Assembly (NCBI RefSeq): GCF_902493135.1
Contig: NZ_CABUOD010000024.1
Coordinates: 5,585 to 69,584 of the forward strand
Direction: 5' to 3'
Source: an uncultured Parabacteroides sp.
GTDB lineage: Bacteria > Bacteroidota > Bacteroidia > Bacteroidales > Tannerellaceae
DNA: 64,000 nucleotides
Shown: positions 1 through 64,000 of the stretch, piece after piece
Layout: every line of letters begins with the position of its first letter
Numbering within the stretch: position 1 is the stretch's first letter
Made by a program: the position numbers and the translations under genes
The notes under the pieces: model-generated
What the model was told of the DNA's origin: nothing
The model's input: only the letters and a program-made list of their open reading frames with translations
Databases searched by the model: none

Positions 1-216
1 TCCGGCACGTGGAAGGACATCCGTCAACGCCCCCAATACAGGGACAGGCGTGCCGGGTGCGGCCGAGACAAACTTAAGATCGGTATGCATCACCCCCTTT
101 CCCGAAAGCACCTCTATAGATTGAGGCCGGGGCAGGAGCTGGAACGCTTTGTCCAGGCTACGGGCATGGACATTTAGCGTAAACATATACAAACATAGCA
201 ACAAAAGAATTTTCAT
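1..216 (-). CDS. Partial CDS (5' end only, continues past the window start): secreted protein, possibly another glycoside hydrolase of PUL1
   Basis: The reverse-strand ATG at 216 opens a frame that stays open to position 1 (72 codons, MKILLLLCLYMFTLNVHARSLDKAFQLLPRPQSIEVLSGKG...). It has a hydrophobic signal peptide. Its ATG overlaps the TGA of the upstream GH2 gene (ATGA), so it is operonic. It is absent from the ORF track because there is no stop codon in the window. The family assignment (GH20-like N-terminus) is only a weak impression. Confidence 0.55.
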   Translation of the reverse strand, partial: MKILLLLCLYMFTLNVHARSLDKAFQLLPRPQSIEVLSGKGVMHTDLKFVSAAPGTPVPVLGALTDVLPRAG

Positions 217-2681
217 AAAGCCTGTATTATCAAATTATTTTTTTTCAATTTTTCACTTTTCACAGAAACCTCTATGTTGCCGACCTTACCAGTAGACTGC
301 AACAACAATACGCATTTCCCTCTAAAGGTCCGACATAAAGGACGTTTATAAGGAAACATATCCACCGGATCTCCATTATCAACACCCAGTAGACGAACCG
401 GTCCATTCCACTCAAAAGTCAAAAGCTCCGAGGCATAAGGACAAGTGACACCAGCTTGATCCACTACATCGATTACAATCCGTATCACCTCATTCGAAGC
501 TGCTTTCACCATATTTTTATCACAGGAAAAAGCAATCGTATAAGGCAAAGATGCCGTTTGACAACGATCAATAGCCACTTCTTTACCGCCTTTCATCGCA
601 CGTGCTTCAATTTTGCCTGGGGTATAAGGAACCATCCAGACCAGTTGTTCCCCTTTATATATTTGACATCCCAAAGATACGTCATTTAAAAATAGTTCCA
701 CCGAATCACAGTTCGTATAAATAACAATCGGAATTTTTTCCCCCTCTTTCCCAGAATGTGTCCAATGAGGAAGCATGTGGACCATAGGTGTATCACTCCA
801 CAAACTTTGGTATAAGAAATAAGCATCTTTCGGAATCCCCGCTACATCAATAATCCCGAAATTACCACAACGCTGAGGCCATTCCGCTTCTCCCAAATAA
901 TCGAAACTTCCCCAACGAAAAGATCCCATCAACCAAGGGAATGAACAGATTCTACGCCAAGACGCACGCGCCCCGATACGTACGGAAGCGTTATCATAAG
1001 AAGATTGGTAATAAGGAAAAGCATTTTCCTCCGGGAAACATTCTTTTTCCGTCAAATCCGATATAGGAAAAACTCTATTTTTAAAACTATCCCAGCTCCT
1101 TCCATCTCTTCTTTCCCACGGGGCAGGAAAATCCCGCCTTCTCCATTGTGTCTTGCTCCGATAAACCCCTCTCGTCTGATATGTATGAGGGACCTCGGTT
1201 GCAACAGCACAACGATTAGGAAATTTCTTCCGAAACGACTCGAACTCTCCAACCTCTTCTCCATTTCCATTAAAACCAACAATATCAATACCTCTAAAAT
1301 TTTTGCTGTAATCTGTCAGCATTCCACGCGTAGGATCCGTACCTCCTTGCGTCACGGGACGGCTCGAATCAAGTGTATGAAAAAGAGTTATCAGGTCTCG
1401 TTGGACTTCCGGGGTCGCTCCCGTCACCTCATTGCCAATACTCCACATGATCACAGACGGGTGGTTCCTATCCCGCCTGATAAAATCAGTCATATCCTTC
1501 AGCCACCACTCCTTAAAATAGTTGCCATAATCATCGCGTGCTTTCGAAGTTCCCCAACCGTCCAAGCCTTCATTGAGCACCATAATTCCAAGCGTATCAC
1601 ATATCGAATAAAACTCCGGTGCAAACGGATTATGAGCTGTCCGAATCGCATTACATCCCATCTCCTTCAACATTTTCAAACGAAAATAAAGTAAATCATC
1701 CGGAACTGCCGCTCCTACCGCTCCAGCCGTATGATGCTCACAAACCCCTTTTAGCTTGATATTCTTTCCATTCAGATGAAACCCGGTTTGCGCACTAAAC
1801 TCTAATGAACGAAATCCGACCAACTGCCGGTTTTCATCCAACAGTTTTCCGTCACGATATAACTGACACAAAAGCACATAGGTAACCGGATTATCAGGCG
1901 ACCATCGTTCCGGTTCATGAACAGACATAGCAAGCGAACAAACGGTATCTGAAATAAACGAGTATAATAAAGACTTCCGAGCAACTACCTCTTGACGGTT
2001 ATTCACTAAAGAAGTCACTACCTGAAGTGATTTTTCCTGTTCTCCGGCAATTTCAACTTCAACCGAGACATCCGCCCGGTCTTCAGATAAAGTCTCGACA
2101 TTGAAACGTACACCAGAATAGGGTATATAAGTTTTACCTGATACGGACAAATAAACATGCCGGTAAATGCCGGAACCTGTATACCACCTCCCCGTAAGAG
2201 GTTTACTTTGATCTACTTTAACGGCAATACAATTCATGCCCTCTTCCAAAAAAGGAGTGAGATCATACATAAACCCGATATAACCATTCGGACGTTTACC
2301 CAGCAAATGCCCATTTATCCAAACCTCGCTATTTAAATAAATACCATCGAACAGAACCTGTACCTTTTGCCCTTTCCACTCCGGCCGGTAAGTAAAAGAT
2401 TTACGATACCAACCTATTCCGGCCGGTAAAAAACCACTTTGCCAATCCGTTCCATTCTCCGTACGATCATACATTCCTTCTATGCTCCAATCATGAGGCA
2501 GATCAAGTGTTCTCCACAAAGAATCGTCATATTCCTTTGAGATTGCACTTTCACCGGCATCTCCCAAATAAAACTTCCAACCAATATCAATACAAATTCT
2601 TTCTGCAGCTACCCAGTGAGGAATAACGATCAAGAGAATAAAGTAACAACCGATTAATTTCAATCTATTTACACTTTTCAT
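213..2681 (-). CDS. Glycoside hydrolase family 2 (beta-galactosidase-like), secreted
   Basis: 838-aa ORF with a GH2-type sugar-binding N-terminus (DLPHDWSIEG) and TIM-barrel motifs (IRTAHNPFAPEF, VLNEGLDGW, WSIGNEV). The likely true start is MKSVNRLKLIG at 2681, which gives a signal peptide; the ORF track extends to 2729. Confidence 0.85.
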   Translation of the reverse strand: MKSVNRLKLIGCYFILLIVIPHWVAAERICIDIGWKFYLGDAGESAISKEYDDSLWRTLDLPHDWSIEGMYDRTENGTDWQSGFLPAGIGWYRKSFTYRPEWKGQKVQVLFDGIYLNSEVWINGHLLGKRPNGYIGFMYDLTPFLEEGMNCIAVKVDQSKPLTGRWYTGSGIYRHVYLSVSGKTYIPYSGVRFNVETLSEDRADVSVEVEIAGEQEKSLQVVTSLVNNRQEVVARKSLLYSFISDTVCSLAMSVHEPERWSPDNPVTYVLLCQLYRDGKLLDENRQLVGFRSLEFSAQTGFHLNGKNIKLKGVCEHHTAGAVGAAVPDDLLYFRLKMLKEMGCNAIRTAHNPFAPEFYSICDTLGIMVLNEGLDGWGTSKARDDYGNYFKEWWLKDMTDFIRRDRNHPSVIMWSIGNEVTGATPEVQRDLITLFHTLDSSRPVTQGGTDPTRGMLTDYSKNFRGIDIVGFNGNGEEVGEFESFRKKFPNRCAVATEVPHTYQTRGVYRSKTQWRRRDFPAPWERRDGRSWDSFKNRVFPISDLTEKECFPEENAFPYYQSSYDNASVRIGARASWRRICSFPWLMGSFRWGSFDYLGEAEWPQRCGNFGIIDVAGIPKDAYFLYQSLWSDTPMVHMLPHWTHSGKEGEKIPIVIYTNCDSVELFLNDVSLGCQIYKGEQLVWMVPYTPGKIEARAMKGGKEVAIDRCQTASLPYTIAFSCDKNMVKAASNEVIRIVIDVVDQAGVTCPYASELLTFEWNGPVRLLGVDNGDPVDMFPYKRPLCRTFRGKCVLLLQSTGKVGNIEVSVKSEKLKKNNLIIQAL

Positions 2682-2785
2682 CTTTTTACTTTTAACACAT
2701 AATACTATAAAGACTAAAATAGCCGGCAATAATGATGTAGAATGATTATTACCGGCTAAAAGATTAACATTCGACTTTTATTTTA

Positions 2786-4336
2786 TTACCAACCTTCATT
2801 AGGAGTACATAACGTATTTGTTTCCAGTTCCTTGGAAGGTATCGGATAATAATAATAACGATTTGTATTACCTACTTTTCCAGTTATCAACTGCTTATAA
2901 CGCACCTCATTACAAGTCCTCATCCGTTCTTCCAGCAACCCCCAGCGGCGCAAATCGTAAAAACGTTCTCCTTCCACGAAGAATTCGATGGCACGCTGGC
3001 GTTCCAAGTCGTTAAAAACAGCCTCGTATGTCTGTGCCCCGCTATATGGATTCAAATTGGCACGTTCACGTATCTGGTTCAAGTAACTGATCGCAACCGA
3101 TAAATCCTGTTTGCCACGCAGATAAGATTCTGCAAGTAACAATATCACATCTGCATAACGGACGGCACGTTCGTTGATACAAGACATGGGAGGTGAAGGT
3201 TCCGATTCCTGCGTGTTCCAATTCTGGTATTTCAAGATCCAAAACGTATTCCATCTGTCTTCTGCAAACCTTTCTCTAAACGGTTTTAAATAATAGGTAC
3301 AACCTTCCCAGTCCCAAGCAACCGAAGTACGAGCACGATAATCAAAATTACCGTCTTTGTCTTTTTCTTCTAAGAAATAATCCATGATTTGCGGAGTAGG
3401 ATTCGCCTCATACCAACCGCCGGCTTCCGGTGCCGCATACTCTTTTGGACGTGTATTGGTTTGCGTAGAATTGATGTTTTCTCCATCGCCCCAAATATCC
3501 GTTCCGCCAACCGGTTCCATGAGCAACTCAAAAATACTCTCGTCATTATTCTCATGCGTATCATCAAAATTCCAAGCAAAATCATCGACCAAACGATAAG
3601 AATAAGGAGAATGAGTCAACGGTTCCAAAACATCAATCGCCTTATCGAACTGTTCTTCATAGACATAAATTTTACCCAACATGGCATTAGCCGCACCTTT
3701 GGTAGGCTTACCCGCCACATCGTTTTTCACCGGCAGCAAAGACGCTGCCGTGATCAAATCCTGTTCAGCCTGAGCCCATATCTCCGCCTGAGACGATTTT
3801 TCCAACGGGAACGTCGCTGGAGACTGTGATGCCGTCAAACGCAAAGGTGCATCCTTAAACTCTTTTCCCAACTGGAACAGATAAAAACCACGGATAAAAA
3901 GACACTCTCCTTTCACCTTATTAATGAAATCGGTTGTAAAGTCACCCTGTTTCTCTTCTAATTTCTGCATGATGGAATTTGTCCGGTATAAAGCATTATA
4001 GAACTGGTAAAACATCCCTTGCGATAAAGAGTTGCCATTCGTATTGGTGAAATAACAAGCCTGAAAAACATCACTGATGTCATTTCTGAACTCCACCTCG
4101 TCAGCACGCGCAATACGCATCATGACACCGCGAGTACCATAATAACCTCCATTCAACGCATTTTTAAGCGGAGTATAACAAGAGGTCAAGGCCAATTCAA
4201 AATCCGCTTCTGTTTTCCAGAAAGTATCTTCTGTCGCCTTATTCGGATTTACCTGTTCCAACTGCGAATCACAAGAAGAACAAAAAGTGACGAGTGCGAC
4301 AGCACAAGCTATAAAATATAGATATATTCGTTTCAT
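2786..4336 (-). CDS. SusD/RagB family nutrient-binding outer-membrane lipoprotein (PUL1)
   Basis: Lipoprotein signal (ALVTFCSSC), 516 aa, TPR-like helical SusD pattern (YLFQLGKEFKD, FYDLRRWG), located immediately downstream of a SusC-type gene. Confidence 0.9.
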   Translation of the reverse strand: MKRIYLYFIACAVALVTFCSSCDSQLEQVNPNKATEDTFWKTEADFELALTSCYTPLKNALNGGYYGTRGVMMRIARADEVEFRNDISDVFQACYFTNTNGNSLSQGMFYQFYNALYRTNSIMQKLEEKQGDFTTDFINKVKGECLFIRGFYLFQLGKEFKDAPLRLTASQSPATFPLEKSSQAEIWAQAEQDLITAASLLPVKNDVAGKPTKGAANAMLGKIYVYEEQFDKAIDVLEPLTHSPYSYRLVDDFAWNFDDTHENNDESIFELLMEPVGGTDIWGDGENINSTQTNTRPKEYAAPEAGGWYEANPTPQIMDYFLEEKDKDGNFDYRARTSVAWDWEGCTYYLKPFRERFAEDRWNTFWILKYQNWNTQESEPSPPMSCINERAVRYADVILLLAESYLRGKQDLSVAISYLNQIRERANLNPYSGAQTYEAVFNDLERQRAIEFFVEGERFYDLRRWGLLEERMRTCNEVRYKQLITGKVGNTNRYYYYPIPSKELETNTLCTPNEGW

Positions 4337-4349
4337 ACTATTAGTTCAT

Positions 4350-7300
4350 TTAAAAAGTTACGTTCAAACCCACCATAAATGTACGGTTGGAAGGATATAT
4401 AAACTCATCGAAACCACGAGAATAAACATTGGAAGAGTTTACGTCCGGAGTATATCCCGAATACGAAGTGATCGTAAACAAGTTCTCCGCATTAAAATAT
4501 ACACGCGCTTTTTGAATAAGGCCATTGAATAACGCATTTGGGAATGTATAACCAAGCTGAACATTTCTCAAGCGGAAATAAGAGCCATTTTCCAAATAAC
4601 GATCGGATTCCGGACGCGCATTTCTGTTAGGATCTGTCCAAATCAGACGCGGATGAGACGCATTCTTGTTTTCCGGCGTCCAATAATCCAACGTACTGGC
4701 CAGATAGTTCGTTCCACGCGTCACATCATCCAATTGCAGACGGGTTGCATTATAGATCTTATTACCCGCCACACCTTGGAAACCGATCGAGAAGTCCACT
4801 TGCTTATAAGTCAAATTACCATTAATGGAATAGGTAAATTTAGGGAACGGACTACCACAATAAACACGGTCTTCATCGTTGATCGTGCCGTCATTGTTCG
4901 TATCCTTAAAACGGATATCTCCCGGTTCAGCACTCGGTTGTATCAAGACTCCATCTTTTTGGTATGCTTGCACCTCTTCCGTGCTGTTGAAGTAACCGTC
5001 AACAGGGATCAACCAAAAACCGCCAATCGGATAACCAGCAAGCGTTTTACTCGTATAAGTACCACCATGTATCGTTCCACCGGTTATGGCTTGCGACTCG
5101 GCTCCCATTTCTACGACTTCATTCTTATTATACGTACCTAAGAAACTGACGCCATAAGAGAGATCCTTGTTCAACGATTCATTCCATCCGACATTGAATT
5201 CGATACCCTTGTTGCGGATTTTACCGGCATTACGGATCGGATCATTAGCTCCACCGGTCGAAATAGGAATCGGGACATTCAACAAGATATCTTTTGTGTT
5301 TTTCACATACCAGTCGGCGGTCAATGTCAAACGATTACGCAATGCCATAAAGTCGATACCGACATTTGTCATAGCTGTTTCTTCCCATTTAATATCAGGA
5401 TTGGCAAACGTCTTCGGAAAGGCCCCTTGGATCAGCCCGCTCTTTCCATCAGGATAGTTAATGCCGGTCGTTACGACCGAGACAAACTGGTAATTACTGA
5501 TTTCCTGATTACCCAGCACACCATAGCCACCTCTCAATTTCAATTGATCCAACCAAGAAGCATTGTCCTTAACAAAGCTTTCTTCCGCAACATTCCAACC
5601 AGCCGATACCGACGGAAAATTACCATAACGATGGCTGGAACCGAACTTGGAAGAACCGTCACGACGGATAGTCGCCGTCAACAGATATTTATTTTTATAG
5701 GAATAAAAAGCACGCCCTAAAATAGAAGTCAACACACTGCGAGTGGAATTGCCGCTAACAGCCAGTCCTTGTGCGGCAGCATCAATTTCCATAATACCGG
5801 CAGGCATACCTTGTCCTGAACCTTGCATATACCGATAACGGGAATCCTGATAGGTATAACCAGCCAAAACAGATATTTTATGATCTCCAAACGTCCGGTC
5901 GAATGTCAATAAGTTTTCCACCAACACATTACGTGTACGGGTCTGCTGTTCTGTGACCTTCGTCAATCCATTCGTCGCCAATCCGAAATCATACACCCCA
6001 TTATAATTATTGTATCGATAGAATTGGAAGTCCGGGGTCAAATTCAATTTATATTTCAACCCCTTCATAAACTCTACCGAGACATAGGCATTGGCATAAA
6101 TCTTGACATTTTCATTATAACGCTTCATCAAGTTGTCGTCCACCATGCCTAACGGATGCGTCAGATTCACAACGTCGCCATACAAAGCACCATACCCGCC
6201 TACGCGAGACGCATCGTATTGTTCCCATGTCGGAATCGCCTGTATCGTATGGCCGACCATACCTCCGCGGACTTCCGAATGCAACGGATTGCTTTGATCG
6301 TAAGCCAAGACAACATTCGTTCCTGCCGAGAAAATGCCTTTTTTGAAATCTTGTTTGCTCTGTAAGGTATAACGCTGGTAGTTGGTTCCTTTCATGACTC
6401 CATCTTGATTCGTATAGCCGACACTGTTATAATACGTAGTATATTTCCCCCCTCCTTTTACGGAAAGCGCATAATTCTGCATCAAAGCCGGTCCGAACAT
6501 CAAATCCTGCCAATCGTTATCCGGTTTGGATGCCAGATCCTGCGCCATTTCAAGCGGATTCAAACCTGCCGCTTTCCGGGAAATAGTCGAAACTTCCGCC
6601 CATCCGGCCGCATCCAACAAATCCAGATATTTTGAAGGTGCAGTGACACCGATATTTGCAGACAGGTCCACAATCGGTTTACCTTCCGTGTTTGCTCCCT
6701 CCTTAGTAGTCACAATGATTACACCGTTAGCCGCACGCGACCCATAAATAGCCGCCGAGGAAGCATCTTTCAGCACATCTATACTGGCGATATCGTTCGG
6801 ATTGATATGATCGATTCCACTCATATACATACCGTCCACGATATATAAAGGAGACGAATTGTTCAAGGTTCCGATACCACGAACCATAACACGGGTACTC
6901 CCCCCCGGTGCGCCTCCCTGTGATACGATATCCACACCAGCAATCTTTCCCTGCAAAGCCTGGCCTATAGTCGTATTGCTCTGCGTATTCAAATCATCCG
7001 TACTGATATTGGCAACCGAACCGGTCAAGTCGGCTTTCTTCTGCGTACCATACCCGATCACGACCACTTCATCCAATGCTTTCGTATCTTCCAATAACAC
7101 GACATTGATTGTTTTCTCGTTACCTACAATGATTTCCTTTGTCAGATAACCGATATAAGAAATATTCAATACCGATTTGGAATCGGCTTCAATAGAGAAA
7201 TTACCGTCAAAATCGGTAACAGTCCCGTTCGTAGTTCCCTTTACAACAACATTCGCCCCGATAATCGGTTCCCCCATATTATCGACGATCCGACCTGTAA

Positions 7301-7709
7301 CCGTTCGTGTTTGTTGTTCGACGGCAGCGACAGTATTCACTTCTTTCGCAGACAATACGATATGCGTACCTTCCATCTCGTATTCGATACCAGCATTCTT
7401 GAACAGGTTATCCAATACCACTGAGACAGGTTTCGTTTTAGCCTTTACCGAAACTTTCCGGTTAACATCTATCTGATTATTATAGATAAACAAGTAATCT
7501 GTCTGGCTTTCAATCTCATCCAGAATCTTTTCTAACTGAGTATTGCTCTTGTTTATACTTACCCGGGCGTTCTGCGAATGCGAATTTTCAGCATACGAGC
7601 AGAATACACAGGCCCCCAAAAGGAATGTGGATATTCGCATAGTTCTCAAGATTTTTTTACCTGACGGGGTTTTCGGATAATATCCCCCCGACAAAAAGTT
7701 TTTTTTCAT
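4350..7709 (-). CDS. SusC/RagA family TonB-dependent receptor with N-terminal STN signalling extension (PUL1)
   Basis: 1119 aa. An STN-like segment (LEKILDEIESQTDYLFIYNNQIDVNRKVSVKAK...LFKNAGIEYEMEGTHIVLS) is followed by a carboxypeptidase-regulatory-like domain (VTGRIVD..GANVVVKGTTNGTVTDFDGNF), a plug, and a C-terminal barrel ending in NVTF. Confidence 0.92.
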   Translation of the reverse strand: MKKNFLSGGYYPKTPSGKKILRTMRISTFLLGACVFCSYAENSHSQNARVSINKSNTQLEKILDEIESQTDYLFIYNNQIDVNRKVSVKAKTKPVSVVLDNLFKNAGIEYEMEGTHIVLSAKEVNTVAAVEQQTRTVTGRIVDNMGEPIIGANVVVKGTTNGTVTDFDGNFSIEADSKSVLNISYIGYLTKEIIVGNEKTINVVLLEDTKALDEVVVIGYGTQKKADLTGSVANISTDDLNTQSNTTIGQALQGKIAGVDIVSQGGAPGGSTRVMVRGIGTLNNSSPLYIVDGMYMSGIDHINPNDIASIDVLKDASSAAIYGSRAANGVIIVTTKEGANTEGKPIVDLSANIGVTAPSKYLDLLDAAGWAEVSTISRKAAGLNPLEMAQDLASKPDNDWQDLMFGPALMQNYALSVKGGGKYTTYYNSVGYTNQDGVMKGTNYQRYTLQSKQDFKKGIFSAGTNVVLAYDQSNPLHSEVRGGMVGHTIQAIPTWEQYDASRVGGYGALYGDVVNLTHPLGMVDDNLMKRYNENVKIYANAYVSVEFMKGLKYKLNLTPDFQFYRYNNYNGVYDFGLATNGLTKVTEQQTRTRNVLVENLLTFDRTFGDHKISVLAGYTYQDSRYRYMQGSGQGMPAGIMEIDAAAQGLAVSGNSTRSVLTSILGRAFYSYKNKYLLTATIRRDGSSKFGSSHRYGNFPSVSAGWNVAEESFVKDNASWLDQLKLRGGYGVLGNQEISNYQFVSVVTTGINYPDGKSGLIQGAFPKTFANPDIKWEETAMTNVGIDFMALRNRLTLTADWYVKNTKDILLNVPIPISTGGANDPIRNAGKIRNKGIEFNVGWNESLNKDLSYGVSFLGTYNKNEVVEMGAESQAITGGTIHGGTYTSKTLAGYPIGGFWLIPVDGYFNSTEEVQAYQKDGVLIQPSAEPGDIRFKDTNNDGTINDEDRVYCGSPFPKFTYSINGNLTYKQVDFSIGFQGVAGNKIYNATRLQLDDVTRGTNYLASTLDYWTPENKNASHPRLIWTDPNRNARPESDRYLENGSYFRLRNVQLGYTFPNALFNGLIQKARVYFNAENLFTITSYSGYTPDVNSSNVYSRGFDEFIYPSNRTFMVGLNVTF

Positions 7710-7900
7710 ACCTTTGTAAATGATTTGAAGTTAATACAATGAATTAAAAAAATTGTGTTGATTGGAATGCCGGTAAATGCCCCCCAGCGCTTGCCGGCAT
7801 TTTTTGTTATTCCTTGTTTGTTTTCATGCCTCCTATTCTTTTATAAGGTTAATACTAATTATCGTGTTTTTTATTTTTGTTCTTTATATATTACTCGTGT

Positions 7901-8854
7901 TTATCTGATATAAATAATCTGATTTTCATCATCCCGCTCATATTTGAAGCGTATATCCTTCTGCAAGACCCTCAACGCGTAGTCGATGCCGTCTGCTTGC
8001 CTGAACTTCCCCGTGAAGAAATATTTCAGTACCTTTTTATTCTCCACCACTATGCTGACTCCGAAATATTTCTCCAGATCATTCATGATCGAGAGGAACG
8101 ATCCGTTCCGGAAGCATATCAACCCTTCTTTCCAACGATAAGGGTTATAATCGTCGACCGGAATGACTTTCAGTCTGCCGTCCTTTTGCAGGCACGCCTT
8201 GCTGTCCGGTTTCAGCGTCAACGTATCTCCCAGACCGATCCGCGAAGCGACCCGCACGCTTCCTTCCATCAACGTGACCTCAAAATCGTCTTTGCCGGAA
8301 TAGCCTTCCACGTTGAACTTTGTGCCCAATACTTCCATATTGCACTTGCCCGTTTCCACGATAAAAGGCCTTTTCGTATCTTTGGCTACATCGAAATAGG
8401 CTTCCCCGTCGACCGTGACCCGGCGTACGGACTTGTCGAACACAGCCGGATAAACGATCTTCGTCCGGGCATTCAGCCAGACATTCGTCCCGTCTGCCAA
8501 CGTGATGTTCACCCGTTGTCCGGCAGGAACATAAATGGACTGCATCGGCATTGCTCCGCCCTTATCCGAAACAAATTGATATAAGAAGCTAAGTCCCAAT
8601 GTCACAGCGACAACTGCCGCGATCTTGATTAACTCAGTTCCGAGAGGATTCAGGCTCCATGACTTGTTCCGTTTCTTCGCTTCGATCGTTTTTTCGTCAC
8701 CAAGAAGCAACATCGAGTCGAATATCTTTCTCTCTTTCAAGAATTCGCGTCTGTTTTCCGGGGAATGTTCCATCCATTGCCGGATCCGGACTTCTTCTTC
8801 ATAAGAAGCGGCTCCTTCAAAGAACTTATATAACGTTTCCCTGTCCATTTTCAT
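7901..8854 (-). CDS. FecR family anti-sigma factor (PUL1)
   Basis: 317 aa with an N-terminal cytoplasmic anti-sigma segment, one TM helix (IAAVVAVTLGLSFLY) and a FecR periplasmic domain (LADGTNVWLNARTKIVYP...EAYFDV). It sits directly upstream of the STN-SusC gene. Confidence 0.9.
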   Translation of the reverse strand: MKMDRETLYKFFEGAASYEEEVRIRQWMEHSPENRREFLKERKIFDSMLLLGDEKTIEAKKRNKSWSLNPLGTELIKIAAVVAVTLGLSFLYQFVSDKGGAMPMQSIYVPAGQRVNITLADGTNVWLNARTKIVYPAVFDKSVRRVTVDGEAYFDVAKDTKRPFIVETGKCNMEVLGTKFNVEGYSGKDDFEVTLMEGSVRVASRIGLGDTLTLKPDSKACLQKDGRLKVIPVDDYNPYRWKEGLICFRNGSFLSIMNDLEKYFGVSIVVENKKVLKYFFTGKFRQADGIDYALRVLQKDIRFKYERDDENQIIYIR

Positions 8855-9326
8855 CTTTTTACTTACACTTACATAATACTAACAGTTCACAAATTTATAT
8901 CCCTAGTTGAAAATGAAAAAAAATATTTTCTTTTTTTTATAACAAGTGTATGGCTTCCTCTGGGAATCCACTTTTCAGATGCTCATCGCTTCCCTAAAAG
9001 GTAGGCATCGGTTGCCCAATAGTGACTTGTACTGATCTACAGAGTTTCCAAGCTGTGTGAACTCTAATTAAATAAAATAACTAAGGGGAATTTAGGAAAT
9101 AATCCAAGAAGATTTAAACCGGTAAAGGCTCCAAATATTCTGAACATCGACATCTTGGCTCATTCGGTAATCGTTACATGATCTCGATGTCGTTTAAGAC
9201 ATATAACCACTTCTTGTAGTCGCCGGTCCTGCTTCAAACCGAGCATCTCTACATTGCGGAAACTGATGATAAGATATTAGCTTGCTTCACTGCCGAAAAT
9301 CTTTTTCCAGCCGTAATCCGAGAAGG

Positions 9327-9500
9327 GAAACAAAAGTCTCCGCAGTTGAAACTTTAGTTTCAAGGCGCGAAACTAAAGTTTCGATCGGTGAAACAAAAGT
9401 TTCCTCCGATGAAACTAAAGTTTCCCTCAAGTGAAACTAAAGTTTCAAGGTGAGCGACTACATGAAACTTTAGTTTCAAACTTTTTTTCGGCTGAAACTA
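9327..9500. repeat. Phased array of 14-bp palindromes GAAAC-N4-GTTTC (8 copies)
   Basis: Copies start at 9327 (degenerate), 9348, 9369, 9390, 9411, 9433, 9464 and 9494 (half site). Spacings are 21, 21, 21, 21, 22, 31 and 30 bp. Core variants are GAAACTAAAGTTTC, GAAACTTTAGTTTC and GAAACAAAAGTTTC. The array is non-coding (stops, no start). Confidence 0.9.
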
Positions 9501-9587
9501 TTGGGGATATTTTAAAATTACTCTCCAGGAAGATTCCGAAGCACTGAATGAAGTTGTGGCGAACTTCCGTTATTCTGATAAAAATAT

Positions 9588-9595
9588 TATATTTG
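9588..9595 (+). promoter_or_regulatory. Candidate Bacteroides -7 promoter box (TATATTTG)
   Basis: Perfect match to the TAnnTTTG -7 consensus, 19 nt upstream of the ATG at 9614. This supports the shorter start for the sigma gene. Confidence 0.45.
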
Positions 9596-9613
9596 CGACC
9601 ATACAACACAATT

Positions 9614-10198
9614 ATGCAGGAAGATGAAAGCAAAATAAAATGGAGTCAGTTCTTAGCCGGTGATAATGAAGCTTATTGTTGGATATATAAAGTCTACATA
9701 CAAATGCTGTTCCGTTACGGGCAGCGCTTTACTTCCGATACGGAGCTTATAAAAGATTGCATCCAGGATGTCTTTACCGGATTATACAAAAACAGGAAGC
9801 AACTGGTCACACCCAAAAATATAAAAGTCTACCTGCTTGTCTCCCTCAAGAACAGCCTGATCAATGCACTTTACCGGGAAGACCGCTACACGCCTTACGA
9901 TCATGAAACCGTTTCCTTTACCCTCGGACTGACGGTCGAAGAACAATATGTCACGGACGAACAGTACACCAACCAGCAAAAAAAGATACAGGAAATCCTG
10001 AACGTACTGACTCCGCGTCAAAAAGAGATTATCTACTACCGCTATATCCAAGAACTTAGCTTCGATGAAATCTGCATCATGATGGACATGAATTACCAAT
10101 CCGCACAAAACCTGATCCAGCGCTCCTTGAAGAAGATCCGCGACACATACGGGCCGATGGAAGTATTCCTCCTGCTCCTATCCGTTTCCGTCCAGTAA
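9614..10198 (+). CDS. ECF-type RNA polymerase sigma-70 factor (PUL2 regulator)
   Basis: Sigma-70 region 2 (DCIQDVFTGLYKN) and region 4 (LTPRQKEIIYYRYIQELSFDEICIMMDMNYQSAQNLIQRSLKKIR). A FecR gene follows. The ORF track starts at 9548, but MQEDESK at 9614 fits the promoter box. Confidence 0.9.
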   Translation: MQEDESKIKWSQFLAGDNEAYCWIYKVYIQMLFRYGQRFTSDTELIKDCIQDVFTGLYKNRKQLVTPKNIKVYLLVSLKNSLINALYREDRYTPYDHETVSFTLGLTVEEQYVTDEQYTNQQKKIQEILNVLTPRQKEIIYYRYIQELSFDEICIMMDMNYQSAQNLIQRSLKKIRDTYGPMEVFLLLLSVSVQ

Positions 10199-10263
10199 GA
10201 AAAATAAAAAAAATCCACTTCCGGTGAGTATAAAAAGGAAACAGCCTTGTCCTTTATATAATA

Positions 10264-11493
10264 ATGTTTACCGGAAAAATGGATAAAAACTATATAACAT
10301 ACACCGCAGACCAACTGCTGAACGACGACTTTTTCATACAGTCGGAATTGCACCCGACAGAAGAAAGCCGGGCCTTCTGGAGCGACCTTCAGACGAAGGA
10401 TGCCGCATTGTCCGGGGAGATCGAAAATGCCCGTCTCTTCCTGCATACCATTAAAATAGACAGAAATTGTTCATCCTTGTCAGACAAGGATGAACATGCG
10501 TTATGGCAACGCATCGAATTTGAAAACAAAGAAACGGAAAGAAGGGCGAAACGCAGACAATTCATCCGTTTCGCCATCGGGACGGCGGCCTCCCTTCTTT
10601 TGTTATCGGCAATCGGCTGGTATGCAACCCTGCGGCCGGAAGATACCGAAACAGACTATACGGCAATCCTCCAAGCCAATCCGGCGCCGGACAGTACAAA
10701 CAAAAAAGTGCAACTGGTCCTTTCGAACAACGAGAAGCTGACCATCGACGGGACGGAAACCCAACTCGAATATAAAAAGGAAGGAAAGGTAAACGTCAAC
10801 TCGGAACAAGTGGACCTCAGTCCGAAAGGCGATCCGGAGCAGGCACAGGAATTTAACCAACTGATCGTACCTGTCGGCCGGCGTTCGTCCATCACATTCG
10901 CCGACGGGACCCGGCTCTGGGTAAACTCCGGTTCGAAAGTCGTGTATCCGGTCAAGTTCGCAAAAGAGAAAAGGGAGATATTCGTAGAAGGAGAAATATA
11001 CCTGCACGTCAGCCGGGACGAACAAAAACCCTTCATCGTCAAGACACATCAGATGGATATAAAGGTGTTAGGGACGCAATTCAATGTCACGGCCTATGAA
11101 AACGAGGCGAACATGCAAGTGGTTCTCGTCAGTGGAAAGGTAGAAGTAAACCTCAACAACAAGAGCACGAATATCCTGGCTCCCAATCAGATGTTCTCTT
11201 ACGACAGCGATATGCACAGAGGCAAGATCAGCACGGTCGACACCGACGATTATGTGGCTTGGAAAGACGGATATTACCAGTTCCGCCAGCAACCGCTCAG
11301 AGAAATCGTGAAAAAGCTTTCCCGTTATTACGGCGTCCGTATCTATTGCGAAGAGCCGGCCGACAAGTTGTCTTGCAGCGGCAAACTGGACCTGAAAGAG
11401 AGTCTGGACGAAGTGATGAAGGCCTTGAAAGAAGCGGCTCCGATTCAAATAGAAAACAAATATGAGAGTGTAGAAATAAAAGTCAAACATTAA
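10264..11493 (+). CDS. FecR family anti-sigma factor (PUL2)
   Basis: 409 aa with a TM helix (AIGTAASLLLLSAIGWY) and a FecR domain (FADGTRLWVNSGSKVVYP..EGEIYLHV). It lies between the ECF sigma and the STN-SusC gene. Confidence 0.9.
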   Translation: MFTGKMDKNYITYTADQLLNDDFFIQSELHPTEESRAFWSDLQTKDAALSGEIENARLFLHTIKIDRNCSSLSDKDEHALWQRIEFENKETERRAKRRQFIRFAIGTAASLLLLSAIGWYATLRPEDTETDYTAILQANPAPDSTNKKVQLVLSNNEKLTIDGTETQLEYKKEGKVNVNSEQVDLSPKGDPEQAQEFNQLIVPVGRRSSITFADGTRLWVNSGSKVVYPVKFAKEKREIFVEGEIYLHVSRDEQKPFIVKTHQMDIKVLGTQFNVTAYENEANMQVVLVSGKVEVNLNNKSTNILAPNQMFSYDSDMHRGKISTVDTDDYVAWKDGYYQFRQQPLREIVKKLSRYYGVRIYCEEPADKLSCSGKLDLKESLDEVMKALKEAAPIQIENKYESVEIKVKH

Positions 11494-11608
11494 AAACCGT
11501 ACAGTATGGGTCCTTAAATCGCAACAACACAGGGAGGAAACAATCTCCTTCCCGTATAAAGATGAGAAGTATTAAAAATCTTTACCAACTTAAATCATTA
11601 CAAGCAAT

Positions 11609-14600
11609 ATGAAAAATAACACAAGGTTTAGTATTTGCCTGCTTTTTTTATGGATGAGTATGAGTTTCTGTCTGGCAGCGGAAACCTACTCGCAGGAGAC
11701 ATTCTTCACCATCGAATCGAACAACCTCACGGTGAAAGAAGTATTGAATAAGATCGAGAAAGAGAGCGAATATATCTTTTTCTATCTGGACAACTCGGTC
11801 GACCTGAACCGGAAAGTATCCGTCAAGGCACGGAAAGAGCAAGTAAGCAAGATTCTCGATCAGATATTTGAAGGGACCGACACACATTATTACATCTCCG
11901 ACCGGCAGATCATCATCTCGAAAGACGAAAAAGCCGCTCCGATCCGTTTACAACAAAAGGGACAAACCGTCACCGGTATCGTAAAAGATGCGACAGGCGA
12001 ACCGGTCATCGGAGCCAATATCGTAGAAAAAGGAACGACCAACGGCACGATTACCGATATGAACGGCCGGTTTACCCTCACCGTCAGTCCGAAAGCCGTA
12101 CTGCAGATTTCCTACATCGGCTTCAACACGCTGGATATGCCGGTAGGAAACAAATCATCGCTGACGATCAAGCTGACGGAAGACACAAAAGCATTGGACG
12201 AAGTGGTCGTCGTGGGCTACGGTGTGATGCGCAAGAGCGACCTGACGGGTTCCGTCGGTTCCGTAAAGTCCGACGTGATCCAGAAACAGGCGATCTCTTC
12301 TTTCGACCAGGGCTTGCAAGGCAAGGTGGCCGGCGTACAGGTCATGGCGACTTCCGGTTCTCCGGGCGGTGTGGTCGATATCCGTATTCGCGGCGGCAAC
12401 TCACTGACGTCGGGTAACCAGCCTCTGTATGTCATCGACGGCTATCCCGTCACGGCTGGCGGTTCGGCGGGAGGTTCCGGTGCGGGACAAAACCCGCTGG
12501 CGACTTTGAATCCCGGCGATATCGAAAGCATGGAAATCCTGAAAGACGCTTCCGCCACTTCCATCTACGGTTCACGCGGAGCCAACGGTGTCATCCTGAT
12601 CACGACCAAGAGAGGCAAACAGGGAAAGACAACGGTCACTTATGACGGGTATGCAGGTTTCCAGCATGTAGCCAAGAAACTGGATATGATGAACGCTACC
12701 GAATGGGCCGAAATGGCCAACGAAGGCGCCACGACAGACGGCCGCCCCCTCTATTATCCGAGTGCCTCGCCCAACCCGCTATATCCGGCAATCGACCAGT
12801 TGGGAGAAGGGACAAACTATCAGGACCTCATTTTCCGTTCCGCCCCGATACACAGCCATAATGTTTCGGTCAACGGCGGTAGCGAAAACACGAAGTTCTC
12901 GGTGGTTGCCAGCTATTTCGCACAGGACGGCGTCGTGAAGAACCAGGACTTCAACCGCGTTTCGTTGCGAAACAACATCGACACCAAGATCTCCAAAGTC
13001 GTCGACCTGTCGACCAGCTTCACGATCAGCCGCGTATTTGCCAATATCGGCCGTGAGAACGGAGACGGCGGCGGTAACACTTCCGTTATTAACGCCGCAC
13101 TCGTATTGCCGCCGACCGTCCCGGTACGTGACCCCGAAACAGGCGACTTTATCCGCATGAACTACCTGTCCGGCTCTTCGGCCGTCCCCAACCCGGTCCC
13201 GTATGTGGAATACCTCCAGGACAAAGGGACGATCGACCGTATATTGGCATCGGCAGACCTGACGTTCCACATCATCGACGGACTGACGCTGAAAGTCAGC
13301 GGAGGCGCCGATATGTCGAGCGCATTGCGCGAAGTGTACGAACCGAAAGAGACCAACACCGGCTATAATGCGAACGGTATCGCACAGCAGCAGAACCGCC
13401 GCAGCAGTTCTTACTCGAATGAAAATATCCTGACTTATATCAAGAAGTTCGGTGTGCACTCGCTGAACGTGATGGTCGGTTCTTCCCTTCTGTACGAAGA
13501 AAACAAGACCAGTTCGATGACGGCCCGCGACTTCATCAGCGACGTTTATGGATATAACAATCTGGATGCCGGCGCACAATGGGACAAACCGAATACAGGA
13601 AGAAGCAAAAGCACGCTGTTATCCGGCTTCGGACGTGTCAACTACGTCCTGATGGACAAATATCTTTTCACCGTAACGGGACGTGCCGACGGCAGTTCCA
13701 AATTCGGGACGAACAACAAATGGGCGTTCTTCCCTTCCTTCGCAGCCGCCTGGCGTATCAACCAGGAAAAGTTCATGAAAGAAATAGACTGGATCAGCAA
13801 CCTGAAGATCAGAGGCAGCTGGGGTGTAACCGGTAATCAGAACATCTCAAGCTATTCTTCACAGGAAAAGATGAACACGTACGTATATCCGGTCGGGGGC
13901 GTGACCAGTGTGGGTATCGGTGCAGGCAATATGCCGAACCCGGACCTGAAATGGGAAACGACCGCTATCACCGATATCGGCCTTGACTTCGGCGTGCTTA
14001 ACAACCGCATCAACTTCACAGCCGATTATTATTACAAGAAGACAACCGACTTGTTGTGGAACATCTCCGTTCCGTTGACGACCGGTTTCGGAACAGTTCT
14101 GAAAAACATCGGTAGCCTGGAAAATAAAGGGCTTGAACTGAGCGTGTCTGCGGATGTGCTGACCGGGCAGTTCAAATGGAACACCATGATCAACTGGTCT
14201 ACCAACAAAAATAAGGTGTTGGAAATTCCGGGTTACATCCCGACCCAGCAAGGGACGATCTCCGGCCACCTGAAGGTAAACGGCAGCTGGCTCGAACCGG
14301 GTTTGCCTGTCGGTGTATGGAACTTGCTGAAAACAAACGGCGTGATGCGTACGGAAAAGGAATGGCAAGACGCCGCGCGTGTTGCAGACACAAACTTCGA
14401 CAAAGTGGGTGACATGAGTTTTGTGGACAAAAACGGAGACGGCAAGATCAGTTTCGGGGAGGACCGCCAGATCGTAGGTGACCCGAACCCGGATTTCATC
14501 TTCGGCTGGACCAACAATTTCTCTTATAAGAATTTCGACCTGTCTATCTATATCAACGGTTCTGTCGGCAACGATATATATAATGTATTACGCGCCGAGA

Positions 14601-14974
14601 CAAATATCGTCAGTACCTGGGGTAACCAGCGTGCAGAAGTGATGAACCGCTGGACGGCCGACAATCCGAACGGAAAGTACCCGCGTGCCCACGTGCTGGT
14701 CAACCAGAATTTGCTACAATCAGACTTCCTGATCGAAGACGGTTCATTCCTGCGCGTACAAAACGTGACGTTAGGCTATACGTTCCCGAAAGTTTCATTC
14801 CTCAGGTCACTGCGTGTTTATGCCACCGCACAGAACTTGTTGACGATTACCGGCTACTCCGGTTTCAATCCGGAAGTGAACAGCCAGGGACAAAGTAATC
14901 TCCAGATGGGTGTGGACTATAACGCCTACCCGACTGCCCGCTCTTTCATTCTTGGTGTAAACATTGGTTTTTAA
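11609..14974 (+). CDS. SusC/RagA family TonB-dependent receptor with STN extension (PUL2)
   Basis: 1121 aa with an STN-like segment (VKEVLNKIEKESEYIFFYLDNSVDLNRKVSVKAR), a CarbopepD-like domain (VTGIVKDATGEPVIGANIVEKGTTNGTITDMNGRF), and a barrel ending in NIGF. Confidence 0.92.
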   Translation: MKNNTRFSICLLFLWMSMSFCLAAETYSQETFFTIESNNLTVKEVLNKIEKESEYIFFYLDNSVDLNRKVSVKARKEQVSKILDQIFEGTDTHYYISDRQIIISKDEKAAPIRLQQKGQTVTGIVKDATGEPVIGANIVEKGTTNGTITDMNGRFTLTVSPKAVLQISYIGFNTLDMPVGNKSSLTIKLTEDTKALDEVVVVGYGVMRKSDLTGSVGSVKSDVIQKQAISSFDQGLQGKVAGVQVMATSGSPGGVVDIRIRGGNSLTSGNQPLYVIDGYPVTAGGSAGGSGAGQNPLATLNPGDIESMEILKDASATSIYGSRGANGVILITTKRGKQGKTTVTYDGYAGFQHVAKKLDMMNATEWAEMANEGATTDGRPLYYPSASPNPLYPAIDQLGEGTNYQDLIFRSAPIHSHNVSVNGGSENTKFSVVASYFAQDGVVKNQDFNRVSLRNNIDTKISKVVDLSTSFTISRVFANIGRENGDGGGNTSVINAALVLPPTVPVRDPETGDFIRMNYLSGSSAVPNPVPYVEYLQDKGTIDRILASADLTFHIIDGLTLKVSGGADMSSALREVYEPKETNTGYNANGIAQQQNRRSSSYSNENILTYIKKFGVHSLNVMVGSSLLYEENKTSSMTARDFISDVYGYNNLDAGAQWDKPNTGRSKSTLLSGFGRVNYVLMDKYLFTVTGRADGSSKFGTNNKWAFFPSFAAAWRINQEKFMKEIDWISNLKIRGSWGVTGNQNISSYSSQEKMNTYVYPVGGVTSVGIGAGNMPNPDLKWETTAITDIGLDFGVLNNRINFTADYYYKKTTDLLWNISVPLTTGFGTVLKNIGSLENKGLELSVSADVLTGQFKWNTMINWSTNKNKVLEIPGYIPTQQGTISGHLKVNGSWLEPGLPVGVWNLLKTNGVMRTEKEWQDAARVADTNFDKVGDMSFVDKNGDGKISFGEDRQIVGDPNPDFIFGWTNNFSYKNFDLSIYINGSVGNDIYNVLRAETNIVSTWGNQRAEVMNRWTADNPNGKYPRAHVLVNQNLLQSDFLIEDGSFLRVQNVTLGYTFPKVSFLRSLRVYATAQNLLTITGYSGFNPEVNSQGQSNLQMGVDYNAYPTARSFILGVNIGF

Positions 14975-14994
14975 TCATTTAAAACGAACAGAAT

Positions 14995-16467
14995 ATGAAA
15001 CTATATAACTATATAATCGGATTAGCATTACTGGTGTCCTCTTCCTCTTGTAACTTCCTGGATGAAGAAGCGTACGAGTTTATCACACCCGACAACTTCT
15101 ATAAAACGGAAGCTGATGCAAATGCTGCGCTGACAGCCGTCTATAACACATTCAGCGACGAAAAAAGCTACAGACGCTACATCTGGATGGGCGCCGATTT
15201 TCCAGGCGAAGCTGCTTATGCCAATGCCAGCGCTCCATCACGTGTGGAAATGGACAACCTGACCTGGACAACCACTACGGACTTTTGTAAGAACATCTGG
15301 CAAATTTCTTATTCTGCCATCCGACGTTCCAACAACCTGTTACTGAATATAGACAAGATTTCATTCAAATCGGAAGATACGAAAAAACAAGTTATCGGAC
15401 AGGCAAAGTTCCTGCGTGCTCTCTACTATTTTGTACTGATACGCTTTTATGACCATATCGTCGTTATTCGGGAAACCGACAATCTAAACGAAGAGACTCC
15501 GTCCAATCAAGGGACAGACGATGCCGCATGGGCTTTGATAGAAGAAGATTTGCAGTACGCGGAATCCGTTCTGCCGGTAAGATGGGGAGACTCAGATGGC
15601 GGTCGGGCTACCAAAGGTGCCGCCATGGCAATGCTGACGAAAGTATATCTGACACAAGCCGGATGGCCTTGGAACAAAGCGGGCTTCTGGGAAAAAGCGG
15701 CATCAAAAGCGACCGAGATCATCAGCAACGAAGGGGCTTTCGGCTATGGGTTGGAGGATAACTTCAGACGCATTTTCGATGTGACCAACGAACATGGTAA
15801 AGAGTATATCTTCGATGTCGAATTTCAGACCAACATCAACGGACAGGATATTCCGGCTTTATCAGGCATGCGCGGTTACAACATCAAGAAAACGGACGGT
15901 TGGTCCTCCTTCATTTCCACTCCTGAATTTTATAAGAGCTACGAAGTGGGTGATAAGCGTTTATCCACTACGTTCGTAACGGAATTCACGGATATGAAGA
16001 ACGGGAAACAGTATGTCTACGATCCGGACAATGTAACGGAACCGTCTTTCCCGCTTTGCCATTTTGCCAAATATCTGGACCCGAACGACAACCAGTCTAC
16101 AAAAGCCGGCGACTACGGTTGCAATTGGAAAGTTGTCCGTTATGCCGATGTCCTGATGATGCAGTCCGAAGCCTTTTGCGAAATGAACCGTATCGGAGAT
16201 GCACTGGCGGGAATCAACCGGGTACGGGCAAGAGCCGGACTCGATCCGATCCCTTCATCCATTTCGCAAGCGGATTTGCGGAAAGCGATCATACAGGAAC
16301 GTATCTGGGAGTTTGCAGCCGAAGGACATTCTTTGTTCGACATGAAACGGCAGCATTGCATGGCAGAACGTTTGGGCAGAGTTGTAGATGATAAATATTA
16401 TTCATTACCTTTGCCTCAGGACGAAACGGACAAGAATCCGAATCTGAAACAGCATCCGCTGTGGTAA
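14995..16467 (+). CDS. SusD/RagB family lipoprotein (PUL2)
   Basis: Lipobox (LLVSSSSC), 490 aa, SusD-like motifs (FLRALYYFVLIRFYD, VRYADVLMMQSEA). It lies immediately after the SusC gene. Confidence 0.9.
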   Translation: MKLYNYIIGLALLVSSSSCNFLDEEAYEFITPDNFYKTEADANAALTAVYNTFSDEKSYRRYIWMGADFPGEAAYANASAPSRVEMDNLTWTTTTDFCKNIWQISYSAIRRSNNLLLNIDKISFKSEDTKKQVIGQAKFLRALYYFVLIRFYDHIVVIRETDNLNEETPSNQGTDDAAWALIEEDLQYAESVLPVRWGDSDGGRATKGAAMAMLTKVYLTQAGWPWNKAGFWEKAASKATEIISNEGAFGYGLEDNFRRIFDVTNEHGKEYIFDVEFQTNINGQDIPALSGMRGYNIKKTDGWSSFISTPEFYKSYEVGDKRLSTTFVTEFTDMKNGKQYVYDPDNVTEPSFPLCHFAKYLDPNDNQSTKAGDYGCNWKVVRYADVLMMQSEAFCEMNRIGDALAGINRVRARAGLDPIPSSISQADLRKAIIQERIWEFAAEGHSLFDMKRQHCMAERLGRVVDDKYYSLPLPQDETDKNPNLKQHPLW

Positions 16468-16497
16468 TTCGATAAATGTAGATTTATCATACAATAA

Positions 16498-16580
16498 TTA
16501 GGCACGGATTACACGGATTTCGCGGATAATATTATTGATTTAAAACAAAAACCGTGTTAATCCGTGTAATCCGTGCCTAA
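16498..16580. repeat. Cargo-less inverted-repeat hairpin of the CGGAT 9-nt-periodic family
   Basis: The arm TTAGGCACGGATTACACGGATT (16498-16519) is perfectly complementary to 16559-16580, with a ~39-nt loop. CGGAT cores lie at 16505, 16514 and 16523 (9-nt spacing). Confidence 0.85.
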
Positions 16581-16636
16581 AATAAATCATCACTTACAAT
16601 CCCTATTTATTCAGAAAACCTTTTAATACTTACTAT

Positions 16637-19405
16637 ATGAAATGTTTTTATTCTTTTTTATTCTTATTGGGTAGCCTCTTTATAAATGGGCAAACCACTG
16701 ATGTAAAATATTTATCCGGACAAGGTTCGGACGATGCGGTCGAATGGGATTTCTTCTGCACCGGAGGCAGGAAAAGCGGGGAATGGAACAAGATAAAAGT
16801 TCCGTCTTGCTGGGAAATGGAAGGATACGGAACCTTCAATTACGGGCACGACAAGCCGAAAGCCGACGAATCCGGATTGTATAAAACGACATTCGAAGTG
16901 CCGGCGGCATGGAAAGGGAAACGTATCTTTATCGTCTTCGAAGGTTCCATGACCGATACGGAGATTAAGGTAAACGGTAAACAGGCAGGGCCCATCCATC
17001 AGGGAGCTTTCTATCGCTTCAAACGGGAAATAACCAAATTGGTTCATGACAACAAAAGCAATCTACTGGAAGTCAAAGTAAATAAAATGTCGTCCAACTC
17101 CAGCATCAACGAAGCGGAACGGCAATGTGACTTCTGGGTGTTCGGAGGCATCTTCCGTCCGGTTTATCTGGAAGCTGTTCCCGAAAACTTCATCGAATAT
17201 ACGGCGATCGACGCCCGGCAAGACGGCGAACTGAACGCAGATATATTTATAGACAAGAAACTTTCCGGCATAAAAGCGGAAATAGAGGTCAGAGACGCAC
17301 AGGACCGGACGATGGGTAAAATCGCATCTGTCCCTGTAAACGCAAAGACCGGCAAGATATCCCTTTCAGGTAAGATCGATAACATCCAACCCTGGTCGGC
17401 TGAAGATCCTCAACTATACACGGCCATAATCACGCTTCGACAAAAGGACAAGATATTACATACCCTGACAGACCGGATCGGTTTCCGCACCATTGAAGTA
17501 AAGCCCAAAGACGGCGTTTATATAAACGGCGTGAAAATGCGTTTCAAAGGCGTGAACCGCCACTCCCACTGGCCCACGACCGGACGAACGACAAACAAAC
17601 AGCTTAGCATCAATGACGTCAAACTGATGAAAGAGATGAATATGAATGCAGTCCGTATGTCGCACTACCCGCCTGACAAACATTTCCTCGAAGTTTGCGA
17701 TTCGCTGGGAATGTACGTGATAGATGAATTATGCGCCTGGCAATATCCGCCTTATGACACGGAAGTCGGAGCCCTGTTGGTCGGTGAAATGCTGAAACGG
17801 GATCTCAACCGTCCGTCTATCGTATTCTGGGCAAACGGGAATGAGGGAGGTTTCAATCTCGACCTCGATCCGCTGTTTCCGCAATATGACCCGCAAAAGC
17901 GGGCGGTCCTGCATCCCTGGGCATTATCGGGAAATATCAATACGGTACATTACATCAAATATAATTCCGGTATCGGTAATATGTTCCACGGAAGGGATAT
18001 CTTTATGCCGACGGAAATCCTGCACGGATTATACGACGGAGGCCACGGGGCCGGACTCGACGACTACTGGAACCTGATGCTCTCCAATCCTCTATCCGCC
18101 GGAATGTTCCTTTGGGATTTTGCAGACCAGGCAGTTCTCCGCGAAGATAAAAACGGATTCTACGACACCGACAAGGATCACGGAGCCGACGGTATCGTAG
18201 GCCCATATCGCGAAAAAGAAGGCAGCTTCTTTACAATCAAAGAAATATGGTCGCCGATCCATCTGCCGGAACGTTATCTCACACCGGGATGGGACGGGCG
18301 TTTCGATATAGAAAATAGATATGCCTTCACAAACGCAAACGCTTGTAGCTACACATACCGGCTGGCTAAAATCAACTCGCTTCAGGGAAAAGACATACAA
18401 TCTGTTTCCGGCAAGATCGAAGCCCCCGATATCCGTCCGGGAGAAAGAGGATATTTACAGCTCGAACTTCCCTCCGGCTGGCAGGACTACGACTTTCTAT
18501 ATGTCACGGTAAAAGACCGTTACAACCAGGTGTTATTTACCTGGAGCTACGAGATCGGCACACCCGGCCGTCTTGCCAACCGCCTGCTGCCACAGGAAGG
18601 CAGCGCACCGCAAGTGAAAGAAAACACCGATAACTGGTGCTTTTCGGCCGCCGGTACGGAGGTATCGTTCGACAAAGAGAACGGCCTGCTCCGGTCAGTC
18701 ACTTCCGGGGGTAAAGTAATCCCGTTGAATAACGGTCCGGTGTTGATATCCGGCCAGGACCTTGTTTGTAAATCAGTAGAATTTAAGCAAGCCGGGGAAA
18801 AGCCTCAACTGATTGCCTCCTATACGTCCCGGAACGGGAAAAACACAGTCTATACGTTTACCTGGACCATGCTCCCTTCGGGTATTGTGGAACTGGATTA
18901 CAACTACCGTCCCCAAGACAATGTCAAGATGGCAGGTATCACGTTCGATTTTCCGGAAAAAGAGATTGCCGGGGCCACCCTGCTCGCCAACGGCCCCTAC
19001 CGCGTGTACAACAACCGGATGAAAGGCGGATCCCTGAATATCTGGGAAAAGAAATATAATAACACCATCACCGGCGAAAGTTGGGATTATCCGGAATTCA
19101 AAGGATACTATTCTCTTTTCTACGGGATGAAACTCGACTGTCCCACTCCTTTTGAAGTTTATAGCGGGAAAGAGGACGTCACTTTGCACCTCTTCACGCC
19201 TGCCATACAAAGTCAATACGACCCGAAACGTAACAATACGATCGTCGATTATCCGGAAGGAAACATCTCTTTCATGAATGCGATCCCGGCTGTCGGGACC
19301 AAATTCGGAAAAGCGGAAGATTTCGGACCTCAATCGCAGCCCCACCGGGCAAGAGGAAACGGACCGGAAAATAATGTCAGTGGAAAATTATATTTCCGCT
19401 TCTGA
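16637..19405 (+). CDS. Glycoside hydrolase family 2 protein (PUL2)
   Basis: 922 aa with a signal peptide, a GH2 N-terminal sugar-binding pattern (VPSCWEMEGYGTFNYG), TIM-barrel motifs (NAVRMSHYPPD, WANGNEGGF) and large C-terminal beta domains. Confidence 0.8.
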   Translation: MKCFYSFLFLLGSLFINGQTTDVKYLSGQGSDDAVEWDFFCTGGRKSGEWNKIKVPSCWEMEGYGTFNYGHDKPKADESGLYKTTFEVPAAWKGKRIFIVFEGSMTDTEIKVNGKQAGPIHQGAFYRFKREITKLVHDNKSNLLEVKVNKMSSNSSINEAERQCDFWVFGGIFRPVYLEAVPENFIEYTAIDARQDGELNADIFIDKKLSGIKAEIEVRDAQDRTMGKIASVPVNAKTGKISLSGKIDNIQPWSAEDPQLYTAIITLRQKDKILHTLTDRIGFRTIEVKPKDGVYINGVKMRFKGVNRHSHWPTTGRTTNKQLSINDVKLMKEMNMNAVRMSHYPPDKHFLEVCDSLGMYVIDELCAWQYPPYDTEVGALLVGEMLKRDLNRPSIVFWANGNEGGFNLDLDPLFPQYDPQKRAVLHPWALSGNINTVHYIKYNSGIGNMFHGRDIFMPTEILHGLYDGGHGAGLDDYWNLMLSNPLSAGMFLWDFADQAVLREDKNGFYDTDKDHGADGIVGPYREKEGSFFTIKEIWSPIHLPERYLTPGWDGRFDIENRYAFTNANACSYTYRLAKINSLQGKDIQSVSGKIEAPDIRPGERGYLQLELPSGWQDYDFLYVTVKDRYNQVLFTWSYEIGTPGRLANRLLPQEGSAPQVKENTDNWCFSAAGTEVSFDKENGLLRSVTSGGKVIPLNNGPVLISGQDLVCKSVEFKQAGEKPQLIASYTSRNGKNTVYTFTWTMLPSGIVELDYNYRPQDNVKMAGITFDFPEKEIAGATLLANGPYRVYNNRMKGGSLNIWEKKYNNTITGESWDYPEFKGYYSLFYGMKLDCPTPFEVYSGKEDVTLHLFTPAIQSQYDPKRNNTIVDYPEGNISFMNAIPAVGTKFGKAEDFGPQSQPHRARGNGPENNVSGKLYFRF

Positions 19406-19429
19406 CAGAAGTAAATACAATTAAAAGTA

Positions 19430-19478
19430 ATTAACGGTTATATCTGGGATGCGCTGGAATAACCGTTAATTTGTTTTG
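19430..19478 (+). terminator. Rho-independent terminator-like hairpin after GH2
   Basis: A 12-bp stem ATTAACGGTTAT / ATAACCGTTAAT (19430-19441 / 19459-19470) is followed by TTGTTTTG. Confidence 0.6.
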
Positions 19479-19496
19479 ATTAACAACAACTTTATC

Positions 19497-19504
19497 TATA
19501 TTTG
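19497..19504 (+). promoter_or_regulatory. Candidate -7 promoter box (TATATTTG) for the third SusC/SusD unit
   Basis: Perfect TAnnTTTG match downstream of the terminator and ~180 nt upstream of the SusC ATG at 19685. Confidence 0.35.
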
Positions 19505-19684
19505 CAGAGTCTTCAACAAGATCAGAGAACGTAAATAAATTGTGTTTTATAAATATAAACTTAAATCAATTATCCAATGGGACCATGAAATCGAAGGAAC
19601 TTTCCTATGTAGAGAATAGCTACGTATATTCTCCGTATTCATTCAGTTAACTTATTGAGTAATCACTTAAATTACCATGTAGAC

Positions 19685-22600
19685 ATGAAAAATAACAAAA
19701 TGGCAAAAATTTGCCTGCTTTCTCTTTTGCCCAGCATCAGCGTTCTGGCAAGTGAGAACTCCATCACGGATCCTGCAACGAGCCTACGGGGAAAATCGGA
19801 CTCGGCAATCCCTGCACGTTTGCAACAAAATGGAAAGACCATCACAGGAGTCGTACAAGACGCACTCGGTCCTATAGCCGGTGCCAACATTATCGTAAAA
19901 GGAACGACAAACGGGAATATTACAGACATGGACGGTAAATTCACGCTTGAGAATGTGCCCGCAAACGCTACCCTCGTTATTTCCTACATCGGATTTACTC
20001 CACAGGAAATACGCGTAGGAAACCAGACCACTTTCAACATTACTCTCCAGGAAGACTCCGAAGCTCTGGACGAAGTAGTGGTAGTCGGCTACGGTGTCAT
20101 GAAGAAAAAAGACCTGACAGGAGCAGTTTCACAACTGAACAGCGGTTCGATGAAAGACCTCAAAGTGTCGCACCCGACAGAAGCGATGGCCGGAAAACTG
20201 GCCGGCGTACAGGTACAACAAGTCGGAGGGCAACCGGGACAAGCGGCCACAATCCGAGTACGCGGGTCCGGCTCTATCACGGCATCCAGCGCCCCGTTGT
20301 ATGTTGTCGACGGATATCCGCTGGGGGAACAAAACCTGAATGCCATCAACCCGAACGATATCGAATCGATCGAAGTATTGAAAGACGCTTCGGCAGCCGC
20401 CATCTACGGTTCTCGTGCAGCCAACGGTGTCGTATTGGTCACAACCAAATCGGGAAAGAGCGGTAAGGTCAGCGTGAGCCTGGATATCTATGCCGGTTTC
20501 CAGAACGTAACCAAGAAGATGGATCTGATGAACGCACAGGAATTTGTCGAATTCAGCCGGGAAGCCTTCAATAACAACTACATCAACAAGGTTCCGGGAG
20601 CATCCGCCAGCGACCCGTTGAGTATGCGTCCGTCCGGAAACCGTTATCGTTATCCGGCTATCTACGACGACGACGCCTATATCGCCTCCTTAGGGGCCGG
20701 TACGGATTGGCAGGACGAAATTTTCCGCACTTCACCCGTACAGAACTACCAGTTGACAGTAACAGGCGGCGACGAAAAGACTAAATATATGTTCTCGGCC
20801 GGCTATTTCAACCAGCAGGGTGTCGTGATCAACAGCGACTACGAACGGTTCTCGGCAAGGGCCAAAATCGACAGCGAACTGAACAGCTGGCTGAAGATGG
20901 GTGTCAACCTGGCTCCGACCTATATGAATTCGAACAAGACCACCCAGGGACACTGGGCAAGTGACGGTGTCATCAATGCGGCTCTGGCGACATCTCCCGT
21001 AGTACCGGTATATAATGAAGACGGTACATGGGCTTCACAGTCCATGTACGCCGTCGCCAGCGACGGGTTGACCGGTGTACCGAATGCTGTGGCCCTGACA
21101 CATATCCACAACTACGACACAGACCTCCGTCTGTTCAGCAACGGCTACATCGAACTTTCCTTGTTGAAAAACCTGAAACTGAAATCCACAATCGGTGCCG
21201 ACATCCGCGAATACAGAGGCGAATACTTCCGCCCGGCAACCATTCCGAACAACGGTAACGTGGCACCTCTTCCCTCAACGGAAAGAAAAGCAACGGAAAA
21301 GTCCATCGAGATCATTAACTGGCTAAACGAAAACACCGTCACCTACTTCGGATCATGGGACAAACATGAACTCGACGCTGTTGCCGGTGTCACTGCACAG
21401 AAAAATATCTACCGCTACACAAAATCGACAGGTTCCGATTTCCCGAACGACAAAATCCAGACCCTCAACAATGCGACGGTAAAAAGCAGCGAGTCGGAAC
21501 GGAAGACCTGGACGTTGCTCTCTTATCTGGCACGTGTGAACTATCGTTATAACAACAAGTACTACCTGACCGCATCCATTCGTGCGGACGGTTCTTCCCG
21601 CTTCGGCAAGAATAACCGCTATGGTTACTTCCCTTCCGGATCGGTAGCATGGCGTCTGTCCCAGGAAGACTTCCTGAAGGATTTGAAATGGTTGTCGGAC
21701 ATGAAGATCCGCGCAAGTTACGGTATCACGGGTAACAACAACATCGGCGACTATGCTTCCATCGGTATCATGGAAAATGCCAACTATGTATTGGGAACAG
21801 GTACGGGCAACATCGTAAACGGTGCAGCACAGAAGAGCTTCTCCAACGCCGACCTGACTTGGGAAAAGACACGCCAGACCGACCTCGGTTTCGAAATCTC
21901 CGTTTTGGACAGCCGTCTGTCCCTATCTCTGGACCTGTACTACCGCAAGACTACCGACCTGTTGATGGATGTAGACATCCCGACAATCACCGGGTTTGAT
22001 AAAGCCATGCAGAATATCGGGAAAATGCGTAACAAAGGTCTCGAAATCACTCTTAGCGGTACTCCCTTCAGAGGTAAAGACTTTACTTGGGATGCAACCG
22101 GAAATATCTCCGTCAACCGCAACAAGGTACTGGCGTTAGGACCGACAGGCGACCCGATCTTCAGCGATGGCGGCGCCGGAACGACCCACGTCACGATGGT
22201 GGGCCAACCGATCGGCGCATTCTACGGGTATAAGATGCTGGGAATCTTCAAAACGAAAGAAGAACTGGATGCATATCCTCACCTGGCCGACACGCAGGTA
22301 GGTGACGTTATGTTCGAAGACGTCAACGGAGATCATAAAATCGATGCCGATGACCGTACGATCATCGGTAACAATATGCCGGACTTCACCTGGGGTATGA
22401 CACACACCTTTACCTTCAAGAACTTCGATGCCAGCATCTCCCTGCAAGGGGTCGTCGGAAATGAAGTGCTACACTTGGGAAGACGTTTCTACACACAGGG
22501 AGAAGGTAACCAGAATCAGTTGAAGGAGATGATGGGACGCTGGCAGTCAGAAGCCAATCCGGGCAACGGATGGATTCCGAGAGCCAACTCGCAGCCGACC

Positions 22601-22885
22601 GGACAGAACAATGCCATTTCTTCCCGCTGGGTGGAAGACGGTTCTTTCCTGCGCGTCAACAACCTGACTGTCGGTTACACATTGCCTGAAGCATTCACCA
22701 AGAAATGCAGCCTCCAACGTGCACGCGTATATGTTTCCACGCAGAACCTGCTGACGATCACAAGTTATAGCGGCTACAACCCGGAAACAAGTTTCAAGGA
22801 AGACGAGGTGACAGCTCCCGGTACCGACTACGGTATGTACCCGCTGTATCGCACCTGTACTTTCGGTATTAACGTAACCTTTTAA
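19685..22885 (+). CDS. SusC/RagA family TonB-dependent receptor (no STN extension)
   Basis: Signal peptide, then directly a CarbopepD-like domain (ITGVVQDALGPIAGANIIVKGTTNGNITDMDGKF), a plug and a barrel ending in NVTF. The likely start is MKNNKMAKICLL at 19685; the ORF track starts at 19655. Confidence 0.9.
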   Translation: MKNNKMAKICLLSLLPSISVLASENSITDPATSLRGKSDSAIPARLQQNGKTITGVVQDALGPIAGANIIVKGTTNGNITDMDGKFTLENVPANATLVISYIGFTPQEIRVGNQTTFNITLQEDSEALDEVVVVGYGVMKKKDLTGAVSQLNSGSMKDLKVSHPTEAMAGKLAGVQVQQVGGQPGQAATIRVRGSGSITASSAPLYVVDGYPLGEQNLNAINPNDIESIEVLKDASAAAIYGSRAANGVVLVTTKSGKSGKVSVSLDIYAGFQNVTKKMDLMNAQEFVEFSREAFNNNYINKVPGASASDPLSMRPSGNRYRYPAIYDDDAYIASLGAGTDWQDEIFRTSPVQNYQLTVTGGDEKTKYMFSAGYFNQQGVVINSDYERFSARAKIDSELNSWLKMGVNLAPTYMNSNKTTQGHWASDGVINAALATSPVVPVYNEDGTWASQSMYAVASDGLTGVPNAVALTHIHNYDTDLRLFSNGYIELSLLKNLKLKSTIGADIREYRGEYFRPATIPNNGNVAPLPSTERKATEKSIEIINWLNENTVTYFGSWDKHELDAVAGVTAQKNIYRYTKSTGSDFPNDKIQTLNNATVKSSESERKTWTLLSYLARVNYRYNNKYYLTASIRADGSSRFGKNNRYGYFPSGSVAWRLSQEDFLKDLKWLSDMKIRASYGITGNNNIGDYASIGIMENANYVLGTGTGNIVNGAAQKSFSNADLTWEKTRQTDLGFEISVLDSRLSLSLDLYYRKTTDLLMDVDIPTITGFDKAMQNIGKMRNKGLEITLSGTPFRGKDFTWDATGNISVNRNKVLALGPTGDPIFSDGGAGTTHVTMVGQPIGAFYGYKMLGIFKTKEELDAYPHLADTQVGDVMFEDVNGDHKIDADDRTIIGNNMPDFTWGMTHTFTFKNFDASISLQGVVGNEVLHLGRRFYTQGEGNQNQLKEMMGRWQSEANPGNGWIPRANSQPTGQNNAISSRWVEDGSFLRVNNLTVGYTLPEAFTKKCSLQRARVYVSTQNLLTITSYSGYNPETSFKEDEVTAPGTDYGMYPLYRTCTFGINVTF

Positions 22886-22899
22886 ATAGCAGACGAATT

Positions 22900-24384
22900 A
22901 TGAAACTAAAATATAATCTGATCGCAATCGCTCTTTTAGGATTCAGCTTCTCATCCTGCAGCGACTTCCTAGAACAGAATCCGCAAACGGATTTAAGTGA
23001 AAACGATTTCTACAAAACGGCCGACGACATTCTTTCGGCAGTAAACGGAGCCTACTCTTCTCTACAGGAGAATGACATATACGGTAACTGGTATGTTTTC
23101 GGAGAAATTCCCTCCGACAATACCCGCAACCAGCTCTCCGGTTCGGTAACCACCCAGAACGAGTTCGACCAGTTCTACATCGACACACAGAACAGCATGA
23201 TCGCCAATTTCTGGAAAGCCGCCTACAAGACGATCAACCGTACCAATACGGTCTTAGGACGCATCGACGGTATCGAGATCAATGCCGAACTGGCAAACCG
23301 CTACAAATTGGAATGCAAGTTCATCCGCGCCCTGATGTACTTCAACCTGGTCCGCGTCTACGGCGATGTTCCCCTGGTCCTGAAAGAAATCGGCATCTCG
23401 GAATCTTACGACATCCTGCGCGAACCGAAAGAGAATGTTTACAACCAGATCATCTCCGACCTGAAAGAAGCGCAAGCTCTTCCCGTTTCCTATTCGACAG
23501 CCGAAGACGGGCGTGCCACCCAGGGAGCAGCCAAAGCATTATTGGCGGAGGTCTACATGACTTTGCATAAATATGCAGAGGCGGAAACCATCCTGGCCGA
23601 AATCATCAACAGCGGACGATACAGCTTGTTGGAAAACACGCCGGGCAGCCTGAACATCGACGGCTACAAAGATGTATTCAGCCCGATTAACCATAACAGC
23701 AAGGAAGGGATCTTTGAAATCCAGTTCCTGAAAGGCGGTTATGAAGAAGGTTCCAACTATACCAATAACTTCGCACCTGAAAATTCGGGGACGAACGTCG
23801 TGGCAGTCGGCGGTACGGGTGGTAATAATATTCCGGAAATGGATATCTACAATGCTTACGAAGAAGGCGACCTGCGCCGTGATTTCTCCATGTCCCTCGG
23901 ATATTACGATAACCGCAAGAACAACGAATGGGTGGAATCCCGCTATGTTTGCAAGTTCATGGACGTTCCTTATCAAAACAATGATGCCAGCAACAACTAT
24001 CCGGTGATCCGTTACGCCGATGTGATCCTGATGTATGCCGAAGCCCTGAACCAGAACGGAAAGACGGCAGAAGCCTGCAAGTATCTGAATATGACGCGCC
24101 GTCGCGGTTTCGGTTATCAGACGACAGAGACCAGTCCGGTCGACCTGCAGACAACCGACAAGGCTCAGTTCGCCCTGATGGTAGAACAGGAGCGCCGCGT
24201 GGAACTGGCTTTCGAAAACCATCGCTGGTTTGACCTGATCCGCACCGGACGCGCAGTCGAAGTAATGAAAAGTAAAGGATTCTCCCTGAACGAGACAAAC
24301 TTGATCTGCCCGATTCCGCAGAAACAGATCGATGTCAATCCGAAGCTGACGCAGAACGATTACAAGATCGAATCACGAAACTGA
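22900..24384 (+). CDS. SusD/RagB family lipoprotein
   Basis: Lipobox (LGFSFSSC), 494 aa, SusD motifs (FIRALMYFNLVRVYGDVP, IRYADVILMYAEA, HRWFDLIRTG). Confidence 0.9.
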   Translation: MKLKYNLIAIALLGFSFSSCSDFLEQNPQTDLSENDFYKTADDILSAVNGAYSSLQENDIYGNWYVFGEIPSDNTRNQLSGSVTTQNEFDQFYIDTQNSMIANFWKAAYKTINRTNTVLGRIDGIEINAELANRYKLECKFIRALMYFNLVRVYGDVPLVLKEIGISESYDILREPKENVYNQIISDLKEAQALPVSYSTAEDGRATQGAAKALLAEVYMTLHKYAEAETILAEIINSGRYSLLENTPGSLNIDGYKDVFSPINHNSKEGIFEIQFLKGGYEEGSNYTNNFAPENSGTNVVAVGGTGGNNIPEMDIYNAYEEGDLRRDFSMSLGYYDNRKNNEWVESRYVCKFMDVPYQNNDASNNYPVIRYADVILMYAEALNQNGKTAEACKYLNMTRRRGFGYQTTETSPVDLQTTDKAQFALMVEQERRVELAFENHRWFDLIRTGRAVEVMKSKGFSLNETNLICPIPQKQIDVNPKLTQNDYKIESRN

Positions 24385-24420
24385 CAGACCGACAACGCAT
24401 CCTGACAGATGTTCAAAACG

Positions 24421-24508
24421 ACACCAAGATGTCAACGGCTATGACATCTTGGTGTCTCCCACTGCCGGCATCTTGATGTCTCTGCCACTGGCATCAAGAT
24501 GTCGTTTT
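24421..24508 (+). terminator. Two tandem hairpins after susD; the second has a T-run
   Basis: Hairpin 1 is ACACCAAGATGTCA / TGACATCTTGGTGT (24421-24455). Hairpin 2 is GGCATCTTGATGTC / GGCATCAAGATGTC (24467-24503, 10-bp core), followed by TTTT. Confidence 0.55.
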
Positions 24509-24533
24509 AAGGCTGCCAAGCTCTCCTTTTTAT

Positions 24534-24541
24534 TATATTTG
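24534..24541 (+). promoter_or_regulatory. Candidate -7 promoter box (TATATTTG) for the GH92 gene
   Basis: Perfect TAnnTTTG match 23 nt upstream of the ATG at 24564. Confidence 0.45.
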
Positions 24542-24563
24542 TACCATCAATAATTCTAATGAC

Positions 24564-26849
24564 ATGAAGACCTGGACAATTTTATTAAGTACATTGTGTT
24601 TATTCTCATGTAACCAACAGGAAAACAAATACGAAAAGTATGTTAACCCTCTGATCGGTACGGATATCCGCATCGTACAGGGAAAAGACAAGAACTCGAC
24701 GGAAGAGCGCGGACAAATCATGCCGGCTGTCGGGGTTCCGCACGGTATGACCAACTGGGTGGCACAGACACAGGCGACCGAACAGAAATGCCATCCCCCC
24801 TACTATTATTTCCAAGACGCGATCCAGGGATTCCGGGCCAGCCACTGGATGAACGGTTCCTGCACACAAGACTACGGCAGCGTCACGATCATGCCGCTGA
24901 GCAACAAGCTCGAAACAGACCCGGTCAAACGCGCCTCCTCTTTCGACCACGCCCAGGAGAGTGCCACTCCCTCCTATTATTCAGTCAAACTGAACGACTA
25001 CGCGATCCATGCCGAACTGACCGGACTCTCCCGCGCCGGCATCATGCAATTCAGCTTCGAGCAGGATGGCGACCACTATATCGTGATCGAGCCCAACAGC
25101 GACGAAGGGGTCGCCTTCGTCGAGATCGATCCGGAAAAGAAAGAAATTACCGGCTATAACCCCGTACACCGCATCTATCAGGGTTACGGCAAAGAAGCCG
25201 GATTCAGCGGACATTTCGTGATCCGGCTGAATGAAGAGATTGCCGACTATGGCGTCTGGGACAGCACCACGATCACGCCCGGACGGAAATCGGCAAAAGG
25301 ACAAAAACACGCTGTCGGAGCCTGGGTAAAGCTGGCCTCCGGCAAGCCGGGGAAGACACTGGTCAAGGTTGCCACTTCTTTTACGAGCATCGACAATGCC
25401 CGCAAGAACCTGGCTGCCGAAATTCCGGGATGGAACTTCGACGAGGTACGACAGACTTCATCCGACACCTGGAACCAGGCACTGGGCCAGATCGCAGTAA
25501 AAGGGAACAACGAAGAAGAAAAGGTCAAATTCTATTCGGCTCTCTACAACGCGCATTTCCTGCCCCGCACGTTCAGCGACGTGGACGGCTCCTATCCGAA
25601 ATTCGATGGCGGCGGACAGATTATGAAGATGGACCACGGGACCTACTATTGCGACTTCTCGCAATGGGATACTTATCGGGCCGTTCATCCTCTGTTCTCC
25701 ATCCTCAACCCTTCCCGCAACGGGGACATGGCGCATTCGCTCGTATTAAAAGGACAGCAGGGGGGCTGGTTGCCCATCTTCCCGTCCTGGAACAGCTACA
25801 CGGCTGCCATGATCGGTGACCATTGCATCGCCATGATCGGAGACGCCATCGTCAAAGATGCTCCGGGCTTCGACTATGAAGAGGCTTACACGCTGATGCG
25901 CAAAAACGCTTTCGAGGCCAATCCGGATCCCGACAGCTACCGGGACGGGAAAGGCCGCCGGGCAATGGAATCTTACCTGAAATACAACTACGTGCCGTTA
26001 GAAGATCCCGTAATGGAAGCATTCCACCGCCGTGAACAGGTCTCCCGTACACTGGAATATGCCTATGACGATTTCGTCCTTGCCGAGGTTGCCAAGAAAT
26101 TAGGCAAGACAGACGATTATAAAGCGCTCATCAAACGGGCGGAAAACTACCGGAACGTGATCGACCCCGAAACAGGCTATGCCCGTGGACGCCATGCCGA
26201 CGGAACTTGGATCGAACCGTTCGATCCGTTTGCCTCCACTTCGTTTATCTGTGAAGGGACGCCTTACCACTACACCTGGTATGCGCCTCAGGACATAGCC
26301 GGGCTGATCCGGCACATGGGCGGAAAAGAACGCTTCATCAACCGCTTGGATACCTTCTTCGAAGGAGAGTATTACTGGCACGGCAACGAGCCGGGACACC
26401 ATATCGCCTATCTTTTCGCTTATGCCGGCGAACCATGGAAGACGCAAAAATGGGTGCATGACATCATCCACCGAGAGTATTTCACGACCCCCGACGGGCT
26501 TTCCGGCAACGACGATGCCGGGCAGATGTCATCCTGGCTGGTCTTCAGCATGGTCGGCTTCTATCCGGTCTGTCCGGGCATGCCCTATTACGTGATCGGC
26601 AGCCCGTCATTTGAAGAAAGCGTGATCACACTCGAAAACGGCAAGAAGTTCACGATCGAAGCCAAAGGGGCATCGGACAGGAATATCTATATCCAGTCCG
26701 CCACACTCAACGGCCAGCCATACGACAAGAGCTATATCCTCCACACGGACATCATGAACGGAGGCAAACTCTCGTTTGTCATGGGCGATACTCCCAACAA
26801 AGAATGGGCCTCTTCCACCGGATCGCTTCCTCCTTCACTTGGCTTATAA
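24564..26849 (+). CDS. Glycoside hydrolase family 92 (alpha-mannosidase)
   Basis: 761 aa, lipoprotein-like signal (LFSC), GH92 hallmark GNDDAGQMSSWLVFSMVGFYPVCPG and YDDFVLAEVAK. Confidence 0.9.
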   Translation: MKTWTILLSTLCLFSCNQQENKYEKYVNPLIGTDIRIVQGKDKNSTEERGQIMPAVGVPHGMTNWVAQTQATEQKCHPPYYYFQDAIQGFRASHWMNGSCTQDYGSVTIMPLSNKLETDPVKRASSFDHAQESATPSYYSVKLNDYAIHAELTGLSRAGIMQFSFEQDGDHYIVIEPNSDEGVAFVEIDPEKKEITGYNPVHRIYQGYGKEAGFSGHFVIRLNEEIADYGVWDSTTITPGRKSAKGQKHAVGAWVKLASGKPGKTLVKVATSFTSIDNARKNLAAEIPGWNFDEVRQTSSDTWNQALGQIAVKGNNEEEKVKFYSALYNAHFLPRTFSDVDGSYPKFDGGGQIMKMDHGTYYCDFSQWDTYRAVHPLFSILNPSRNGDMAHSLVLKGQQGGWLPIFPSWNSYTAAMIGDHCIAMIGDAIVKDAPGFDYEEAYTLMRKNAFEANPDPDSYRDGKGRRAMESYLKYNYVPLEDPVMEAFHRREQVSRTLEYAYDDFVLAEVAKKLGKTDDYKALIKRAENYRNVIDPETGYARGRHADGTWIEPFDPFASTSFICEGTPYHYTWYAPQDIAGLIRHMGGKERFINRLDTFFEGEYYWHGNEPGHHIAYLFAYAGEPWKTQKWVHDIIHREYFTTPDGLSGNDDAGQMSSWLVFSMVGFYPVCPGMPYYVIGSPSFEESVITLENGKKFTIEAKGASDRNIYIQSATLNGQPYDKSYILHTDIMNGGKLSFVMGDTPNKEWASSTGSLPPSLGL

Positions 26850-26859
26850 CGAACGACAT

Positions 26860-27357
26860 ATGAAAAGAATCATTCACATACTCCTGCTCTGCCTTGCCGT
26901 CCTGTCGGCAAAGGCAGAGCAGGATGCACCCGTCAGATTAGGAATCATCGGGCTAACCCACTCGCATGTGGGAGGTGTTTTAAACGATAAAAACAAACCT
27001 TATATCATAGTCGGCATTGTCGAACCTGACAAGCAATTGGCGGAACGTATGTCCAAACGGTTCGGCTTCAGCATGGAAATCGTATATTCCACTATGCAGG
27101 AACTTTACGACCAACAACATCCAGAAGCCGTCGCTTGCTTCAACGCGACCTATTATCATCAGGACGTCGTCCGGTTCTTCGCACCCAAAAAGATTCACAT
27201 CATGGTCGAGAAACCGTTCTCCTATTTCTGCGCAGTGGTAAAAGGGATCGCAGAAGAAGATCCCCAATCCACCTTACAGAATAATCTGATCGTGATGGAA
27301 ATTCTCGATGCAGCGAAAGAATCAGCAAGTACCGGAAAAATAATCTATCTGAAATAA
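26860..27357 (+). CDS. Gfo/Idh/MocA-like oxidoreductase, apparently internally deleted (possible pseudogene)
   Basis: Signal peptide plus a Rossmann N-terminus (VRLGIIGLTHSHV ... IHIMVEKP). This runs straight into what looks like the extreme C-terminus of the family (NNLIVMEILDAAKESASTGKIIYLK). The ORF is 165 aa where ~330 would be expected. The start is taken at MKRIIH (26860). Confidence 0.5.
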   Translation: MKRIIHILLLCLAVLSAKAEQDAPVRLGIIGLTHSHVGGVLNDKNKPYIIVGIVEPDKQLAERMSKRFGFSMEIVYSTMQELYDQQHPEAVACFNATYYHQDVVRFFAPKKIHIMVEKPFSYFCAVVKGIAEEDPQSTLQNNLIVMEILDAAKESASTGKIIYLK

Positions 27358-27409
27358 ATAGATCTAATCCTTTAGATTTTTACTATATTTACGCTCTAAT
27401 CGATAGGGT

Positions 27410-27979
27410 ATGATGGAATATTCAGAAGATTTAAAGGCTTTCAATCAATTATTCGCAGATTATCAAGGACGGTTCATCCGCTTTGCTAATATGTATGTGA
27501 GGGATATGGCCGTAGCCGAAGATTTCACCATAGAGGCATTGATGCAATACTGGGAAAACCGGAACACGCTGAAGGCCGGTTCCAATGTCCCGGCCTATAT
27601 ACTCACGATCATCAAAAACAAATGCCTCAACTACCTGCAACATTTACAAGTCAGGGAAGATGCCAGCGAACACCTGAAGAACCATGCCGAATGGGAACTG
27701 AACACCCGTATCTCCACCCTCGAAGCCTGCAACCCGGAAGAACTGTTTACAGCCGAGGCGCAGGAGATCGTGAACAAGACATTGGCCACCCTGCCCGAAC
27801 AGACCCGCCGTATCTTCATCATGAGCCGTTACGAGAACAAACCCTACAAAGAAATAGCAGAAACGCTCGGCATGACTACCAAAGGCGTGGAATACCATAT
27901 CACCCAGGCCCTGAAAAAGCTACACGACAACCTGAAAGATTACATGCCGCTGTTAGTATTCTTATCCTACATGGATTGA
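27410..27979 (+). CDS. ECF-type RNA polymerase sigma-70 factor (orphan, no adjacent FecR)
   Basis: Region 2 (AEDFTIEALMQYWEN) and region 4 (LPEQTRRIFIMSRYENKPYKEIAETLGMTTKGVEYHITQALKKL). Confidence 0.88.
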   Translation: MMEYSEDLKAFNQLFADYQGRFIRFANMYVRDMAVAEDFTIEALMQYWENRNTLKAGSNVPAYILTIIKNKCLNYLQHLQVREDASEHLKNHAEWELNTRISTLEACNPEELFTAEAQEIVNKTLATLPEQTRRIFIMSRYENKPYKEIAETLGMTTKGVEYHITQALKKLHDNLKDYMPLLVFLSYMD

Positions 27980-28013
27980 TCCGGGCTTTCCACCCACACG
28001 CGACAACCGGGTT

Positions 28014-28394
28014 TTATCGAATCACCTCGATGAGGTTGCCGTCCGGATCCAAGACTGCCCCTTCATAGTAGCCGTCACCCGTGGTACGCGGCTCGCCTGC
28101 GATCTTGTAACCGTCCGAACGGAACCGTTCGATCATGGCATCCACCTTCTCTTTCGATCCGGTAGAAAAGGCAAAATGGGCAAGACCGATGAACACGTCT
28201 GCCGTTTCCCTCGTTATATCGGTCCGCTGCATGATTTCAAGCGATGTCCCTCCCTCGAAGGTGACGAAATAAGAGGCAAAGCCTTTCTTCGGATTCACAT
28301 ACTTCTCGTTGCTTTTCCCGTTGAAATACTTGATATAGAAATCACGCGAACGTTCCAGTTCGTTCGTCCAGATAGCGATATGAGTCAATTGCAT
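28014..28394 (-). CDS. VOC family protein (glyoxalase/bleomycin-resistance fold)
   Basis: 126 aa; HIAIWTNELERSRDFY at the N-terminus, HFAF in the middle, DPDGNLIEV at the C-terminus. It lies 9 nt downstream of sufD on the same strand. Confidence 0.8.
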   Translation of the reverse strand: MQLTHIAIWTNELERSRDFYIKYFNGKSNEKYVNPKKGFASYFVTFEGGTSLEIMQRTDITRETADVFIGLAHFAFSTGSKEKVDAMIERFRSDGYKIAGEPRTTGDGYYEGAVLDPDGNLIEVIR

Positions 28395-28403
28395 ATGTTA
28401 TTC

Positions 28404-29747
28404 TTATTTGCAAATCCGGCAACCGGCGCATCTCGCCAGTTCTCCGCGGAAACGTTTTTCTACTAATTTGTGCAGGCGGTCTTTCAAGGCATCCAGACGT
28501 ACATAGTCGATCACGTCCGAAGTGAAAGCTACGCTCAACAACATGCGTGCCTCGTCGCGGGGAATGCCACGGCTCTGCATATAGAACAAGGCGTTTTCGT
28601 CCAACTGCCCGGTGGTCATGCCATGCGAGCATTTCACATCGTCGGCATAGATTTCCAACTGGGGCTTGCTGTACATGCGGGCTTCACGGGTCGCACAAAG
28701 ATTGCGGTTCGTCTGATAGGCTGCTGTCTTCTGTGCGTCTTCCTTCACTAAGATACGGCCGCTGAACGCACCGGTCGCATGGTCGTCCAAGACATTCTTG
28801 AACAGTTCGTTGCTGGTGCAATGAGGTACGGCATGCGTAATATGGCTGTATGTGTCCAGTTGCTGTTCCTTGTCCAGGATGGACATACCGCACAAGGTCG
28901 CTTCAGCCTGTTCACCGTTCAGTTCGATATAATAGTTGTTGCGGGTAAGGCCGTTATTCAGCGTAATGCCGTTCACCAAGACGTTACTTCCCGCTTCCTG
29001 CTTCACATGCACGGAGGCAAAACGGGTAGTCGACACACTGCTCTCTTCGAGGTCGTAATAATCGAAGAAGGCGCCTTTGCCCGCAAAGATCTCGACCACC
29101 TGCGTAGCCAGGAACTTGACATCGTCGATGCTATGGTCACACACCAGCAGCTTGGCTTCCGAACGAGGCTCCATAATCACCAGAATACGGCGATTCGCCA
29201 TCGTGTCCACATCGCTGCGGAAGATATTCACCAACTGGACCGGACGCTCCACTACGACACCTTCCGGCACGTAGAGCACAAAGCCGTCCTGAGCCAGCAT
29301 CGTGTTCAAGGCGATGATGCCATCCTTACCGCTCGGAGCCGCCTTGCCGTAATAGCGGGAGGCCACTTCAGGGTATTTCTCCATGAAAGTACGCATTCCC
29401 CCGGCATAAACTCCTTCAGGAAGATGGGCTTTGGGCAACACCTTGTCGTAGAAAGTGTCGTTCACCACAAAATAAAGCGAGGTACTCAGATTGGGAACAT
29501 CGCAACGGAACACGTCATAGGGGTTGACCGGTATGTCGAGGCGATTGATATTCACCCCATAGTCCGGGGCAAAAGCCTGCGCCACATCCGTATATTTATA
29601 ATCTTCACTCTTCACCTGCGGAAACCCCAGCCGCTCCAAATCAGCCAAAGCCTTCGCACGCGGTGCATTCATCACGCTTGCCGCATGCTTACATATCAGC
29701 GATTCACACTGCGTAAAGAGGTCTATATATTGTTGTTCTGCTTTCAT
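28404..29747 (-). CDS. sufD: Fe-S cluster assembly protein SufD
   Basis: 447 aa with a SufB/SufD beta-helix C-terminal pattern (QLEIYADDVKCSHGMTTGQLDENALFYMQSRGI), in a suf gene context. Confidence 0.93.
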   Translation of the reverse strand: MKAEQQYIDLFTQCESLICKHAASVMNAPRAKALADLERLGFPQVKSEDYKYTDVAQAFAPDYGVNINRLDIPVNPYDVFRCDVPNLSTSLYFVVNDTFYDKVLPKAHLPEGVYAGGMRTFMEKYPEVASRYYGKAAPSGKDGIIALNTMLAQDGFVLYVPEGVVVERPVQLVNIFRSDVDTMANRRILVIMEPRSEAKLLVCDHSIDDVKFLATQVVEIFAGKGAFFDYYDLEESSVSTTRFASVHVKQEAGSNVLVNGITLNNGLTRNNYYIELNGEQAEATLCGMSILDKEQQLDTYSHITHAVPHCTSNELFKNVLDDHATGAFSGRILVKEDAQKTAAYQTNRNLCATREARMYSKPQLEIYADDVKCSHGMTTGQLDENALFYMQSRGIPRDEARMLLSVAFTSDVIDYVRLDALKDRLHKLVEKRFRGELARCAGCRICK

Positions 29748-29773
29748 GTGCTATTTAATTATTACCTGTAATA

Positions 29774-30293
29774 GAAGAACCAGGTTCGCGGATGACGCGG
29801 ATTGGGCGGATTTTAACGGATTACTATTTAATTTGATTCCTTTGTTTATATCTATCGTGCAGATTATTGGCAAAGACTTTCCGCCTAAATTCCGGATGTG
29901 CTCCAAAGTTCAGTAGCAGCCCCACTTCGATGCGGGTAGCCTTCAAATAATTTTGCAACTGCATTTCATGTGCTTCGGTAAGCACACTTGAGGCCTTTAG
30001 TTCCAATATTACTTCATCTTCCACAACCATATCTGCAATGTATTTACCTACAACTTCACCTTTATAATAGACCTCTATAATTTTCAGAGGCTCACACTTC
30101 AGTCCCATCGAACAAAGTTCCTTATAAAGAGCATTCTGATAAACACTTTCCAGAAAACCGAAACCAAGCTCATTATACACGGCATAAAATGCCGATAATA
30201 CCTGATCCGTAATCTCTTTACAAAGCAATTTCATAAACAATAATAATCCGTTAAAATCCGCCCGATCCGCGTCATCCGCGAACCTGGTTCTTC
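29774..30293 (-). mobile_element. Inverted-repeat-bounded cassette carrying a GxxExxY PD-(D/E)XK gene (putative; mobility not shown)
   Basis: The 50-bp arms 29774-29823 and 30244-30293 are reverse complements at 49/50 positions. They abut the ORF on both sides. Each arm contains CGGAT cores spaced 9/9/10 nt. An ATA triplet lies just outside each arm. The cassette interrupts sufC-sufD. Confidence 0.6.
29824..30240 (-). CDS. GxxExxY family protein (PD-(D/E)XK nuclease-like fold)
   Basis: 138 aa with the GxxExxY motif (GFLESVY), a D..E.K pattern (ADMVVEDEVILELKA), and the C-terminus GLLLNFG typical of the family as I recall it. Confidence 0.85.
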   Translation of the reverse strand: MFMKLLCKEITDQVLSAFYAVYNELGFGFLESVYQNALYKELCSMGLKCEPLKIIEVYYKGEVVGKYIADMVVEDEVILELKASSVLTEAHEMQLQNYLKATRIEVGLLLNFGAHPEFRRKVFANNLHDRYKQRNQIK

Positions 30294-30308
30294 ATACAAT
30301 CCAAATTC

Positions 30309-31061
30309 TTAATCTCCCATCTCTTTCTTGATCCAGTCGTAGCCTTTTTCTTCGAGTTCGAGGGCCAGTTCGGGACCGGCGGTCTTGACGATGCGGCCCT
30401 TGTAGAGGACATGGACTACGTCAGGCTTGATATAATCCAGCAGGCGCTGGTAGTGCGTGATGACGATAGCCGCATTCTCAGGCGTACGGAGTTGGTTGAC
30501 ACCGTTCGCCACGATCCGGAGGGCGTCGATATCCAGGCCGCTGTCCGTTTCGTCGAGGATCGCCAGCTTCGGTTCGAGCATGGCCATCTGGAAGATTTCG
30601 TTCCGCTTCTTCTCACCGCCCGAAAAACCTTCGTTCACGCTGCGGCTCGCCAGTTTATTGTCCAGTTCGACAATCGCACGCTTCTCACGCATCAGTTTCA
30701 GGAAGTCGGTAGCCGAAACAGGTTCCAGCCCTTTATATTTACGATGTTCGTTCAAGGCGGCACGCATGAAGTTCACCATGCTGACACCCGGAATCTCCAC
30801 CGGATACTGAAAGCTCAGGAAAATCCCTTCGCGGCTTCGGTCTTCCGGTTCAAGATCCAGCAGGTTCTTGCCGTTGAAGATCACCTCCCCTTCCGTCACC
30901 TCGAATGCCGGATTACCGACCAATACACTGCTCAAGGTACTTTTCCCGGAACCGTTCGGTCCCATGATGGCGTGTACCTCACCCGCCTTGACAGAAAGGT
31001 TGATCCCTTTCAATATCTCTTTGCCATTGACATTGGCATGCAAGTTCTTTATCTCTAACAT
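30309..31061 (-). CDS. sufC: Fe-S cluster assembly ATPase SufC
   Basis: 250 aa with Walker A (GPNGSGKST), ABC signature ([11 protein letters not shown]) and Walker B ([12 protein letters not shown]). Confidence 0.97.
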
Positions 31062-31116
31062 ATCTATACTGATTACTTGTTAAACGCTTCCTTTCTCTTC
31101 ATGCCCCTTCCGGGCT

Positions 31117-31225
31117 GTATCGAGGATGCCGCATAGCTGTGCGGCATCTTACTGCATAGCTATGCGGCACTTCACCGCATACGTTTGCGGTATCACACCG
31201 CATAGCTTCGCGGCAACCTCGATAC
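31117..31225. repeat. Four tandem 23-bp hairpin units bounded by a 9-bp inverted repeat (sufB-sufC spacer)
   Basis: CCGCATAGC-type units start at 31129, 31152, 31175 and 31198 (exact 23-bp period). Each is a short palindrome (e.g. TGCCGCA TAGCTG TGCGGCA; GCATAGCTATGC). The block is flanked by GTATCGAGG (31117-31125) and CCTCGATAC (31217-31225). Confidence 0.85.
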
Positions 31226-31234
31226 AACGGTGCA

Positions 31235-32680
31235 TCACCCCACGCTCCCCTCCAGGGAGATGGTCAGCAGCTTCTGTGCTTCTACGGCAAACTCCATCGG
31301 GAGCTTGTTCATCACCTCGCGGGCATATCCGTTTACGATCAGGCCGACAGCTTCTTCGACCGAGATACCGCGCTGCCGGCAATAGAACAACTGCTCCTCG
31401 CTGATCTTGCTTGTCGTCGCCTCGTGTTCCACTACCGCCGTTTCGTTCTGGATATCGGCATAGGGGAAGGTATGGGCGCCGCAAGTCGAACTGAGCAGCA
31501 GGCTGTCGCACTGGCTATGGTTGCGGGCGCCTTCGGCACGGGGAGAGACTTTCACCAAGCCGCGATAGCTGTTCTGGCTATGTCCGGCGGAGATGCCTTT
31601 CGAAACGATCGTGCTGCGGGTGTTCCGCCCGAGGTGGATCATCTTCGTGCCGGTATCGGCCTGCTGGTAGTTGTTGGTGACAGCCACCGAGTAGAACTCG
31701 CCTACCGAATTATCGCCGGCCAAGATGCAGCTCGGATATTTCCAAGTGATGGCGGAACCGGTCTCTACCTGTGTCCAGGAAATCTTGCTTCCTTCGCCCT
31801 TGCACAGTCCGCGCTTGGTCACGAAGTTATAGATTCCCCCTTTTCCTTCCTTATCGCCCGGATACCAGTTCTGGACGGTAGAATATTTCACTTCGGCACG
31901 TTCATGCGCCACGATTTCGACAATGGCGGCGTGAAGCTGGTTCTCGTCGCGCATCGGTGCGGTACAACCTTCGAGGTAACTGACGTAGGCTTCATCGTCC
32001 GCCACGATCAGGGTACGTTCGAATTGTCCGGTGTTGGCGGCATTGATACGGAAATAGGTGGATAGCTCCATCGGGCAACGCACGCCTTTCGGGATATAGA
32101 CAAACGAACCGTCCGAGAATACCGCCGAGTTCAAAGCAGCAAAGAAGTTATCACGATAGCTGACCACGCTTCCCAGATATTTCTGGACCAGATCGGGATG
32201 ATGCTGGACGGCTTCGCTGAAAGAGCAGAAGATAATGCCTTTCTCGGCAAGCGTTTCCTTGAATGTCGTCTTTACGGAGACACTGTCCATCACGGCATCG
32301 ACCGCCATCCCGCTGAGCTGAGCACGCTCGTGCAGGGGGATACCCAGTTTGTCGAACGTCTTCATCAGTTCCGGATCGACCTCGTCCAGGCTCTTCGGGC
32401 CTTCCTTCTTCTTCGGGGCAGCATAGTAGATGATATCCTGATAGTCGATCGGCGGGATCATGAGGTGAGGCCAGGTGGGCATCTCCAGTGTCTGCCAGTG
32501 GCGGAAAGCTTTCAAGCGGAACTCAAGCAGCCATTCCGGTTCATTTTTCTTGGCAGAAATAATACGGACGGTCTCTTCATCCAATCCGCGATGAATCACC
32601 TCCGTATCTATATCGGTAACGAATCCGTATTTGTAATCACCGGTCGTTACCTCATTTAGTATGTCGTTCGAATCTTCCAT
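31235..32680 (-). CDS. sufB: Fe-S cluster assembly protein SufB
   Basis: 481 aa with highly conserved SufB blocks ([49 protein letters not shown]). Confidence 0.97.
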
Positions 32681-32715
32681 TATACATTATATATATATTG
32701 TTCAATTTATGAAAC

Positions 32716-33207
32716 CTATTCCTCCTTAAAAAACAAATTACGGAAGTAAATAGTTGGGATTATTTCTTTGACTGGATTGTAAAAACGGGATTCGACCTTT
32801 GCCTCGCGTGGGATCAGGACCGATCCGCGGTCTATCATCTCCATGCCGTTCAGCAGGAGACTGACAAACGCCATCATAAAGCAAAGCCCCAAGACACCGC
32901 CTGCCAGATGGTTCAGGACGCTCAGCGGCGTCGCCCCCACGACACGGGTCAGAATCTCACCCGCCAACAATATGACACCCACGATCAGCAGAAACCCCGC
33001 CACGTAGCTGAGCACCGTCACCCCTTGTTCGGGGAACCAGCCCAATGCCAATATATATCCACGTAGCCAGAGTGCCGCCTTCGTACAAAAAAAGATCCCG
33101 ACCAAAAGGGCTATAAGCGAAACAACCTGTTTGATGACTCCATCAAACAGGCCTTTCACAAATCCTATTCCTGCCAGACATAGCAATGTAATGTCCAACC
33201 AGTTCAT
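32716..33207 (-). CDS. cvpA: CvpA family membrane protein
   Basis: 163 aa, four hydrophobic helices, N-terminus MNWLDITLLCLAGIGFVKGLFDGVIKQV typical of CvpA. Confidence 0.8.
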   Translation of the reverse strand: MNWLDITLLCLAGIGFVKGLFDGVIKQVVSLIALLVGIFFCTKAALWLRGYILALGWFPEQGVTVLSYVAGFLLIVGVILLAGEILTRVVGATPLSVLNHLAGGVLGLCFMMAFVSLLLNGMEMIDRGSVLIPREAKVESRFYNPVKEIIPTIYFRNLFFKEE

Positions 33208-33209
33208 GT

Positions 33210-36200
33210 TTACAATGTCTTCTTGATTTCCGTTTCTTCGTATGCCTCGATGATATCGCCAACCTGGATATCATTGTAGTTCACAATGTTCAAACCACAA
33301 TCCAAACCGGCAACCACTTCCTTCACATCGTCCTTGAAACGTTTCAAAGATTCCAATTCACCGGAGTGAACCACGATGCCGTCACGGATCACGCGCACCT
33401 TGTTCGAACGCTTGATCTTGCCTTCACGTACCATACATCCGGCAATCGTACCCACTTTCGTGATCTTGAATACCTGCTGCACTTCCACGTTGGCCGTGAT
33501 CTCTTCCTTGATTTCCGGCGAAAGCATACCTTCCATTGCGCTCTTCACTTCTTCGATCGCATCGTAGATGATCGAGTACAGACGGATTTCGACTCCTTCT
33601 TTCTCTGCCAGACGACGCGCGGGCAATGCCGGACGCACCTGGAACCCGATGATGATCGCATCGGAAGCGGCAGCCAGTACGACATCCGATTCGGAGATCT
33701 GGCCGACAGCCTTGTGGATCACGTTCACCTGGATTTCCTCTGTAGACAGACGAATCAGGGAGTCTGACAACGCTTCAACGGAACCGTCCACGTCACCCTT
33801 CACGATCACGTTCAGTTCCTGGAAGTTGCCGACTGCGATACGGCGGCCTATATCATCCAGCGTAAGCATCTTCTGCGTACGCAGACCCAACTCACGCTGC
33901 AACTGTTCGCGACGGTTGGCGATTTCGCGGGCTTCCTGGTCTGTTTCCAGTACGTTGAACGTATCGCCGGCTTGCGGAGCCCCGTTCAGACCGAGGATCA
34001 GAGCCGGTTCGGAAGGACCGGCCTGTTCGATACGCTGGTTACGTTCGTTGAACATCGCTTTTACACGACCGAAATGGGTTCCGGCCAGTACGATGTCACC
34101 GACTTTCAGCGTCCCGTTTTCAACCAGCACGGTAGAAACATATCCACGTCCTTTGTCGAGTGAAGACTCGATGATGGAACCAACGGCACGTCTCTTCGGA
34201 TTCGCCTTCAAGTCGAGCAAGTCGGCTTCCAGCAATACTTTTTCCAGCAGGTCTTCTACCCCGATACCCTTCTTGGCTGAAATTTCCTGGCTCTGGTACT
34301 TCCCCCCCCAGTCTTCAACCAGGTAATTCATGTTAGCCAGCTCCTCCTTGATCTTGTCAGGATTGGCATGCGGTTTGTCGATCTTATTGATGGCAAATAC
34401 GATAGGTACGCCGGCAGCCGAAGCATGGTTGATCGCTTCGACGGTCTGCGGCATGACATTATCGTCGGCAGCCACAATGATAATCGCGATATCCGTCACC
34501 TTGGCGCCACGGGCACGCATGGCGGTAAAGGCCTCGTGACCCGGCGTATCCAGGAACGTGATACGGCGTCCGCTCTGCAACTTCACGTTGTAAGCACCGA
34601 TGTGCTGCGTGATACCTCCGGCTTCACCGGCAATTACGTTTGCATTACGGATGTTATCCAGCAAAGAAGTCTTACCGTGGTCAACGTGTCCCATCACCGT
34701 AACGATAGGCGGACGGGCAACCCAATCTTCTTCGTTGTCATTTTCTTCATCGGCCTTGATGGCTTCCACCACTTCGGCACTTACATATTCGGTCTGGAAA
34801 CCGAATTCTTCGGCTACGATATTAATTGTTTCCGCATCCAGGCGCTGGTTGATGGAAACCATGATGCCGATACTCATGCAAGTACCGATAACCTGCGTCA
34901 CAGGAACATCCATCATGTTGGCGAGGTCGTTGGCTGTCACGAATTCCGTCAACTTCAATACCTTGCTTTCCATTTCTTCCTGTTCCATCAGTTCGTGTTC
35001 ACGCTTCTGGAAAGCATCGCGTTTGTCACGACGGTACTTGGCGCCTTTATTATTCTTATTGCCCTTGTTGGTCAGGCGGGCCAGGGTTTCCTTTACCTGC
35101 TTCTGTACATCTTCTTCGCTGATCTCCGCCTTCACCGGCTTGCGCAGGCGCGGCTTACGATCGTCGTTCGGACGTGACGGACGTGCATTGGTTCCCGGCG
35201 TATTATTTACGTCTACGCGATCTTTTTTGATACGATTACGCTTTTTCTTTGCGTCTGCACCGCCTTCTCCCGGTTTGACGGGAGCGCCGGGCCTTGACGT
35301 CGCATCTTTCGGTCCCTTGTTGAAAGGCCCGTTACCCGACTGTTGTCCCGGCTTGTTACCGGCAAACTTCTCACGCTTGTCTTCACGCTCTTTCTTGCGT
35401 TCCTCCTTCGTCTTTTTCTTCGGACGGGTAGACTGATTCAACGCGTTCAGGTCAATCTTCCCGGTCACCTTGATTTTCGACTCGAACTTCGGAGTATTCA
35501 ACCGGAATAATTCCTCTTCAGAACCGTTGCCGGCAGATGCCGCCGGTTCCTCGGATTTCGCGGTCGTTGACTCTACATTTGCAGCTTCCGGCTCCTGTAC
35601 AGGCTCCGGTTTGATCACTTCTGCTGGTTCCTTTTCCACAACTATAACTTTTTCTTCTTTTATCTCCTCAGGCTGCTGTTTCACTTCCGGGATTTTCACC
35701 TCAGGCATTTTCGCCTCTGGTGCCTCTACTTCGGGAGCTTTTACTTCAGGGGCTTTCACCTCCTGAACCGGAGCTTCAGCAGTTTTTGCAGCAGAGGTCG
35801 CCTCCACAGGCTTCTCCGCTTTCTTTTCCACAGGAGCGGAAACAGGCTGTTGCTGTGCCTCCTGCGCTTTTTTATGCGGTCTGTCCAGATCGATCCGGCC
35901 CTTCGTCACGATTTTAGGCTTGAATTCTTCCGGTATTACAGTCTTTATTTCCGAACCCTTTTCTTCTTTCACAGAAGAAGCCTCCCTGTGAGGACGTTCG
36001 GGCACAACCCGCTCACGCTCACGTCCGCCGTTCGGTAAATCTTTTCCAAACTCTTTTACGAGCAAAGCATACTGTTCATCACCGATTCGCGTGTTGGGAT
36101 TGTTGTCCTCAACCTCGAACCCTTTCTTGCGTAGAAACTCAACCACCGTGTTGATTCCTACATTTAATTTCCTTTGTACTTGTATTAATTTTATGGGCAT
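33210..36200 (-). CDS. infB: Translation initiation factor IF-2
   Basis: 996 aa with a low-complexity K/E/P-rich N-terminus and a GTPase domain ([28 protein letters not shown]). Confidence 0.98.
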
Positions 36201-36220
36201 ATCAAACTTTGTCGTAATAC

Positions 36221-37519
36221 TTATTCCTGTTCCTGGGTTTCATCCTGTTCTTGGATTTCCTCCTGTTCCTCTTCAAATTCGGCAGATAAGATAGCAAGTA
36301 CCTCGTCAACAGTCTGTTCTTCGAGGTCGGCACGTTCTATTATCTCTTCGCGGCTCATAGCCAATACGCTCTTCGCCGTGTAGCACCCGATATTCTTCAG
36401 TGCTTCGATTACCCAGCTGTCAATTTCATCCGAGAATTCATCCAAATAGATGTCCTCTTCATCTGCACCTTCCACATCACGGAAGACATCGATGGCATAT
36501 TCGGTCAGCATACAGGCAAGTTTGATGTTCAGACCGCCTTTACCGATAGCCAATGAAACTTCTTCAGGACGAAGATAAACCTCTGCCTTACGTTCTTCTT
36601 CGTTCACTCGTATAGAGGAAATTTTTGCCGGGCTTAATGCACGCTGGATAAACAGCGATACATTGGATGTATAATTAATAACATCGATATTCTCATTTCT
36701 CAGCTCGCGAACGATACCGTGAATACGGGAACCTTTCATTCCGACGCAGGCGCCGACCGGATCGATACGGTCATCGTACGACTCTACGGCCACTTTTGCC
36801 CTCTCTCCCGGAATACGTGCAATCGCCTTGATGGTAATCAGGCCATCGTTGATTTCCGGTACTTCAAGTTCGAACAAACGCTGCAGGAATAATTTGTCTA
36901 TACGGGAAAGAATGATCTTCGGATTGTTGTTGTAGTTATCCACCCGCTGTACGATAGCACGTACGGTTTCACCTTTGCGGTAAAAATCTGTCGGGATCTG
37001 TTCTGTTTTCGGGAGCAGCAACTCATTACCCTCGTCGTCCAACAACAAGATCTCTTTCTTCCATACCTGGTAAACATCGGCTGCGATGATGTTGCCGATT
37101 TTATCCTTATATTTAGCAAACAAGCTGTCTTTTTGCAATTCAAGTATCTTTGAAGCCAGCGTCTGGCGCAGGTTCAGGATGGCGCGACGTCCGAAATCGG
37201 CAAAATGCACTTCGTCGGTCACCTCTTCGCCTACTTCACAGTCGGCATCGATCTTACGGGCCTCGGTCAATGTCAGCTGAAGATTCTCGTCTTCCAGTTC
37301 GTCATCGGCGACAACCGTACGGTTTCTCCAGATTTCGAAGTCCCCTTTTTCCGGGTTGATAATTACGTCGTAATTTTCATCCGTACCGAACATTTTAGCG
37401 ATCACGTTGCGGAATGAGTCTTCCAACACGCTGATCATCGTATCTTTATCTATATTTTTCAACTCCTTGAACTCAGCAAGTGTGTCAATCATACTGATTG
37501 TTTCCTCTTTCTTGGCCAT
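36221..37519 (-). CDS. nusA: Transcription termination/antitermination factor NusA
   Basis: 432 aa with S1 and KH domains ([29 protein letters not shown]) and an acidic tail. It sits between rimP and infB. Confidence 0.97.
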
Positions 37520-37526
37520 AATCTTT

Positions 37527-38000
37527 TTACTTGAATCTTATTAGGTATTTTGTATATTTTATTTCATCGAATGTATATGACTGGTCTTCCTGGACAGTCA
37601 CTTTACGCTTGGCTCCTTCGGGCTTCACTTGTTTTTCAACAGTGACTACCACCCCGTTTTCGTCGGCCGACTTCAATACGCCGGTCAGCTTCGTGCCGTT
37701 TTTAAGCAGCATTTCCACTTCATTGCCTATATTTTTCACATACTGGCGAAGCACTTTAAACGGAGATGTTATCCCTGCGGAACCGACTTCCAGCTCGAAG
37801 TCTTCCACATCCCGGTCCAGGTGACCTTCCACATAGCGGCTCAACTCCGCGCAGTCGTCGATACAAACACCCTCATCATTATCTATTTCTATGATAATCA
37901 GGTTACCTGGTTTAATTACTACATCTACTAAATAATTGCCGGAAGAAGCTAATTTCTCTTCTACCAACTGACTTATCACGTCCTTTTCAATCATATACAT
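37527..38000 (-). CDS. rimP: Ribosome maturation factor RimP
   Basis: 157 aa with the RimP pattern (IIEIDNDEGVCIDDCAELSRYVE, LEVGSAGITSPF), immediately upstream of nusA. Confidence 0.9.
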   Translation of the reverse strand: MYMIEKDVISQLVEEKLASSGNYLVDVVIKPGNLIIIEIDNDEGVCIDDCAELSRYVEGHLDRDVEDFELEVGSAGITSPFKVLRQYVKNIGNEVEMLLKNGTKLTGVLKSADENGVVVTVEKQVKPEGAKRKVTVQEDQSYTFDEIKYTKYLIRFK

Positions 38001-38060
38001 ACAGTTAAGAACAAAAGAAGGGGACTGCCCGCCCCCTCCTCATCTTCGCTTAATCGCCTG

Positions 38061-38068
38061 CAAATATA
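38061..38068 (-). promoter_or_regulatory. Candidate -7 promoter box (TATATTTG on the minus strand) for rimP-nusA-infB
   Basis: The reverse complement of CAAATATA at 38061-38068 matches TAnnTTTG, ~60 nt upstream of the rimP start. TTTG motifs lie further upstream. Confidence 0.4.
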
Positions 38069-38209
38069 CAAATAATCAGTGAGTTTTCAAATAAATATAT
38101 ATTTTTTCTGCATGTTATGGGATTTATCGCGTACATATTGCACATATGTCTCAAAAGCAAGCGTATGTCAGAACATTTGGTCATTACCCGTTTTTTTCGT
38201 TCCTTTGCC

Positions 38210-38315
38210 CCCGAATATAAGGGGTGCTTGCCGAAATGACGCCCGGAAACAGGAAGGCAGGCTGAGATTATACCCATTGAACCTGCACGGGTAATGCCGA
38301 CGAAGGGAGAAAAGT
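38210..38315 (+). promoter_or_regulatory. TPP (thiamine pyrophosphate) riboswitch
   Basis: All conserved THI-box blocks are present in order: GGGGTGC (38221) ... GGCTGAGA ... TACCC ATTGAACCTG CACGGGTAATGCCGA CGAAGGGA (to ~38308). It lies upstream of a thiamine uptake/salvage operon. Confidence 0.92.
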
Positions 38316-38384
38316 GTATCTTCAGTAAAAACAGCCCACCTCTGCTATTCCTTTTAAAATTCAGGTTATCAAAAAGAAAAAAGG

Positions 38385-40592
38385 ATGAAAAATGTTCTTA
38401 TTATCGCCTCATCATTAGTGGCATTGTCGGCACAAGGCAAAACGATCGGGCCTGCCGACTCGCTGAAAATCTCAAAAGACATCTCGCTGGACGAAGTGGT
38501 CGTGACCGCAACCAAAGTAGCCAAAGATACGCCTGTCGCCTACAGTGAATTGACAAAGGACGAGCTGAACCGCCGGAACGACGGGCAGGGAATCCCTTTC
38601 CTGATCCTCCAATCGCCATCCGTGATCATGACATCGGATGCCGGAACAGGTATAGGGTATTCCGGATTCCGGATCCGCGGGACGGATGCCAACCGTATCA
38701 ACATCACTGTCAACGGCGTACCGGTAAACGACTCCGAGTCTCACACGGTCTTCTGGGTAAACATGCCGGACTTCGCCTCCTCGGTCGATAACATCCAGAT
38801 ACAGCGTGGAGCCGGGACCTCGACCAACGGAGCAGCCGCCTTCGGGGCCACCGTCGCCATGCAGACACAGAAATCGGAGTTGAAACCTTATGCCGAATAT
38901 TCAGTCTCGGCCGGTTCGTTCGGAACAGTCAAAAACATGGTCAAGCTCGGAACCGGACTTCTACAGGACCATTTCGTTTTCGATGCCCGTTATTCCAATA
39001 TCCAAAGCGACGGGTACATCGACCGGGCCGATGCCAACATGCACTCCTACTTTGCCTCAGCGGCTTATTACGGAGATAATACCCTGATCCGCCTCCAGAC
39101 CTTCGGCAGCATCGAGAAGACCTACCAGGCGTGGACCGGTGTCCCCTCCTATCTGCTGAATGCAGACCGCACCTACAACCCTTGCGGGGAATATGAGGAA
39201 AACGGCGTCACCAAATATTACAAAAACCAGACGGACAACTACCGACAGCAGAACTACCATCTGACCGCCAGCCAACGCCTGAGCGACTTCTGGAACATGA
39301 ACCTGACACTCCATTACACGCATGGAACCGGTTACTACGAAGATTACAAAAGCGGAGCCAAATTCAAAAGCTACAAACTGCCTCCTTATATAAACAGCGA
39401 GGGAGACACCCTCGCCAAGACAGACCTTGTCCGCCGCAAATGGCTGGAAAACGACTTTTACGGAGCCATCTACAGCGCCAACTACCGGGGAGAGCGCTTG
39501 CAATTCTCCGCCGGAGCCGCCATCAACCGCTACGACGGCGACCACTTCGGACGTGTCATATGGGCGAAGCAATCAAACAGCCTTCCCGAACCGGACTACG
39601 AATATTACCGGAACACGGGCGACAAACTGGACTATAATATGTACGCCAAAGCCAATTACCAGTTCCATCCCAACCTGAACGGATATCTGGACATGCAATA
39701 CCGGGGCATCCACTACACCATCAAAGGCAGCGACGACAAAGCCGGCGACCACGTGGATGTCGACAAACGCTGGAACTTCTTCAACCCCAAGGCAGGCATT
39801 AACTTCCAGAAGGGAGGCCACAACGCATTCGTATCTTTCTCGGTAGCCAACCGCGAACCGAACCGCGACAATTTCACCGAAGCCGGCCCGGACGAACGTC
39901 CGCAACATGAGACACTCTACGATTACGAAGCCGGCTACGGTTTCGGCAATTCCCGCTTCCACATCGGAGCCAACCTCTACTTCATGGACTACAGCAACCA
40001 GCTGGTCCTGACCGGCAAGATCAGCGAAATCGGCGAAGCGCTCACCTCCAATATCAAAGACAGTTACCGGATGGGAATCGAATTGACCGGAGGCGTAGAA
40101 ATAGCCCGCTGGCTGGACTGGAACGGGAACCTGACTTTAAGCCGGAACAAGATCAAGAACTTCACCGAAAGCATCGAGGTCTACGACGCCGACTGGAACT
40201 ACCTGCGTGAGGACCGCAACAACTTAGGGACGACCACTATCGCCTTTTCGCCGGACATCATCGCCAACAGCATGTTCAATTTCAGTTGGAAACAATTCAG
40301 TGCAAGTTTCAACTCCCAGTTTGTCGGCCGCCAGTATATCGACAACACCTCTTGCAAAGACCGCTCCATCGATCCTTATTTCGTAAGCAACCTGCGTGTC
40401 GGATATGTTTTCAAACCGAAGTTCATGAAGGAGATCGCACTCGATGTCACGGTTAACAACCTGTTCAACGAGCAATATGAGACCAACGCCTGGGTCTACT
40501 CGGCAATGGTCGACGGCGAACGCTATAAAGAGGACGGTTATTTCACCCAGGCGGGAACTAACGCAATGGCACGGGTAACATTCAGGTTTTAA
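38385..40592 (+). CDS. TonB-dependent outer-membrane receptor (thiamine-regulated; likely thiamine/vitamin B1 uptake)
   Basis: 735 aa with a signal peptide, a plug (DEVVVTATK ... TonB-box region), and a barrel ending in RVTFRF. It is preceded by a TPP riboswitch and followed by PnuC-family and TPK genes. Confidence 0.85.
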   Translation: MKNVLIIASSLVALSAQGKTIGPADSLKISKDISLDEVVVTATKVAKDTPVAYSELTKDELNRRNDGQGIPFLILQSPSVIMTSDAGTGIGYSGFRIRGTDANRINITVNGVPVNDSESHTVFWVNMPDFASSVDNIQIQRGAGTSTNGAAAFGATVAMQTQKSELKPYAEYSVSAGSFGTVKNMVKLGTGLLQDHFVFDARYSNIQSDGYIDRADANMHSYFASAAYYGDNTLIRLQTFGSIEKTYQAWTGVPSYLLNADRTYNPCGEYEENGVTKYYKNQTDNYRQQNYHLTASQRLSDFWNMNLTLHYTHGTGYYEDYKSGAKFKSYKLPPYINSEGDTLAKTDLVRRKWLENDFYGAIYSANYRGERLQFSAGAAINRYDGDHFGRVIWAKQSNSLPEPDYEYYRNTGDKLDYNMYAKANYQFHPNLNGYLDMQYRGIHYTIKGSDDKAGDHVDVDKRWNFFNPKAGINFQKGGHNAFVSFSVANREPNRDNFTEAGPDERPQHETLYDYEAGYGFGNSRFHIGANLYFMDYSNQLVLTGKISEIGEALTSNIKDSYRMGIELTGGVEIARWLDWNGNLTLSRNKIKNFTESIEVYDADWNYLREDRNNLGTTTIAFSPDIIANSMFNFSWKQFSASFNSQFVGRQYIDNTSCKDRSIDPYFVSNLRVGYVFKPKFMKEIALDVTVNNLFNEQYETNAWVYSAMVDGERYKEDGYFTQAGTNAMARVTFRF

Positions 40593-40595
40593 ACA

Positions 40596-41210
40596 ATGGA
40601 ACAACTACTGGAATATTTCGGAGTACTGACCGGTCTGCTCTATCTCTTTCTGGAGATAAGGCAGCATCGCGCCATGTGGGTCGTCGGCTTCCTGACTTCC
40701 CTTGTCTATGTTTTTGTCTTTTTCTTTTCAAAGATATATGCGGATATGGGATTGAACATCTATTATGTAGCCATCAGCATATACGGTTTCTGGCAATGGA
40801 CACGCCGCAGGGGCGGGCAAGAACAAACAGCGGAAGCCGTAGAAGCAGCTCCCCAGGAGGTGATCCTCTACCGCGACATGACGCCCCGTCTTTTTGCCGG
40901 GATCAGTTTTTCCATTGTCGTCCTGTTTGCGTTGCTCTATTATGCCCTGCATCATTTCACCGATTCGCCGATCCCGGCAGGCGATGCTTTTACCACTGCT
41001 GTCGGGATCGTCGCCACCTGGATGCTGGCACGCCGGATCGTCGAACACTGGATATTCTGGATCATCGTTAACTGCGTCTCCGTCTATCTTTATTGCCTGC
41101 GTGGACTTTATCCCACAATGTTTCTCTATATTTGCTACGCCATATTGGCGGCAGTCGGATTATACACATGGAAAAAGAAAGGAATAAGAACAAATGATAG
41201 CACCTTATAA
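40596..41210 (+). CDS. pnuC: PnuC family inner-membrane transporter (thiamine-type, PnuT-like by context)
   Basis: 204 aa, multi-TM, PnuC pattern (YFGVLTGLLYLFLEIRQHRAMWVVGF, GFWQW, WIFWIIVNCVSVYLY). Confidence 0.85.
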   Translation: MEQLLEYFGVLTGLLYLFLEIRQHRAMWVVGFLTSLVYVFVFFFSKIYADMGLNIYYVAISIYGFWQWTRRRGGQEQTAEAVEAAPQEVILYRDMTPRLFAGISFSIVVLFALLYYALHHFTDSPIPAGDAFTTAVGIVATWMLARRIVEHWIFWIIVNCVSVYLYCLRGLYPTMFLYICYAILAAVGLYTWKKKGIRTNDSTL

Positions 41211-41823
41211 TTGCGTAGTCGTGGCAAACGGCAGCTTTCCGCAAACAGCTTTACCGCTTCGTCTCCTGCACGAAGCCTCTGTTGTCATCGCCTGTGACGG
41301 AGCCGTCGAGGCGTTGGATAAAGCAGGCATCATTCCGACAGCGATTGTCGGCGACCTGGACAGCATCCCGCCCCGCTTCCGCCAACGCTATGCCGACCGC
41401 ATCCATATCGTGGAAGACCAGGAAATAAACGACCTGACAAAATCCGTCCGCTTCGCCCGCCGGTCCGGGCAACAGGAAGTCCTGATCTTAGGGGCTACCG
41501 GGCTGCGCGAAGACCATACGTTAGGCAATATCTCCCTGCTGATGGACTACGCCCCGCTGTTCCGCCGGGTAGAGATGCTATCGGATTATGGGATCTTCAC
41601 CCCTATCCAGCAAACGACAACACTGGACAGCGAGCCCGGAACCCAAGTGTCCCTTTTCTCCCTTGCCCCATCCGGCAGGATCTCGATATCCGGACTGCGT
41701 TGGCCCATCCACAATCGCCAGCTGACCTCTTGGTGGCAAGGCACATTAAACGAAGCGACAGGCAACAACTTCACCGTCACCCTCTCACCGGACGCCCGGA
41801 TCATAGTTTACCGCACCCTCTAA
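41194..41823 (+). CDS. Thiamine pyrophosphokinase
   Basis: 209 aa with VVANGSFP, IACDGA and VGDLDS motifs and a C-terminal thiamine-binding beta domain. It overlaps the pnuC end by 17 nt. Confidence 0.85.
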   Translation: MIAPYNCVVVANGSFPQTALPLRLLHEASVVIACDGAVEALDKAGIIPTAIVGDLDSIPPRFRQRYADRIHIVEDQEINDLTKSVRFARRSGQQEVLILGATGLREDHTLGNISLLMDYAPLFRRVEMLSDYGIFTPIQQTTTLDSEPGTQVSLFSLAPSGRISISGLRWPIHNRQLTSWWQGTLNEATGNNFTVTLSPDARIIVYRTL

Positions 41824-41885
41824 ATAATACAGTTCAATTTCGGCCGATAAATCATCATTTGTATGTTTCAAATATTCTTAGAACT

Positions 41886-41926
41886 AAAAAAGTCCCGAAG
41901 GGGATCTTGCGATCGGCCTTCGGGAC
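41886..41926 (-). terminator. Rho-independent terminator (minus strand)
   Basis: A 10-bp stem GTCCCGAAGG / CCTTCGGGAC (41892-41901 / 41917-41926). On the minus strand it is followed by TTTTTT (the A-run at 41886-41891 on the plus strand). It lies downstream of the 42006-42350 ORF. Confidence 0.65.
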
Positions 41927-42005
41927 AAAATACACCCTCAATTTTACAACTTAGTATTTATTCAAGCCTCACGGCTGTTTAATAAAAATGCGAATCAACC
42001 ACCTG

Positions 42006-42350
42006 TCACGCAGGCAACTTATTCAACTGAGAAGCTTTCCATTCGGGAAAACCATCAATACTGTCATAGATGTGGAACTGCAACTTGTCATCTGCCACCC
42101 TTTTCAACTCCGTTTTGGGAGCAAGCGGCAAACACATGTCATCCACCGCAAACAGTGCTTTTAACAAAACCACATCGTACCCCTCGCGGATTACTTCTTT
42201 CTGTAATACCACCGGCACATTCAGTCTGGCCAGATAATAAGCAGAACGTTCATACGCGCACCATGCATTACCTTCGAGATATAAGTAGACACCATGCTGG
42301 TTGTCTATCTCATTCATCAAAACATTTTCGACATCTGCTATACGTTCCAT
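42006..42350 (-). CDS. Hypothetical protein (114 aa), last gene of the DUF3575/DUF3868 unit
   Basis: An intact ORF with no competing frame, on the same strand as and ~100 nt downstream of the DUF3868 gene, and followed by a terminator. I recognise no motif. Confidence 0.55.
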   Translation of the reverse strand: MERIADVENVLMNEIDNQHGVYLYLEGNAWCAYERSAYYLARLNVPVVLQKEVIREGYDVVLLKALFAVDDMCLPLAPKTELKRVADDKLQFHIYDSIDGFPEWKASQLNKLPA

Positions 42351-42451
42351 AATCTTAATTCTTTAAAATCCTCAATCTTTTATATGCAAACTTTTACCGC
42401 AAAGATACAGGCTAACTATATATCCGCTACCATGCAAAAGTATCAATTATG

Positions 42452-43918
42452 CTACTCAAAACTATCAAACAGTTGATTATCCGCCTCTTTCTTACGTAAT
42501 TCGTCCAAATTGGCCGCTGCCCCCTTCACTCCGGCAGCTTTTGCCTGTTCCAACAACTTTCCTGCCTCATCCAGGTTTCCTTCCAGCAGATTCAACACGC
42601 CGCGGGCATGTACCGCTTCGGGACTGTTGCCAGCCTTAGCCAGATACGTACGGGCTGCCTCCAGGTCGTGTTTCGACAAGGCGATATTGGCTGCGTTCAG
42701 GTTGGCGACAGGATCATCGCCGTACATGCGGACCGCAATCTCGAACACCTCGTTATAGTCCTTGCTGCCGATCTCGTAGCTGTTGGCCACCGCGAACATT
42801 TCGCTCAAGCTCAGCTGCTGCGGACGCGTCTTGATAATCTCGCGGCCTTCCTCAACCGTAAAGAAACGCACCTGGTAAGCGACACGGTAGTCGGAACGGC
42901 GCAACGAAGGATAGATATTCTTCAACACATACCGGTAAGGAGCCCCTCCGTCCAGAGCTGCCAGCTTGGCGTCTTTCTTGTCCGGGTCGTCATTACTGTC
43001 GATGATAGCCAGCACAGCCTCCCGCGAAGGGACGCTCCGGTCGGCCTCCACTTTCGCTTTCAGGCCTTCCCAATCTTCGGAACCGTTTTCCAGCGTGAAA
43101 AGCTCCGGTTTGAAGTCATGCTTCTTCCTTATATATTCGGAAAGCGCTTTCACACGATTGCCGGCCAGGACCGTATTGGACTTGTAGCTGCCTTCGGGCG
43201 AAGCAAAACCTTTCAGGATAATGCCTTCGAGCGTGATGTTCTTATCGTTTACGACCGTACTGATCGTATTGTCGATCTTCGCCAGTTCCACCGCATTGTT
43301 ACGGAAATCCGGCAGGATCGCATATTTGCCCACCTGGAAATCCAGATAAGCAGTCCCCACCTCGGCACGATGTTTTACCGTTTCCGCTTCCGGAGAGATA
43401 TAAGCCAGGGTAGGCTGTACCTCATACCGTTTGTCGGGACGGGTCAGGACCTTGTCGGCTATCACGAGCGGCGTGCCCTGCGCCTCTTTGCCGCAACCGC
43501 ACATGTTCGGGACCAGCACGAAACGGGCGTCTTTCATCCACGCTTCAAACGGGATTACCGTCTTATAGTTGATGACGCTTTCGCTCTTTCCGGCCTGCAC
43601 GACCAGGAAGCGAGGCTCATCCTGCAAATTGTTCAACGCGATCTCGCGGTCGTACACTTTCTGGCTGATCCGCCCGTTCAGCAAGATGGAAGGCAAGCCC
43701 TCTTTCTGCGAAGCCGATTCCAAGACCGGTGTCAGGGAGAGATTCTCACGGGATTTGATCTGGCTGCCGTCGACCGTGATCACGGCATCGATCAGCAATT
43801 CGTTTCCTTTTTGCTTCAATTCGTTACAAACCACTTTTACCGGAGCCTGAGCCAGGATAGCCGGCGAAACGACAGCCAACAGAGCTGCCGCCATATATAA
43901 TTTCATTGTTTTCTTCAT
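42452..43918 (-). CDS. DUF3868-like secreted protein with an OmpA-like peptidoglycan-binding module and C-terminal TPR repeats
   Basis: 488 aa with a signal peptide, a central GFASPEGSYKSNTVLAGNRVKALSEYI (OmpA_C-like) segment, and a C-terminal helical TPR-like region (ALSKHDLEAARTYLAKAG...LLEGNLDEAGKLLEQA). It is paired with a DUF3575 gene. Confidence 0.7.
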   Translation of the reverse strand: MKKTMKLYMAAALLAVVSPAILAQAPVKVVCNELKQKGNELLIDAVITVDGSQIKSRENLSLTPVLESASQKEGLPSILLNGRISQKVYDREIALNNLQDEPRFLVVQAGKSESVINYKTVIPFEAWMKDARFVLVPNMCGCGKEAQGTPLVIADKVLTRPDKRYEVQPTLAYISPEAETVKHRAEVGTAYLDFQVGKYAILPDFRNNAVELAKIDNTISTVVNDKNITLEGIILKGFASPEGSYKSNTVLAGNRVKALSEYIRKKHDFKPELFTLENGSEDWEGLKAKVEADRSVPSREAVLAIIDSNDDPDKKDAKLAALDGGAPYRYVLKNIYPSLRRSDYRVAYQVRFFTVEEGREIIKTRPQQLSLSEMFAVANSYEIGSKDYNEVFEIAVRMYGDDPVANLNAANIALSKHDLEAARTYLAKAGNSPEAVHARGVLNLLEGNLDEAGKLLEQAKAAGVKGAAANLDELRKKEADNQLFDSFE

Positions 43919-43926
43919 AGCGCCGA

Positions 43927-44493
43927 TTATTTAATAAAGTAAATGATAGAAAGAGCAGCCTTCGTCACCCCGAAATAATCTTTCGTCTCGCTCTTCTGAA
44001 CCGTACCGCACGATGCGCACGGATATTTATCATAGTCCAGGTGCGCCCATCCGATACCGATCACCGCCTCCATGCTCCAACGATTGCTCAGCAGCCACTG
44101 GTAGCCATAGGACAGTCCGGCTCCGTAGAGGTTGCCCTGGTACCGGTAATTCTCCATATTTTTACTCAGGAACTTGATCCCGCCGACATTATAATCGGCA
44201 TAATGGGCATGCACCCCGAGAAAATGGCCGTTAAACTTCTCACATAGCCAATAACGTGCTTCCGGCTGGACCATCCAATGTTTCCAACGCATGTCGTCGC
44301 CGAACTTCCATCCGTTGTAGTTACCGGACAAGTCCAGCGTCCACTTCTTGCTCAATCCCATCTCAACACCGAGGTTGATCGTCGCAGTCGCGTCGTACAG
44401 CAAGTTTGACTTTACCGCAAACTTCTGCCCATAGACGTTCGTCATTCCGGCCAGAAGCAAAAAGAGGAAAAGTACTTTTTTCATACACTTCAT
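43927..44493 (-). CDS. DUF3575 family outer-membrane beta-barrel-like protein
   Basis: 188 aa with a signal peptide, then AVKSNLLYDATATINLGVEMGLSKKWTLDLSGNYNGWKF ... VQPEARYW ... GHFLGVH, which matches my recollection of DUF3575. Confidence 0.8.
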   Translation of the reverse strand: MKCMKKVLFLFLLLAGMTNVYGQKFAVKSNLLYDATATINLGVEMGLSKKWTLDLSGNYNGWKFGDDMRWKHWMVQPEARYWLCEKFNGHFLGVHAHYADYNVGGIKFLSKNMENYRYQGNLYGAGLSYGYQWLLSNRWSMEAVIGIGWAHLDYDKYPCASCGTVQKSETKDYFGVTKAALSIIYFIK

Positions 44494-44770
44494 TTTTAAT
44501 TATCTTTTATTTTTCTATCCTATATTAAACAACAAAGGAGATAATACAGTTTATCCCGACACAAAAATATAATAAGTCTTTACCCTACGCGGTAGGTGCA
44601 CGTTTCAAGTTTCACAGGCAAAGCTACCAAGAACAAGGCGTTTGATATAAATACCGATGAAAAAGGGGCAGGACGATAGAAATACCGATTAACACACGGA
44701 AATATTATCATGCCGATAAAATCATCCAACAGGCTTCACCATAAAAAGGATCAAGAAGACAAAAAGCAGC

Positions 44771-44835
44771 CAAAAGTTTGATGTATGATTAAAACTTTTC
44801 CGTATATTCGCAAAAGTTTGATATATGATTAAAAC
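44771..44835 (+). promoter_or_regulatory. Two 25-bp direct repeats upstream of the toxin-antitoxin pair (candidate operator)
   Basis: CAAAAGTTTGATGTATGATTAAAAC (44771-44795) and CAAAAGTTTGATATATGATTAAAAC (44811-44835) differ at one position. The second ends 15 nt before the antitoxin ATG. Confidence 0.5.
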
Positions 44836-44850
44836 GAAAGAGAGGTTTTT

Positions 44851-45102
44851 ATGAGGATTATTAGCAGTCGTGAATTTAATGACAATCAAAAGTTGTACTT
44901 TGACTTGGCAGATCAGAATGAACAAATTATTGTCCAAAGAGGAAAAGACAAGGCTTATATGCTTATCCCCATTACCGAGTCAGATAGATTGTCGACAAGT
45001 TCTGCTCTGATAAACAAGATCAGAGATGCCGAAAGAGCCATTCGCGAAGGAAATACGACAAAAATCAACGATATTGATAATATATGGGAAAGTATTCTAT
45101 AG
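44851..45102 (+). CDS. Type II antitoxin, Phd/YefM-like
   Basis: 83 aa with an N-terminus MRIISSREFNDNQKLYFDLA..IIVQRGKDKAYMLIP resembling Phd/YefM. It overlaps the downstream YoeB-like toxin gene by 19 nt. Confidence 0.7.
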   Translation: MRIISSREFNDNQKLYFDLADQNEQIIVQRGKDKAYMLIPITESDRLSTSSALINKIRDAERAIREGNTTKINDIDNIWESIL

Positions 45103-45365
45103 AAATTGAAAACGAAGCCAAGAAAGAACTTGCAGCCCATTACAAATCGGGAGACCGGAAAACGATCAAACGAATTGAGAGGATATTTAAGGAGTTAGCG
45201 GAAACGCCTTATGACGGCATAGGTTCGCCCGAACCCCTTAAATATGAACTTTCCGGATATTGGTCAAGACAAATAAATAAAAAAGACAGGCTTATCTATA
45301 GAGTAAAAGAAGAAACCATTACCATCTACATCGTCTCCGCCATAGGTCATTATGACGACAAATAG
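45084..45365 (+). CDS. Txe/YoeB family type II toxin (mRNA interferase)
   Basis: 93 aa. The segment PEPLKYELSGYWSRQINKKDRLIYRV ... GHY aligns with E. coli YoeB ([26 protein letters not shown] ... YHY). Confidence 0.88.
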   Translation: MGKYSIEIENEAKKELAAHYKSGDRKTIKRIERIFKELAETPYDGIGSPEPLKYELSGYWSRQINKKDRLIYRVKEETITIYIVSAIGHYDDK

Positions 45366-45703
45366 AAGAATTGGATACTCTCGCATCCCAAAGTGATAAT
45401 ATCAGACATACGCAATCGGGCTAAATGATAAAGGCTACAACAACAAGAACTGTAACTGAAAAAACGATAACCCTTGTTGTTGCAATATGAAGATACAATG
45501 TGTACTTCTGCTTATGCTTACAAAAAACTTTTAGAAAATAACAAACGTTGAAGGCGTAGCCCCTATTTTATAACATTTTCTAAGTATCACTACTTAACTT
45601 TCAATTAAGCTCCTGACTTTGCTTGATAAAAATTCCGACATTCCGAAACAGGATGTCGGGGAAATAGGAATTTTTGTAAAAAATAAAAACATTGACAAAG
45701 AGA

Positions 45704-45743
45704 GAGGCTTCAGTCCAAGGATACACCTTATGACTGAAGCCTC
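45704..45743. terminator. Hairpin between convergent genes (possible bidirectional terminator)
   Basis: An 11-bp stem GAGGCTTCAGT / ACTGAAGCCTC (45704-45714 / 45733-45743) with T-rich sequence on both sides. It lies between the YoeB (+) end and the 960-aa gene (-) end. Confidence 0.5.
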
Positions 45744-45799
45744 TTTACTTCTTATACTAAACTACAACTGAAAATGAGAACAATTGATCTATTTAGTGT

Positions 45800-48682
45800 T
45801 TAATAATCTTTCACACAGCGGACTGTAGAAACACTGTTTCCACTCAATGTTAACCAATTAAACTTTCCATCCCCACTCCATCTTGTCGTATACAAGTCTT
45901 TCTTATAAGTCAAGTCCGAATAAGTAACTGCTCCGATATTTCCAATATTGGCATTAGAATATCCCGCAATCAACGCCAATTCTCTCTGATTCGGAATACG
46001 ATAACCCTCCGGACAGGAAGAAGGCAGACTCCCTCTCCCACTATCTTTATTGTAAGATAGCGTACCGTTCTTCAAGTCAGAAACCACAAAACTACTATGA
46101 GGATAATTCAATGTTCCACCACTATGTTCAGCATGAAAATCAATCGAAGTATATATTTCCTTTCTTAATGCGGATGGATCCACACGTGATAAATCAATAC
46201 TTGTTACGATCTTGTCAAATCCGCGAGTTGGAATTACATAATCCAATACTTCCCCATCGGTAGGTGAAGTCGGAGCCGATTCTTCTTCGTTATTGTGAGC
46301 ATAACCTAAATTGCGGGCACAACGCACATAAAATCCATAATATTTTTCAGAACCGGTAGAAACACCTTCCTCCGCCCAAAAACGAACACCATTACTGGAT
46401 AAATAGTGATTTTCCAAACGATTATCTTTTGTACCATTACTACCATCTTTAATAGAACTTACAGAATTTTGTAACAATCGAGCTTCCGAAGGCAAAGCAT
46501 CCTGTCCGATCCATAAACCGATATATTGGTTGGTTGCAGGCAAATACCAACGAACTTCATATGGATCGATTTTTCCGTTACCATTCAAATCCCGATTACG
46601 CTGAAAACATGCATATTCTGCTGTCACTGTGCTTTTATTCGTATTCGTTTGATAATCGACATAATTATTCCAACCCAAATTCCCAGCTTCTGCCAGCCAT
46701 TGGAATGTATTATATCGTCCATTTGTTTTCGTATTCGTTTTATAAATCCATTTATAATAAGCATCAACCCATTTGCCTTTTTCCCAATGCCCTTCAACAT
46801 AATCACCTCTTTTAGGATACATACGCCCATCTTCACATTTCGTCTCGATACCCCATGCCGTAGGTAGAACACTTTCAGAAAGTTCCTTGTTATAAATGGT
46901 CTTGATCGAACGCTGATTGATCATAATATTTGATTTAGTCAAACTGCTTTGTTCGTCCAAACTGTATTTCGTATCGCACAATATATGCATCTGGCGGTTA
47001 TCGCAATTCACAAAATCTCTCCATTGAGCAGTACTGCTACTCGCCGGTTCCTTATCATAATAAAATTCATTGACGAATACAGTATAAGTGACTGTACCAT
47101 CTGCATCCCAAAAATCATTATCATTACGATGAGTATATAGATCGCGCAACAACTGCTTAATATCCCTTAGGCACCTCTGATCATCCGAGTTATTATACGA
47201 GGAATTATCCGTGTGGCTCTTAACAGATGTATAATCGGCAAAAGTCTTTACTTCTGATGGATTTTTTACAAATTCGACCCATTGATAATCATTCAGATTA
47301 TCAATCACTACCTCTCCATTCTCTTTATCAATCTTAAACTGCCCGCTTGTCGAAGTCGGTTTTTCATAAGGTGTCCTCACCATTACCGACAAATTAGAAA
47401 TTGCATCCTTTTTGAAAGTAACGGTTTTTACTTCATAGTGTGCATCCAACAACAGATTCTGGTCGGAAATAATAACATCGCCTTCGCTTCCCGGTTGTTT
47501 TTCCTCAAAATTTTTGCCATCTTCACTCGATGTTACTTCAAGAATAATATTTTGGACATCCTTGACTTTGACAGTGTAAGTATAGAACAGATTCCGTTCG
47601 CTGTTAAAATCGGAAGCAACCTTATTCACATAACCTAAATGAATTGTGTAGCGGACATCGGCACTCAATTTAATTTCTCCATTGGACTTATATTCATAAT
47701 AAGTACCTCTTAATACCACATAAGTCGAGAGCGGATCTGCATTGAAAAACGGATCTTCAGGACGACCTCCTTTGTCTTTTTTATGTTCACGCTCAGCATA
47801 GTCGTCAATCGGATTCAATGCCGCTTTACGATTCTCCAACATATAAAAAGTAAAACTACCGCCCAAATACTTTTGAGCTTCAAGATTCAGAATTTCAAAC
47901 TTCGCTTCCGGAGTCTCGAAGAAATCATCAGCTACCGTAGCGGCATCGGTAGTTTGCTCTATAATATTGCTTTTTTTCGGCACATTTACAATCTTCCAAT
48001 CACGAGGGATAAACTCTTTATTTGTCTTATCATATAATTGAATGTCAAATTTTATCTTCGAATCCAGATGCCTTAACCAGATTTTACCTGCTGTCAATGT
48101 TATTTTATCTCCTTCCGTAGTTGGTCTCGGAATAACGCATAAACCTAAGCTGGTAGTTGCAGAAGAAGAACTTTCTCCCCAATAGCCGCTCATGACAAAA
48201 CCTTTCGTAGAAGGACGCTGAATAAGATCACCATTCAACGAGGCTGCTATTTCTTTCAAATCATCAAATTCGTCAACAGCGGAATAATCGATTCCGGTGA
48301 TATTATCAGAATTGACATTGGCCAAAGCGACAATATATTTCTGTCCGGAAGTAATAGTACGAGGCCACACTACACTTCCGCTATTTCCGGAACCTTCGGT
48401 TTGTGACAGGTTATTAAAATCCGCCTGATCTTCCAAAGTCTTATCCGAACGGAAAATAAAGATATGAAGATCATTTACCTTGTTTTCCGCAACTGTTCCC
48501 ATGTCGGCTTTTGTCTCTACCTTGTCGAATGCAAAAGAAGACACATTCAAAACTACAGAGACAGGGACACCTTCGACTACATCATCTTTCTTGATCAAAT
48601 CTTCATCCTGGCAAGCCGCAAACAACAATAAACCCCAAATAAAGAAAATGGTTTGTATGCTATATCGTTTCATATTTCTCAT
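45800..48682 (-). CDS. Large type V pilus tip/adhesin-like lipoprotein with two C-terminal DUF1566/FISUMP (lectin-like) modules
   Basis: 960 aa with a lipobox (LLLFAAC) and a pilin-like N-terminal strand plus VETKAD processing-type site. The C-terminus has RWYLPATNQYIGLW...YVRCARN and CPEGYRIPNQRELALI...VRCVKDY. DLNGNGKIDPYE is a Ca-binding-loop-like segment. Confidence 0.7.
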   Translation of the reverse strand: MRNMKRYSIQTIFFIWGLLLFAACQDEDLIKKDDVVEGVPVSVVLNVSSFAFDKVETKADMGTVAENKVNDLHIFIFRSDKTLEDQADFNNLSQTEGSGNSGSVVWPRTITSGQKYIVALANVNSDNITGIDYSAVDEFDDLKEIAASLNGDLIQRPSTKGFVMSGYWGESSSSATTSLGLCVIPRPTTEGDKITLTAGKIWLRHLDSKIKFDIQLYDKTNKEFIPRDWKIVNVPKKSNIIEQTTDAATVADDFFETPEAKFEILNLEAQKYLGGSFTFYMLENRKAALNPIDDYAEREHKKDKGGRPEDPFFNADPLSTYVVLRGTYYEYKSNGEIKLSADVRYTIHLGYVNKVASDFNSERNLFYTYTVKVKDVQNIILEVTSSEDGKNFEEKQPGSEGDVIISDQNLLLDAHYEVKTVTFKKDAISNLSVMVRTPYEKPTSTSGQFKIDKENGEVVIDNLNDYQWVEFVKNPSEVKTFADYTSVKSHTDNSSYNNSDDQRCLRDIKQLLRDLYTHRNDNDFWDADGTVTYTVFVNEFYYDKEPASSSTAQWRDFVNCDNRQMHILCDTKYSLDEQSSLTKSNIMINQRSIKTIYNKELSESVLPTAWGIETKCEDGRMYPKRGDYVEGHWEKGKWVDAYYKWIYKTNTKTNGRYNTFQWLAEAGNLGWNNYVDYQTNTNKSTVTAEYACFQRNRDLNGNGKIDPYEVRWYLPATNQYIGLWIGQDALPSEARLLQNSVSSIKDGSNGTKDNRLENHYLSSNGVRFWAEEGVSTGSEKYYGFYVRCARNLGYAHNNEEESAPTSPTDGEVLDYVIPTRGFDKIVTSIDLSRVDPSALRKEIYTSIDFHAEHSGGTLNYPHSSFVVSDLKNGTLSYNKDSGRGSLPSSCPEGYRIPNQRELALIAGYSNANIGNIGAVTYSDLTYKKDLYTTRWSGDGKFNWLTLSGNSVSTVRCVKDY

Positions 48683-48725
48683 TTTTTTAATTCACATTCA
48701 TTCTTGAAATTACATCTCTATACGC

Positions 48726-50288
48726 TTATTCAAATGGATCTGGATTTACAGTCACTTGTTTCATGTCTATCACTTCCCATTCAATTTCAGGAGAGACATC
48801 GAAAGAAGGACTATATGTCCCTTTCACTTGATAAACATGGCCTTTCGTTATTGTTGATCCTGGAATTGTCAATGAATAGGTCTTTGTATTATTCAGATCG
48901 CCGGTTCCTGCTTCTGTGCGTATAGGCGTTCCAGTTCCTTCATCAATAACTCTACCGCCTTTCGAAACTTTAAGCCATGCATCAACAGGGAATTTCTCCG
49001 GTTGCCCCGCCCAATCATAAGCATAATGCTGAGTGGGTTCATTTATCCATCTTCCCCGATAAATCTTATAACCGTATTGTCTGTATTTCTTACGATACAC
49101 ATTCTTGCTTTCCCCAGTACCTACTACTACACTCAAAATGAGATCATTCTCACCAGGTTCGTAAGTATAAAACCGTGTATTAAAGGATGACATTGTAAGA
49201 GCCTGATATTTTGTATTTTCTGGCCTTTCTTTACTCCATATTGCAATATCCGATTCTTTATTCAATCCTGCTAACGTTGTTTTACCTGTCAGAAGTCCTG
49301 TTACAGGAACTTTAACATCACAATCGACATCACGTCCATAAGCTACAATCTTGAAATCTGTGAGATAATCATTATAATCTCTTTTACCGTCTTCTTTCAC
49401 CTTTGCACGAAAATAAAGAACTCCCCGTTCAGGTTGAAGTTTTTCATATACTTTATCACCTTCATATACATCAGTCTTTCCATTATTGAACCACTTTTTT
49501 CCTGCATCATTCCATTGTCCTTTGGAATTCATAAGAGCAGATGCCCGTGCATACTTAGCATCTTTAATAGTCAAATAATTACTAATCGTACTTTTTATTA
49601 CCTCAAAACCAATATTATCTTCAATTTCGTTTTCATCGGTTATATCATACATCTTCTCTGCCGATGCATCCTGAAAAACATATTCATGCGTAGCTTCATC
49701 TGCATCTTCCATCGAACCAGCATCTCCCGATTGTGTAAGAAGCATATCAATACCAGATGATAGCTGAACAAGTGATAACCTGAGTTCAGTTGTTCCTTTC
49801 TCTACTGTAAAAGTTTTATAACCGACTTTTACTAACTCCTCTGCAAGAAAAGGATCTGTCACGACGCTCTCTGCCTGGTAGCCTGAAAAGTTACCCCATT
49901 TGGTATCATTAAAATCCCAAGTCGAGGGATAGTTGGCAATCACATAAACAGAAATAGAACCTTCCGGTATATTATCAAAATGAGCTTTATACTCTGTTGA
50001 TATACCCTCCGTCCCTTCTACTTTCTGTAAACCTTGCGATTGTCCATCACCATATTCACCATGTGCGATTCGCTTACCATTCTCAAAAAGAGCCACATGA
50101 TAACGTACAACATTTACTTCTTCATAATATGGATCTATCTCATCACCTACAGCTTTCGTTTCTCCTCCTCCGACAGACAACGCTATTGAAAGTCCTACAC
50201 GTTCTTTATTATCGACAGCCATTTCTGAGGTACAAGCTGCCATTCCTACAACCGCAGCTAAACAACCTATTAAACTCCTTATCTTCAT
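48726..50288 (-). CDS. Type V pilus accessory subunit-like lipoprotein
   Basis: 520 aa with a lipobox (VGMAAC), an N-terminal strand LSIALSVGGGETKAVG, and a C-terminal strand EIEWEVIDMKQVTV. It lies in a pilin operon. Confidence 0.6.
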   Translation of the reverse strand: MKIRSLIGCLAAVVGMAACTSEMAVDNKERVGLSIALSVGGGETKAVGDEIDPYYEEVNVVRYHVALFENGKRIAHGEYGDGQSQGLQKVEGTEGISTEYKAHFDNIPEGSISVYVIANYPSTWDFNDTKWGNFSGYQAESVVTDPFLAEELVKVGYKTFTVEKGTTELRLSLVQLSSGIDMLLTQSGDAGSMEDADEATHEYVFQDASAEKMYDITDENEIEDNIGFEVIKSTISNYLTIKDAKYARASALMNSKGQWNDAGKKWFNNGKTDVYEGDKVYEKLQPERGVLYFRAKVKEDGKRDYNDYLTDFKIVAYGRDVDCDVKVPVTGLLTGKTTLAGLNKESDIAIWSKERPENTKYQALTMSSFNTRFYTYEPGENDLILSVVVGTGESKNVYRKKYRQYGYKIYRGRWINEPTQHYAYDWAGQPEKFPVDAWLKVSKGGRVIDEGTGTPIRTEAGTGDLNNTKTYSLTIPGSTITKGHVYQVKGTYSPSFDVSPEIEWEVIDMKQVTVNPDPFE

Positions 50289-50313
50289 AATATATTAATT
50301 TTACCCGTTTACA

Positions 50314-51450
50314 TTAATTTCTATTCGCAGTCAAATTACCATCAACTAATACACCTCCGTCAATCCATTTGTCGATAGAAAAGATCACATCCAGATCTAC
50401 TTGTTCAGGTCTCACTGATGCAGTCAAGTTAATCCGGTAAATATAGCCAGCTTCTACAGCCTTCAGATTATCGTTTTTTCCTTCAATTACGATTTTCTTT
50501 GTACGAAGTTGAGATTGAACTCCAATCTTATAAGAAATTTCCAAATACATTTCTTTATCATCTTCCACGTTTGAATAATCGTATGCAAATGTCCGGAAAA
50601 ATACATTATTATTAGCTAAAATATTTTTCCCTACGCTTGAAGAACATTCAGCCTCACCAGTATTACAAGAAGGCAAACCATTGCGAAAGTTCCAATCAGA
50701 TGGCTCTGCAAGAACCGGGCCGATAACGGCTCCATCTACTCGGCCTCTTGTATTTATGTTACACAACTTCACTCCCATCAATGTTACGTCTACATTATCA
50801 GAACCGATTTGCTTCTTAACATTAAACGAAGCAAGTTCTACACGTGCATAGGCTTGTTTCACTGCAACATTCACGGCATACGAATGTGCTAAAACGCCAT
50901 CAGTACCGTTAATCTTTTCATAACCCGGATATTCAGATCCGTCAGCAAAGATCCATGTAATATTGGATTCACCGAACTTGGCACAATCAGCCAAATTAGT
51001 AGAAGCAGCTTTCACTTGTGTCCCTGTAGTGTAATTAGATACAGTTGAAGCAGTGATGTTAGAATTGGCTATAACCATTAATTTTAAGGTATTCACTTTT
51101 TTTGTAAGGAAACCAAAATCGGCTTTAGGAGTACAAACGTTACCAGACTGCGAGAAATCTCCATCAGCTTTGTTCAATAAAGCATAATCAATAACATTGT
51201 CTCCATTTAACAAAAAGATGACAATGTTATTAACTTCTTGATCTACTGTATTATCTGTTCCTGCATCAGTTACAGATTTTGTTGTTAAGCCATTCATATC
51301 CAACTGGAAAGAGACCAACGCTTCCTTAGAAGTACTTGTAGAACTGTTTATTTCTTTAGAGATGTCATTCATCACTGTCTCATCGTCCATCGAGCAGGAT
51401 GCCATTGCTGCCAAGAAGCAAAAAAACGATAGTATATTCTTTAGTTTCAT
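50314..51450 (-). CDS. FimA/Mfa1-like type V pilin lipoprotein
   Basis: 378 aa with a lipobox (LAAMASC), LVSFQLDMNGLTTKSV, a central ARVELASF motif, and a C-terminal VIFSIDKW. Confidence 0.7.
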   Translation of the reverse strand: MKLKNILSFFCFLAAMASCSMDDETVMNDISKEINSSTSTSKEALVSFQLDMNGLTTKSVTDAGTDNTVDQEVNNIVIFLLNGDNVIDYALLNKADGDFSQSGNVCTPKADFGFLTKKVNTLKLMVIANSNITASTVSNYTTGTQVKAASTNLADCAKFGESNITWIFADGSEYPGYEKINGTDGVLAHSYAVNVAVKQAYARVELASFNVKKQIGSDNVDVTLMGVKLCNINTRGRVDGAVIGPVLAEPSDWNFRNGLPSCNTGEAECSSSVGKNILANNNVFFRTFAYDYSNVEDDKEMYLEISYKIGVQSQLRTKKIVIEGKNDNLKAVEAGYIYRINLTASVRPEQVDLDVIFSIDKWIDGGVLVDGNLTANRN

Positions 51451-51484
51451 AACCCTAATATTTTTTCCATTTAACTTACGAAGG

Positions 51485-51492
51485 CAAAAGTA
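51485..51492 (-). promoter_or_regulatory. Candidate -7 promoter box (TACTTTTG on the minus strand) for the 378/520/960-aa pilin operon
   Basis: The reverse complement of CAAAAGTA matches TAnnTTTG, 35 nt upstream of the ATG at 51450. Confidence 0.4.
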
Positions 51493-51739
51493 GGGGGAAT
51501 ATCAAGAGGGGGCGATAGGCGAAACTTTCAAGATTAATAGGTAAAAATACCAGAGGAAAGATTGAGAGGCGTACCCTTTAAATGCGATAGAAATAACTAC
51601 AAAACAGGTGATTCTGATAGGAAAGAAGGCGAAAAGGAGAGATTTACGGATTTTAATAGAATTACCGTTATTTATGAAAGGTTTGGCTATGCAATAGTAT
51701 CGTGGGGATTAATAGAAATGTCAGAAGATTGGCTGAAAA

Positions 51740-52402
51740 TTAAAACAGAGCCTGTAGCCCGTCAGCCATAAGAGCGGACAAGATAGCGGCTAAGATGACC
51801 AAAAAGAGCCATAAAACACAACGGCTTGCGAATACAAGCGCTGCCTTAAAGCGTTCTTTACGAATATGCCCGGCCTGCCTGTCAAACAAGATTTCCAATT
51901 TCCGGTATTGTAAATAGCTTTCTTCAAACAATTTCATCGATTTTTCCGTGTCCTTCGACTCTTCTATTTTAGCCGTAAAAACTGCCTTTACCGCATACCT
52001 CTTCAAATCACGGTAAGAAGTCCATTCCGTACCAGAACCCATTTTTAATGGATCCATATACTTCATTTTCTTTTCATATCTTTTCACCGTATCCGACAAA
52101 GAAGCATTCAGTTGTTTAAAACAATCCAGAATCAGACGCCGGATGTGACCCTCCGCCTTATCTATTTCTTTCTTCTGCCTCTCGATTTCTTTATGCTTCA
52201 TCTCCGGATCATTTAAATCGATGGAACAATCATAATAGCAACGGGCTATATGATCGTTAAAAGCCCTGATTTCATTTTGCAAAGCGTGACTTATTTTGCC
52301 CGAACGCACCTCGACTTCGATTAGCAGCGGCTTGACCACCTCATTGTAGCTTTGGTACAAACCTTTCACACGCTCCCGATCTTTTTTTTCTAAAATCAAC
52401 AT
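51740..52402 (-). CDS. Uncharacterised tail-anchored helical membrane protein (paralog B of the cassette)
   Basis: 220 aa with no signal peptide, a long charged helical region, and a single C-terminal TM (LVFASRCVLWLFLVILAAILSALMA). It is clearly paralogous to the upstream 215-aa ORF (YNEVVKPLLIEVEVR / YNKEIKPLVAEIEAR; NEIRAFNDHIARCY / AEIFFFNDYMANGY). Confidence 0.7.
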   Translation of the reverse strand: MLILEKKDRERVKGLYQSYNEVVKPLLIEVEVRSGKISHALQNEIRAFNDHIARCYYDCSIDLNDPEMKHKEIERQKKEIDKAEGHIRRLILDCFKQLNASLSDTVKRYEKKMKYMDPLKMGSGTEWTSYRDLKRYAVKAVFTAKIEESKDTEKSMKLFEESYLQYRKLEILFDRQAGHIRKERFKAALVFASRCVLWLFLVILAAILSALMADGLQALF

Positions 52403-52407
52403 AAGCC

Positions 52408-53055
52408 CTATTTATTTAGAATTGAAAAAAGATAAGATTTAACCTCGCTTGGATAAAAAAAGGAAACGACAGCGGATATCAATATAGGAAATATCCAAAT
52501 AAAAAGTTTACTTTTGAAAGATAAATGATACATGGAAACGGCGCGATTCACTTCGCAACTTTTAAGATTGAGGAAATCCTCCAACTTTATATAATCTTGA
52601 TAAGCATCCTGATATAAAGTCAAAGCCTCGGTGGCAGAGAGCCACCTCTCCCTCTCCTTTGCTAACATCAATTTGGATTCTGCTGATTTCTTCATCCTTG
52701 TATATTCCTTGAAGAAAGAGCCGTCATTGATAGCATTCAAATCTACATTCCGGGTTTGTTCTTCAAAAAGCTCTATCACCAAAACTAATGCTGCATTCAA
52801 ATATACATACAAATATAATTTGAGCTGTGTCAGGTGCTTCAAAGCCAACTCTATCGATTCGTCATATTCTTTTTCGGTAACGGATTCACGATACCCATTC
52901 GCCATATAATCATTAAAGAAAAAAATTTCCGCCAACAAAGGTTCTGGAAATTCTTCAAACCGAGCTTCTATTTCAGCTACTAACGGTTTGATTTCTTTAT
53001 TATATAATGTATACAGTGCTTCTCTCTGGCGTTCTATTTCATTTTCAGGTATCAA
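52408..53055 (-). CDS. Uncharacterised tail-anchored helical membrane protein (paralog A of the cassette)
   Basis: 215 aa with no signal peptide, a helical region, and a single C-terminal TM (LFIWIFPILISAVVSFFY). There is a 5-nt gap to the next gene. Confidence 0.7.
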   Translation of the reverse strand: MIPENEIERQREALYTLYNKEIKPLVAEIEARFEEFPEPLLAEIFFFNDYMANGYRESVTEKEYDESIELALKHLTQLKLYLYVYLNAALVLVIELFEEQTRNVDLNAINDGSFFKEYTRMKKSAESKLMLAKERERWLSATEALTLYQDAYQDYIKLEDFLNLKSCEVNRAVSMYHLSFKSKLFIWIFPILISAVVSFFYPSEVKSYLFSILNK

Positions 53056-53057
53056 AG

Positions 53058-53303
53058 CTACTTCAGATATTTACAAATGATCCGTCTAACGTCCTCCAAA
53101 CTCAAAATCCTTCCTAAATACAGATATACAGAACCTCTCGGAGAAAGATGTTTTGTTCCCTTATGACTGAACTTCTTCTTATTTATAGCTGATATGGATC
53201 CGATAATATCAGAGATAGGCCTTGTGGTCAATGCATTATAATCCAACCCTGTAGATTCATGCAGAAGTTCTTTAGTCTCTATACTTAATTTAAAGTCAGT
53301 CAT
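53058..53303 (-). CDS. Uncharacterised small basic protein (81 aa), first gene of the cassette
   Basis: An ORF with a 2-nt gap to the next gene and its own upstream -7 box. I recognise no motif. Confidence 0.55.
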   Translation of the reverse strand: MTDFKLSIETKELLHESTGLDYNALTTRPISDIIGSISAINKKKFSHKGTKHLSPRGSVYLYLGRILSLEDVRRIICKYLK

Positions 53304-53356
53304 TTTTTATCTGTTACAATTTGGGGAACAAAGATACGCTTATTTCTTTATGCTCA

Positions 53357-53364
53357 CAAATATA
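53357..53364 (-). promoter_or_regulatory. Candidate -7 promoter box (TATATTTG on the minus strand) for the three-gene cassette
   Basis: The reverse complement of CAAATATA matches TAnnTTTG, ~54 nt upstream of the ATG at 53303 and downstream of the terminator of the preceding pilin operon. Confidence 0.4.
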
Positions 53365-53438
53365 ACGCATAATTCCTTAAAGTGTTTCATAATAAAGTGC
53401 TTAATATTCCAAATATGATATTATTTAAATCTGCTACA

Positions 53439-53478
53439 CAAAAAAACAGGCAACCCGTGTGAATGGATTGCCTGTTCC
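53439..53478 (-). terminator. Rho-independent terminator after the 417-aa pilin gene
   Basis: The minus strand reads AACAGGCAA-N14-TTGCCTGTT followed by TTTTTTT (stem 53445-53453 / 53468-53476; A-run at 53439-53446 on the plus strand). Confidence 0.7.
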
Positions 53479-53499
53479 CTATTTAAACCTGTAGGCTAA

Positions 53500-54753
53500 T
53501 TAATTCGCATCTTCTTCATTCTGTTCGATCACGTTCCACGGGGCAACAACGATTTTTGCGGCAACATGGGCGTTCAGCAAGATTTCATCTTCGTTAGGAG
53601 AACCTTCACCGGTGATATTAACTGTGATCTTATACATATAATTAGGTAACACCTTCTTTTCACCTTCCCTATTTAAAACAACATGGAAGTGACGTGTTTG
53701 AGCTGTTGCAGAGCTATTAAGTTTGAAATCACCTTCCAAAATCAAACGGGTTTCGTAGTTTTGTGTAATACCATCACCTGCTGCTTTTTTAGTTCCATTA
53801 TAAGCAAATGCATAAAATACAGGTTTATCTGTATTAAAAGTATGTCCATTTGCAGACACCATAGAAAGATGGGTAATATTCAAATCTTTCGCCAATTCAT
53901 TTTTAACATTATTATCATTATCAGGTATGATCAAATACTGTTTTACTTCCCAAGAAGCAGATTGGAAACCTTTCCATAAAGCGGCTGCATTCTCCTCTCC
54001 GATACTGCCTAAAGGAGAAGTCGAAGGAACATTTGCCAAGAAGACCTTTTTCAAATCGAAAGTTGCATCTTTATAATTACCACCAGCAAAATTAACAGAG
54101 ACTTTTTCCAACTGTACCCGAGCCACCAAACGCTCCAAAACAACAGCGTTAGTAGAAGCAGTTCCCTGAGTTACAGCAACAACAGTTTCTCCTGTAGCAT
54201 TATTTATCCAGTTCTCAGTATGATTTTCACCTAAAGGTTTCACTCCTGAGAATTTCACCTTCTTTACCATCGGCAAGAAACAGGTTCCTGCAGCCATTTT
54301 GGAACGTGTATAGTTATCGATCGTAAGCGTCTTTTGTTCTTCAAATGCTGCTAATGTAGCGACAGTCGAAACATTCACATTTGCAACCAATACGGCTGTA
54401 AACGTTTCGTTAGAGGCACTCACACCATCAGAAGAAGCGACCTTGATGGTAATACATTTAATCTTATCAATAGACTCAGTAACACCTTCCTTCCGTATAG
54501 TATCGCCACGTCCGACCAACTTACCACTCTCATCAAAGATCAGGGCTGTAAGTTGATTCACTAATTTTTCATTTTCTTCACCTCCATCTGCTTCAACTTC
54601 GTGTCCATTAGCTTTTGTCATAACCTCAGTTGTTACACCAAATGACACCAATGCATCAACGGGAGCAGCCGGGCCATTCGCATCGTCGTCCTTCGAACAG
54701 CTTGCCATCGTGCAAACTGCCAAACCTGCTAAAAAAATATTCCGTAGTTTCAT
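53500..54753 (-). CDS. FimA/Mfa-like type V pilin lipoprotein
   Basis: 417 aa with a lipobox (CTMASC), LVSFGVTTEVMTKANG, ARVQLEKV, and a C-terminal AAKIVVAPWNV. Confidence 0.72.
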   Translation of the reverse strand: MKLRNIFLAGLAVCTMASCSKDDDANGPAAPVDALVSFGVTTEVMTKANGHEVEADGGEENEKLVNQLTALIFDESGKLVGRGDTIRKEGVTESIDKIKCITIKVASSDGVSASNETFTAVLVANVNVSTVATLAAFEEQKTLTIDNYTRSKMAAGTCFLPMVKKVKFSGVKPLGENHTENWINNATGETVVAVTQGTASTNAVVLERLVARVQLEKVSVNFAGGNYKDATFDLKKVFLANVPSTSPLGSIGEENAAALWKGFQSASWEVKQYLIIPDNDNNVKNELAKDLNITHLSMVSANGHTFNTDKPVFYAFAYNGTKKAAGDGITQNYETRLILEGDFKLNSSATAQTRHFHVVLNREGEKKVLPNYMYKITVNITGEGSPNEDEILLNAHVAAKIVVAPWNVIEQNEEDAN

Positions 54754-54800
54754 CCCTTTATTATTTTAATCGTTTATACTTTATTTATTTTACCCTCTCG

Positions 54801-55919
54801 CTATTTTACTACTGCTTCCTGGTTGACAGGGCCCCATCCTACGACTTCAACATTCACGCTCAAGCCACCTGTGGAAGGGGTCGGGGGTGTGGGAGGATCA
54901 GGAGGGGTCGGGTCATCGATGTCGATGCCTTCGAAACTGTTCGGGCCGAAAGTGATGTTCAGGCGGTAGATGTAATTCCGTTTCACATACTTATGGGGAT
55001 CCCCTTTCAATACGACCCCGTTCTCATTGATGGTAGCGGCAAACTCTTTTGTTTCTGCCTGGTAGTCGGCGTTCGCCAGGATGGTAGCGTTCACGACAAG
55101 CTGTGTCGGATTGCTGCTGTCCGTATTTTCCATCACATACTGGTAGAAAGGCGTTCCGGAGAGCGGAAGGTCCTGTCCCAAAGTGACAGCAGCACTATTA
55201 TCCGTATTCCCGTCGACCATTACTGCGCCCCAGTAAGCCGTGCTGGCAAAACGGGAGGCGGTTTTCCGGTTGGCGAAATAGATGCTGTTGATGCGGACGG
55301 TACGCCCTCTCAACCTGCTGTTCGTTCCGAAATCGGTCGATGCGCTCCTCAGTTCGATGCGGGCAGCCAGACGGGTCAGTTCCAATGGGGAAGAGATATT
55401 GTTGATGTTGGTCTGCGTCGCATATCCGATATAGTTATCGCCTTCATCCAACCGGTCGTTGGAGGCAATCACCTGGGCGCTCATGGCAAGGTTTGACTGC
55501 GACTGGTCGGACAGCTGCGCCAGACGGCCTTGGAAATCACTGTAGGAAGTCACTCCGCTGAAAGCGTTCGCCGGGACATTGGCAAGGATGGCGATGATGG
55601 CATTCGTCGCTTTTGTCGGGACGTTCAGCACGGTGGCTTCTCCGCCGGAAGCAGACATGCCGTCCGTCCAATAAGGATCGGCCAATATCTGCGAACCGTC
55701 GGCGGTAAATGAAAGAACCGCCACGTTATTTATATTTGTCTCGCCGGAAAGGGCATTATTGTCACCATCCGCCTTCGTCGTCCCCGAAGCAGAAGCTTTC
55801 ACCGAGATATTCAGTTTCGCATCCTTCAGGTCTTTCACATTCACCGGCTGGCTGTCTTTCGAACAGCTCGCCAAGGCGAACAACGACAAACCGACTGCTA
55901 TTATATTTCTTATTTTCAT
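54801..55919 (-). CDS. FimA/Mfa-like type V pilin lipoprotein with a proline-rich pre-C-terminal linker
   Basis: 372 aa with a lipobox (FALASC), LNISVKASASGTTKADG, LAARIELRS, then DDPTPPDPPTPPTPSTGG followed by LSVNVEVVGW. Confidence 0.72.
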   Translation of the reverse strand: MKIRNIIAVGLSLFALASCSKDSQPVNVKDLKDAKLNISVKASASGTTKADGDNNALSGETNINNVAVLSFTADGSQILADPYWTDGMSASGGEATVLNVPTKATNAIIAILANVPANAFSGVTSYSDFQGRLAQLSDQSQSNLAMSAQVIASNDRLDEGDNYIGYATQTNINNISSPLELTRLAARIELRSASTDFGTNSRLRGRTVRINSIYFANRKTASRFASTAYWGAVMVDGNTDNSAAVTLGQDLPLSGTPFYQYVMENTDSSNPTQLVVNATILANADYQAETKEFAATINENGVVLKGDPHKYVKRNYIYRLNITFGPNSFEGIDIDDPTPPDPPTPPTPSTGGLSVNVEVVGWGPVNQEAVVK

Positions 55920-55938
55920 ATCTGTACTTCTTTAGAGA

Positions 55939-56865
55939 TTAAAATATCATATCCTCTTCGACTACTCCCCACGGAGTGATACGCATCTTGGCCGAAATGG
56001 TGCCGTCTTCGCCGAACAGGAGCAGCACGTCCAAACGGCCGCCTTCGGGAATTTCGAACGGATCGCCATTGTCGTCCACATAAACGGTCTTGTTGACCGA
56101 GCCGTCTTTGCTGGTGATCGACACGCCGAGATTTTCACCGGCAAAGGAGTTCTGCTTACCGCCAAACTGATCTTGGTCGATAACGCCCGTCGTCAACCAT
56201 TCCTGCGCCGTGTCGTAAGTGCCTTCAGGATTGTAGGCGACGCTGTCGCCATCCAGCGAACCGGCGTTGTCATACACGCTCAAGGTGCGGTTGATATAAA
56301 AATCGAAATCCGACGCGCTTCTCAACCCGTAAGCCTTCAAGGCGTTGTTCAGGCCGGAGGTCTTGATCGTGTAAGTCCCGGTTTTGAGGCGGATCACCAC
56401 CTGGCCGTCTCCACCGACGATGCCGCTGCCGAGCGAAGTCACTTCTTTCGTCCCGAAATAGAGGCTGTCGGGAGATTGTGCGAACCCGTCTTCCGAACTT
56501 TTCAGCTGCACCTTCAGGTCTTCCAGCTGCTTCGGGTCGGTAACCGACTGGTTGCCTCCTTTGAGGTTCCCCCAGGCCACGATGTTCAGTTTCGTATGGT
56601 CCGGATAGTTATCCAGCCTGATGGCTTCTTTCGACAGGATGAAATCTTTATCCAGATTACGTGTCTCAAGCAATTTCTTGTTTTCATCGAAGATATATAG
56701 GGTGGCATCTTCCACCAATCCCAGACTGGTGATATCCGTGATATCCGTGCGGTTCAGCCCTTCGACCTTCAACGTCAGTTTGCTACATTCAGCCAGATCA
56801 TCTTTGATGCAACCGGTGAGCATGACTGCAAGCGCACCTGCCGCCAGCAAAAGAGACTGTTTCAT
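55939..56865 (-). CDS. FimB/Mfa2 family fimbrial anchor subunit
   Basis: ~308 aa from MKQSLLLAAGALAVMLTGC. It has a double-Cys start (C..DDLAEC), ATLYIFDENKKLL, DSLYFG and a C-terminal RITPWGVV. It lacks the TK processing motif of the stalk-type pilins. The ORF track extends to 56925. Confidence 0.75.
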   Translation of the reverse strand: MKQSLLLAAGALAVMLTGCIKDDLAECSKLTLKVEGLNRTDITDITSLGLVEDATLYIFDENKKLLETRNLDKDFILSKEAIRLDNYPDHTKLNIVAWGNLKGGNQSVTDPKQLEDLKVQLKSSEDGFAQSPDSLYFGTKEVTSLGSGIVGGDGQVVIRLKTGTYTIKTSGLNNALKAYGLRSASDFDFYINRTLSVYDNAGSLDGDSVAYNPEGTYDTAQEWLTTGVIDQDQFGGKQNSFAGENLGVSITSKDGSVNKTVYVDDNGDPFEIPEGGRLDVLLLFGEDGTISAKMRITPWGVVEEDMIF

Positions 56866-56921
56866 ACATGTTATATGTTTCATAATGCTATATTTATATC
56901 TTATTATTACCCTATTCCACA

Positions 56922-58301
56922 TCAATCGACATCTTCTTTGATGTCAATCACATTCCAGTCTGCCACCTTAACCTGTGCTGCTACATGCGCGAAAGCGGCA
57001 GGAGTGAACGGATCATTCGAACCGGAACCCAATATCTGCACGGTCACGTTATATTTGGTGTTGCGCTGGATATGGACATAGTGTTCGCCGCTACCGTCGA
57101 TCGTTCCGCCCTGATTCTTATCATTGATGATAACCGTGTAGTAGCGGTTGTTTTCGGTAACCAGTTCGCTATCACCGATCTTATAGATATAAGTACCTCT
57201 CAGGACCAACAAGGTGTAATTATGTTTTCCTGTTTCACCTGTTTCATCTATTTCACCATTTTGGTTCGGGTAGACATAGAAGGGAGGAATATTAATGTTC
57301 TCCCAATCAAGATTTACATTCGTTCCTGTCCCAGCTTGTATTGTTATAGCTGACTCCAGAGCCCGTAACATTGAATCATCGCCTGTAGCCACTCCTGTCT
57401 TATAGGTACCGGTATGGAGAGCATATTTTTCAGGAGCTAAATAATATGTAAGATCAATTTTTCCATCTTTCAACGGTGCCTGTTCGATGGTTTTAACATC
57501 ACCAAACGTTCCGATCCCGGCCGTACTCTTCACATTGGCAACAAAAACAGAATCCAATGTAAAACTTACATTTTTATAATTCGAATTTCCTTTATCCGGT
57601 GTCTCCGGCAACAAAACGCCCTTCAGATTGATGGCGGCAACCGTACGGGTCAGAACAACGGGGTTGTTACCATAGATTTCTGTTCCTGTGCCATAGCCTT
57701 CCACTGTTAATGCACCTGTTTCTCCAAATCCCACGAAGTTTATCCCCGGAACAAGCTTAAGCGGCAATACGGCACTACTCATCGTAAGTCCCTTGTCGTC
57801 CGTTTCGGAAGAGAGAGGCGTTGCAAGTTCAAGCACGCCTTCTACACTCAAACGTTTATTCGGGTCGGTACTGTTGACCGAATTTGTCAACTCTTCCAAT
57901 ACACCGGCATCCAAGTTTGCGATCAGCAACAAATGAATGTCCCCGGATTTCACTTCTCCCTCAATTACAGTTTCATTTGCAGGATTCGTATAGTTCTGCG
58001 TGAAAATGGCAGCAATACGACCTTCAAGAATATTGCTTTCAGCAGGATATGCCCCATGATTAAAGATCACCGCCGTCAACGTCTTCACTTCAAAATCCCA
58101 AGTGGGCTTTCCCTCAACGGCAGCATCGCCTTCTATAAATCCGCCTTTCGTCTTTACCCTATTATCCGTCTGGACAGCCAGTGACAACGTTGCATCCGGC
58201 ACGACAGGCGTTATCGTCAGATTCACCGGGTCGTCATTGTCCGAGCATGAAAAGAATGCACAGGCCATTAATGTTATCAAAAAGCAACTTTTCAGTTTCA
58301 T
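56922..58301 (-). CDS. FimA/Mfa1-like type V pilin lipoprotein (first gene of the operon, stalk candidate)
   Basis: 459 aa with a lipobox (CAFFSC), LSLAVQTDNRVKTKGG, and a C-terminal AAQVKVADWNV. Confidence 0.72.
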   Translation of the reverse strand: MKLKSCFLITLMACAFFSCSDNDDPVNLTITPVVPDATLSLAVQTDNRVKTKGGFIEGDAAVEGKPTWDFEVKTLTAVIFNHGAYPAESNILEGRIAAIFTQNYTNPANETVIEGEVKSGDIHLLLIANLDAGVLEELTNSVNSTDPNKRLSVEGVLELATPLSSETDDKGLTMSSAVLPLKLVPGINFVGFGETGALTVEGYGTGTEIYGNNPVVLTRTVAAINLKGVLLPETPDKGNSNYKNVSFTLDSVFVANVKSTAGIGTFGDVKTIEQAPLKDGKIDLTYYLAPEKYALHTGTYKTGVATGDDSMLRALESAITIQAGTGTNVNLDWENINIPPFYVYPNQNGEIDETGETGKHNYTLLVLRGTYIYKIGDSELVTENNRYYTVIINDKNQGGTIDGSGEHYVHIQRNTKYNVTVQILGSGSNDPFTPAAFAHVAAQVKVADWNVIDIKEDVD

Positions 58302-58349
58302 AGATATAAATATTATTTTGTTTTTTTACCTTATAGAATAATCACAATA

Positions 58350-58357
58350 CAAAGATA
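58350..58357 (-). promoter_or_regulatory. Candidate -7 promoter box (TATCTTTG on the minus strand) for the 459-aa pilin operon
   Basis: The reverse complement of CAAAGATA matches TAnnTTTG, 49 nt upstream of the ATG at 58301. Confidence 0.4.
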
Positions 58358-58411
58358 GGCTACAAATAAAACGGAAAAGATAGGTAGTTCTCTCGTTGTT
58401 TATAGACGAAT

Positions 58412-58590
58412 CTATCAAACTGCCCATGTGATAGTTTTAGCTCTTATCCTGCGATATACACCAACAAAGTTTTATTTTCCAAGATTCTCTATCACTCTAT
58501 CACTCCGAGGCCTTAGCCGCCTCATACTCAATCGCTAAGCGAGTGACAGCAACCGCATTTCATCTATCACACCTCTATCACAACTGTCAC
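58412..58590. repeat. Cluster of eight CTATCAC/GTGATAG-type heptamers upstream of the pilin operon
   Basis: CTATCAA at 58412; GTGATAG at 58428 (inverted); CTATCAC at 58489 and 58497 (8-nt tandem); GTGACAG at 58543 (inverted); CTATCAC at 58564 and 58575; CTGTCAC at 58584. Confidence 0.7.
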
Positions 58591-58885
58591 ACCCGGTGAA
58601 AAGCGCACGAACCGACAGCCTTTAACAGCCAATAGACCGTTGAAAATCATACAAATAAGCGACAAATATCGCTAAACATGGGGATGTCGGCCATCCCTAC
58701 ATCCCCATGTTCAGCCTCAAACATCCGGGTGTACGTTTCGCCAACATCCGGGTGTTCCACATCTATTGTGCTTACTCTTGCCATTTCCGACAGTATGGTT
58801 GATAAAAAAAGCATCTGTTTTTATTGTAAAAGTATGTAAAAACACTGTTAATCGTCACTCAACAGAGAGCTCGCTTGTATAAATG

Positions 58886-58915
58886 CAAAAAAGTGCTCCC
58901 GGGGAGGGAAGCACT
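58886..58915 (-). terminator. Rho-independent terminator after the 386-aa pilin gene
   Basis: The minus strand reads AGTGCTTCCC-TCCCC-GGGAGCACT followed by TTTTTT (plus-strand arms 58892-58900 / 58906-58915, A-run 58886-58891), 22 nt after the stop at 58937. Confidence 0.7.
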
Positions 58916-58936
58916 CTTTTGTTATTTAAGAGGTTA

Positions 58937-60097
58937 TTATTGAACAGGAGCAACCTGAGTAACATCATCCCAGTCCTCAACCACAGTCTTGACTTTCAGA
59001 GTAGGTCTCTCACCACCTACACCACCACCAATACCGGCAACAGCTAAAGAAATCTTATAGTTCTTATTAGGAAGAATACCAGCACCAGCGACTTGCCCAG
59101 TAATCGTACCTTCTTTACCAATCTCTATGTTATAAAAACTATTATATGTATTATTAATAGTCTGACCGTCACGTACAGCACCTTCCACTTTCATTGTTCC
59201 GTTAAGCGTAAAAGCGGTAGGATTGGTATTCGAATATGTCTCACCGCTTTTTGTTGCCTCATTAGGCAATACATAGAATACAATAGAACTCGGTTTTGTT
59301 ACGGTCACCTCTGTTTCTGTTGTATTTATAGTATATATAGCCCAAGATTCAGTTTCATCAGCTACTTTATAACTACTTTGAGTTTCATCATTCGTCAAAG
59401 ATTTCCATGTCCAATCAGTTAAACCACCAACAAAATCATCTCCTACAGCATAAGATCTTGCAGAACTTTCACCGCGTTTCGCAAAAGTAACCGTAGAACT
59501 TTTGGGAGCTCTGTTTACAGATGCTGAGATAAAATCAAATTTAAATGTACCGGCAGTAAATGCATTTTCACTTCCCTGTTGATTCATATCCAAAGTCAGT
59601 TTAACCAACTCTACACGAGCCAAGTCACGAACCAAAGTCAACGTTGTATTATTTTCTCCTGTTTCAATTGTTACATCTGTAGAAAGACCGTGCATCGGTA
59701 AGTTTGTTCCCCCAATATTGTTAGTAACATTAATTACTTCACTCACTGGCACGCTTTCCATTTCTTTACCAAAATTAGCATAACCTACACAATAAAGCTT
59801 CTGACCTACTTCCAGGTTGTCAAAAGTGTAAGTATATTCCGACGCAATTCCCGAAGTAAGATGGACACGATTAATAACCTTGTCTGTTCCCTGCTCAAGC
59901 AAAAAGATATTAATATCATTCACGGCAGTTTCAGAACCAGCCTCAATATTAATTGCCTTTGTAGACTTCACACCAAGATCAATCGTCAAAGAAGCATCTC
60001 CCTTAGCATCCGGTCCATTGTCAATCACTTCATCCTTCGAACAAGAAGCGAACGCACATGCGATCATAGTCGCATACATTAAATTTCTTAGTTTCAT
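58937..60097 (-). CDS. FimA/Mfa1-like type V pilin lipoprotein (monocistronic)
   Basis: 386 aa with a lipobox (CAFASC), LTIDLGVKSTKAIN, LARVELVKL, and a C-terminal LKVKTVVEDWDDV. Confidence 0.75.
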   Translation of the reverse strand: MKLRNLMYATMIACAFASCSKDEVIDNGPDAKGDASLTIDLGVKSTKAINIEAGSETAVNDINIFLLEQGTDKVINRVHLTSGIASEYTYTFDNLEVGQKLYCVGYANFGKEMESVPVSEVINVTNNIGGTNLPMHGLSTDVTIETGENNTTLTLVRDLARVELVKLTLDMNQQGSENAFTAGTFKFDFISASVNRAPKSSTVTFAKRGESSARSYAVGDDFVGGLTDWTWKSLTNDETQSSYKVADETESWAIYTINTTETEVTVTKPSSIVFYVLPNEATKSGETYSNTNPTAFTLNGTMKVEGAVRDGQTINNTYNSFYNIEIGKEGTITGQVAGAGILPNKNYKISLAVAGIGGGVGGERPTLKVKTVVEDWDDVTQVAPVQ

Positions 60098-60503
60098 ATT
60101 CTTCTAAATTAAAAAGTTAATAAATTCGTTTTTATAATGATTATTATTTTTTCTTACCCTATAGCTTACTGAGTTGTTCGGAACGACTGTTGTGCTTTTG
60201 TTGTTCATCTTCCCATCGGCTAATTCTTTATTATACGATTACGAATCATACAATCCTCATTTTATCCATCTCATCGTCTCGGGCTTTTGTCTTTCGACAT
60301 TGCAAAGATGGTGGAAAAAGAAAAGAGGTGTTAGGGGCGTGACTATCAAAAATAATCGGTAAAACTCTAAGTCGTCATTTTGATTTATTTGCACCCTTTT
60401 TTGAGATTTTTTCAGTTTCATGGCACTTGTATTCTTATTATAAAATAGAACAGGGTAAGAATGCAGTGTGACTAATTGTCCAAAATGACGGGATGTCCAG
60501 CGG

Positions 60504-62570
60504 TTAAACTGGAATCCCGTATTGTGAAGGCGTAACTCCGTATTGCTCGGTAAAGCGTTTGCGGAATGTGGCTGTATCGTTGAATCCTACCATTTCAGCG
60601 ACTTCCTGGACGGAGTATTGCTGGCTGGCAAGCAGTTCGGCGGCTTTTTTCAGTCGTATGTTGCGCGTCAGTTCGAGGATGCTCAGATCGGAGTACTGCT
60701 TAATCTTGCGGTACAGGGTCGGCAGGCTCATATTCAATGAGTCTGCGAGTACTTTTGCTTCAAAAGTAGAGTCATCGAGGTGTTTCTCTATGTTTTTGAC
60801 GACGGCGTCCATGAACGGGTTGGTCGGCAGCGTGCTGTCTTCATCTTTCGAAGTGGCGGAAGAAGCAGAGAAGTAGCGTTTCATATCGTCGCGTTTCTTC
60901 ATCAGGCTGTTGATCTTGCTTCGCAGGATTTCCACGTCGAAGGGTTTCGTGATGTAATCGTCCGCGCCGGCTTCGATACCGGTGATCACGTCTTCGCTCT
61001 CGACTTTGGCCGTCAACATCACGACAGGCGTCTGCGCCATCTTGGGCTCCCGCTTGATTTCGCGGCAGGTCTCGTAGCCGTCTTTCACCGGCATCATGAC
61101 GTCGCAAAGGATCAGGTCCGGCTCCTCTTTCAAGGCGACGTCGATCCCGTCCTGCCCGTTGCGGGCTTCCAGTATCTGGTATTCCTTGTTAAAGACGTGC
61201 TTCAGGAACCAGCGGATCTGGTCGCTGTCGTCGATCACCAGGAGCTTCTTGCCGGTTTCCTTCTTTTGCGGGATCACCTGGATCAGTTCGGCAATCTCTT
61301 CTTTCTGACGGGCGTTGAGCTTGACCAGGTCCGATTCGGGTTCTACGAATTCGACACGGCGGTCCAACAGATGTTGTTTGCCGAGCGGGATCATGATCGT
61401 GTAGGAGGTGCCGTTCTTATCCGATTCGCTCCGGTATTTACCGCCTATCGCGTCGGCCATGTCTACGATCTGCTTCAGGCCGCGGCGTGCGCTTTCGTCC
61501 TCGTCCAGGCCCTCGTCTGTCACGACTACCGCGCTGTAGGCTTTGCCGTCTTCACTCACGACGGATATGTCGAGCGTCACTTTCCCATAGGCAAACGTAT
61601 TTTTGAAGGCATTCGACAGCAGCATACGCAAAGCGAACTCCATCTTGCGGCGGTCCAACCAGACCCAAAGGGCGGGCGTCTGCGTGTTGATGCGGAAATC
61701 GACGTTGTTCATGGCCACCCAATCGACGAAGATATCGCAGATCTGGCGGGCAATCTCGACCATGTCGTAACGGGCTATGCGCAGGTAGTTGGCGACATCG
61801 TTCGAACGGCGCGTACCGATCAGCTGGTCCGCCAGGTCCTGCATGGCAAGCGTATTACGGTAGGCCGAAAGCAACTGGGTAGACATGTCTTTCCCCGGAT
61901 CGTCGTTCTGCACCACCAGGGCAAGGGAACCCAACACCAAGGATAGCGGGGTGCGCATTTCGTGGATCGTCTCGATAAAGAAGTTGTCGTGGATGCTCTC
62001 GGCGTCTTTCAGGCGGTTTTCCGCTTCGGCAAGTTTGTCGGCGGCCTCGCGCTGGATCGTATCGTTTTCCTTGATCTTGGTGACGATGAGTTGTTCCAAC
62101 TCTTTCTTATTATTATTCAGAGTGGAGATCGTCAATTCCAGCTCGTTATTCTTCCGGACCAATTCACCATTGGCGTGCGCCAGATCGTCATTCTGCTTCC
62201 GTAAGGCCCGGTATTTTTCTTCATGTTGCTCGATTTGCCCTTCCAGCGACTTATTCCGGGTATTAAGTTCTGCGTTCCGGGCATTCAGGTTTTCGTTTCG
62301 GGCATTCATTTCCTTGTTCTGACCTTCAAGCGCGACGTTTTCCTTTATGATCCGATCCGAACGGTCGCTCATGCCGGAATGCAGTTTCCTCACGTAAAAA
62401 AACAGGGGGACAAAGAAAAGCAGTAGGGCAACCACTACAATCAATGTCTCACTCTCGAATAGTTTTCCATTTTCATTGGCAGCTAAGATTAATGAAGTAC
62501 TGAGAAAAAGGCCAGTCAATACTCCACTCACCCTCCTGAACAGAGATTTTTTCTTCATATTTATATGCAT
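60504..62570 (-). CDS. Hybrid sensor histidine kinase / response regulator with a C-terminal AraC-type HTH (no periplasmic sensor domain)
   Basis: 688 aa. It has two TM helices around a ~17-aa loop, a long coiled coil, an H-box (IHEMRTPLS), an N-box (LLSNAFKNT), REC (LLVIDDSD...LILCDVMMP...ITKPF) and an AraC HTH (LPTLYRKIK...VGFNDTATFRKRFTEQYGVTPSQY). Confidence 0.9.
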   Translation of the reverse strand: MHINMKKKSLFRRVSGVLTGLFLSTSLILAANENGKLFESETLIVVVALLLFFVPLFFYVRKLHSGMSDRSDRIIKENVALEGQNKEMNARNENLNARNAELNTRNKSLEGQIEQHEEKYRALRKQNDDLAHANGELVRKNNELELTISTLNNNKKELEQLIVTKIKENDTIQREAADKLAEAENRLKDAESIHDNFFIETIHEMRTPLSLVLGSLALVVQNDDPGKDMSTQLLSAYRNTLAMQDLADQLIGTRRSNDVANYLRIARYDMVEIARQICDIFVDWVAMNNVDFRINTQTPALWVWLDRRKMEFALRMLLSNAFKNTFAYGKVTLDISVVSEDGKAYSAVVVTDEGLDEDESARRGLKQIVDMADAIGGKYRSESDKNGTSYTIMIPLGKQHLLDRRVEFVEPESDLVKLNARQKEEIAELIQVIPQKKETGKKLLVIDDSDQIRWFLKHVFNKEYQILEARNGQDGIDVALKEEPDLILCDVMMPVKDGYETCREIKREPKMAQTPVVMLTAKVESEDVITGIEAGADDYITKPFDVEILRSKINSLMKKRDDMKRYFSASSATSKDEDSTLPTNPFMDAVVKNIEKHLDDSTFEAKVLADSLNMSLPTLYRKIKQYSDLSILELTRNIRLKKAAELLASQQYSVQEVAEMVGFNDTATFRKRFTEQYGVTPSQYGIPV

Positions 62571-63221
62571 TTATTAAACATCCGTCTGTAATTAGAAGTT
62601 TTACACCACAAAGATGGCAAAAATATTTCTCTTACGATACATTTAACATTAATTATTTTTCAAAAATATCATGATAATCATTGTATTTTGCATCGGCAGG
62701 ACTGTCACAAAGGGATAAGATCATCTAAATTTCAAACGATAGAGGCAAGTAAATATAGAAGGCTCCGGCCTTGTCCGGATTGATACGAATACCCATATAT
62801 TGATACATTTAACATATTTTACGCGCGTATTATTGTAGAACAGAAAAACTCATTTTACTTTTGTGCAAGAATAATGGACAGAGATTCAAACGAATGCTTC
62901 TTGATTTCAAAAAGTAGGATAGTATCATATGTATAGGGACTTTTCAGACGAAGCTTCTCTAAAAGAGTTGTCCATAAAGGAAAATATTTCATTTGATTCA
63001 TTTTACCCTCAATTTTTTATATGCATAGGCGTACATCCGGATTGTTCCGCGTGTGCGCCATTTTTTTTCTTTCCGGTTTCTACGCGTACATATATATAAT
63101 GTAAAGAAGCAATCTGATGATAAGGCTTCAGAAAGCCGGCCGGCATCAAGCAATCAGCCGCTACAACGGAAGGACTGATCGTTTTGCCCCCAGACAGTCC
63201 GAGAACTCTTGTTATGCTTTC

Positions 63222-63307
63222 TTTTAGGCACGGATTTCACGGATTACACGGATTTCACGGATTTTTCTTTATCCTTTCCGTGTAATCCGTGAAATCCGTG
63301 CCTAAAA
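63222..63307. repeat. Cargo-less inverted-repeat hairpin of the CGGAT 9-nt-periodic family
   Basis: The arm TTTTAGGCACGGATTTCACGGATTACACGG (63222-63251) is perfectly complementary to 63278-63307. CGGAT cores lie at 63231, 63240, 63249 and 63258 (9-nt period), with a 26-nt loop. Confidence 0.85.
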
Positions 63308-63371
63308 TCATAACATAAGCTATGACCAAGTTTTCGGACAGCCTCCCCCGTGATACTCTTACACACTCGTT

Positions 63372-63553
63372 TGATATTTTCACCCACCAAGCGACAAAGA
63401 CAGAAAGCAAAGTCGAGCAATGAGAGGATCAGCCATGCTTGTGATATTTTCACCAGCCACAGAACAAGAGGCGATTCTTTCAAAAAGCAGATGATATTTA
63501 ATAGTTTTACGATGCAAAATGAGACTCACAACCCCATTTGTGATATTTTCTCC
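63372..63553. repeat. Three copies of the 13-mer TGATATTTTC(A/T)CC, with related degenerate copies nearby
   Basis: TGATATTTTCACC occurs exactly at 63372 and 63442, and TGATATTTTCTCC at 63541. Related copies are TGATATTTA at 63492 and TGATATATTTGC at 63615. Confidence 0.7.
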
Positions 63554-63617
63554 GACTATTTTGAGCTGTTTAACATATTTTACACACAAAACTATTGTGG
63601 CTTCCAAAAAGCCGTGA

Positions 63618-63625
63618 TATATTTG
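63618..63625 (+). promoter_or_regulatory. Candidate -7 promoter box (TATATTTG) for the Mfa2-like gene at 63725
   Basis: Perfect TAnnTTTG match 100 nt upstream of the ATG at 63725. Confidence 0.35.
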
Positions 63626-63724
63626 CAATATCAAAAAGGGACAGAGGTTTCGATGAGGGTCTTAACCTGAAGAAGTTCCTTCGAGAGTATAGGGTATTAA
63701 TTAGCATATAAAAAAATTAGGGTC

Positions 63725-64000
63725 ATGAAAAAGGGTAAAATTTCCACAAATTGTTTGTTTTCTTTCTGGACTTTGTCCGTTGTCCTGTCTTTCGCAAGCT
63801 GTTCAGCCGATAGCGATTCCACTGCAATCATCGATGAAAGAGTTCCTCTGGAAACGGAAGTTCCTTTTTCCGTAATCCTGAAAGCTTATTCTGAAAACTC
63901 GGATATCACAGCCAAAGGAGACGTAAAAAGCACTACGCTCTATGTTTTCGATGAGAACAATGACTTCTACAAACAAATCACGGTAGACAAAGACTATCTG
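63725..64000 (+). CDS. Partial CDS (5' end, runs off the window): FimB/Mfa2-like fimbrial lipoprotein
   Basis: The ATG at 63725 opens 92 codons to the window end: MKKGKISTNCLFSFWTLSVVLSFASCSADSDS...TTLYVFDENNDFYKQITVDKDYL. It has a lipobox, and the LYVFDENN segment parallels LYIFDENKK of the Mfa2-like gene at 55939-56865. It is not in the ORF track because there is no stop codon. Confidence 0.6.
   Translation, partial: MKKGKISTNCLFSFWTLSVVLSFASCSADSDSTAIIDERVPLETEVPFSVILKAYSENSDITAKGDVKSTTLYVFDENNDFYKQITVDKDYL

Follow-up and report, generated by a model that had tools for sequence, protein, structure and literature searches.

What is a small putative nuclease gene, closed in by a pair of long inverted repeats, doing inside the suf operon of a gut Bacteroidota chromosome? 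The locus lies in a stretch of 64,000 nucleotides from an uncultured Parabacteroides sp., called the window here. An earlier note, made from the sequence alone, had described a GxxExxY open reading frame (ORF) between sufC and sufD, all on one strand, and had interpreted it as a cassette inserted into the operon. The arrangement of the genes is as described there, and the features of the locus, from upstream to downstream, are as follows.

31235-32680, same strand as sufC, sufD, and the cassette ORF: sufB.
30309-31061, minus strand: sufC, the upstream host gene (ABC_tran match).
30294-30308, minus strand: 15-nt spacer from the new sufC stop to the 5' arm, not present at empty sites.
30239-30293, minus strand: 5' (upstream) arm, an inverted repeat of 55 nt, 96% complementary.
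29824-30234, minus strand: GxxExxY/PDDEXK_3 putative nuclease ORF, 136 amino acids from the ATG (PF13366, TIGR04256).
29774-29828, minus strand: 3' (downstream) arm, an inverted repeat of 55 nt, the reverse complement of the 5' arm.
29748-29773, minus strand: 26-nt A/T-rich spacer from the 3' arm to the sufD ATG, not present at empty sites.
28404-29747, minus strand: sufD, the downstream host gene (SUFBD_core match).

Comparison with relatives shows that the cassette was inserted at the sufC|sufD junction and that empty, occupied, decayed, and remnant states exist at this one site. The gap between sufC and sufD is 15 nt or less in 57 of 80 Tannerellaceae species, and it is because the junction is essentially empty in these relatives that the window cassette can be called an insertion; the empty sites that the earlier note had asked to be looked for are therefore present. 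Empty junctions read gat-GAG-TGA-C-atg or gat-GAG-TAA-TT-atg (in another rendering, ...GGGAGATGAGTGACATGAAGGC...), and four of the 80 species carry an intact GxxExxY cassette. In P. massiliensis (L012), an internal deletion has reduced the window cassette to a remnant, in which the 3' arm is joined directly to the 5' arm's first 8 nt, and two further junctions hold a decayed cassette (L070) and a lone arm (L082). When occupied and empty junctions are compared, the last sufC codon and the stop are seen to have been replaced by the insertion, and SufC ends in ...MGD* at the occupied window site versus ...MGDE* at empty sites. An A/T-rich leader of 14-30 nt precedes the sufD ATG in all occupied alleles. 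We infer that the 26-nt spacer in the window is likely to provide the translation-initiation region of sufD after the loss of stop/start coupling.

The arms themselves prove slightly longer than the 50 nt first proposed. The 5' arm begins with GAAGAACCAGGTT, continues with four CGGAT-core units spaced at 9, 9, and 10 nt, as had been noted and as can be read directly from the sequence, and ends 4 nt ahead of the ORF ATG; the ORF and the 3' arm overlap at the TAG stop codon. A 35-nt pattern describing the arm occurs exactly twice in the window versus not at all in 100 shuffles. One suggestion did not hold. An ATA triplet lies outside both arms in the window and had been put forward as a possible target duplication, but this is rejected on comparison of occupied, remnant, and empty junctions: the L017 and L061 cassettes (90% identical) lack one right-side T, and empty sites contain no ATA/TAT. 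No target-site duplication was seen in other alleles either, and the precise ends of the element could not be defined.

The protein is assigned to the GxxExxY family on the basis of full-length profile matches above the curated cutoffs, both for PF13366 PDDEXK_3 (E = 1.2e-38; 132.5 bits against a cutoff of 22) and for TIGR04256 GxxExxY (E = 9.8e-37; 125.9 bits against 35). Gene callers in public assemblies choose the ATG at 30234, giving 136 amino acids, and an alternative TTG start at 30240 would give 138 (29824-30240, minus strand). The earlier note had singled out the signature GFLESVY and a D..E.K pattern, and both fall at invariant columns when 34 homologues are aligned: the G, E, and Y of the motif (G26-F-L-E29-S-V-Y32 in the window protein) do not vary, nor do D68, E78, K80, Q92, and Y96, the first three of which are arranged as D68...E78-L-K80. 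The same note had proposed a structural comparison with PD-(D/E)XK nucleases. An AF2 model (pLDDT 91) presents an alpha-beta-beta-beta-alpha-beta core with a Cas4/RecB-like fold, and Foldseek relates it to Cas4 SSO0001 (4ic1; E = 6.6e-5) and also to LHK-exonuclease, lambda exonuclease, and Hjc; a search of solved structures by sequence returned no match. With D...(D/E)xK and QxxxY placed on the expected core topology, the criteria for a RecB/Cas4-like PD-(D/E)XK enzyme are met, and the window protein is inferred here, from its sequence and predicted model and without activity data, to be a minimal nuclease of this kind. Because two-domain fusions occur naturally in the GxxExxY family, it is suggested that the nuclease is a dimer. 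The family, found among the annotations of a great many genomes, comprises 12,715 clusters at 50% identity, spread over several phyla. Its lack of a demonstrated function, as previously remarked, is borne out to the extent that no paper assigning one to GxxExxY, PDDEXK_3, PF13366, or TIGR04256 was found in the literature searched.

Resemblance to Cas4 does not extend to identity with it. Cas4 and RecB nucleases are the closest solved folds and share the D...ExK...QxxxY active-site layout, but the match to Pfam Cas_Cas4 (17.4 bits) lies below the cutoff of 22.7, the alignment has no conserved cysteine column, whereas Cas4 has an Fe-S cysteine cluster, and the neighbors are suf genes, with no cas genes nearby. 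The protein is also about two-thirds the length of solved Cas4 (136 versus about 200 amino acids in 4ic1). Defense-system models likewise give just weak Cas4 similarity, with PADLOC Cas4 models at E = 4e-4 or worse.

The relationship between the arms and the gene can be judged from homologous loci. Among 78 metagenomic homologues (52-68% amino acid identity), 72 are bracketed by inverted arms, defined as an inverted repeat whose score exceeds the 95th percentile for 191 control placements. Like those of the window, these arms are built of phased units, for which the family consensus is ACRCNGAT; of approximately 374 GAT-to-GAT spacings, 152 are 9 nt and 85 are 10 nt, so that the three to four units of an arm are spaced by about one helical turn (9-10 bp). 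As 72 of the 78 loci bear such phased-unit arms, we conclude that the arms belong to the GxxExxY gene, and the outcome that the earlier note considered would refute it, namely paralogs without comparable arms, is not what is observed. Distant homologues use other units, such as the 11-nt CTTCAGTCC in Gemmatirosa and ACACAGAGA in Bernardetia, and similarity between arms, measured by 7-mers, rises with protein identity (Spearman 0.29, a value reached by 0 of 500 permutations). Arms and ORF are also found together at the murG|murC junction (L099). Comparison thus shows that they travel together.

The settings of the cassettes include housekeeping operons (sufCD, murGC, ftcD-hutI, and bioF-bioD-like), and the cassette is co-directional with both neighbors at 49 of 55 loci. 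No conserved partner gene was found for these cassettes, and no transposase gene was seen adjoining any of them. A tblastn search of 50,697 phage records gave no match, no PHROG family corresponds to the protein, and plasmid carriage is limited to eight hits, mostly on large secondary replicons (megaplasmids). Given this absence from the phage collection and rarity on plasmids, no transfer vehicle has been identified. One homologue, P0062, an identical protein present on many contigs, lies in a single genomic context throughout the 24 contigs read, and recent transposition of that allele is accordingly rejected.

Comparison also shows that genomes contain dispersed copies of the arms as hairpins without an ORF. 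Two of them lie in the window.

16498-16580, no strand: ORF-less hairpin of GGCACGGATT-type units, with 22/22-nt arms and a 39-nt loop.
63222-63307, no strand: second ORF-less hairpin of GGCACGGATT-type units, with 31/31-nt arms and a 24-nt loop.

The first has a SusD-like gene on one side and a GH2 gene on the other, and its arm type is that of the P. hominis suf cassette; a contig of another assembly stops exactly at its end. Of the 188 unit arrays in the roughly 1 Mb of DNA retrieved, 147 lie no more than 200 nt from a GxxExxY ORF. The Gemmatirosa arm is found at no fewer than 40 + 30 places versus 2 + 0 GxxExxY genes, and the gene there is flanked by two complete palindromes of this repeat of at least 70 copies. 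At one further locus (L169) the hairpins are in tandem, and the gene lies between complete hairpins and not inside one. It is conceivable that the ORF-less hairpins are an independent repeat family with which the genes associate or into which they insert.

Sequence divergence shows strong purifying selection on the GxxExxY protein, with dN/dS of 0.04-0.05 for the window ORF against L017 and L061 and 0.04-0.08 across comparisons, although such long-term constraint might equally reflect a role that benefits the host. The arms are constrained even more strongly than the synonymous sites of the ORF. Between the window and L017, the arm core is about 94% identical, with 49 of 50 core positions of the 5' arm unchanged, and the ORF is 82% identical with a dS of 1.30; L011 at suf and L099 at murG|murC have almost the same arms, with ORFs of about 74-78% identity. 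The dS of the window-type cassette against L017 matches that of sufD (1.39). The window-type cassette looks to have been inherited vertically for a long time, and this copy has therefore not been recently mobile.

Elsewhere at the same junction, relationships among cassette alleles cut across those of their hosts. SufD is 100% identical between L118/L132 and L131, and their suf cassette alleles are 59-60% identical; L002 and L011 have a sufD dS of 0.05 and cassette alleles that are just 70% identical. Across host families, an allele at sufC|sufD mostly has its nearest relative at that same junction, and the murG|murC lineage branches from within these alleles. Mismatch profiles and Fisher tests reveal the first 100-200 nt of sufD to be a recombination mosaic among related species: L002 and L011 have 15 mismatches in the first 100 nt versus 0.5 per 100 nt elsewhere (p = 5e-13), and the window and L002 have 0-1 differences in the first 200 nt versus 6.6 per 100 nt elsewhere (p = 9e-5). 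These comparisons show that alleles at one junction are replaced via recombination through the flanking genes, with the caveat that such mosaics also arise by ordinary transformation or recombination without any nuclease.

The explanation that we favor, with moderate confidence and in the absence of binding or cleavage data, is that the locus holds a compact selfish cassette, homing-like in character, in which a nuclease gene comes with repeat arms of its own. The nuclease would probably be dimeric and would recognize its own type of arm by the phased units. As a hydrolytic enzyme unable to join DNA, it would have to rely for its spread on host repair of the breaks that it makes, and host homologous recombination is inferred to carry out this repair, in the manner of homing. 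For spread from one genome to another, homology would come from the conserved flanks in sufC and sufD; inside a genome, recognition and homology would both be provided by the arms and the ORF-less hairpins. The cassette, being co-directional with the operon, would probably be transcribed by read-through from suf, and an RNA stem formed between the arms (55 bp) would probably hold translation of the nuclease low. The outcome would be a partnership like that of REP and RAYT, built on a different enzyme.

Free-standing homing endonuclease genes, such as seg/mob of T4-like phages and the gene for the PD-(D/E)XK enzyme I-Ssp6803I, provide one point of comparison. They too are lone nuclease genes wedged between conserved genes and are found in empty, occupied, degenerate, and remnant stages at one site. 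The cassette meets the homing criteria of site polymorphism and of an element phylogeny discordant with that of the host while the site is kept across hosts, and also that of co-conversion-like recombination tracts beside the insertion, which are compatible with homing and not specific to it. Homing genes differ in having no bounding inverted repeats or dispersed ORF-less repeats, in cleaving the empty site, for which there are no cleavage data here, and in residing in phages and organelles and not in Bacteroidota chromosomes.

The second comparison, with the REP/RAYT system of Proteobacteria, had been drawn in the earlier note and holds at the level of genome organization. Both consist of a lone small nuclease-type gene with its own palindromic repeats in cis, many ORF-less palindromes are dispersed between genes (as seen with the window hairpins and above all in Gemmatirosa), descent is mostly vertical while the gene is under purifying selection, and the type of repeat covaries with the protein. 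The enzymes are different, as RAYT is an HUH/Y1 IS200-like transposase and the window protein, a predicted hydrolytic PD-(D/E)XK enzyme, has no Y1_Tnp match. A REP repeat is a hairpin of 20-40 nt headed by GTAG or CGTC, whereas a cassette arm has three to four phased units of 9-11 nt. Unlike REP/RAYT, the arms of the Bacteroidota cassettes pair with each other across the gene, and the genes are multicopy, lie inside operons, and undergo allele turnover at the same site.

Among rival explanations, the one that survives best is that the arms act chiefly as RNA. Here, a stem in the polycistronic suf transcript would be cut by RNase III, the ORF would be removed from or insulated in the host message and translation of the nuclease controlled, and the conserved units would be incidental to mobility, an arrangement resembling the ORF-bearing intervening sequences of 23S rRNA. 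This is possible. In its favor, the predicted 55-bp RNA stem encloses the whole ORF (z = -11.8), the start codon adjoins one arm and the stop codon is overlapped by the other, and 49 of 50 cassettes between co-directional neighbors share the direction of those genes. Neither a terminator nor promoter-like sites above shuffled expectation were detected in the cassette, in a scan made without a Bacteroidota promoter model, and there is one apparent compensatory change (T/A in the window is G/C in L061, and L017 has an intermediate state). Against it, mismatches between arms in 69 elements include no wobble excess fitting a sense RNA (104 versus 117; p = 0.42), and 415 of 636 are transversions; the termini can thus pair, as their description as hairpin-forming implied, but the mismatches bear no sign of selection for RNA pairing. 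The ACRCNGAT units are kept in their 9-10-nt phase between elements at 55-60% protein identity, which is more than a requirement for pairing demands. The arms also match no Rfam family (E up to 1), and none of 20 homologous loci lies in rRNA, Rfam finding one tRNA only.

A domesticated host function, be it repair, defense, chromosome organization, or mRNA stability, with presence and absence reflecting ordinary gene gain and loss, appears unlikely. RAYTs and REPs have themselves been proposed to be domesticated. This view is supported by the low dN/dS sustained over dS > 1, the apparently vertical inheritance of the window-type cassette, the single context of P0062, and the size of the family across phyla. 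It is opposed by the patchiness at the site, with four intact copies in 80 species, by the existence of decayed and remnant copies, by divergent alleles in near-identical hosts, and by the lack of a conserved partner gene or of more than weak Cas4 similarity among defense models. A position wedged in tightly coupled housekeeping pairs is, moreover, typical of tolerated parasites and not of recruited functions.

We regard it as very unlikely that the arms are the terminal inverted repeats (TIRs) of a MITE or insertion sequence (IS) family moved by an unrelated transposase, with the GxxExxY gene a passenger or the hairpin a preexisting target. MITEs and TIR-bounded IS (including Correia/NEMIS) do share with the cassette terminal inverted repeats, short two-arm nonautonomous derivatives, intergenic positions with cotranscription with neighbors, and assemblies that break at the copies. 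Hairpins of the same units occur without an ORF and in Gemmatirosa greatly outnumber the genes, even on a replicon without GxxExxY, and complete hairpins flank the gene in both Gemmatirosa and L169. Against this, most unit arrays lie beside a GxxExxY ORF (the 147 of 188 above), no other ORF family was found within such arms, and arm type covaries with the protein both within Bacteroidota and across phyla. The target-duplication test is not met, no transposase gene accompanies any cassette, and the sole ORF encodes the 136-amino-acid putative nuclease and not a strand-transfer transposase (DDE, serine, or tyrosine), so that the test for a TIR transposon also fails. Arms of phased tandem units and a protein of 125-140 amino acids reduced to a nuclease core are further differences.

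Two identities can be dismissed briefly: 23S rRNA intervening sequences (S23p/four-helix-bundle) likewise carry an orphan ORF in stem-forming inverted repeats and are patchy, but they belong to rRNA and another protein family, whereas this cassette lies at sufC-sufD and Rfam finds no rRNA in the window region or 20 loci; and integron gene cassettes are excluded by arms on both sides, ends (GAAGAAC.../ATAGAAC...) that misfit the attC core RYYYAAC...GTTRRRY, and single occurrence inside operons with no integrase nearby.

Returning to the selfish cassette, a bolder version of this reading would make GxxExxY proteins the dedicated nucleases of an unrecognized class of prokaryotic selfish DNA in several phyla, each a hydrolytic RecB/Cas4-like enzyme with its own palindromes of helically phased tandem units, combining homing-type spread at conserved operon junctions with REPIN-like amplification of the ORF-less hairpins. 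The evidence leaves us slightly on the skeptical side of this proposal. No description of a nuclease and palindromic-repeat element of the GxxExxY kind was found in the literature searched. If true, the proposal would give a function to an orphan family that numbers more than 12,000 clusters at the 50% identity level. REP/RAYT, with its HUH enzyme, would then have a PD-(D/E)XK counterpart, and partnerships between a nuclease and palindromic repeats would have evolved at least twice in bacteria with unrelated enzymes. It would also explain many of the short hairpins and odd small ORFs in the housekeeping operons of gut Bacteroidota, which break assemblies and are misannotated as hypothetical proteins. 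A protein of about 125 amino acids that recognizes phased 9-10-bp units, a recognition inferred here, could serve as a DNA-targeting tool, and the cassettes are natural markers of recombination between gut species. For the family itself, what is gained is an experimentally testable hypothesis, as yet without binding or cleavage data, that the GxxExxY nuclease acts on its own phased-unit arms.

The small GxxExxY open reading frame (ORF) lies within a suf operon and is enclosed by two inverted arms. The features concerned, together with two hairpins elsewhere in the window that carry no ORF, are as follows.

Features of the window discussed in the text
31235-32680, minus strand: sufB
30309-31061, minus strand: sufC, between sufB and the small ORF
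29824-30240, minus strand: GxxExxY ORF, read from TTG (136 aa in public gene calls, which take the ATG at 30234 as start)
29774-29828 and 30239-30293: inverted repeat arms, 55 nt, 96% complementary, the sole long inverted repeat returned by the repeat finder
28404-29747, minus strand: sufD, beyond the small ORF
16498-16580: ORF-less perfect hairpin of GGCACGGATT-type 9-nt units, 22/22-nt arms, between SusD-like and GH2 genes
63222-63307: ORF-less perfect hairpin of GGCACGGATT-type 9-nt units, 31/31-nt arms

The ORF matches Pfam PF13366 (PDDEXK_3; E = 1.2e-38) and TIGR04256 (GxxExxY; E = 9.8e-37). The sequence of each arm is GAAGAACCAGGTT-CGCGGAT-GA-CGCGGAT-NGGG-CGGAT-TTTAA-CGGAT, its CGGAT cores following one another at 9, 9, and 10 nt. 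A search of the window with a 35-nt arm pattern gave exactly two hits, against none in 100 shuffles. The ORF, inverted repeats, and core spacing had thus been described accurately in the earlier note, as judged by rereading of the sequence, profile match, and repeat search. The host is a Parabacteroides, with P. hominis as nearest species representative (SufD identity 97%).

Comparison across the family shows that the cassette is an insertion. A SufD scan, limited to one genome per species, yielded 80 Tannerellaceae loci, and in 57 of them the junction is empty, with at most 15 nt (typically 7 nt) from the end of the SufC match to the sufD ATG. One such site, gat-GAG-TGA-C-atg, comes from Parabacteroides sp. 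ASD2025, which has the same SufC as the window (100% identity). An intact GxxExxY gene occupies only four of the 80 junctions (amino acid identity to the window ORF 90% in L017 and L061, 65% in L068, and 59% in the P. hominis locus L011), a further locus (L070) holds a decayed cassette of the P. hominis type, and another (L082) a lone single arm. In P. massiliensis, an 83-nt remnant joins the first 8 nt of a window-type 5' arm to a 3' arm between the same outer spacers as in the window; it is this same element after an internal deletion. Relative to empty sites, insertion replaced the last sufC codon and stop and added 15 nt on one outer side of the arms and 26 nt on the other. With empty, occupied, decayed, and remnant states all found, the proposal of an inserted cassette held. 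The suggestion that a flanking ATA triplet is a 3-bp target duplication is unsupported by comparison of occupied, remnant, and empty junctions, as L017 and L061 have not kept the triplet and empty sites show nothing that corresponds to it. Seven other Tannerellaceae loci (L036, L045, L055, L026, L028, L059, and L062) carry ORF-less, A/T-rich hairpins of 50 to 135 nt at sufC|sufD (approximately 2870-3000 in each), built of other short periodic units (TTGACAATT..., GATTAATG...); these could be either arms in an advanced state of degeneration or phased-unit palindromes of a sister class.

The arms are a family-wide property of the GxxExxY gene. The family is large, with at least 7,988 word-indexed hits and, in a full scan (E <= 1e-3, natural two-domain fusions included), 12,715 clusters at 50% identity. 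Among 80 metagenomic loci fetched with homologues at 52 to 68% identity, 78 were usable, and arms were scored by aligning the 160 nt upstream locally with the reverse-complemented 200 nt downstream and taking the best alignment. In 72 of the 78, inverted arms scored above the 95th percentile reached by 191 control positions placed at random on the same contigs (median score 22.5 versus 8.5, top control score 13), so that the earlier idea of arms belonging to the gene held. The common design places three or four units of consensus A-C-R-C-N-G-A-T inside an outer (A)TAGAAC-like end, with GAT-to-GAT spacings of 9 nt (152) or 10 nt (85) among approximately 374. In many homologues translation runs on into the 3' arm, so that the protein ends in a tail such as ...KSALSASSAS. 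Other phyla keep the design with a different unit, namely an 11-nt CTTCAGTCC in Gemmatirosa, ACACAGAGA in Bernardetia, and one ACACGGATTCG per side in Treponema. Protein identity correlates positively with arm 7-mer similarity (Spearman 0.29, reached in 0 of 500 permutations), and the arms and ORF found at sufC|sufD in P. hominis recur at another junction, murG|murC, in L099 and L102.

Several loci show further arrangements. Two encoding proteins 99% identical differ in unit number, with two left and three right in L118 (2479-2501 / 2874-2896) and three left and two right in L132 (2470-2500 / 2866-2887), possibly as though one ACACGGATT unit had shifted between arms by an unexplained mechanism. 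A lone 3'-type arm of four units (L143, 2307-2339) lies in frame within a 307-aa ORF (1749-2671) and, inferred from the reading frame, is likely translated within a host protein. Three contigs (L121, L130, and L158) each carry two tandem GxxExxY genes, 24 to 258 nt apart.

Comparison also shows ORF-less derivatives. In arm type, the two hairpins of the window match the murG|murC cassettes and the suf cassette of P. hominis and differ from the window's own suf cassette. A loose-pattern survey of approximately 1.03 Mb of fetched DNA found 188 unit arrays, 147 of them within 200 nt of a GxxExxY ORF; about two dozen of the other 41 are hairpins or arms standing alone or tandem arrays of hairpins (e.g., L169), and the remainder seem to match by chance. 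In Gemmatirosa, the gene is flanked by two complete palindromes, and two megaplasmids, with two and no GxxExxY genes, hold the arm in at least 40 and 30 places, respectively. The analogy drawn earlier to REP/REPIN sequences and their RAYT transposases therefore held for genome organization, whereas the enzyme and the repeat design differ.

The hairpin at 16498-16580 has codirectional neighbors that are part of a polysaccharide utilization locus, and a contig of another assembly terminates exactly at its end. The palindrome of the G. kalamazoonensis megaplasmids (L183 and L186) spans 150 nt, combines its 11-nt units with an outer CGTACGTGGAG inverted repeat, and has at least 70 copies on the two replicons, with GxxExxY genes on only one. 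In L169 (1-1620), a GxxExxY gene is preceded by six complete hairpins in tandem, repeating every 168 nt, and followed by one more, a BIME-like cluster with the gene between hairpins rather than inside one. A "hypothetical protein" annotated beside a GxxExxY gene in Prevotella nigrescens NZ_CP082843.1 (L184, 1592-2023) consists of tandem repeats of approximately 100 nt containing ACAAAT-type phased units and is likely a misannotation.

Searching solved structures by sequence gave no match. An AlphaFold2 model from 34 sequences (mean pLDDT 91) has its best PDB fold matches in Cas4 SSO0001 (E = 6.6e-5) and the LHK/lambda exonucleases, with Hjc and MGME1 weaker, and D68, E78, K80, Q92, and Y96 are invariant in the 34-sequence alignment. 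The layout D...ExK...QxxxY is that of RecB/Cas4-type nucleases. On the basis of the model and the invariant residues, the ORF is predicted to encode a RecB/Cas4-like PD-(D/E)XK nuclease, its activity being inferred. As the predicted enzyme hydrolyzes DNA without strand transfer, any mobility would rely on host repair or recombination. Identity as Cas4 itself was rejected (scores below threshold, no conserved cysteine cluster, no cas neighbors). Natural fusions of two GxxExxY domains (250 to 270 aa; P0121-P0125, P0128, and others) hint that single-domain proteins may act as dimers.

Both protein and arms are constrained. The ORF has a dN/dS of 0.04 to 0.08 in five comparisons. Between the window and L017, the ORFs have a dS of 1.30 and 82% nucleotide identity, and the 50-nt arm cores are identical at 49/50 and 45/50 positions; L011 and L099 show the same pattern of arms more conserved than ORF. 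Noncoding arms evolving more slowly than synonymous sites imply functional cis elements. Arm-arm mismatches in 69 elements show no excess of sense-RNA wobble pairs (104 versus 117, p = 0.42) and are mostly transversions (415/636), which argues for constraint on a sequence motif and not on pairing alone. This likely reflects conservation of a protein-binding site, an inference from sequence without binding data.

Cassettes sit between housekeeping genes and follow their direction. Among 55 loci with both neighbors within 600 nt, 49 are codirectional with both, and 49 of the 50 between codirectional neighbors share their direction (p ~1e-13), with gaps of 30 to 150 nt. The site is again sufC|sufD in five metagenomic loci; other junctions are murG|murC, ftcD|hutI, peptidase and hydrolase pairs, and a class I/II aminotransferase with a dethiobiotin-synthetase-like gene. 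In the window cassette, a scan without a Bacteroidota promoter model found neither a terminator nor more promoter-like sites than expected. As RNA, the arms are predicted to form a 55-bp stem around the ORF.

Comparison further shows that alleles at sufC|sufD turn over by recombination. L118/L132 and L131 have 100% identical SufD and alleles only 59 to 60% identical, and L002 and L011, essentially one species (sufC dS 0.024, sufD dS 0.052), have alleles 70% identical. Conversely, alleles exceed host SufD in identity between L002 and L068 (86% versus 78%) and between L131 and L122 (82% versus 75%). Most sufC|sufD alleles have their closest relatives at this same junction, even across host families, and the murG|murC lineage falls among them, so the site is kept as hosts change. 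In sufD, L002 and L011 differ at 15 of the first 100 nt versus 0.5 per 100 nt after (p = 5e-13), the window and L002 at 0 to 1 position in the first 200 nt versus 6.6 per 100 nt after (p = 9e-5), and L013 and L022, both with empty junctions, show 5 versus 12.5 mismatches per 100 nt after. Mosaic flanks exactly at the junction indicate exchange by homologous recombination, with breakpoints within approximately 100 to 200 nt; this is expected of homing, yet not specific to it. The window-type lineage itself is likely old and vertically inherited (window versus L017, ORF dS 1.30 against sufD dS 1.39). Among Parabacteroides (L011-L031), sufD codons 1 to 35 (first 100 nt from position 3001) are far more divergent and mosaic than the rest, even where the species compared have an empty junction; of these 100 nt, 31 differ between the window and L013, versus 7.9 per 100 nt elsewhere.

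The most economical reading, and the one toward which we lean in the absence of binding data, is that the cassette is selfish and that its nuclease recognizes the cassette's own arms. The nuclease, probably as a dimer, would bind the phased units; breaks that it makes at hairpins, or at junctions that are empty or hold a rival allele, would be repaired from an occupied copy, with homology provided by conserved suf flanks between genomes and by arms within genomes. Transcription would come from operon read-through, and the RNA stem would limit translation. It remains possible that the arms act mainly at the RNA level; the predicted stem is compatible with this, and the missing wobble excess lends it no support. 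Domestication for a host function is unlikely; the constraint on the protein would fit it, and the empty state of most Tannerellaceae junctions speaks against it. That an unrelated transposase moves the arms and GxxExxY is only carried along is very unlikely, arms and protein being associated across the family.

The GxxExxY gene family is named and widely annotated. No paper giving its function or a link to repeats was found in a literature search lacking most subscription journals, and prior description elsewhere is possible. There is a substantial chance, which we judge as slightly less than even, that the selfish nuclease cassettes and their arms merit recognition as their own class of selfish nuclease and repeat systems.

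Follow-up and report, generated by a model that had tools for sequence, protein, structure and literature searches.

A widespread, unnamed gene pair in a Parabacteroides type V pilus locus: a putative toxin-antitoxin or abortive-infection-type module with a tail-anchored candidate effector

A gut Parabacteroides carries a cassette of three short genes between two of its pilus operons, and the question raised by the locus is whether these genes serve the pili beside which they sit or form a unit of their own and, if so, of what kind. The window analysed here is the whole stretch of 64,000 nucleotides that carries them. An earlier note on this DNA had described an autonomous three-gene cassette with a possible role in defence, abortive infection or toxin immunity. 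In what follows we arrive at a smaller unit, since the core consists of two genes, one encoding ∼80 and the other ∼210 amino acids, and it is this pair, widespread and unnamed, that is new here. We consider it to be a putative toxin-antitoxin or abortive-infection-type module of an undescribed family with a tail-anchored effector, a reading to which we assign a probability of roughly 0.5.

Gene layout and boundaries of the cassette

The genes and their flanking elements are as follows.

53058-53303, minus strand: 81-aa small-protein ORF, a candidate antitoxin or regulator and conserved partner of the large protein
52408-53055, minus strand: 215-aa ORF with a TTG start, a degenerate large paralog, predicted tail-anchored, polar constellation gone
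51740-52402, minus strand: 220-aa ORF, the canonical large protein, a predicted tail-anchored helical bundle and candidate effector
53438-53478, minus strand: intrinsic terminator (hairpin and T-run) at the end of the pilin operon upstream, bounding the cassette on the left
53329-53364, minus strand: cassette promoter region with two Bacteroidetes-type -7 boxes
51451-51700, minus strand: promoter and leader of the downstream pilin operon, conserved without the cassette, right boundary lying outside it

Recomputing the coordinates reproduces the three packed minus-strand ORFs of the earlier note, with intergenic distances of 2 and 5 nt. That each of them is a genuine gene is confirmed by the homologs found and by dN/dS values of 0.10-0.20 that reflect purifying selection on each of them (0.10-0.20 likewise for the 81-aa gene considered separately). 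The cassette had also been described as a foreign AT-rich island adjoining a toxin-antitoxin pair. It is indeed AT-rich relative to the window (37.9% vs 46.2% GC) but not relative to the adjoining pilin genes (37-40%), belonging to a ∼10-kb low-GC block rather than forming a separate island, and the pair in question, YefM/YoeB (44851-45365), lies at a distance of 6.4 kb with three pilin genes in between.

The upstream pilin operon ends, as had been claimed, in a terminator whose 12-nt arms (53445-53456 and 53465-53476) are 92% complementary, enclose an 8-nt loop and are followed by a T-run; an equivalent hairpin and T-run lies 3' of the FimA gene in locus L017. Two boxes that fit TAnnTTTG precede the 81-aa gene, TATATTTG at 53357-53364 and TATCTTTG at 53329-53336. 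The first of these, which the earlier note had singled out, is unchanged in L009 and L017, both orthologous loci, and the same is true of GTTATATTTG and of GTAyCTTTGTnCCCnAAATTGT, with diverged DNA on either side. Direct repeats at 53378-53406 were considered as an operator and set aside, being conserved only in part (L009, L017) and overlapping the place where the -33 region should lie. Because a terminator search 3' of the 220-aa gene gave nothing convincing, autonomy of the cassette is established at its 5' end only, and the proposal of a transcription unit of its own stands for that end, with its terminator and promoter box, and not for the other.

The box that was thought to restart the downstream pilin operon, TACTTTTG at 51485-51492, falls within a ∼250-nt leader conserved in every related pilus locus, in keeping with the suggested role. 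Where the cassette is missing, as in L044 and L045, this leader is ∼90% identical and is found directly 3' of the FimA gene. The possibility that the ∼250-nt stretch is a cassette-encoded RNA was discarded, given a fold z-score of 0.01, the lack of covariation and of any Rfam match, and its presence in 10 of 11 loci without the cassette.

The two-gene core and its genomic settings

In 41 of 42 loci the large gene is immediately preceded, in the same orientation, by a gene for a homolog of the small protein, ∼80 residues in length, and the pair so defined occurs in at least six phyla. Stop and start codons overlap in many loci, 4-nt overlaps being common, and the two proteins co-diverge, with a mirror-tree correlation (r = 0.75) that was reached in none of 2000 permutations. 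What travels is the small gene with one large gene and not, as previously supposed, all three genes; the trio is a subfamily derived from a single duplication of the large gene. A profile search with the large protein returned 939 representatives (at least 939 clusters when grouped at 50% identity), mostly from Bacteroidota and including human-gut species, and the spread is patchy, extending over Bacteroidota, Bacillota, Spirochaetota, Planctomycetota, Ignavibacteria and others.

No neighbouring gene is conserved around the pair, which is found in integrative or integrase-bounded elements, within capsule loci or at their margins (L006, L013, L026 and L036) and beside unrelated housekeeping genes. 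Neighbours in some loci match BrxD (BREX), ThsA/SIR2 (Thoeris-like), LmuA, SngB, YoeB or KilA-N; many are plain housekeeping or polysaccharide genes, and this counts against a toxin-antitoxin or abortive-infection function. The earlier note had asked whether the genes sit in defence islands or always in fimbrial loci; some copies lie in integrative elements or next to genes that match defence models, and most are outside any recognisable defence island. No relatives turned up in searches of GenBank phages, of PLSDB plasmids in protein mode and of IMG/VR contigs, and the cassette DNA was not found in plasmids. A classic addiction module would not usually show such an absence, which argues against a toxin-antitoxin assignment. 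Three loci (L040, L041 and L042) have an intact small gene and a broken or truncated large one, as expected if the large protein is harmful.

At the pilus locus one and the same gap contains the cassette in the window and in L018, L043 and L047, is empty (345 nt) in five loci and holds a PD-(D/E)XK transposase in two. Seven of the 11 loci with the same pilus leader are therefore demonstrably cassette-free (five by the gap, two by the transposase); three more show no cassette, but their contigs are short and miss the gap. The cassette is accessory to the pilus locus, and the view of it as an autonomous, mobile accessory unit is supported by these three kinds of allele together with the patchy occurrence among phyla. 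The genes nearby match FimA, Mfa2, Fim1C and FimA4_C profiles. Components of type V (FimA/Mfa) pili have a lipoprotein signal peptide and a pilin fold and are constant members of their loci, unlike the cassette proteins, which have neither an N-terminal hydrophobic segment nor a pilin profile match, with a 220-aa model that is all-helical, and whose genes are missing from 7 of 11 leader loci. To our knowledge type V pili occur only in Bacteroidota, and the pair is found outside this phylum as well. Gating of pilus export, which had been entertained as a function, is not borne out by these results, and a dedicated role in the pilus is unlikely.

The large proteins and their invariant polar site

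The following features of the large proteins are relevant to function.

51764-51820, minus strand: predicted C-terminal transmembrane helix of the 220-aa protein (Kyte-Doolittle 19-residue maximum 2.78; 7-residue tail)
52450-52506, minus strand: predicted C-terminal transmembrane segment of the 215-aa protein, from hydrophobicity
52235-52276, minus strand: invariant block 1, NEIRAFNDHIARCY, residues 43-56 with R46-x4-H51, from the family alignment
52115-52159, minus strand: invariant block 2, KAEGHIRRLILDCFK, residues 82-96, from the family alignment

None of the three proteins has a significant match in Pfam, NCBIfam, PADLOC or PHROGs, and the large family has none in a PDB profile search or with Foldseek, so that the earlier statement that no product is a pilin or belongs to a nameable family holds (profile searches, and for the 220-aa protein Foldseek also). 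The PDB profile search gave just alpha-SNAP and MIT helical-hairpin noise at E ≥ 0.1, and Foldseek, run with the 220-aa model, generic long-helix proteins with best E values of 0.46 (PDB) and 0.67 (BFVD) and TM-scores mostly of 0.15-0.35, the maximum being 0.40. A DUF842 match (E 4.5e-5, under the gathering score) is confined to one of 19 members, where it covers a window-specific insertion, and is attributed to chance. Five members do align in a single register with DUF2096_N (PF23100), a four-helical bundle domain, at E 0.0025-0.09, large-protein residues ∼19-105 corresponding to profile positions 7-90 of 96 and spanning both invariant blocks; the scores of 13.6-18.6 bits are, however, far under the gathering score of 26 bits, and with DUF2096 having no known function and no literature description that we could find no mechanism is gained. 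In PADLOC-DB 2.0 no model matched, with LeoBC (E 0.0011), PbeC (0.0045) and PDC-M49B (0.012) all partial, and the literature on HEPN-TM, DUF2096 and metagenomic defence selections yielded no description of the small and large family.

The 215- and 220-aa proteins are paralogs, as had been noted, sharing 26% identity over 203 residues (BLASTP E 2e-20). Hydrophobicity agrees with the tail-anchor topology proposed for both, in that each is devoid of an N-terminal hydrophobic segment and has one at the C-terminus, CVLWLFLVILAAILSALMA followed by 7 residues in the 220-aa protein and LFIWIFPILISAVVSFFYP followed by 13 in the 215-aa protein. A TM-like segment of this kind is present in 125 of 136 family members, degenerate paralogs included, and the tail that follows has a median length of 14 residues. 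An AF2 model of the 220-aa protein (pLDDT 89.5) has five helices, 6-34, 39-56, 66-112, 124-147 and 152-219, and among the 136 representatives the transmembrane sequence is poorly conserved whereas cytoplasmic helices 2 and 3 scarcely vary. In block 1, which is identical in 27 canonical proteins across phyla, conservation amounts to 96% for N43, 99% for E44 and R46, 86% for D50, 98% for H51, 84% for R54 and 80% for C55, and in block 2 to 95% for A83, 100% for H86, 99% for R89, 98% for D93 and 99% for K96 (136 representatives in each case). The block 2 spacing of i, +3, +7, +10 would place these side chains on one face of helix 3 of the model. Canonical large proteins share an overall identity of 30-40%, and 16 positions, R-x4-H among them, are identical across phyla.

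Block 1 reads NEIRAFNDHIARCY in the 220-aa and AEIFFFNDYMANGY in the 215-aa protein, exactly the motifs quoted in the earlier note. The latter protein has lost N43, R46, H51, R54, C55, R89, D93 and K96 and retains Y19, P25, E44, D50, H86, G124, A144, K145 and E148, and its gene is under purifying selection (dN/dS 0.13-0.17, about 0.15). R46 and H51 are jointly lost in every degenerate paralog, so that the substitution first seen in one protein turns out to be a systematic loss of the top conserved feature of the family.

The R-x4-H pattern had suggested a HEPN RNase, and the large protein might then be a divergent, possibly circularly permuted, membrane-tethered member of that superfamily, acting as a dimer that cuts RNA at the inner membrane face with the 215-aa protein as inactive partner. 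The HEPN pattern R-x4-6-H is identical in 27 of 27 canonical proteins, the joint loss of its two residues recalls the motif-less inactive partners of HEPN enzymes, E44 lies two residues ahead of R46, the fold is all-helical and the context is mobile. Membrane-associated HEPN groups with TM-fused domains are known, as is circular permutation in the KEN domain (PMC3710099), and a PICI-encoded HEPN-TM defence system exists (PMC11087260; PMC12948488), which we compare with the large protein by description. The HEPN motif is located, however, where core helix 3 ends and the loop leading to helix 4 begins in a four-helix up-down bundle, and a polar residue (N, D or H) directly follows the R (PMC3710099). 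The R-x4-H of the large protein, in contrast, lies inside helix 2 of the model (39-56), with one helix before it, the residue at position 47 is always A or S (IRAFNDH or IRSFNDH), and the transmembrane segment is C-terminal. Only an unproven circular permutation could reconcile the two motif positions. In addition, 19 members gave no HEPN-type Pfam family at E ≤ 1, the 50 best Foldseek matches listed from the PDB include no HEPN structure (all non-significant, lowest E 0.46, with Foldseek weak on all-alpha folds), and ten or eleven other invariant residues have no HEPN counterpart. With position, neighbouring residue, profile and fold all pointing elsewhere, HEPN membership is not borne out and we regard it as unlikely.

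The small partner and the proposed module

Conserved positions of the small protein include F4, L6, T18-G19 and R56-G-S-V-Y-L..L.R65. No significant family match was obtained in Pfam, NCBIfam, PADLOC, PHROGs or profile searches, and since its AF2 model reaches a pLDDT of only 61 the Foldseek matches are meaningless. An L21e match (E 0.0046) was rejected, as it covers just the RGSVYL strand region. The N-terminal pattern would suit a ribbon-helix-helix or HTH fold and a weak profile alignment (E 0.2) involves the recognition helix and wing of the winged-helix regulator 3r0a; similarity to DNA-binding proteins is not significant in profile and structure searches, and at a pLDDT of 61 a DNA-binding or antitoxin nature is conjecture.

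Were the small protein to bind DNA, the pair could be a membrane-tethered regulatory switch in which the tail-anchored protein sequesters it until a signal releases it onto surface operons (pili, capsule). The occurrence at capsule loci and, in the pilus locus, directly ahead of an operon promoter fits such a switch, and the recurrence in both, a point against the toxin-antitoxin or abortive-infection reading, could reflect a surface-related function instead of a recombination hotspot. Yet outside Bacteroidota, too, the pair turns up, in integrative elements or with unrelated housekeeping genes as neighbours, the leader is retained in pilus loci that have no cassette, implying that the pilin operon is independent of the pair, and a sequestering scaffold is not expected to need 16 invariant polar residues; we therefore consider a switch quite improbable. 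Least likely of all is killing by membrane damage, with an oligomerised bundle clustering its C-terminal helices into a pore (cf. holins and abortive-infection TM effectors) and the polar site serving as sensor or partner surface, for although the C-terminal helix is nearly ubiquitous and the top Foldseek matches are the alpha-pore-forming toxins AhlB, SmhB, MakA and ClyA, these matches are at noise level (E 0.46-4, TM ∼0.2), it is the cytoplasmic helices and not the transmembrane sequence that are conserved, and the external tail is merely 7-14 residues long.

A toxin-antitoxin or abortive-infection-type module, our preferred reading, shares with type II toxin-antitoxin systems such as YefM/YoeB two short, co-oriented and coupled genes with the small one upstream, inheritance of the adjacent genes as a unit (41 of 42 loci, r 0.75), a promoter of its own, patchy horizontal spread with insertion into variable loci or integrative elements, and, now and then, an intact small gene whose large neighbour is broken. 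It differs in that neither partner has sequence or profile homology to a catalogued toxin, antitoxin or defence protein, which counts against this reading, in that the putative toxin is a tail-anchored membrane protein of 200-220 residues, and in its absence from the plasmid and phage collections searched. Two-gene abortive-infection and defence systems catalogued in PADLOC are likewise small operons with one TM-bearing protein, and some copies of the module neighbour BrxD, ThsA-like SIR2 and LmuA-like genes; the catalogue nevertheless has no model that matches, and most copies are not in defence islands.

The two translationally coupled genes would act as follows. The downstream ∼210-aa protein would be the effector, a cytoplasmic five-helix bundle tethered at the inner membrane face by its single C-terminal helix, with a polar site on helices 2 and 3 formed by N43, E44, R46, D50, H51, R54 and C55 and by H86, R89, D93 and K96. 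The upstream soluble protein, its cognate partner, would silence it and might repress its own operon, and loss or displacement of this partner, for example on infection, would release the effector. In the Parabacteroides lineage the gene of the candidate effector was duplicated once, the upstream copy having lost the polar site while keeping fold, membrane anchor and purifying selection, and this 215-aa copy probably pairs with the canonical one as a non-catalytic subunit.

A bolder version, which we put forward tentatively and think doubtful, is that of a new toxin-antitoxin or abortive-infection family in which the above residues other than N43 constitute a candidate enzyme constellation outside HEPN and described nuclease folds, in which one lineage has an obligatory enzyme/pseudo-enzyme pair, and in which landing in capsule and pilus loci could amount to monitoring or exploiting Bacteroidales phage-receptor loci. 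If the pair is a conflict system, a sizeable and wholly unannotated family joins the toxin-antitoxin and defence repertoire, with an effector type, a tail-anchored cytoplasmic helical bundle bearing the invariant polar site, for which the solved structures of the PDB and the predicted viral ones of BFVD, as searched, offer no precedent. The putative enzyme/pseudo-enzyme duplication provides one handle on how such an effector might assemble, and the alternative states of one pilus-locus gap (empty, with transposase or with cassette) a second. The inter-operon gap of the Parabacteroides type V pilus locus is itself an insertion hotspot beside a highly conserved leader, and as such bears on how gut Bacteroidales shuffle their surface-structure loci.

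The three-gene cassette and its two-gene core

The arrangement reported in the earlier note, three minus-strand ORFs separated by gaps of 2 and 5 nt, was confirmed coordinate by coordinate, and the genes are given here together with the signals on either side.

Features of the cassette and its borders (window coordinates)
53438-53478: terminator of the 417-aa pilin gene, with 12-nt hairpin arms of 92% complementarity ahead of a T-run
53357-53364 and 53329-53336: TAnnTTTG boxes (Bacteroidetes-type) 5' of the small gene
53058-53303, minus strand: small-protein gene, 81 aa, ORF
52408-53055, minus strand: degenerate large paralog, 215 aa, ORF with TTG start
51740-52402, minus strand: canonical large paralog, 220 aa, ORF
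51451-51700, minus strand: conserved non-coding leader of the 378-aa pilin gene, ~90% identity across strains

A word-indexed search returned only 19, 5 and 6 relatives for the three cassette proteins; searching exhaustively with a profile of the aligned large proteins gave 939 cluster representatives at E <= 1e-3 (161 at E <= 1e-30), nearly all of 195-240 aa. The large-protein family is uncharacterised but sizeable, and its function is readily testable. We surveyed 42 loci fetched from metagenomes and 24 reference genomes, with taxa from Bacteroidota, Bacillota, Spirochaetales, Planctomycetota, Ignavibacteria, Carboxydocellales and Syntrophomonadaceae; the window is 99% identical to Parabacteroides hominis NSJ-79. 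Directly 5' of the large gene and in the same orientation, 41 of the 42 loci encode an 81-aa-protein homolog, and in many cases the two reading frames overlap at the stop and start codons, so that the travelling unit is this pair rather than the trio and the third gene is a lineage-specific duplication. The sole unpaired large gene (1839-2477 of L039, from an uncultured Syntrophomonadaceae) is preceded by 340 nt of AT-rich DNA with stops in every frame and no recognisable small gene. Pairwise distances among small and among large proteins are correlated (r = 0.75), a value as high being reached in 0 of 2000 permutations. Conserved features of the small protein are F4, L6, T18-G19 and the block R56-G-S-V-Y-L-x-L-x-R65. 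Three loci (L040:2666-3297, L041:528-1161 and L042:6670-7065) have a split or truncated large gene beside an intact small one, a pattern that may stem from the inactivation of a harmful gene or from faulty metagenome assemblies.

Insertion in the pilus locus and elsewhere

Upstream of the cassette the 417-aa gene encodes a FimA/FimD-like pilin, and the terminator proposed to close its operon is present. So is the -7 box before the 81-aa gene. Because TAnnTTTG is common in the window (65 matches observed vs 42.6 +/- 5.8 expected) a match by itself is weak promoter evidence; both boxes and their immediate surroundings are, however, invariant in the orthologous loci L009 and L017, where the adjoining DNA has diverged. 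No convincing terminator candidate was found 3' of the 220-aa gene, so that the claim of a separate transcription unit is established at the 5' end only. The cassette is AT-rich relative to the window (37.9% vs 46.2% GC) but matches the pilin genes at both sides (37-40%), and in composition it is thus not a foreign island within its immediate surroundings. Tandem direct repeats TATTAAGCACTTTA and TATGAAACACTTTA (2 x 14 nt, spaced 15 nt, 53378-53406, minus strand) lie directly upstream of the cassette -7 box, with a third similar copy overlapping the start codon; they could be an operator, and their conservation in L009 and L017 is only partial.

In orthologous loci the ~250 nt from the stop codon of the 220-aa gene to the next pilin gene are conserved far beyond the coding sequences, with strain identities of ~90% for the leader vs only 25-45% for the flanking pilin genes (window, L044-L054). 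A 27-mer from the leader retrieved 11 metagenome loci, which represent the same pilus locus since their Fim1C-like gene is 61-88% identical (mostly 86-88%); of the 11, L047 alone has the cassette. The gap between the FimA stop codon and the start of the next pilin gene measures 345 nt in the cassette-free L044, L045, L046, L048 and L053, ~1.4 kb in L049 and L052, where it holds a PD-(D/E)XK transposase (Pfam E 6.5e-52), and ~2.05 kb with the cassette in the window and L047; L050, L051 and L054 are short contigs with the gap outside them. The leader, including the TACTTTTG box (51485-51492) to which restart of the downstream pilin operon had been ascribed, can be aligned with the empty sites as far as the start codon of the pilin gene and hence belongs to that operon as its promoter/leader, outside the cassette. 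The leader gave no RNA-fold signal and no Rfam match. Between loci, cassette proteins are 57-79% identical and flanking pilins 41-45%. The gap alleles demonstrate that the cassette is an accessory of the pilus locus, and the gap with its leader appears to serve this type V pilus locus as recombination anchor and insertion hotspot.

The pilus locus as a whole (42452-62570), bordered by a response-regulator/AraC gene (60504-62570) and by DUF3575/DUF3868 genes (42452-44493), is a GC mosaic, with 51-53% in the Fim1C-like and Mfa2 genes (54801-56925) and 37-45% in other pilins. Fim1C is 86-88% identical in most related strains and adjoining FimA-like alleles ~40%, a pattern that suggests swapping of pilin cassettes by allelic replacement. 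The toxin-antitoxin pair described as lying next door is a genuine YefM/YoeB (Phd/YefM-YoeB) pair (44851-45102 and 45084-45365, plus strand; Pfam E 1.3e-6 and 5.5e-22) but is 6.4 kb distant. It sits within the locus on the opposite strand, between a 960-aa pilin gene and the DUF3575/DUF3868 genes, and is a second mobile-type module there.

Across the surveyed loci the small/large pair has no conserved neighbour. In L006-8 and L013-16 it lies within capsule-synthesis loci, immediately 5' of the initiating glycosyltransferase. Two of these (L006:8713-9321 and L013:9577-10611) are unrelated, with a Bac_transf or Glycos_transf_4 transferase, and in both a DUF6016 gene follows, right after the transferase in L013 and two genes further in L006. 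This position may be a further site preferred for insertion in capsule loci of Bacteroidales. Elsewhere the pair is flanked by a SIR2-domain and a DegT gene (L036) or by ManC-like and KilA-N genes (L026), adjoins AAA_14/DUF4143 genes (L028, L042) or an NADase-translocation-domain gene (L004), follows a gene matching only a phage-integrase SAM-like domain (L023), or lies inside integrase-bearing elements or at their end (L001, L005); some copies adjoin ordinary housekeeping genes. Among 57 flanking proteins the PADLOC models matched were BrxD (2), SngB (2), ThsA, LmuA, PDC-S01 and PDC-S22. GenBank phages, PLSDB plasmids and IMG/VR contigs yielded no relative. The Plebeiibacterium sediminum locus L001/L019 (~1-11300) is an uncharacterised integrative element, in which the pair closes a run of ~10 co-oriented genes (84-708 aa) without a Pfam match, and genes for a YbjQ-like protein and a tyrosine integrase come after it.

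The pair bears the hallmarks of a selfish or conflict-type module: its two genes are strictly paired, translationally coupled and co-diverging, are spread patchily across phyla, are present or absent at a single site, insert in variable loci and integrative elements, and have a promoter of their own. Candidate modules of such kind are numerous. We put at about one half the probability that the pair is an undescribed toxin-antitoxin or abortive-infection-type system, in which the small protein would inhibit or regulate its cognate effector, the tail-anchored large protein. The finding of the earlier note is real, and its reading as a defence or toxin-immunity module points broadly in the right direction.

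Architecture, conserved polar site and competing readings

The 215- and 220-aa proteins are paralogs as supposed (26% identity over 203 residues, E 2e-20) and, in keeping with the predicted lack of a signal peptide, the N-terminus of each is free of hydrophobic segments, the only such segment lying at the very C-terminal end. AlphaFold2, given a 19-sequence alignment, produced a confident model of the 220-aa protein (mean pLDDT 89.5, pTM 0.77) with helices 6-34, 39-56, 66-112, 124-147 and 152-219, the fifth continuing into the membrane segment. The impression that nothing here resembles a named family held: none of the three proteins has a significant match in Pfam, NCBIfam, PADLOC, PHROGs or PDB sequence profiles, and with the 220-aa model the best Foldseek E-values were 0.46 in PDB and 0.67 in BFVD, neither of them significant. 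The small-protein model is poor (pLDDT 61), making a fold search with it uninformative. The sole hint of a remote relative for the large family comes from weak matches, consistent in register, to DUF2096_N, an uncharacterised four-helix bundle (E 0.0025-0.09).

Among 136 full-length representatives Y19, P25, L26, E31, P38, N43, E44, R46, D50, H51, R54, C55, A83, H86, R89, D93, K96, G124, F126, A144, K145 and E148 (numbering of the 220-aa protein) are 80-100% conserved, and 16 of them do not vary among 27 canonical proteins drawn from all phyla, which share only 30-40% identity overall. The conserved residues of helix 3 are spaced i, +3, +7, +10 and so share one helical face. Such a density of invariant charged and polar residues on predicted helices 2 and 3 speaks for catalysis or highly specific binding of a ligand, and against a purely structural role.

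The R-x4-H block, earlier likened to the HEPN RNase motif, is the best conserved feature of the family. However, the published definition (PMC3710099) places the HEPN motif at the end of helix 3, with N, D or H after the R, whereas here it lies inside helix 2 of the 220-aa model, where only one helix precedes it, and is followed by A or S; no HEPN profile or fold match was found for the family. HEPN membership thus failed on position, next residue and profile/fold alike. It is unlikely, given these differences, that the large protein works like a membrane-tethered HEPN RNase, even though a circular permutation of the KEN kind could bring the topology into line, and both membrane-tethered HEPN proteins (PMC3710099) and a PICI 'HEPN-TM' defence system (PMC11087260, PMC12948488) exist as precedents. 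More doubtful still is a membrane-tethered regulatory switch for surface operons, which would account for the recurrence in capsule and pilus loci and for the faint winged-helix resemblance of the small protein; against it, the pair also occurs in non-surface contexts, and cassette-free loci keep the leader unchanged. Killing through membrane damage instead of catalysis appears improbable, for while the C-terminal anchor is conserved its TM sequence is only weakly so relative to helices 2 and 3. Least likely is a dedicated pilus-assembly or gating component, and with it the suggested role in gating pilus export, in view of the empty sites at the same locus and the spread of the pair beyond Bacteroidota.

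The degenerate paralog

The three-gene form, invariably ordered small, degenerate, canonical, was seen in the pilus locus (window, L018, L043, L047), in the orthologs L009-12 and L017, and in the capsule locus L013-16. Degenerate copies have lost N43, R46, H51, R54, C55, R89, D93 and K96, and all four retain Y19, P25 and D50; E44, H86, G124, A144 and E148 are kept in the three pilus-locus copies and mostly substituted in L013, the more decayed copy. The C-terminal anchor is present in all of them. Neighbour-joining groups canonical copies from three-gene loci in one clade and gathers their degenerate counterparts in a second, a topology that fits a single ancestral duplication, although the clustering of degenerate copies may stem from long-branch attraction. 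Ratios of dN/dS, only approximate because dS is nearly saturated, are 0.13-0.17 for the degenerate copy, 0.11 for the canonical and 0.10-0.20 for the small gene; the degenerate paralog is not decaying. With fold, anchor and selection kept and the site lost, the simplest explanation is that this paralog partners the canonical protein without being catalytic itself, in a putative heteromer of the two. A 328-aa protein on a 1874-nt Logan contig (P0003) matches 64% of the 215-aa paralog at 74% identity and 89% of the 220-aa paralog at 66% identity, and is either a natural fusion of the two or an artefact of gene calling or a frameshift.
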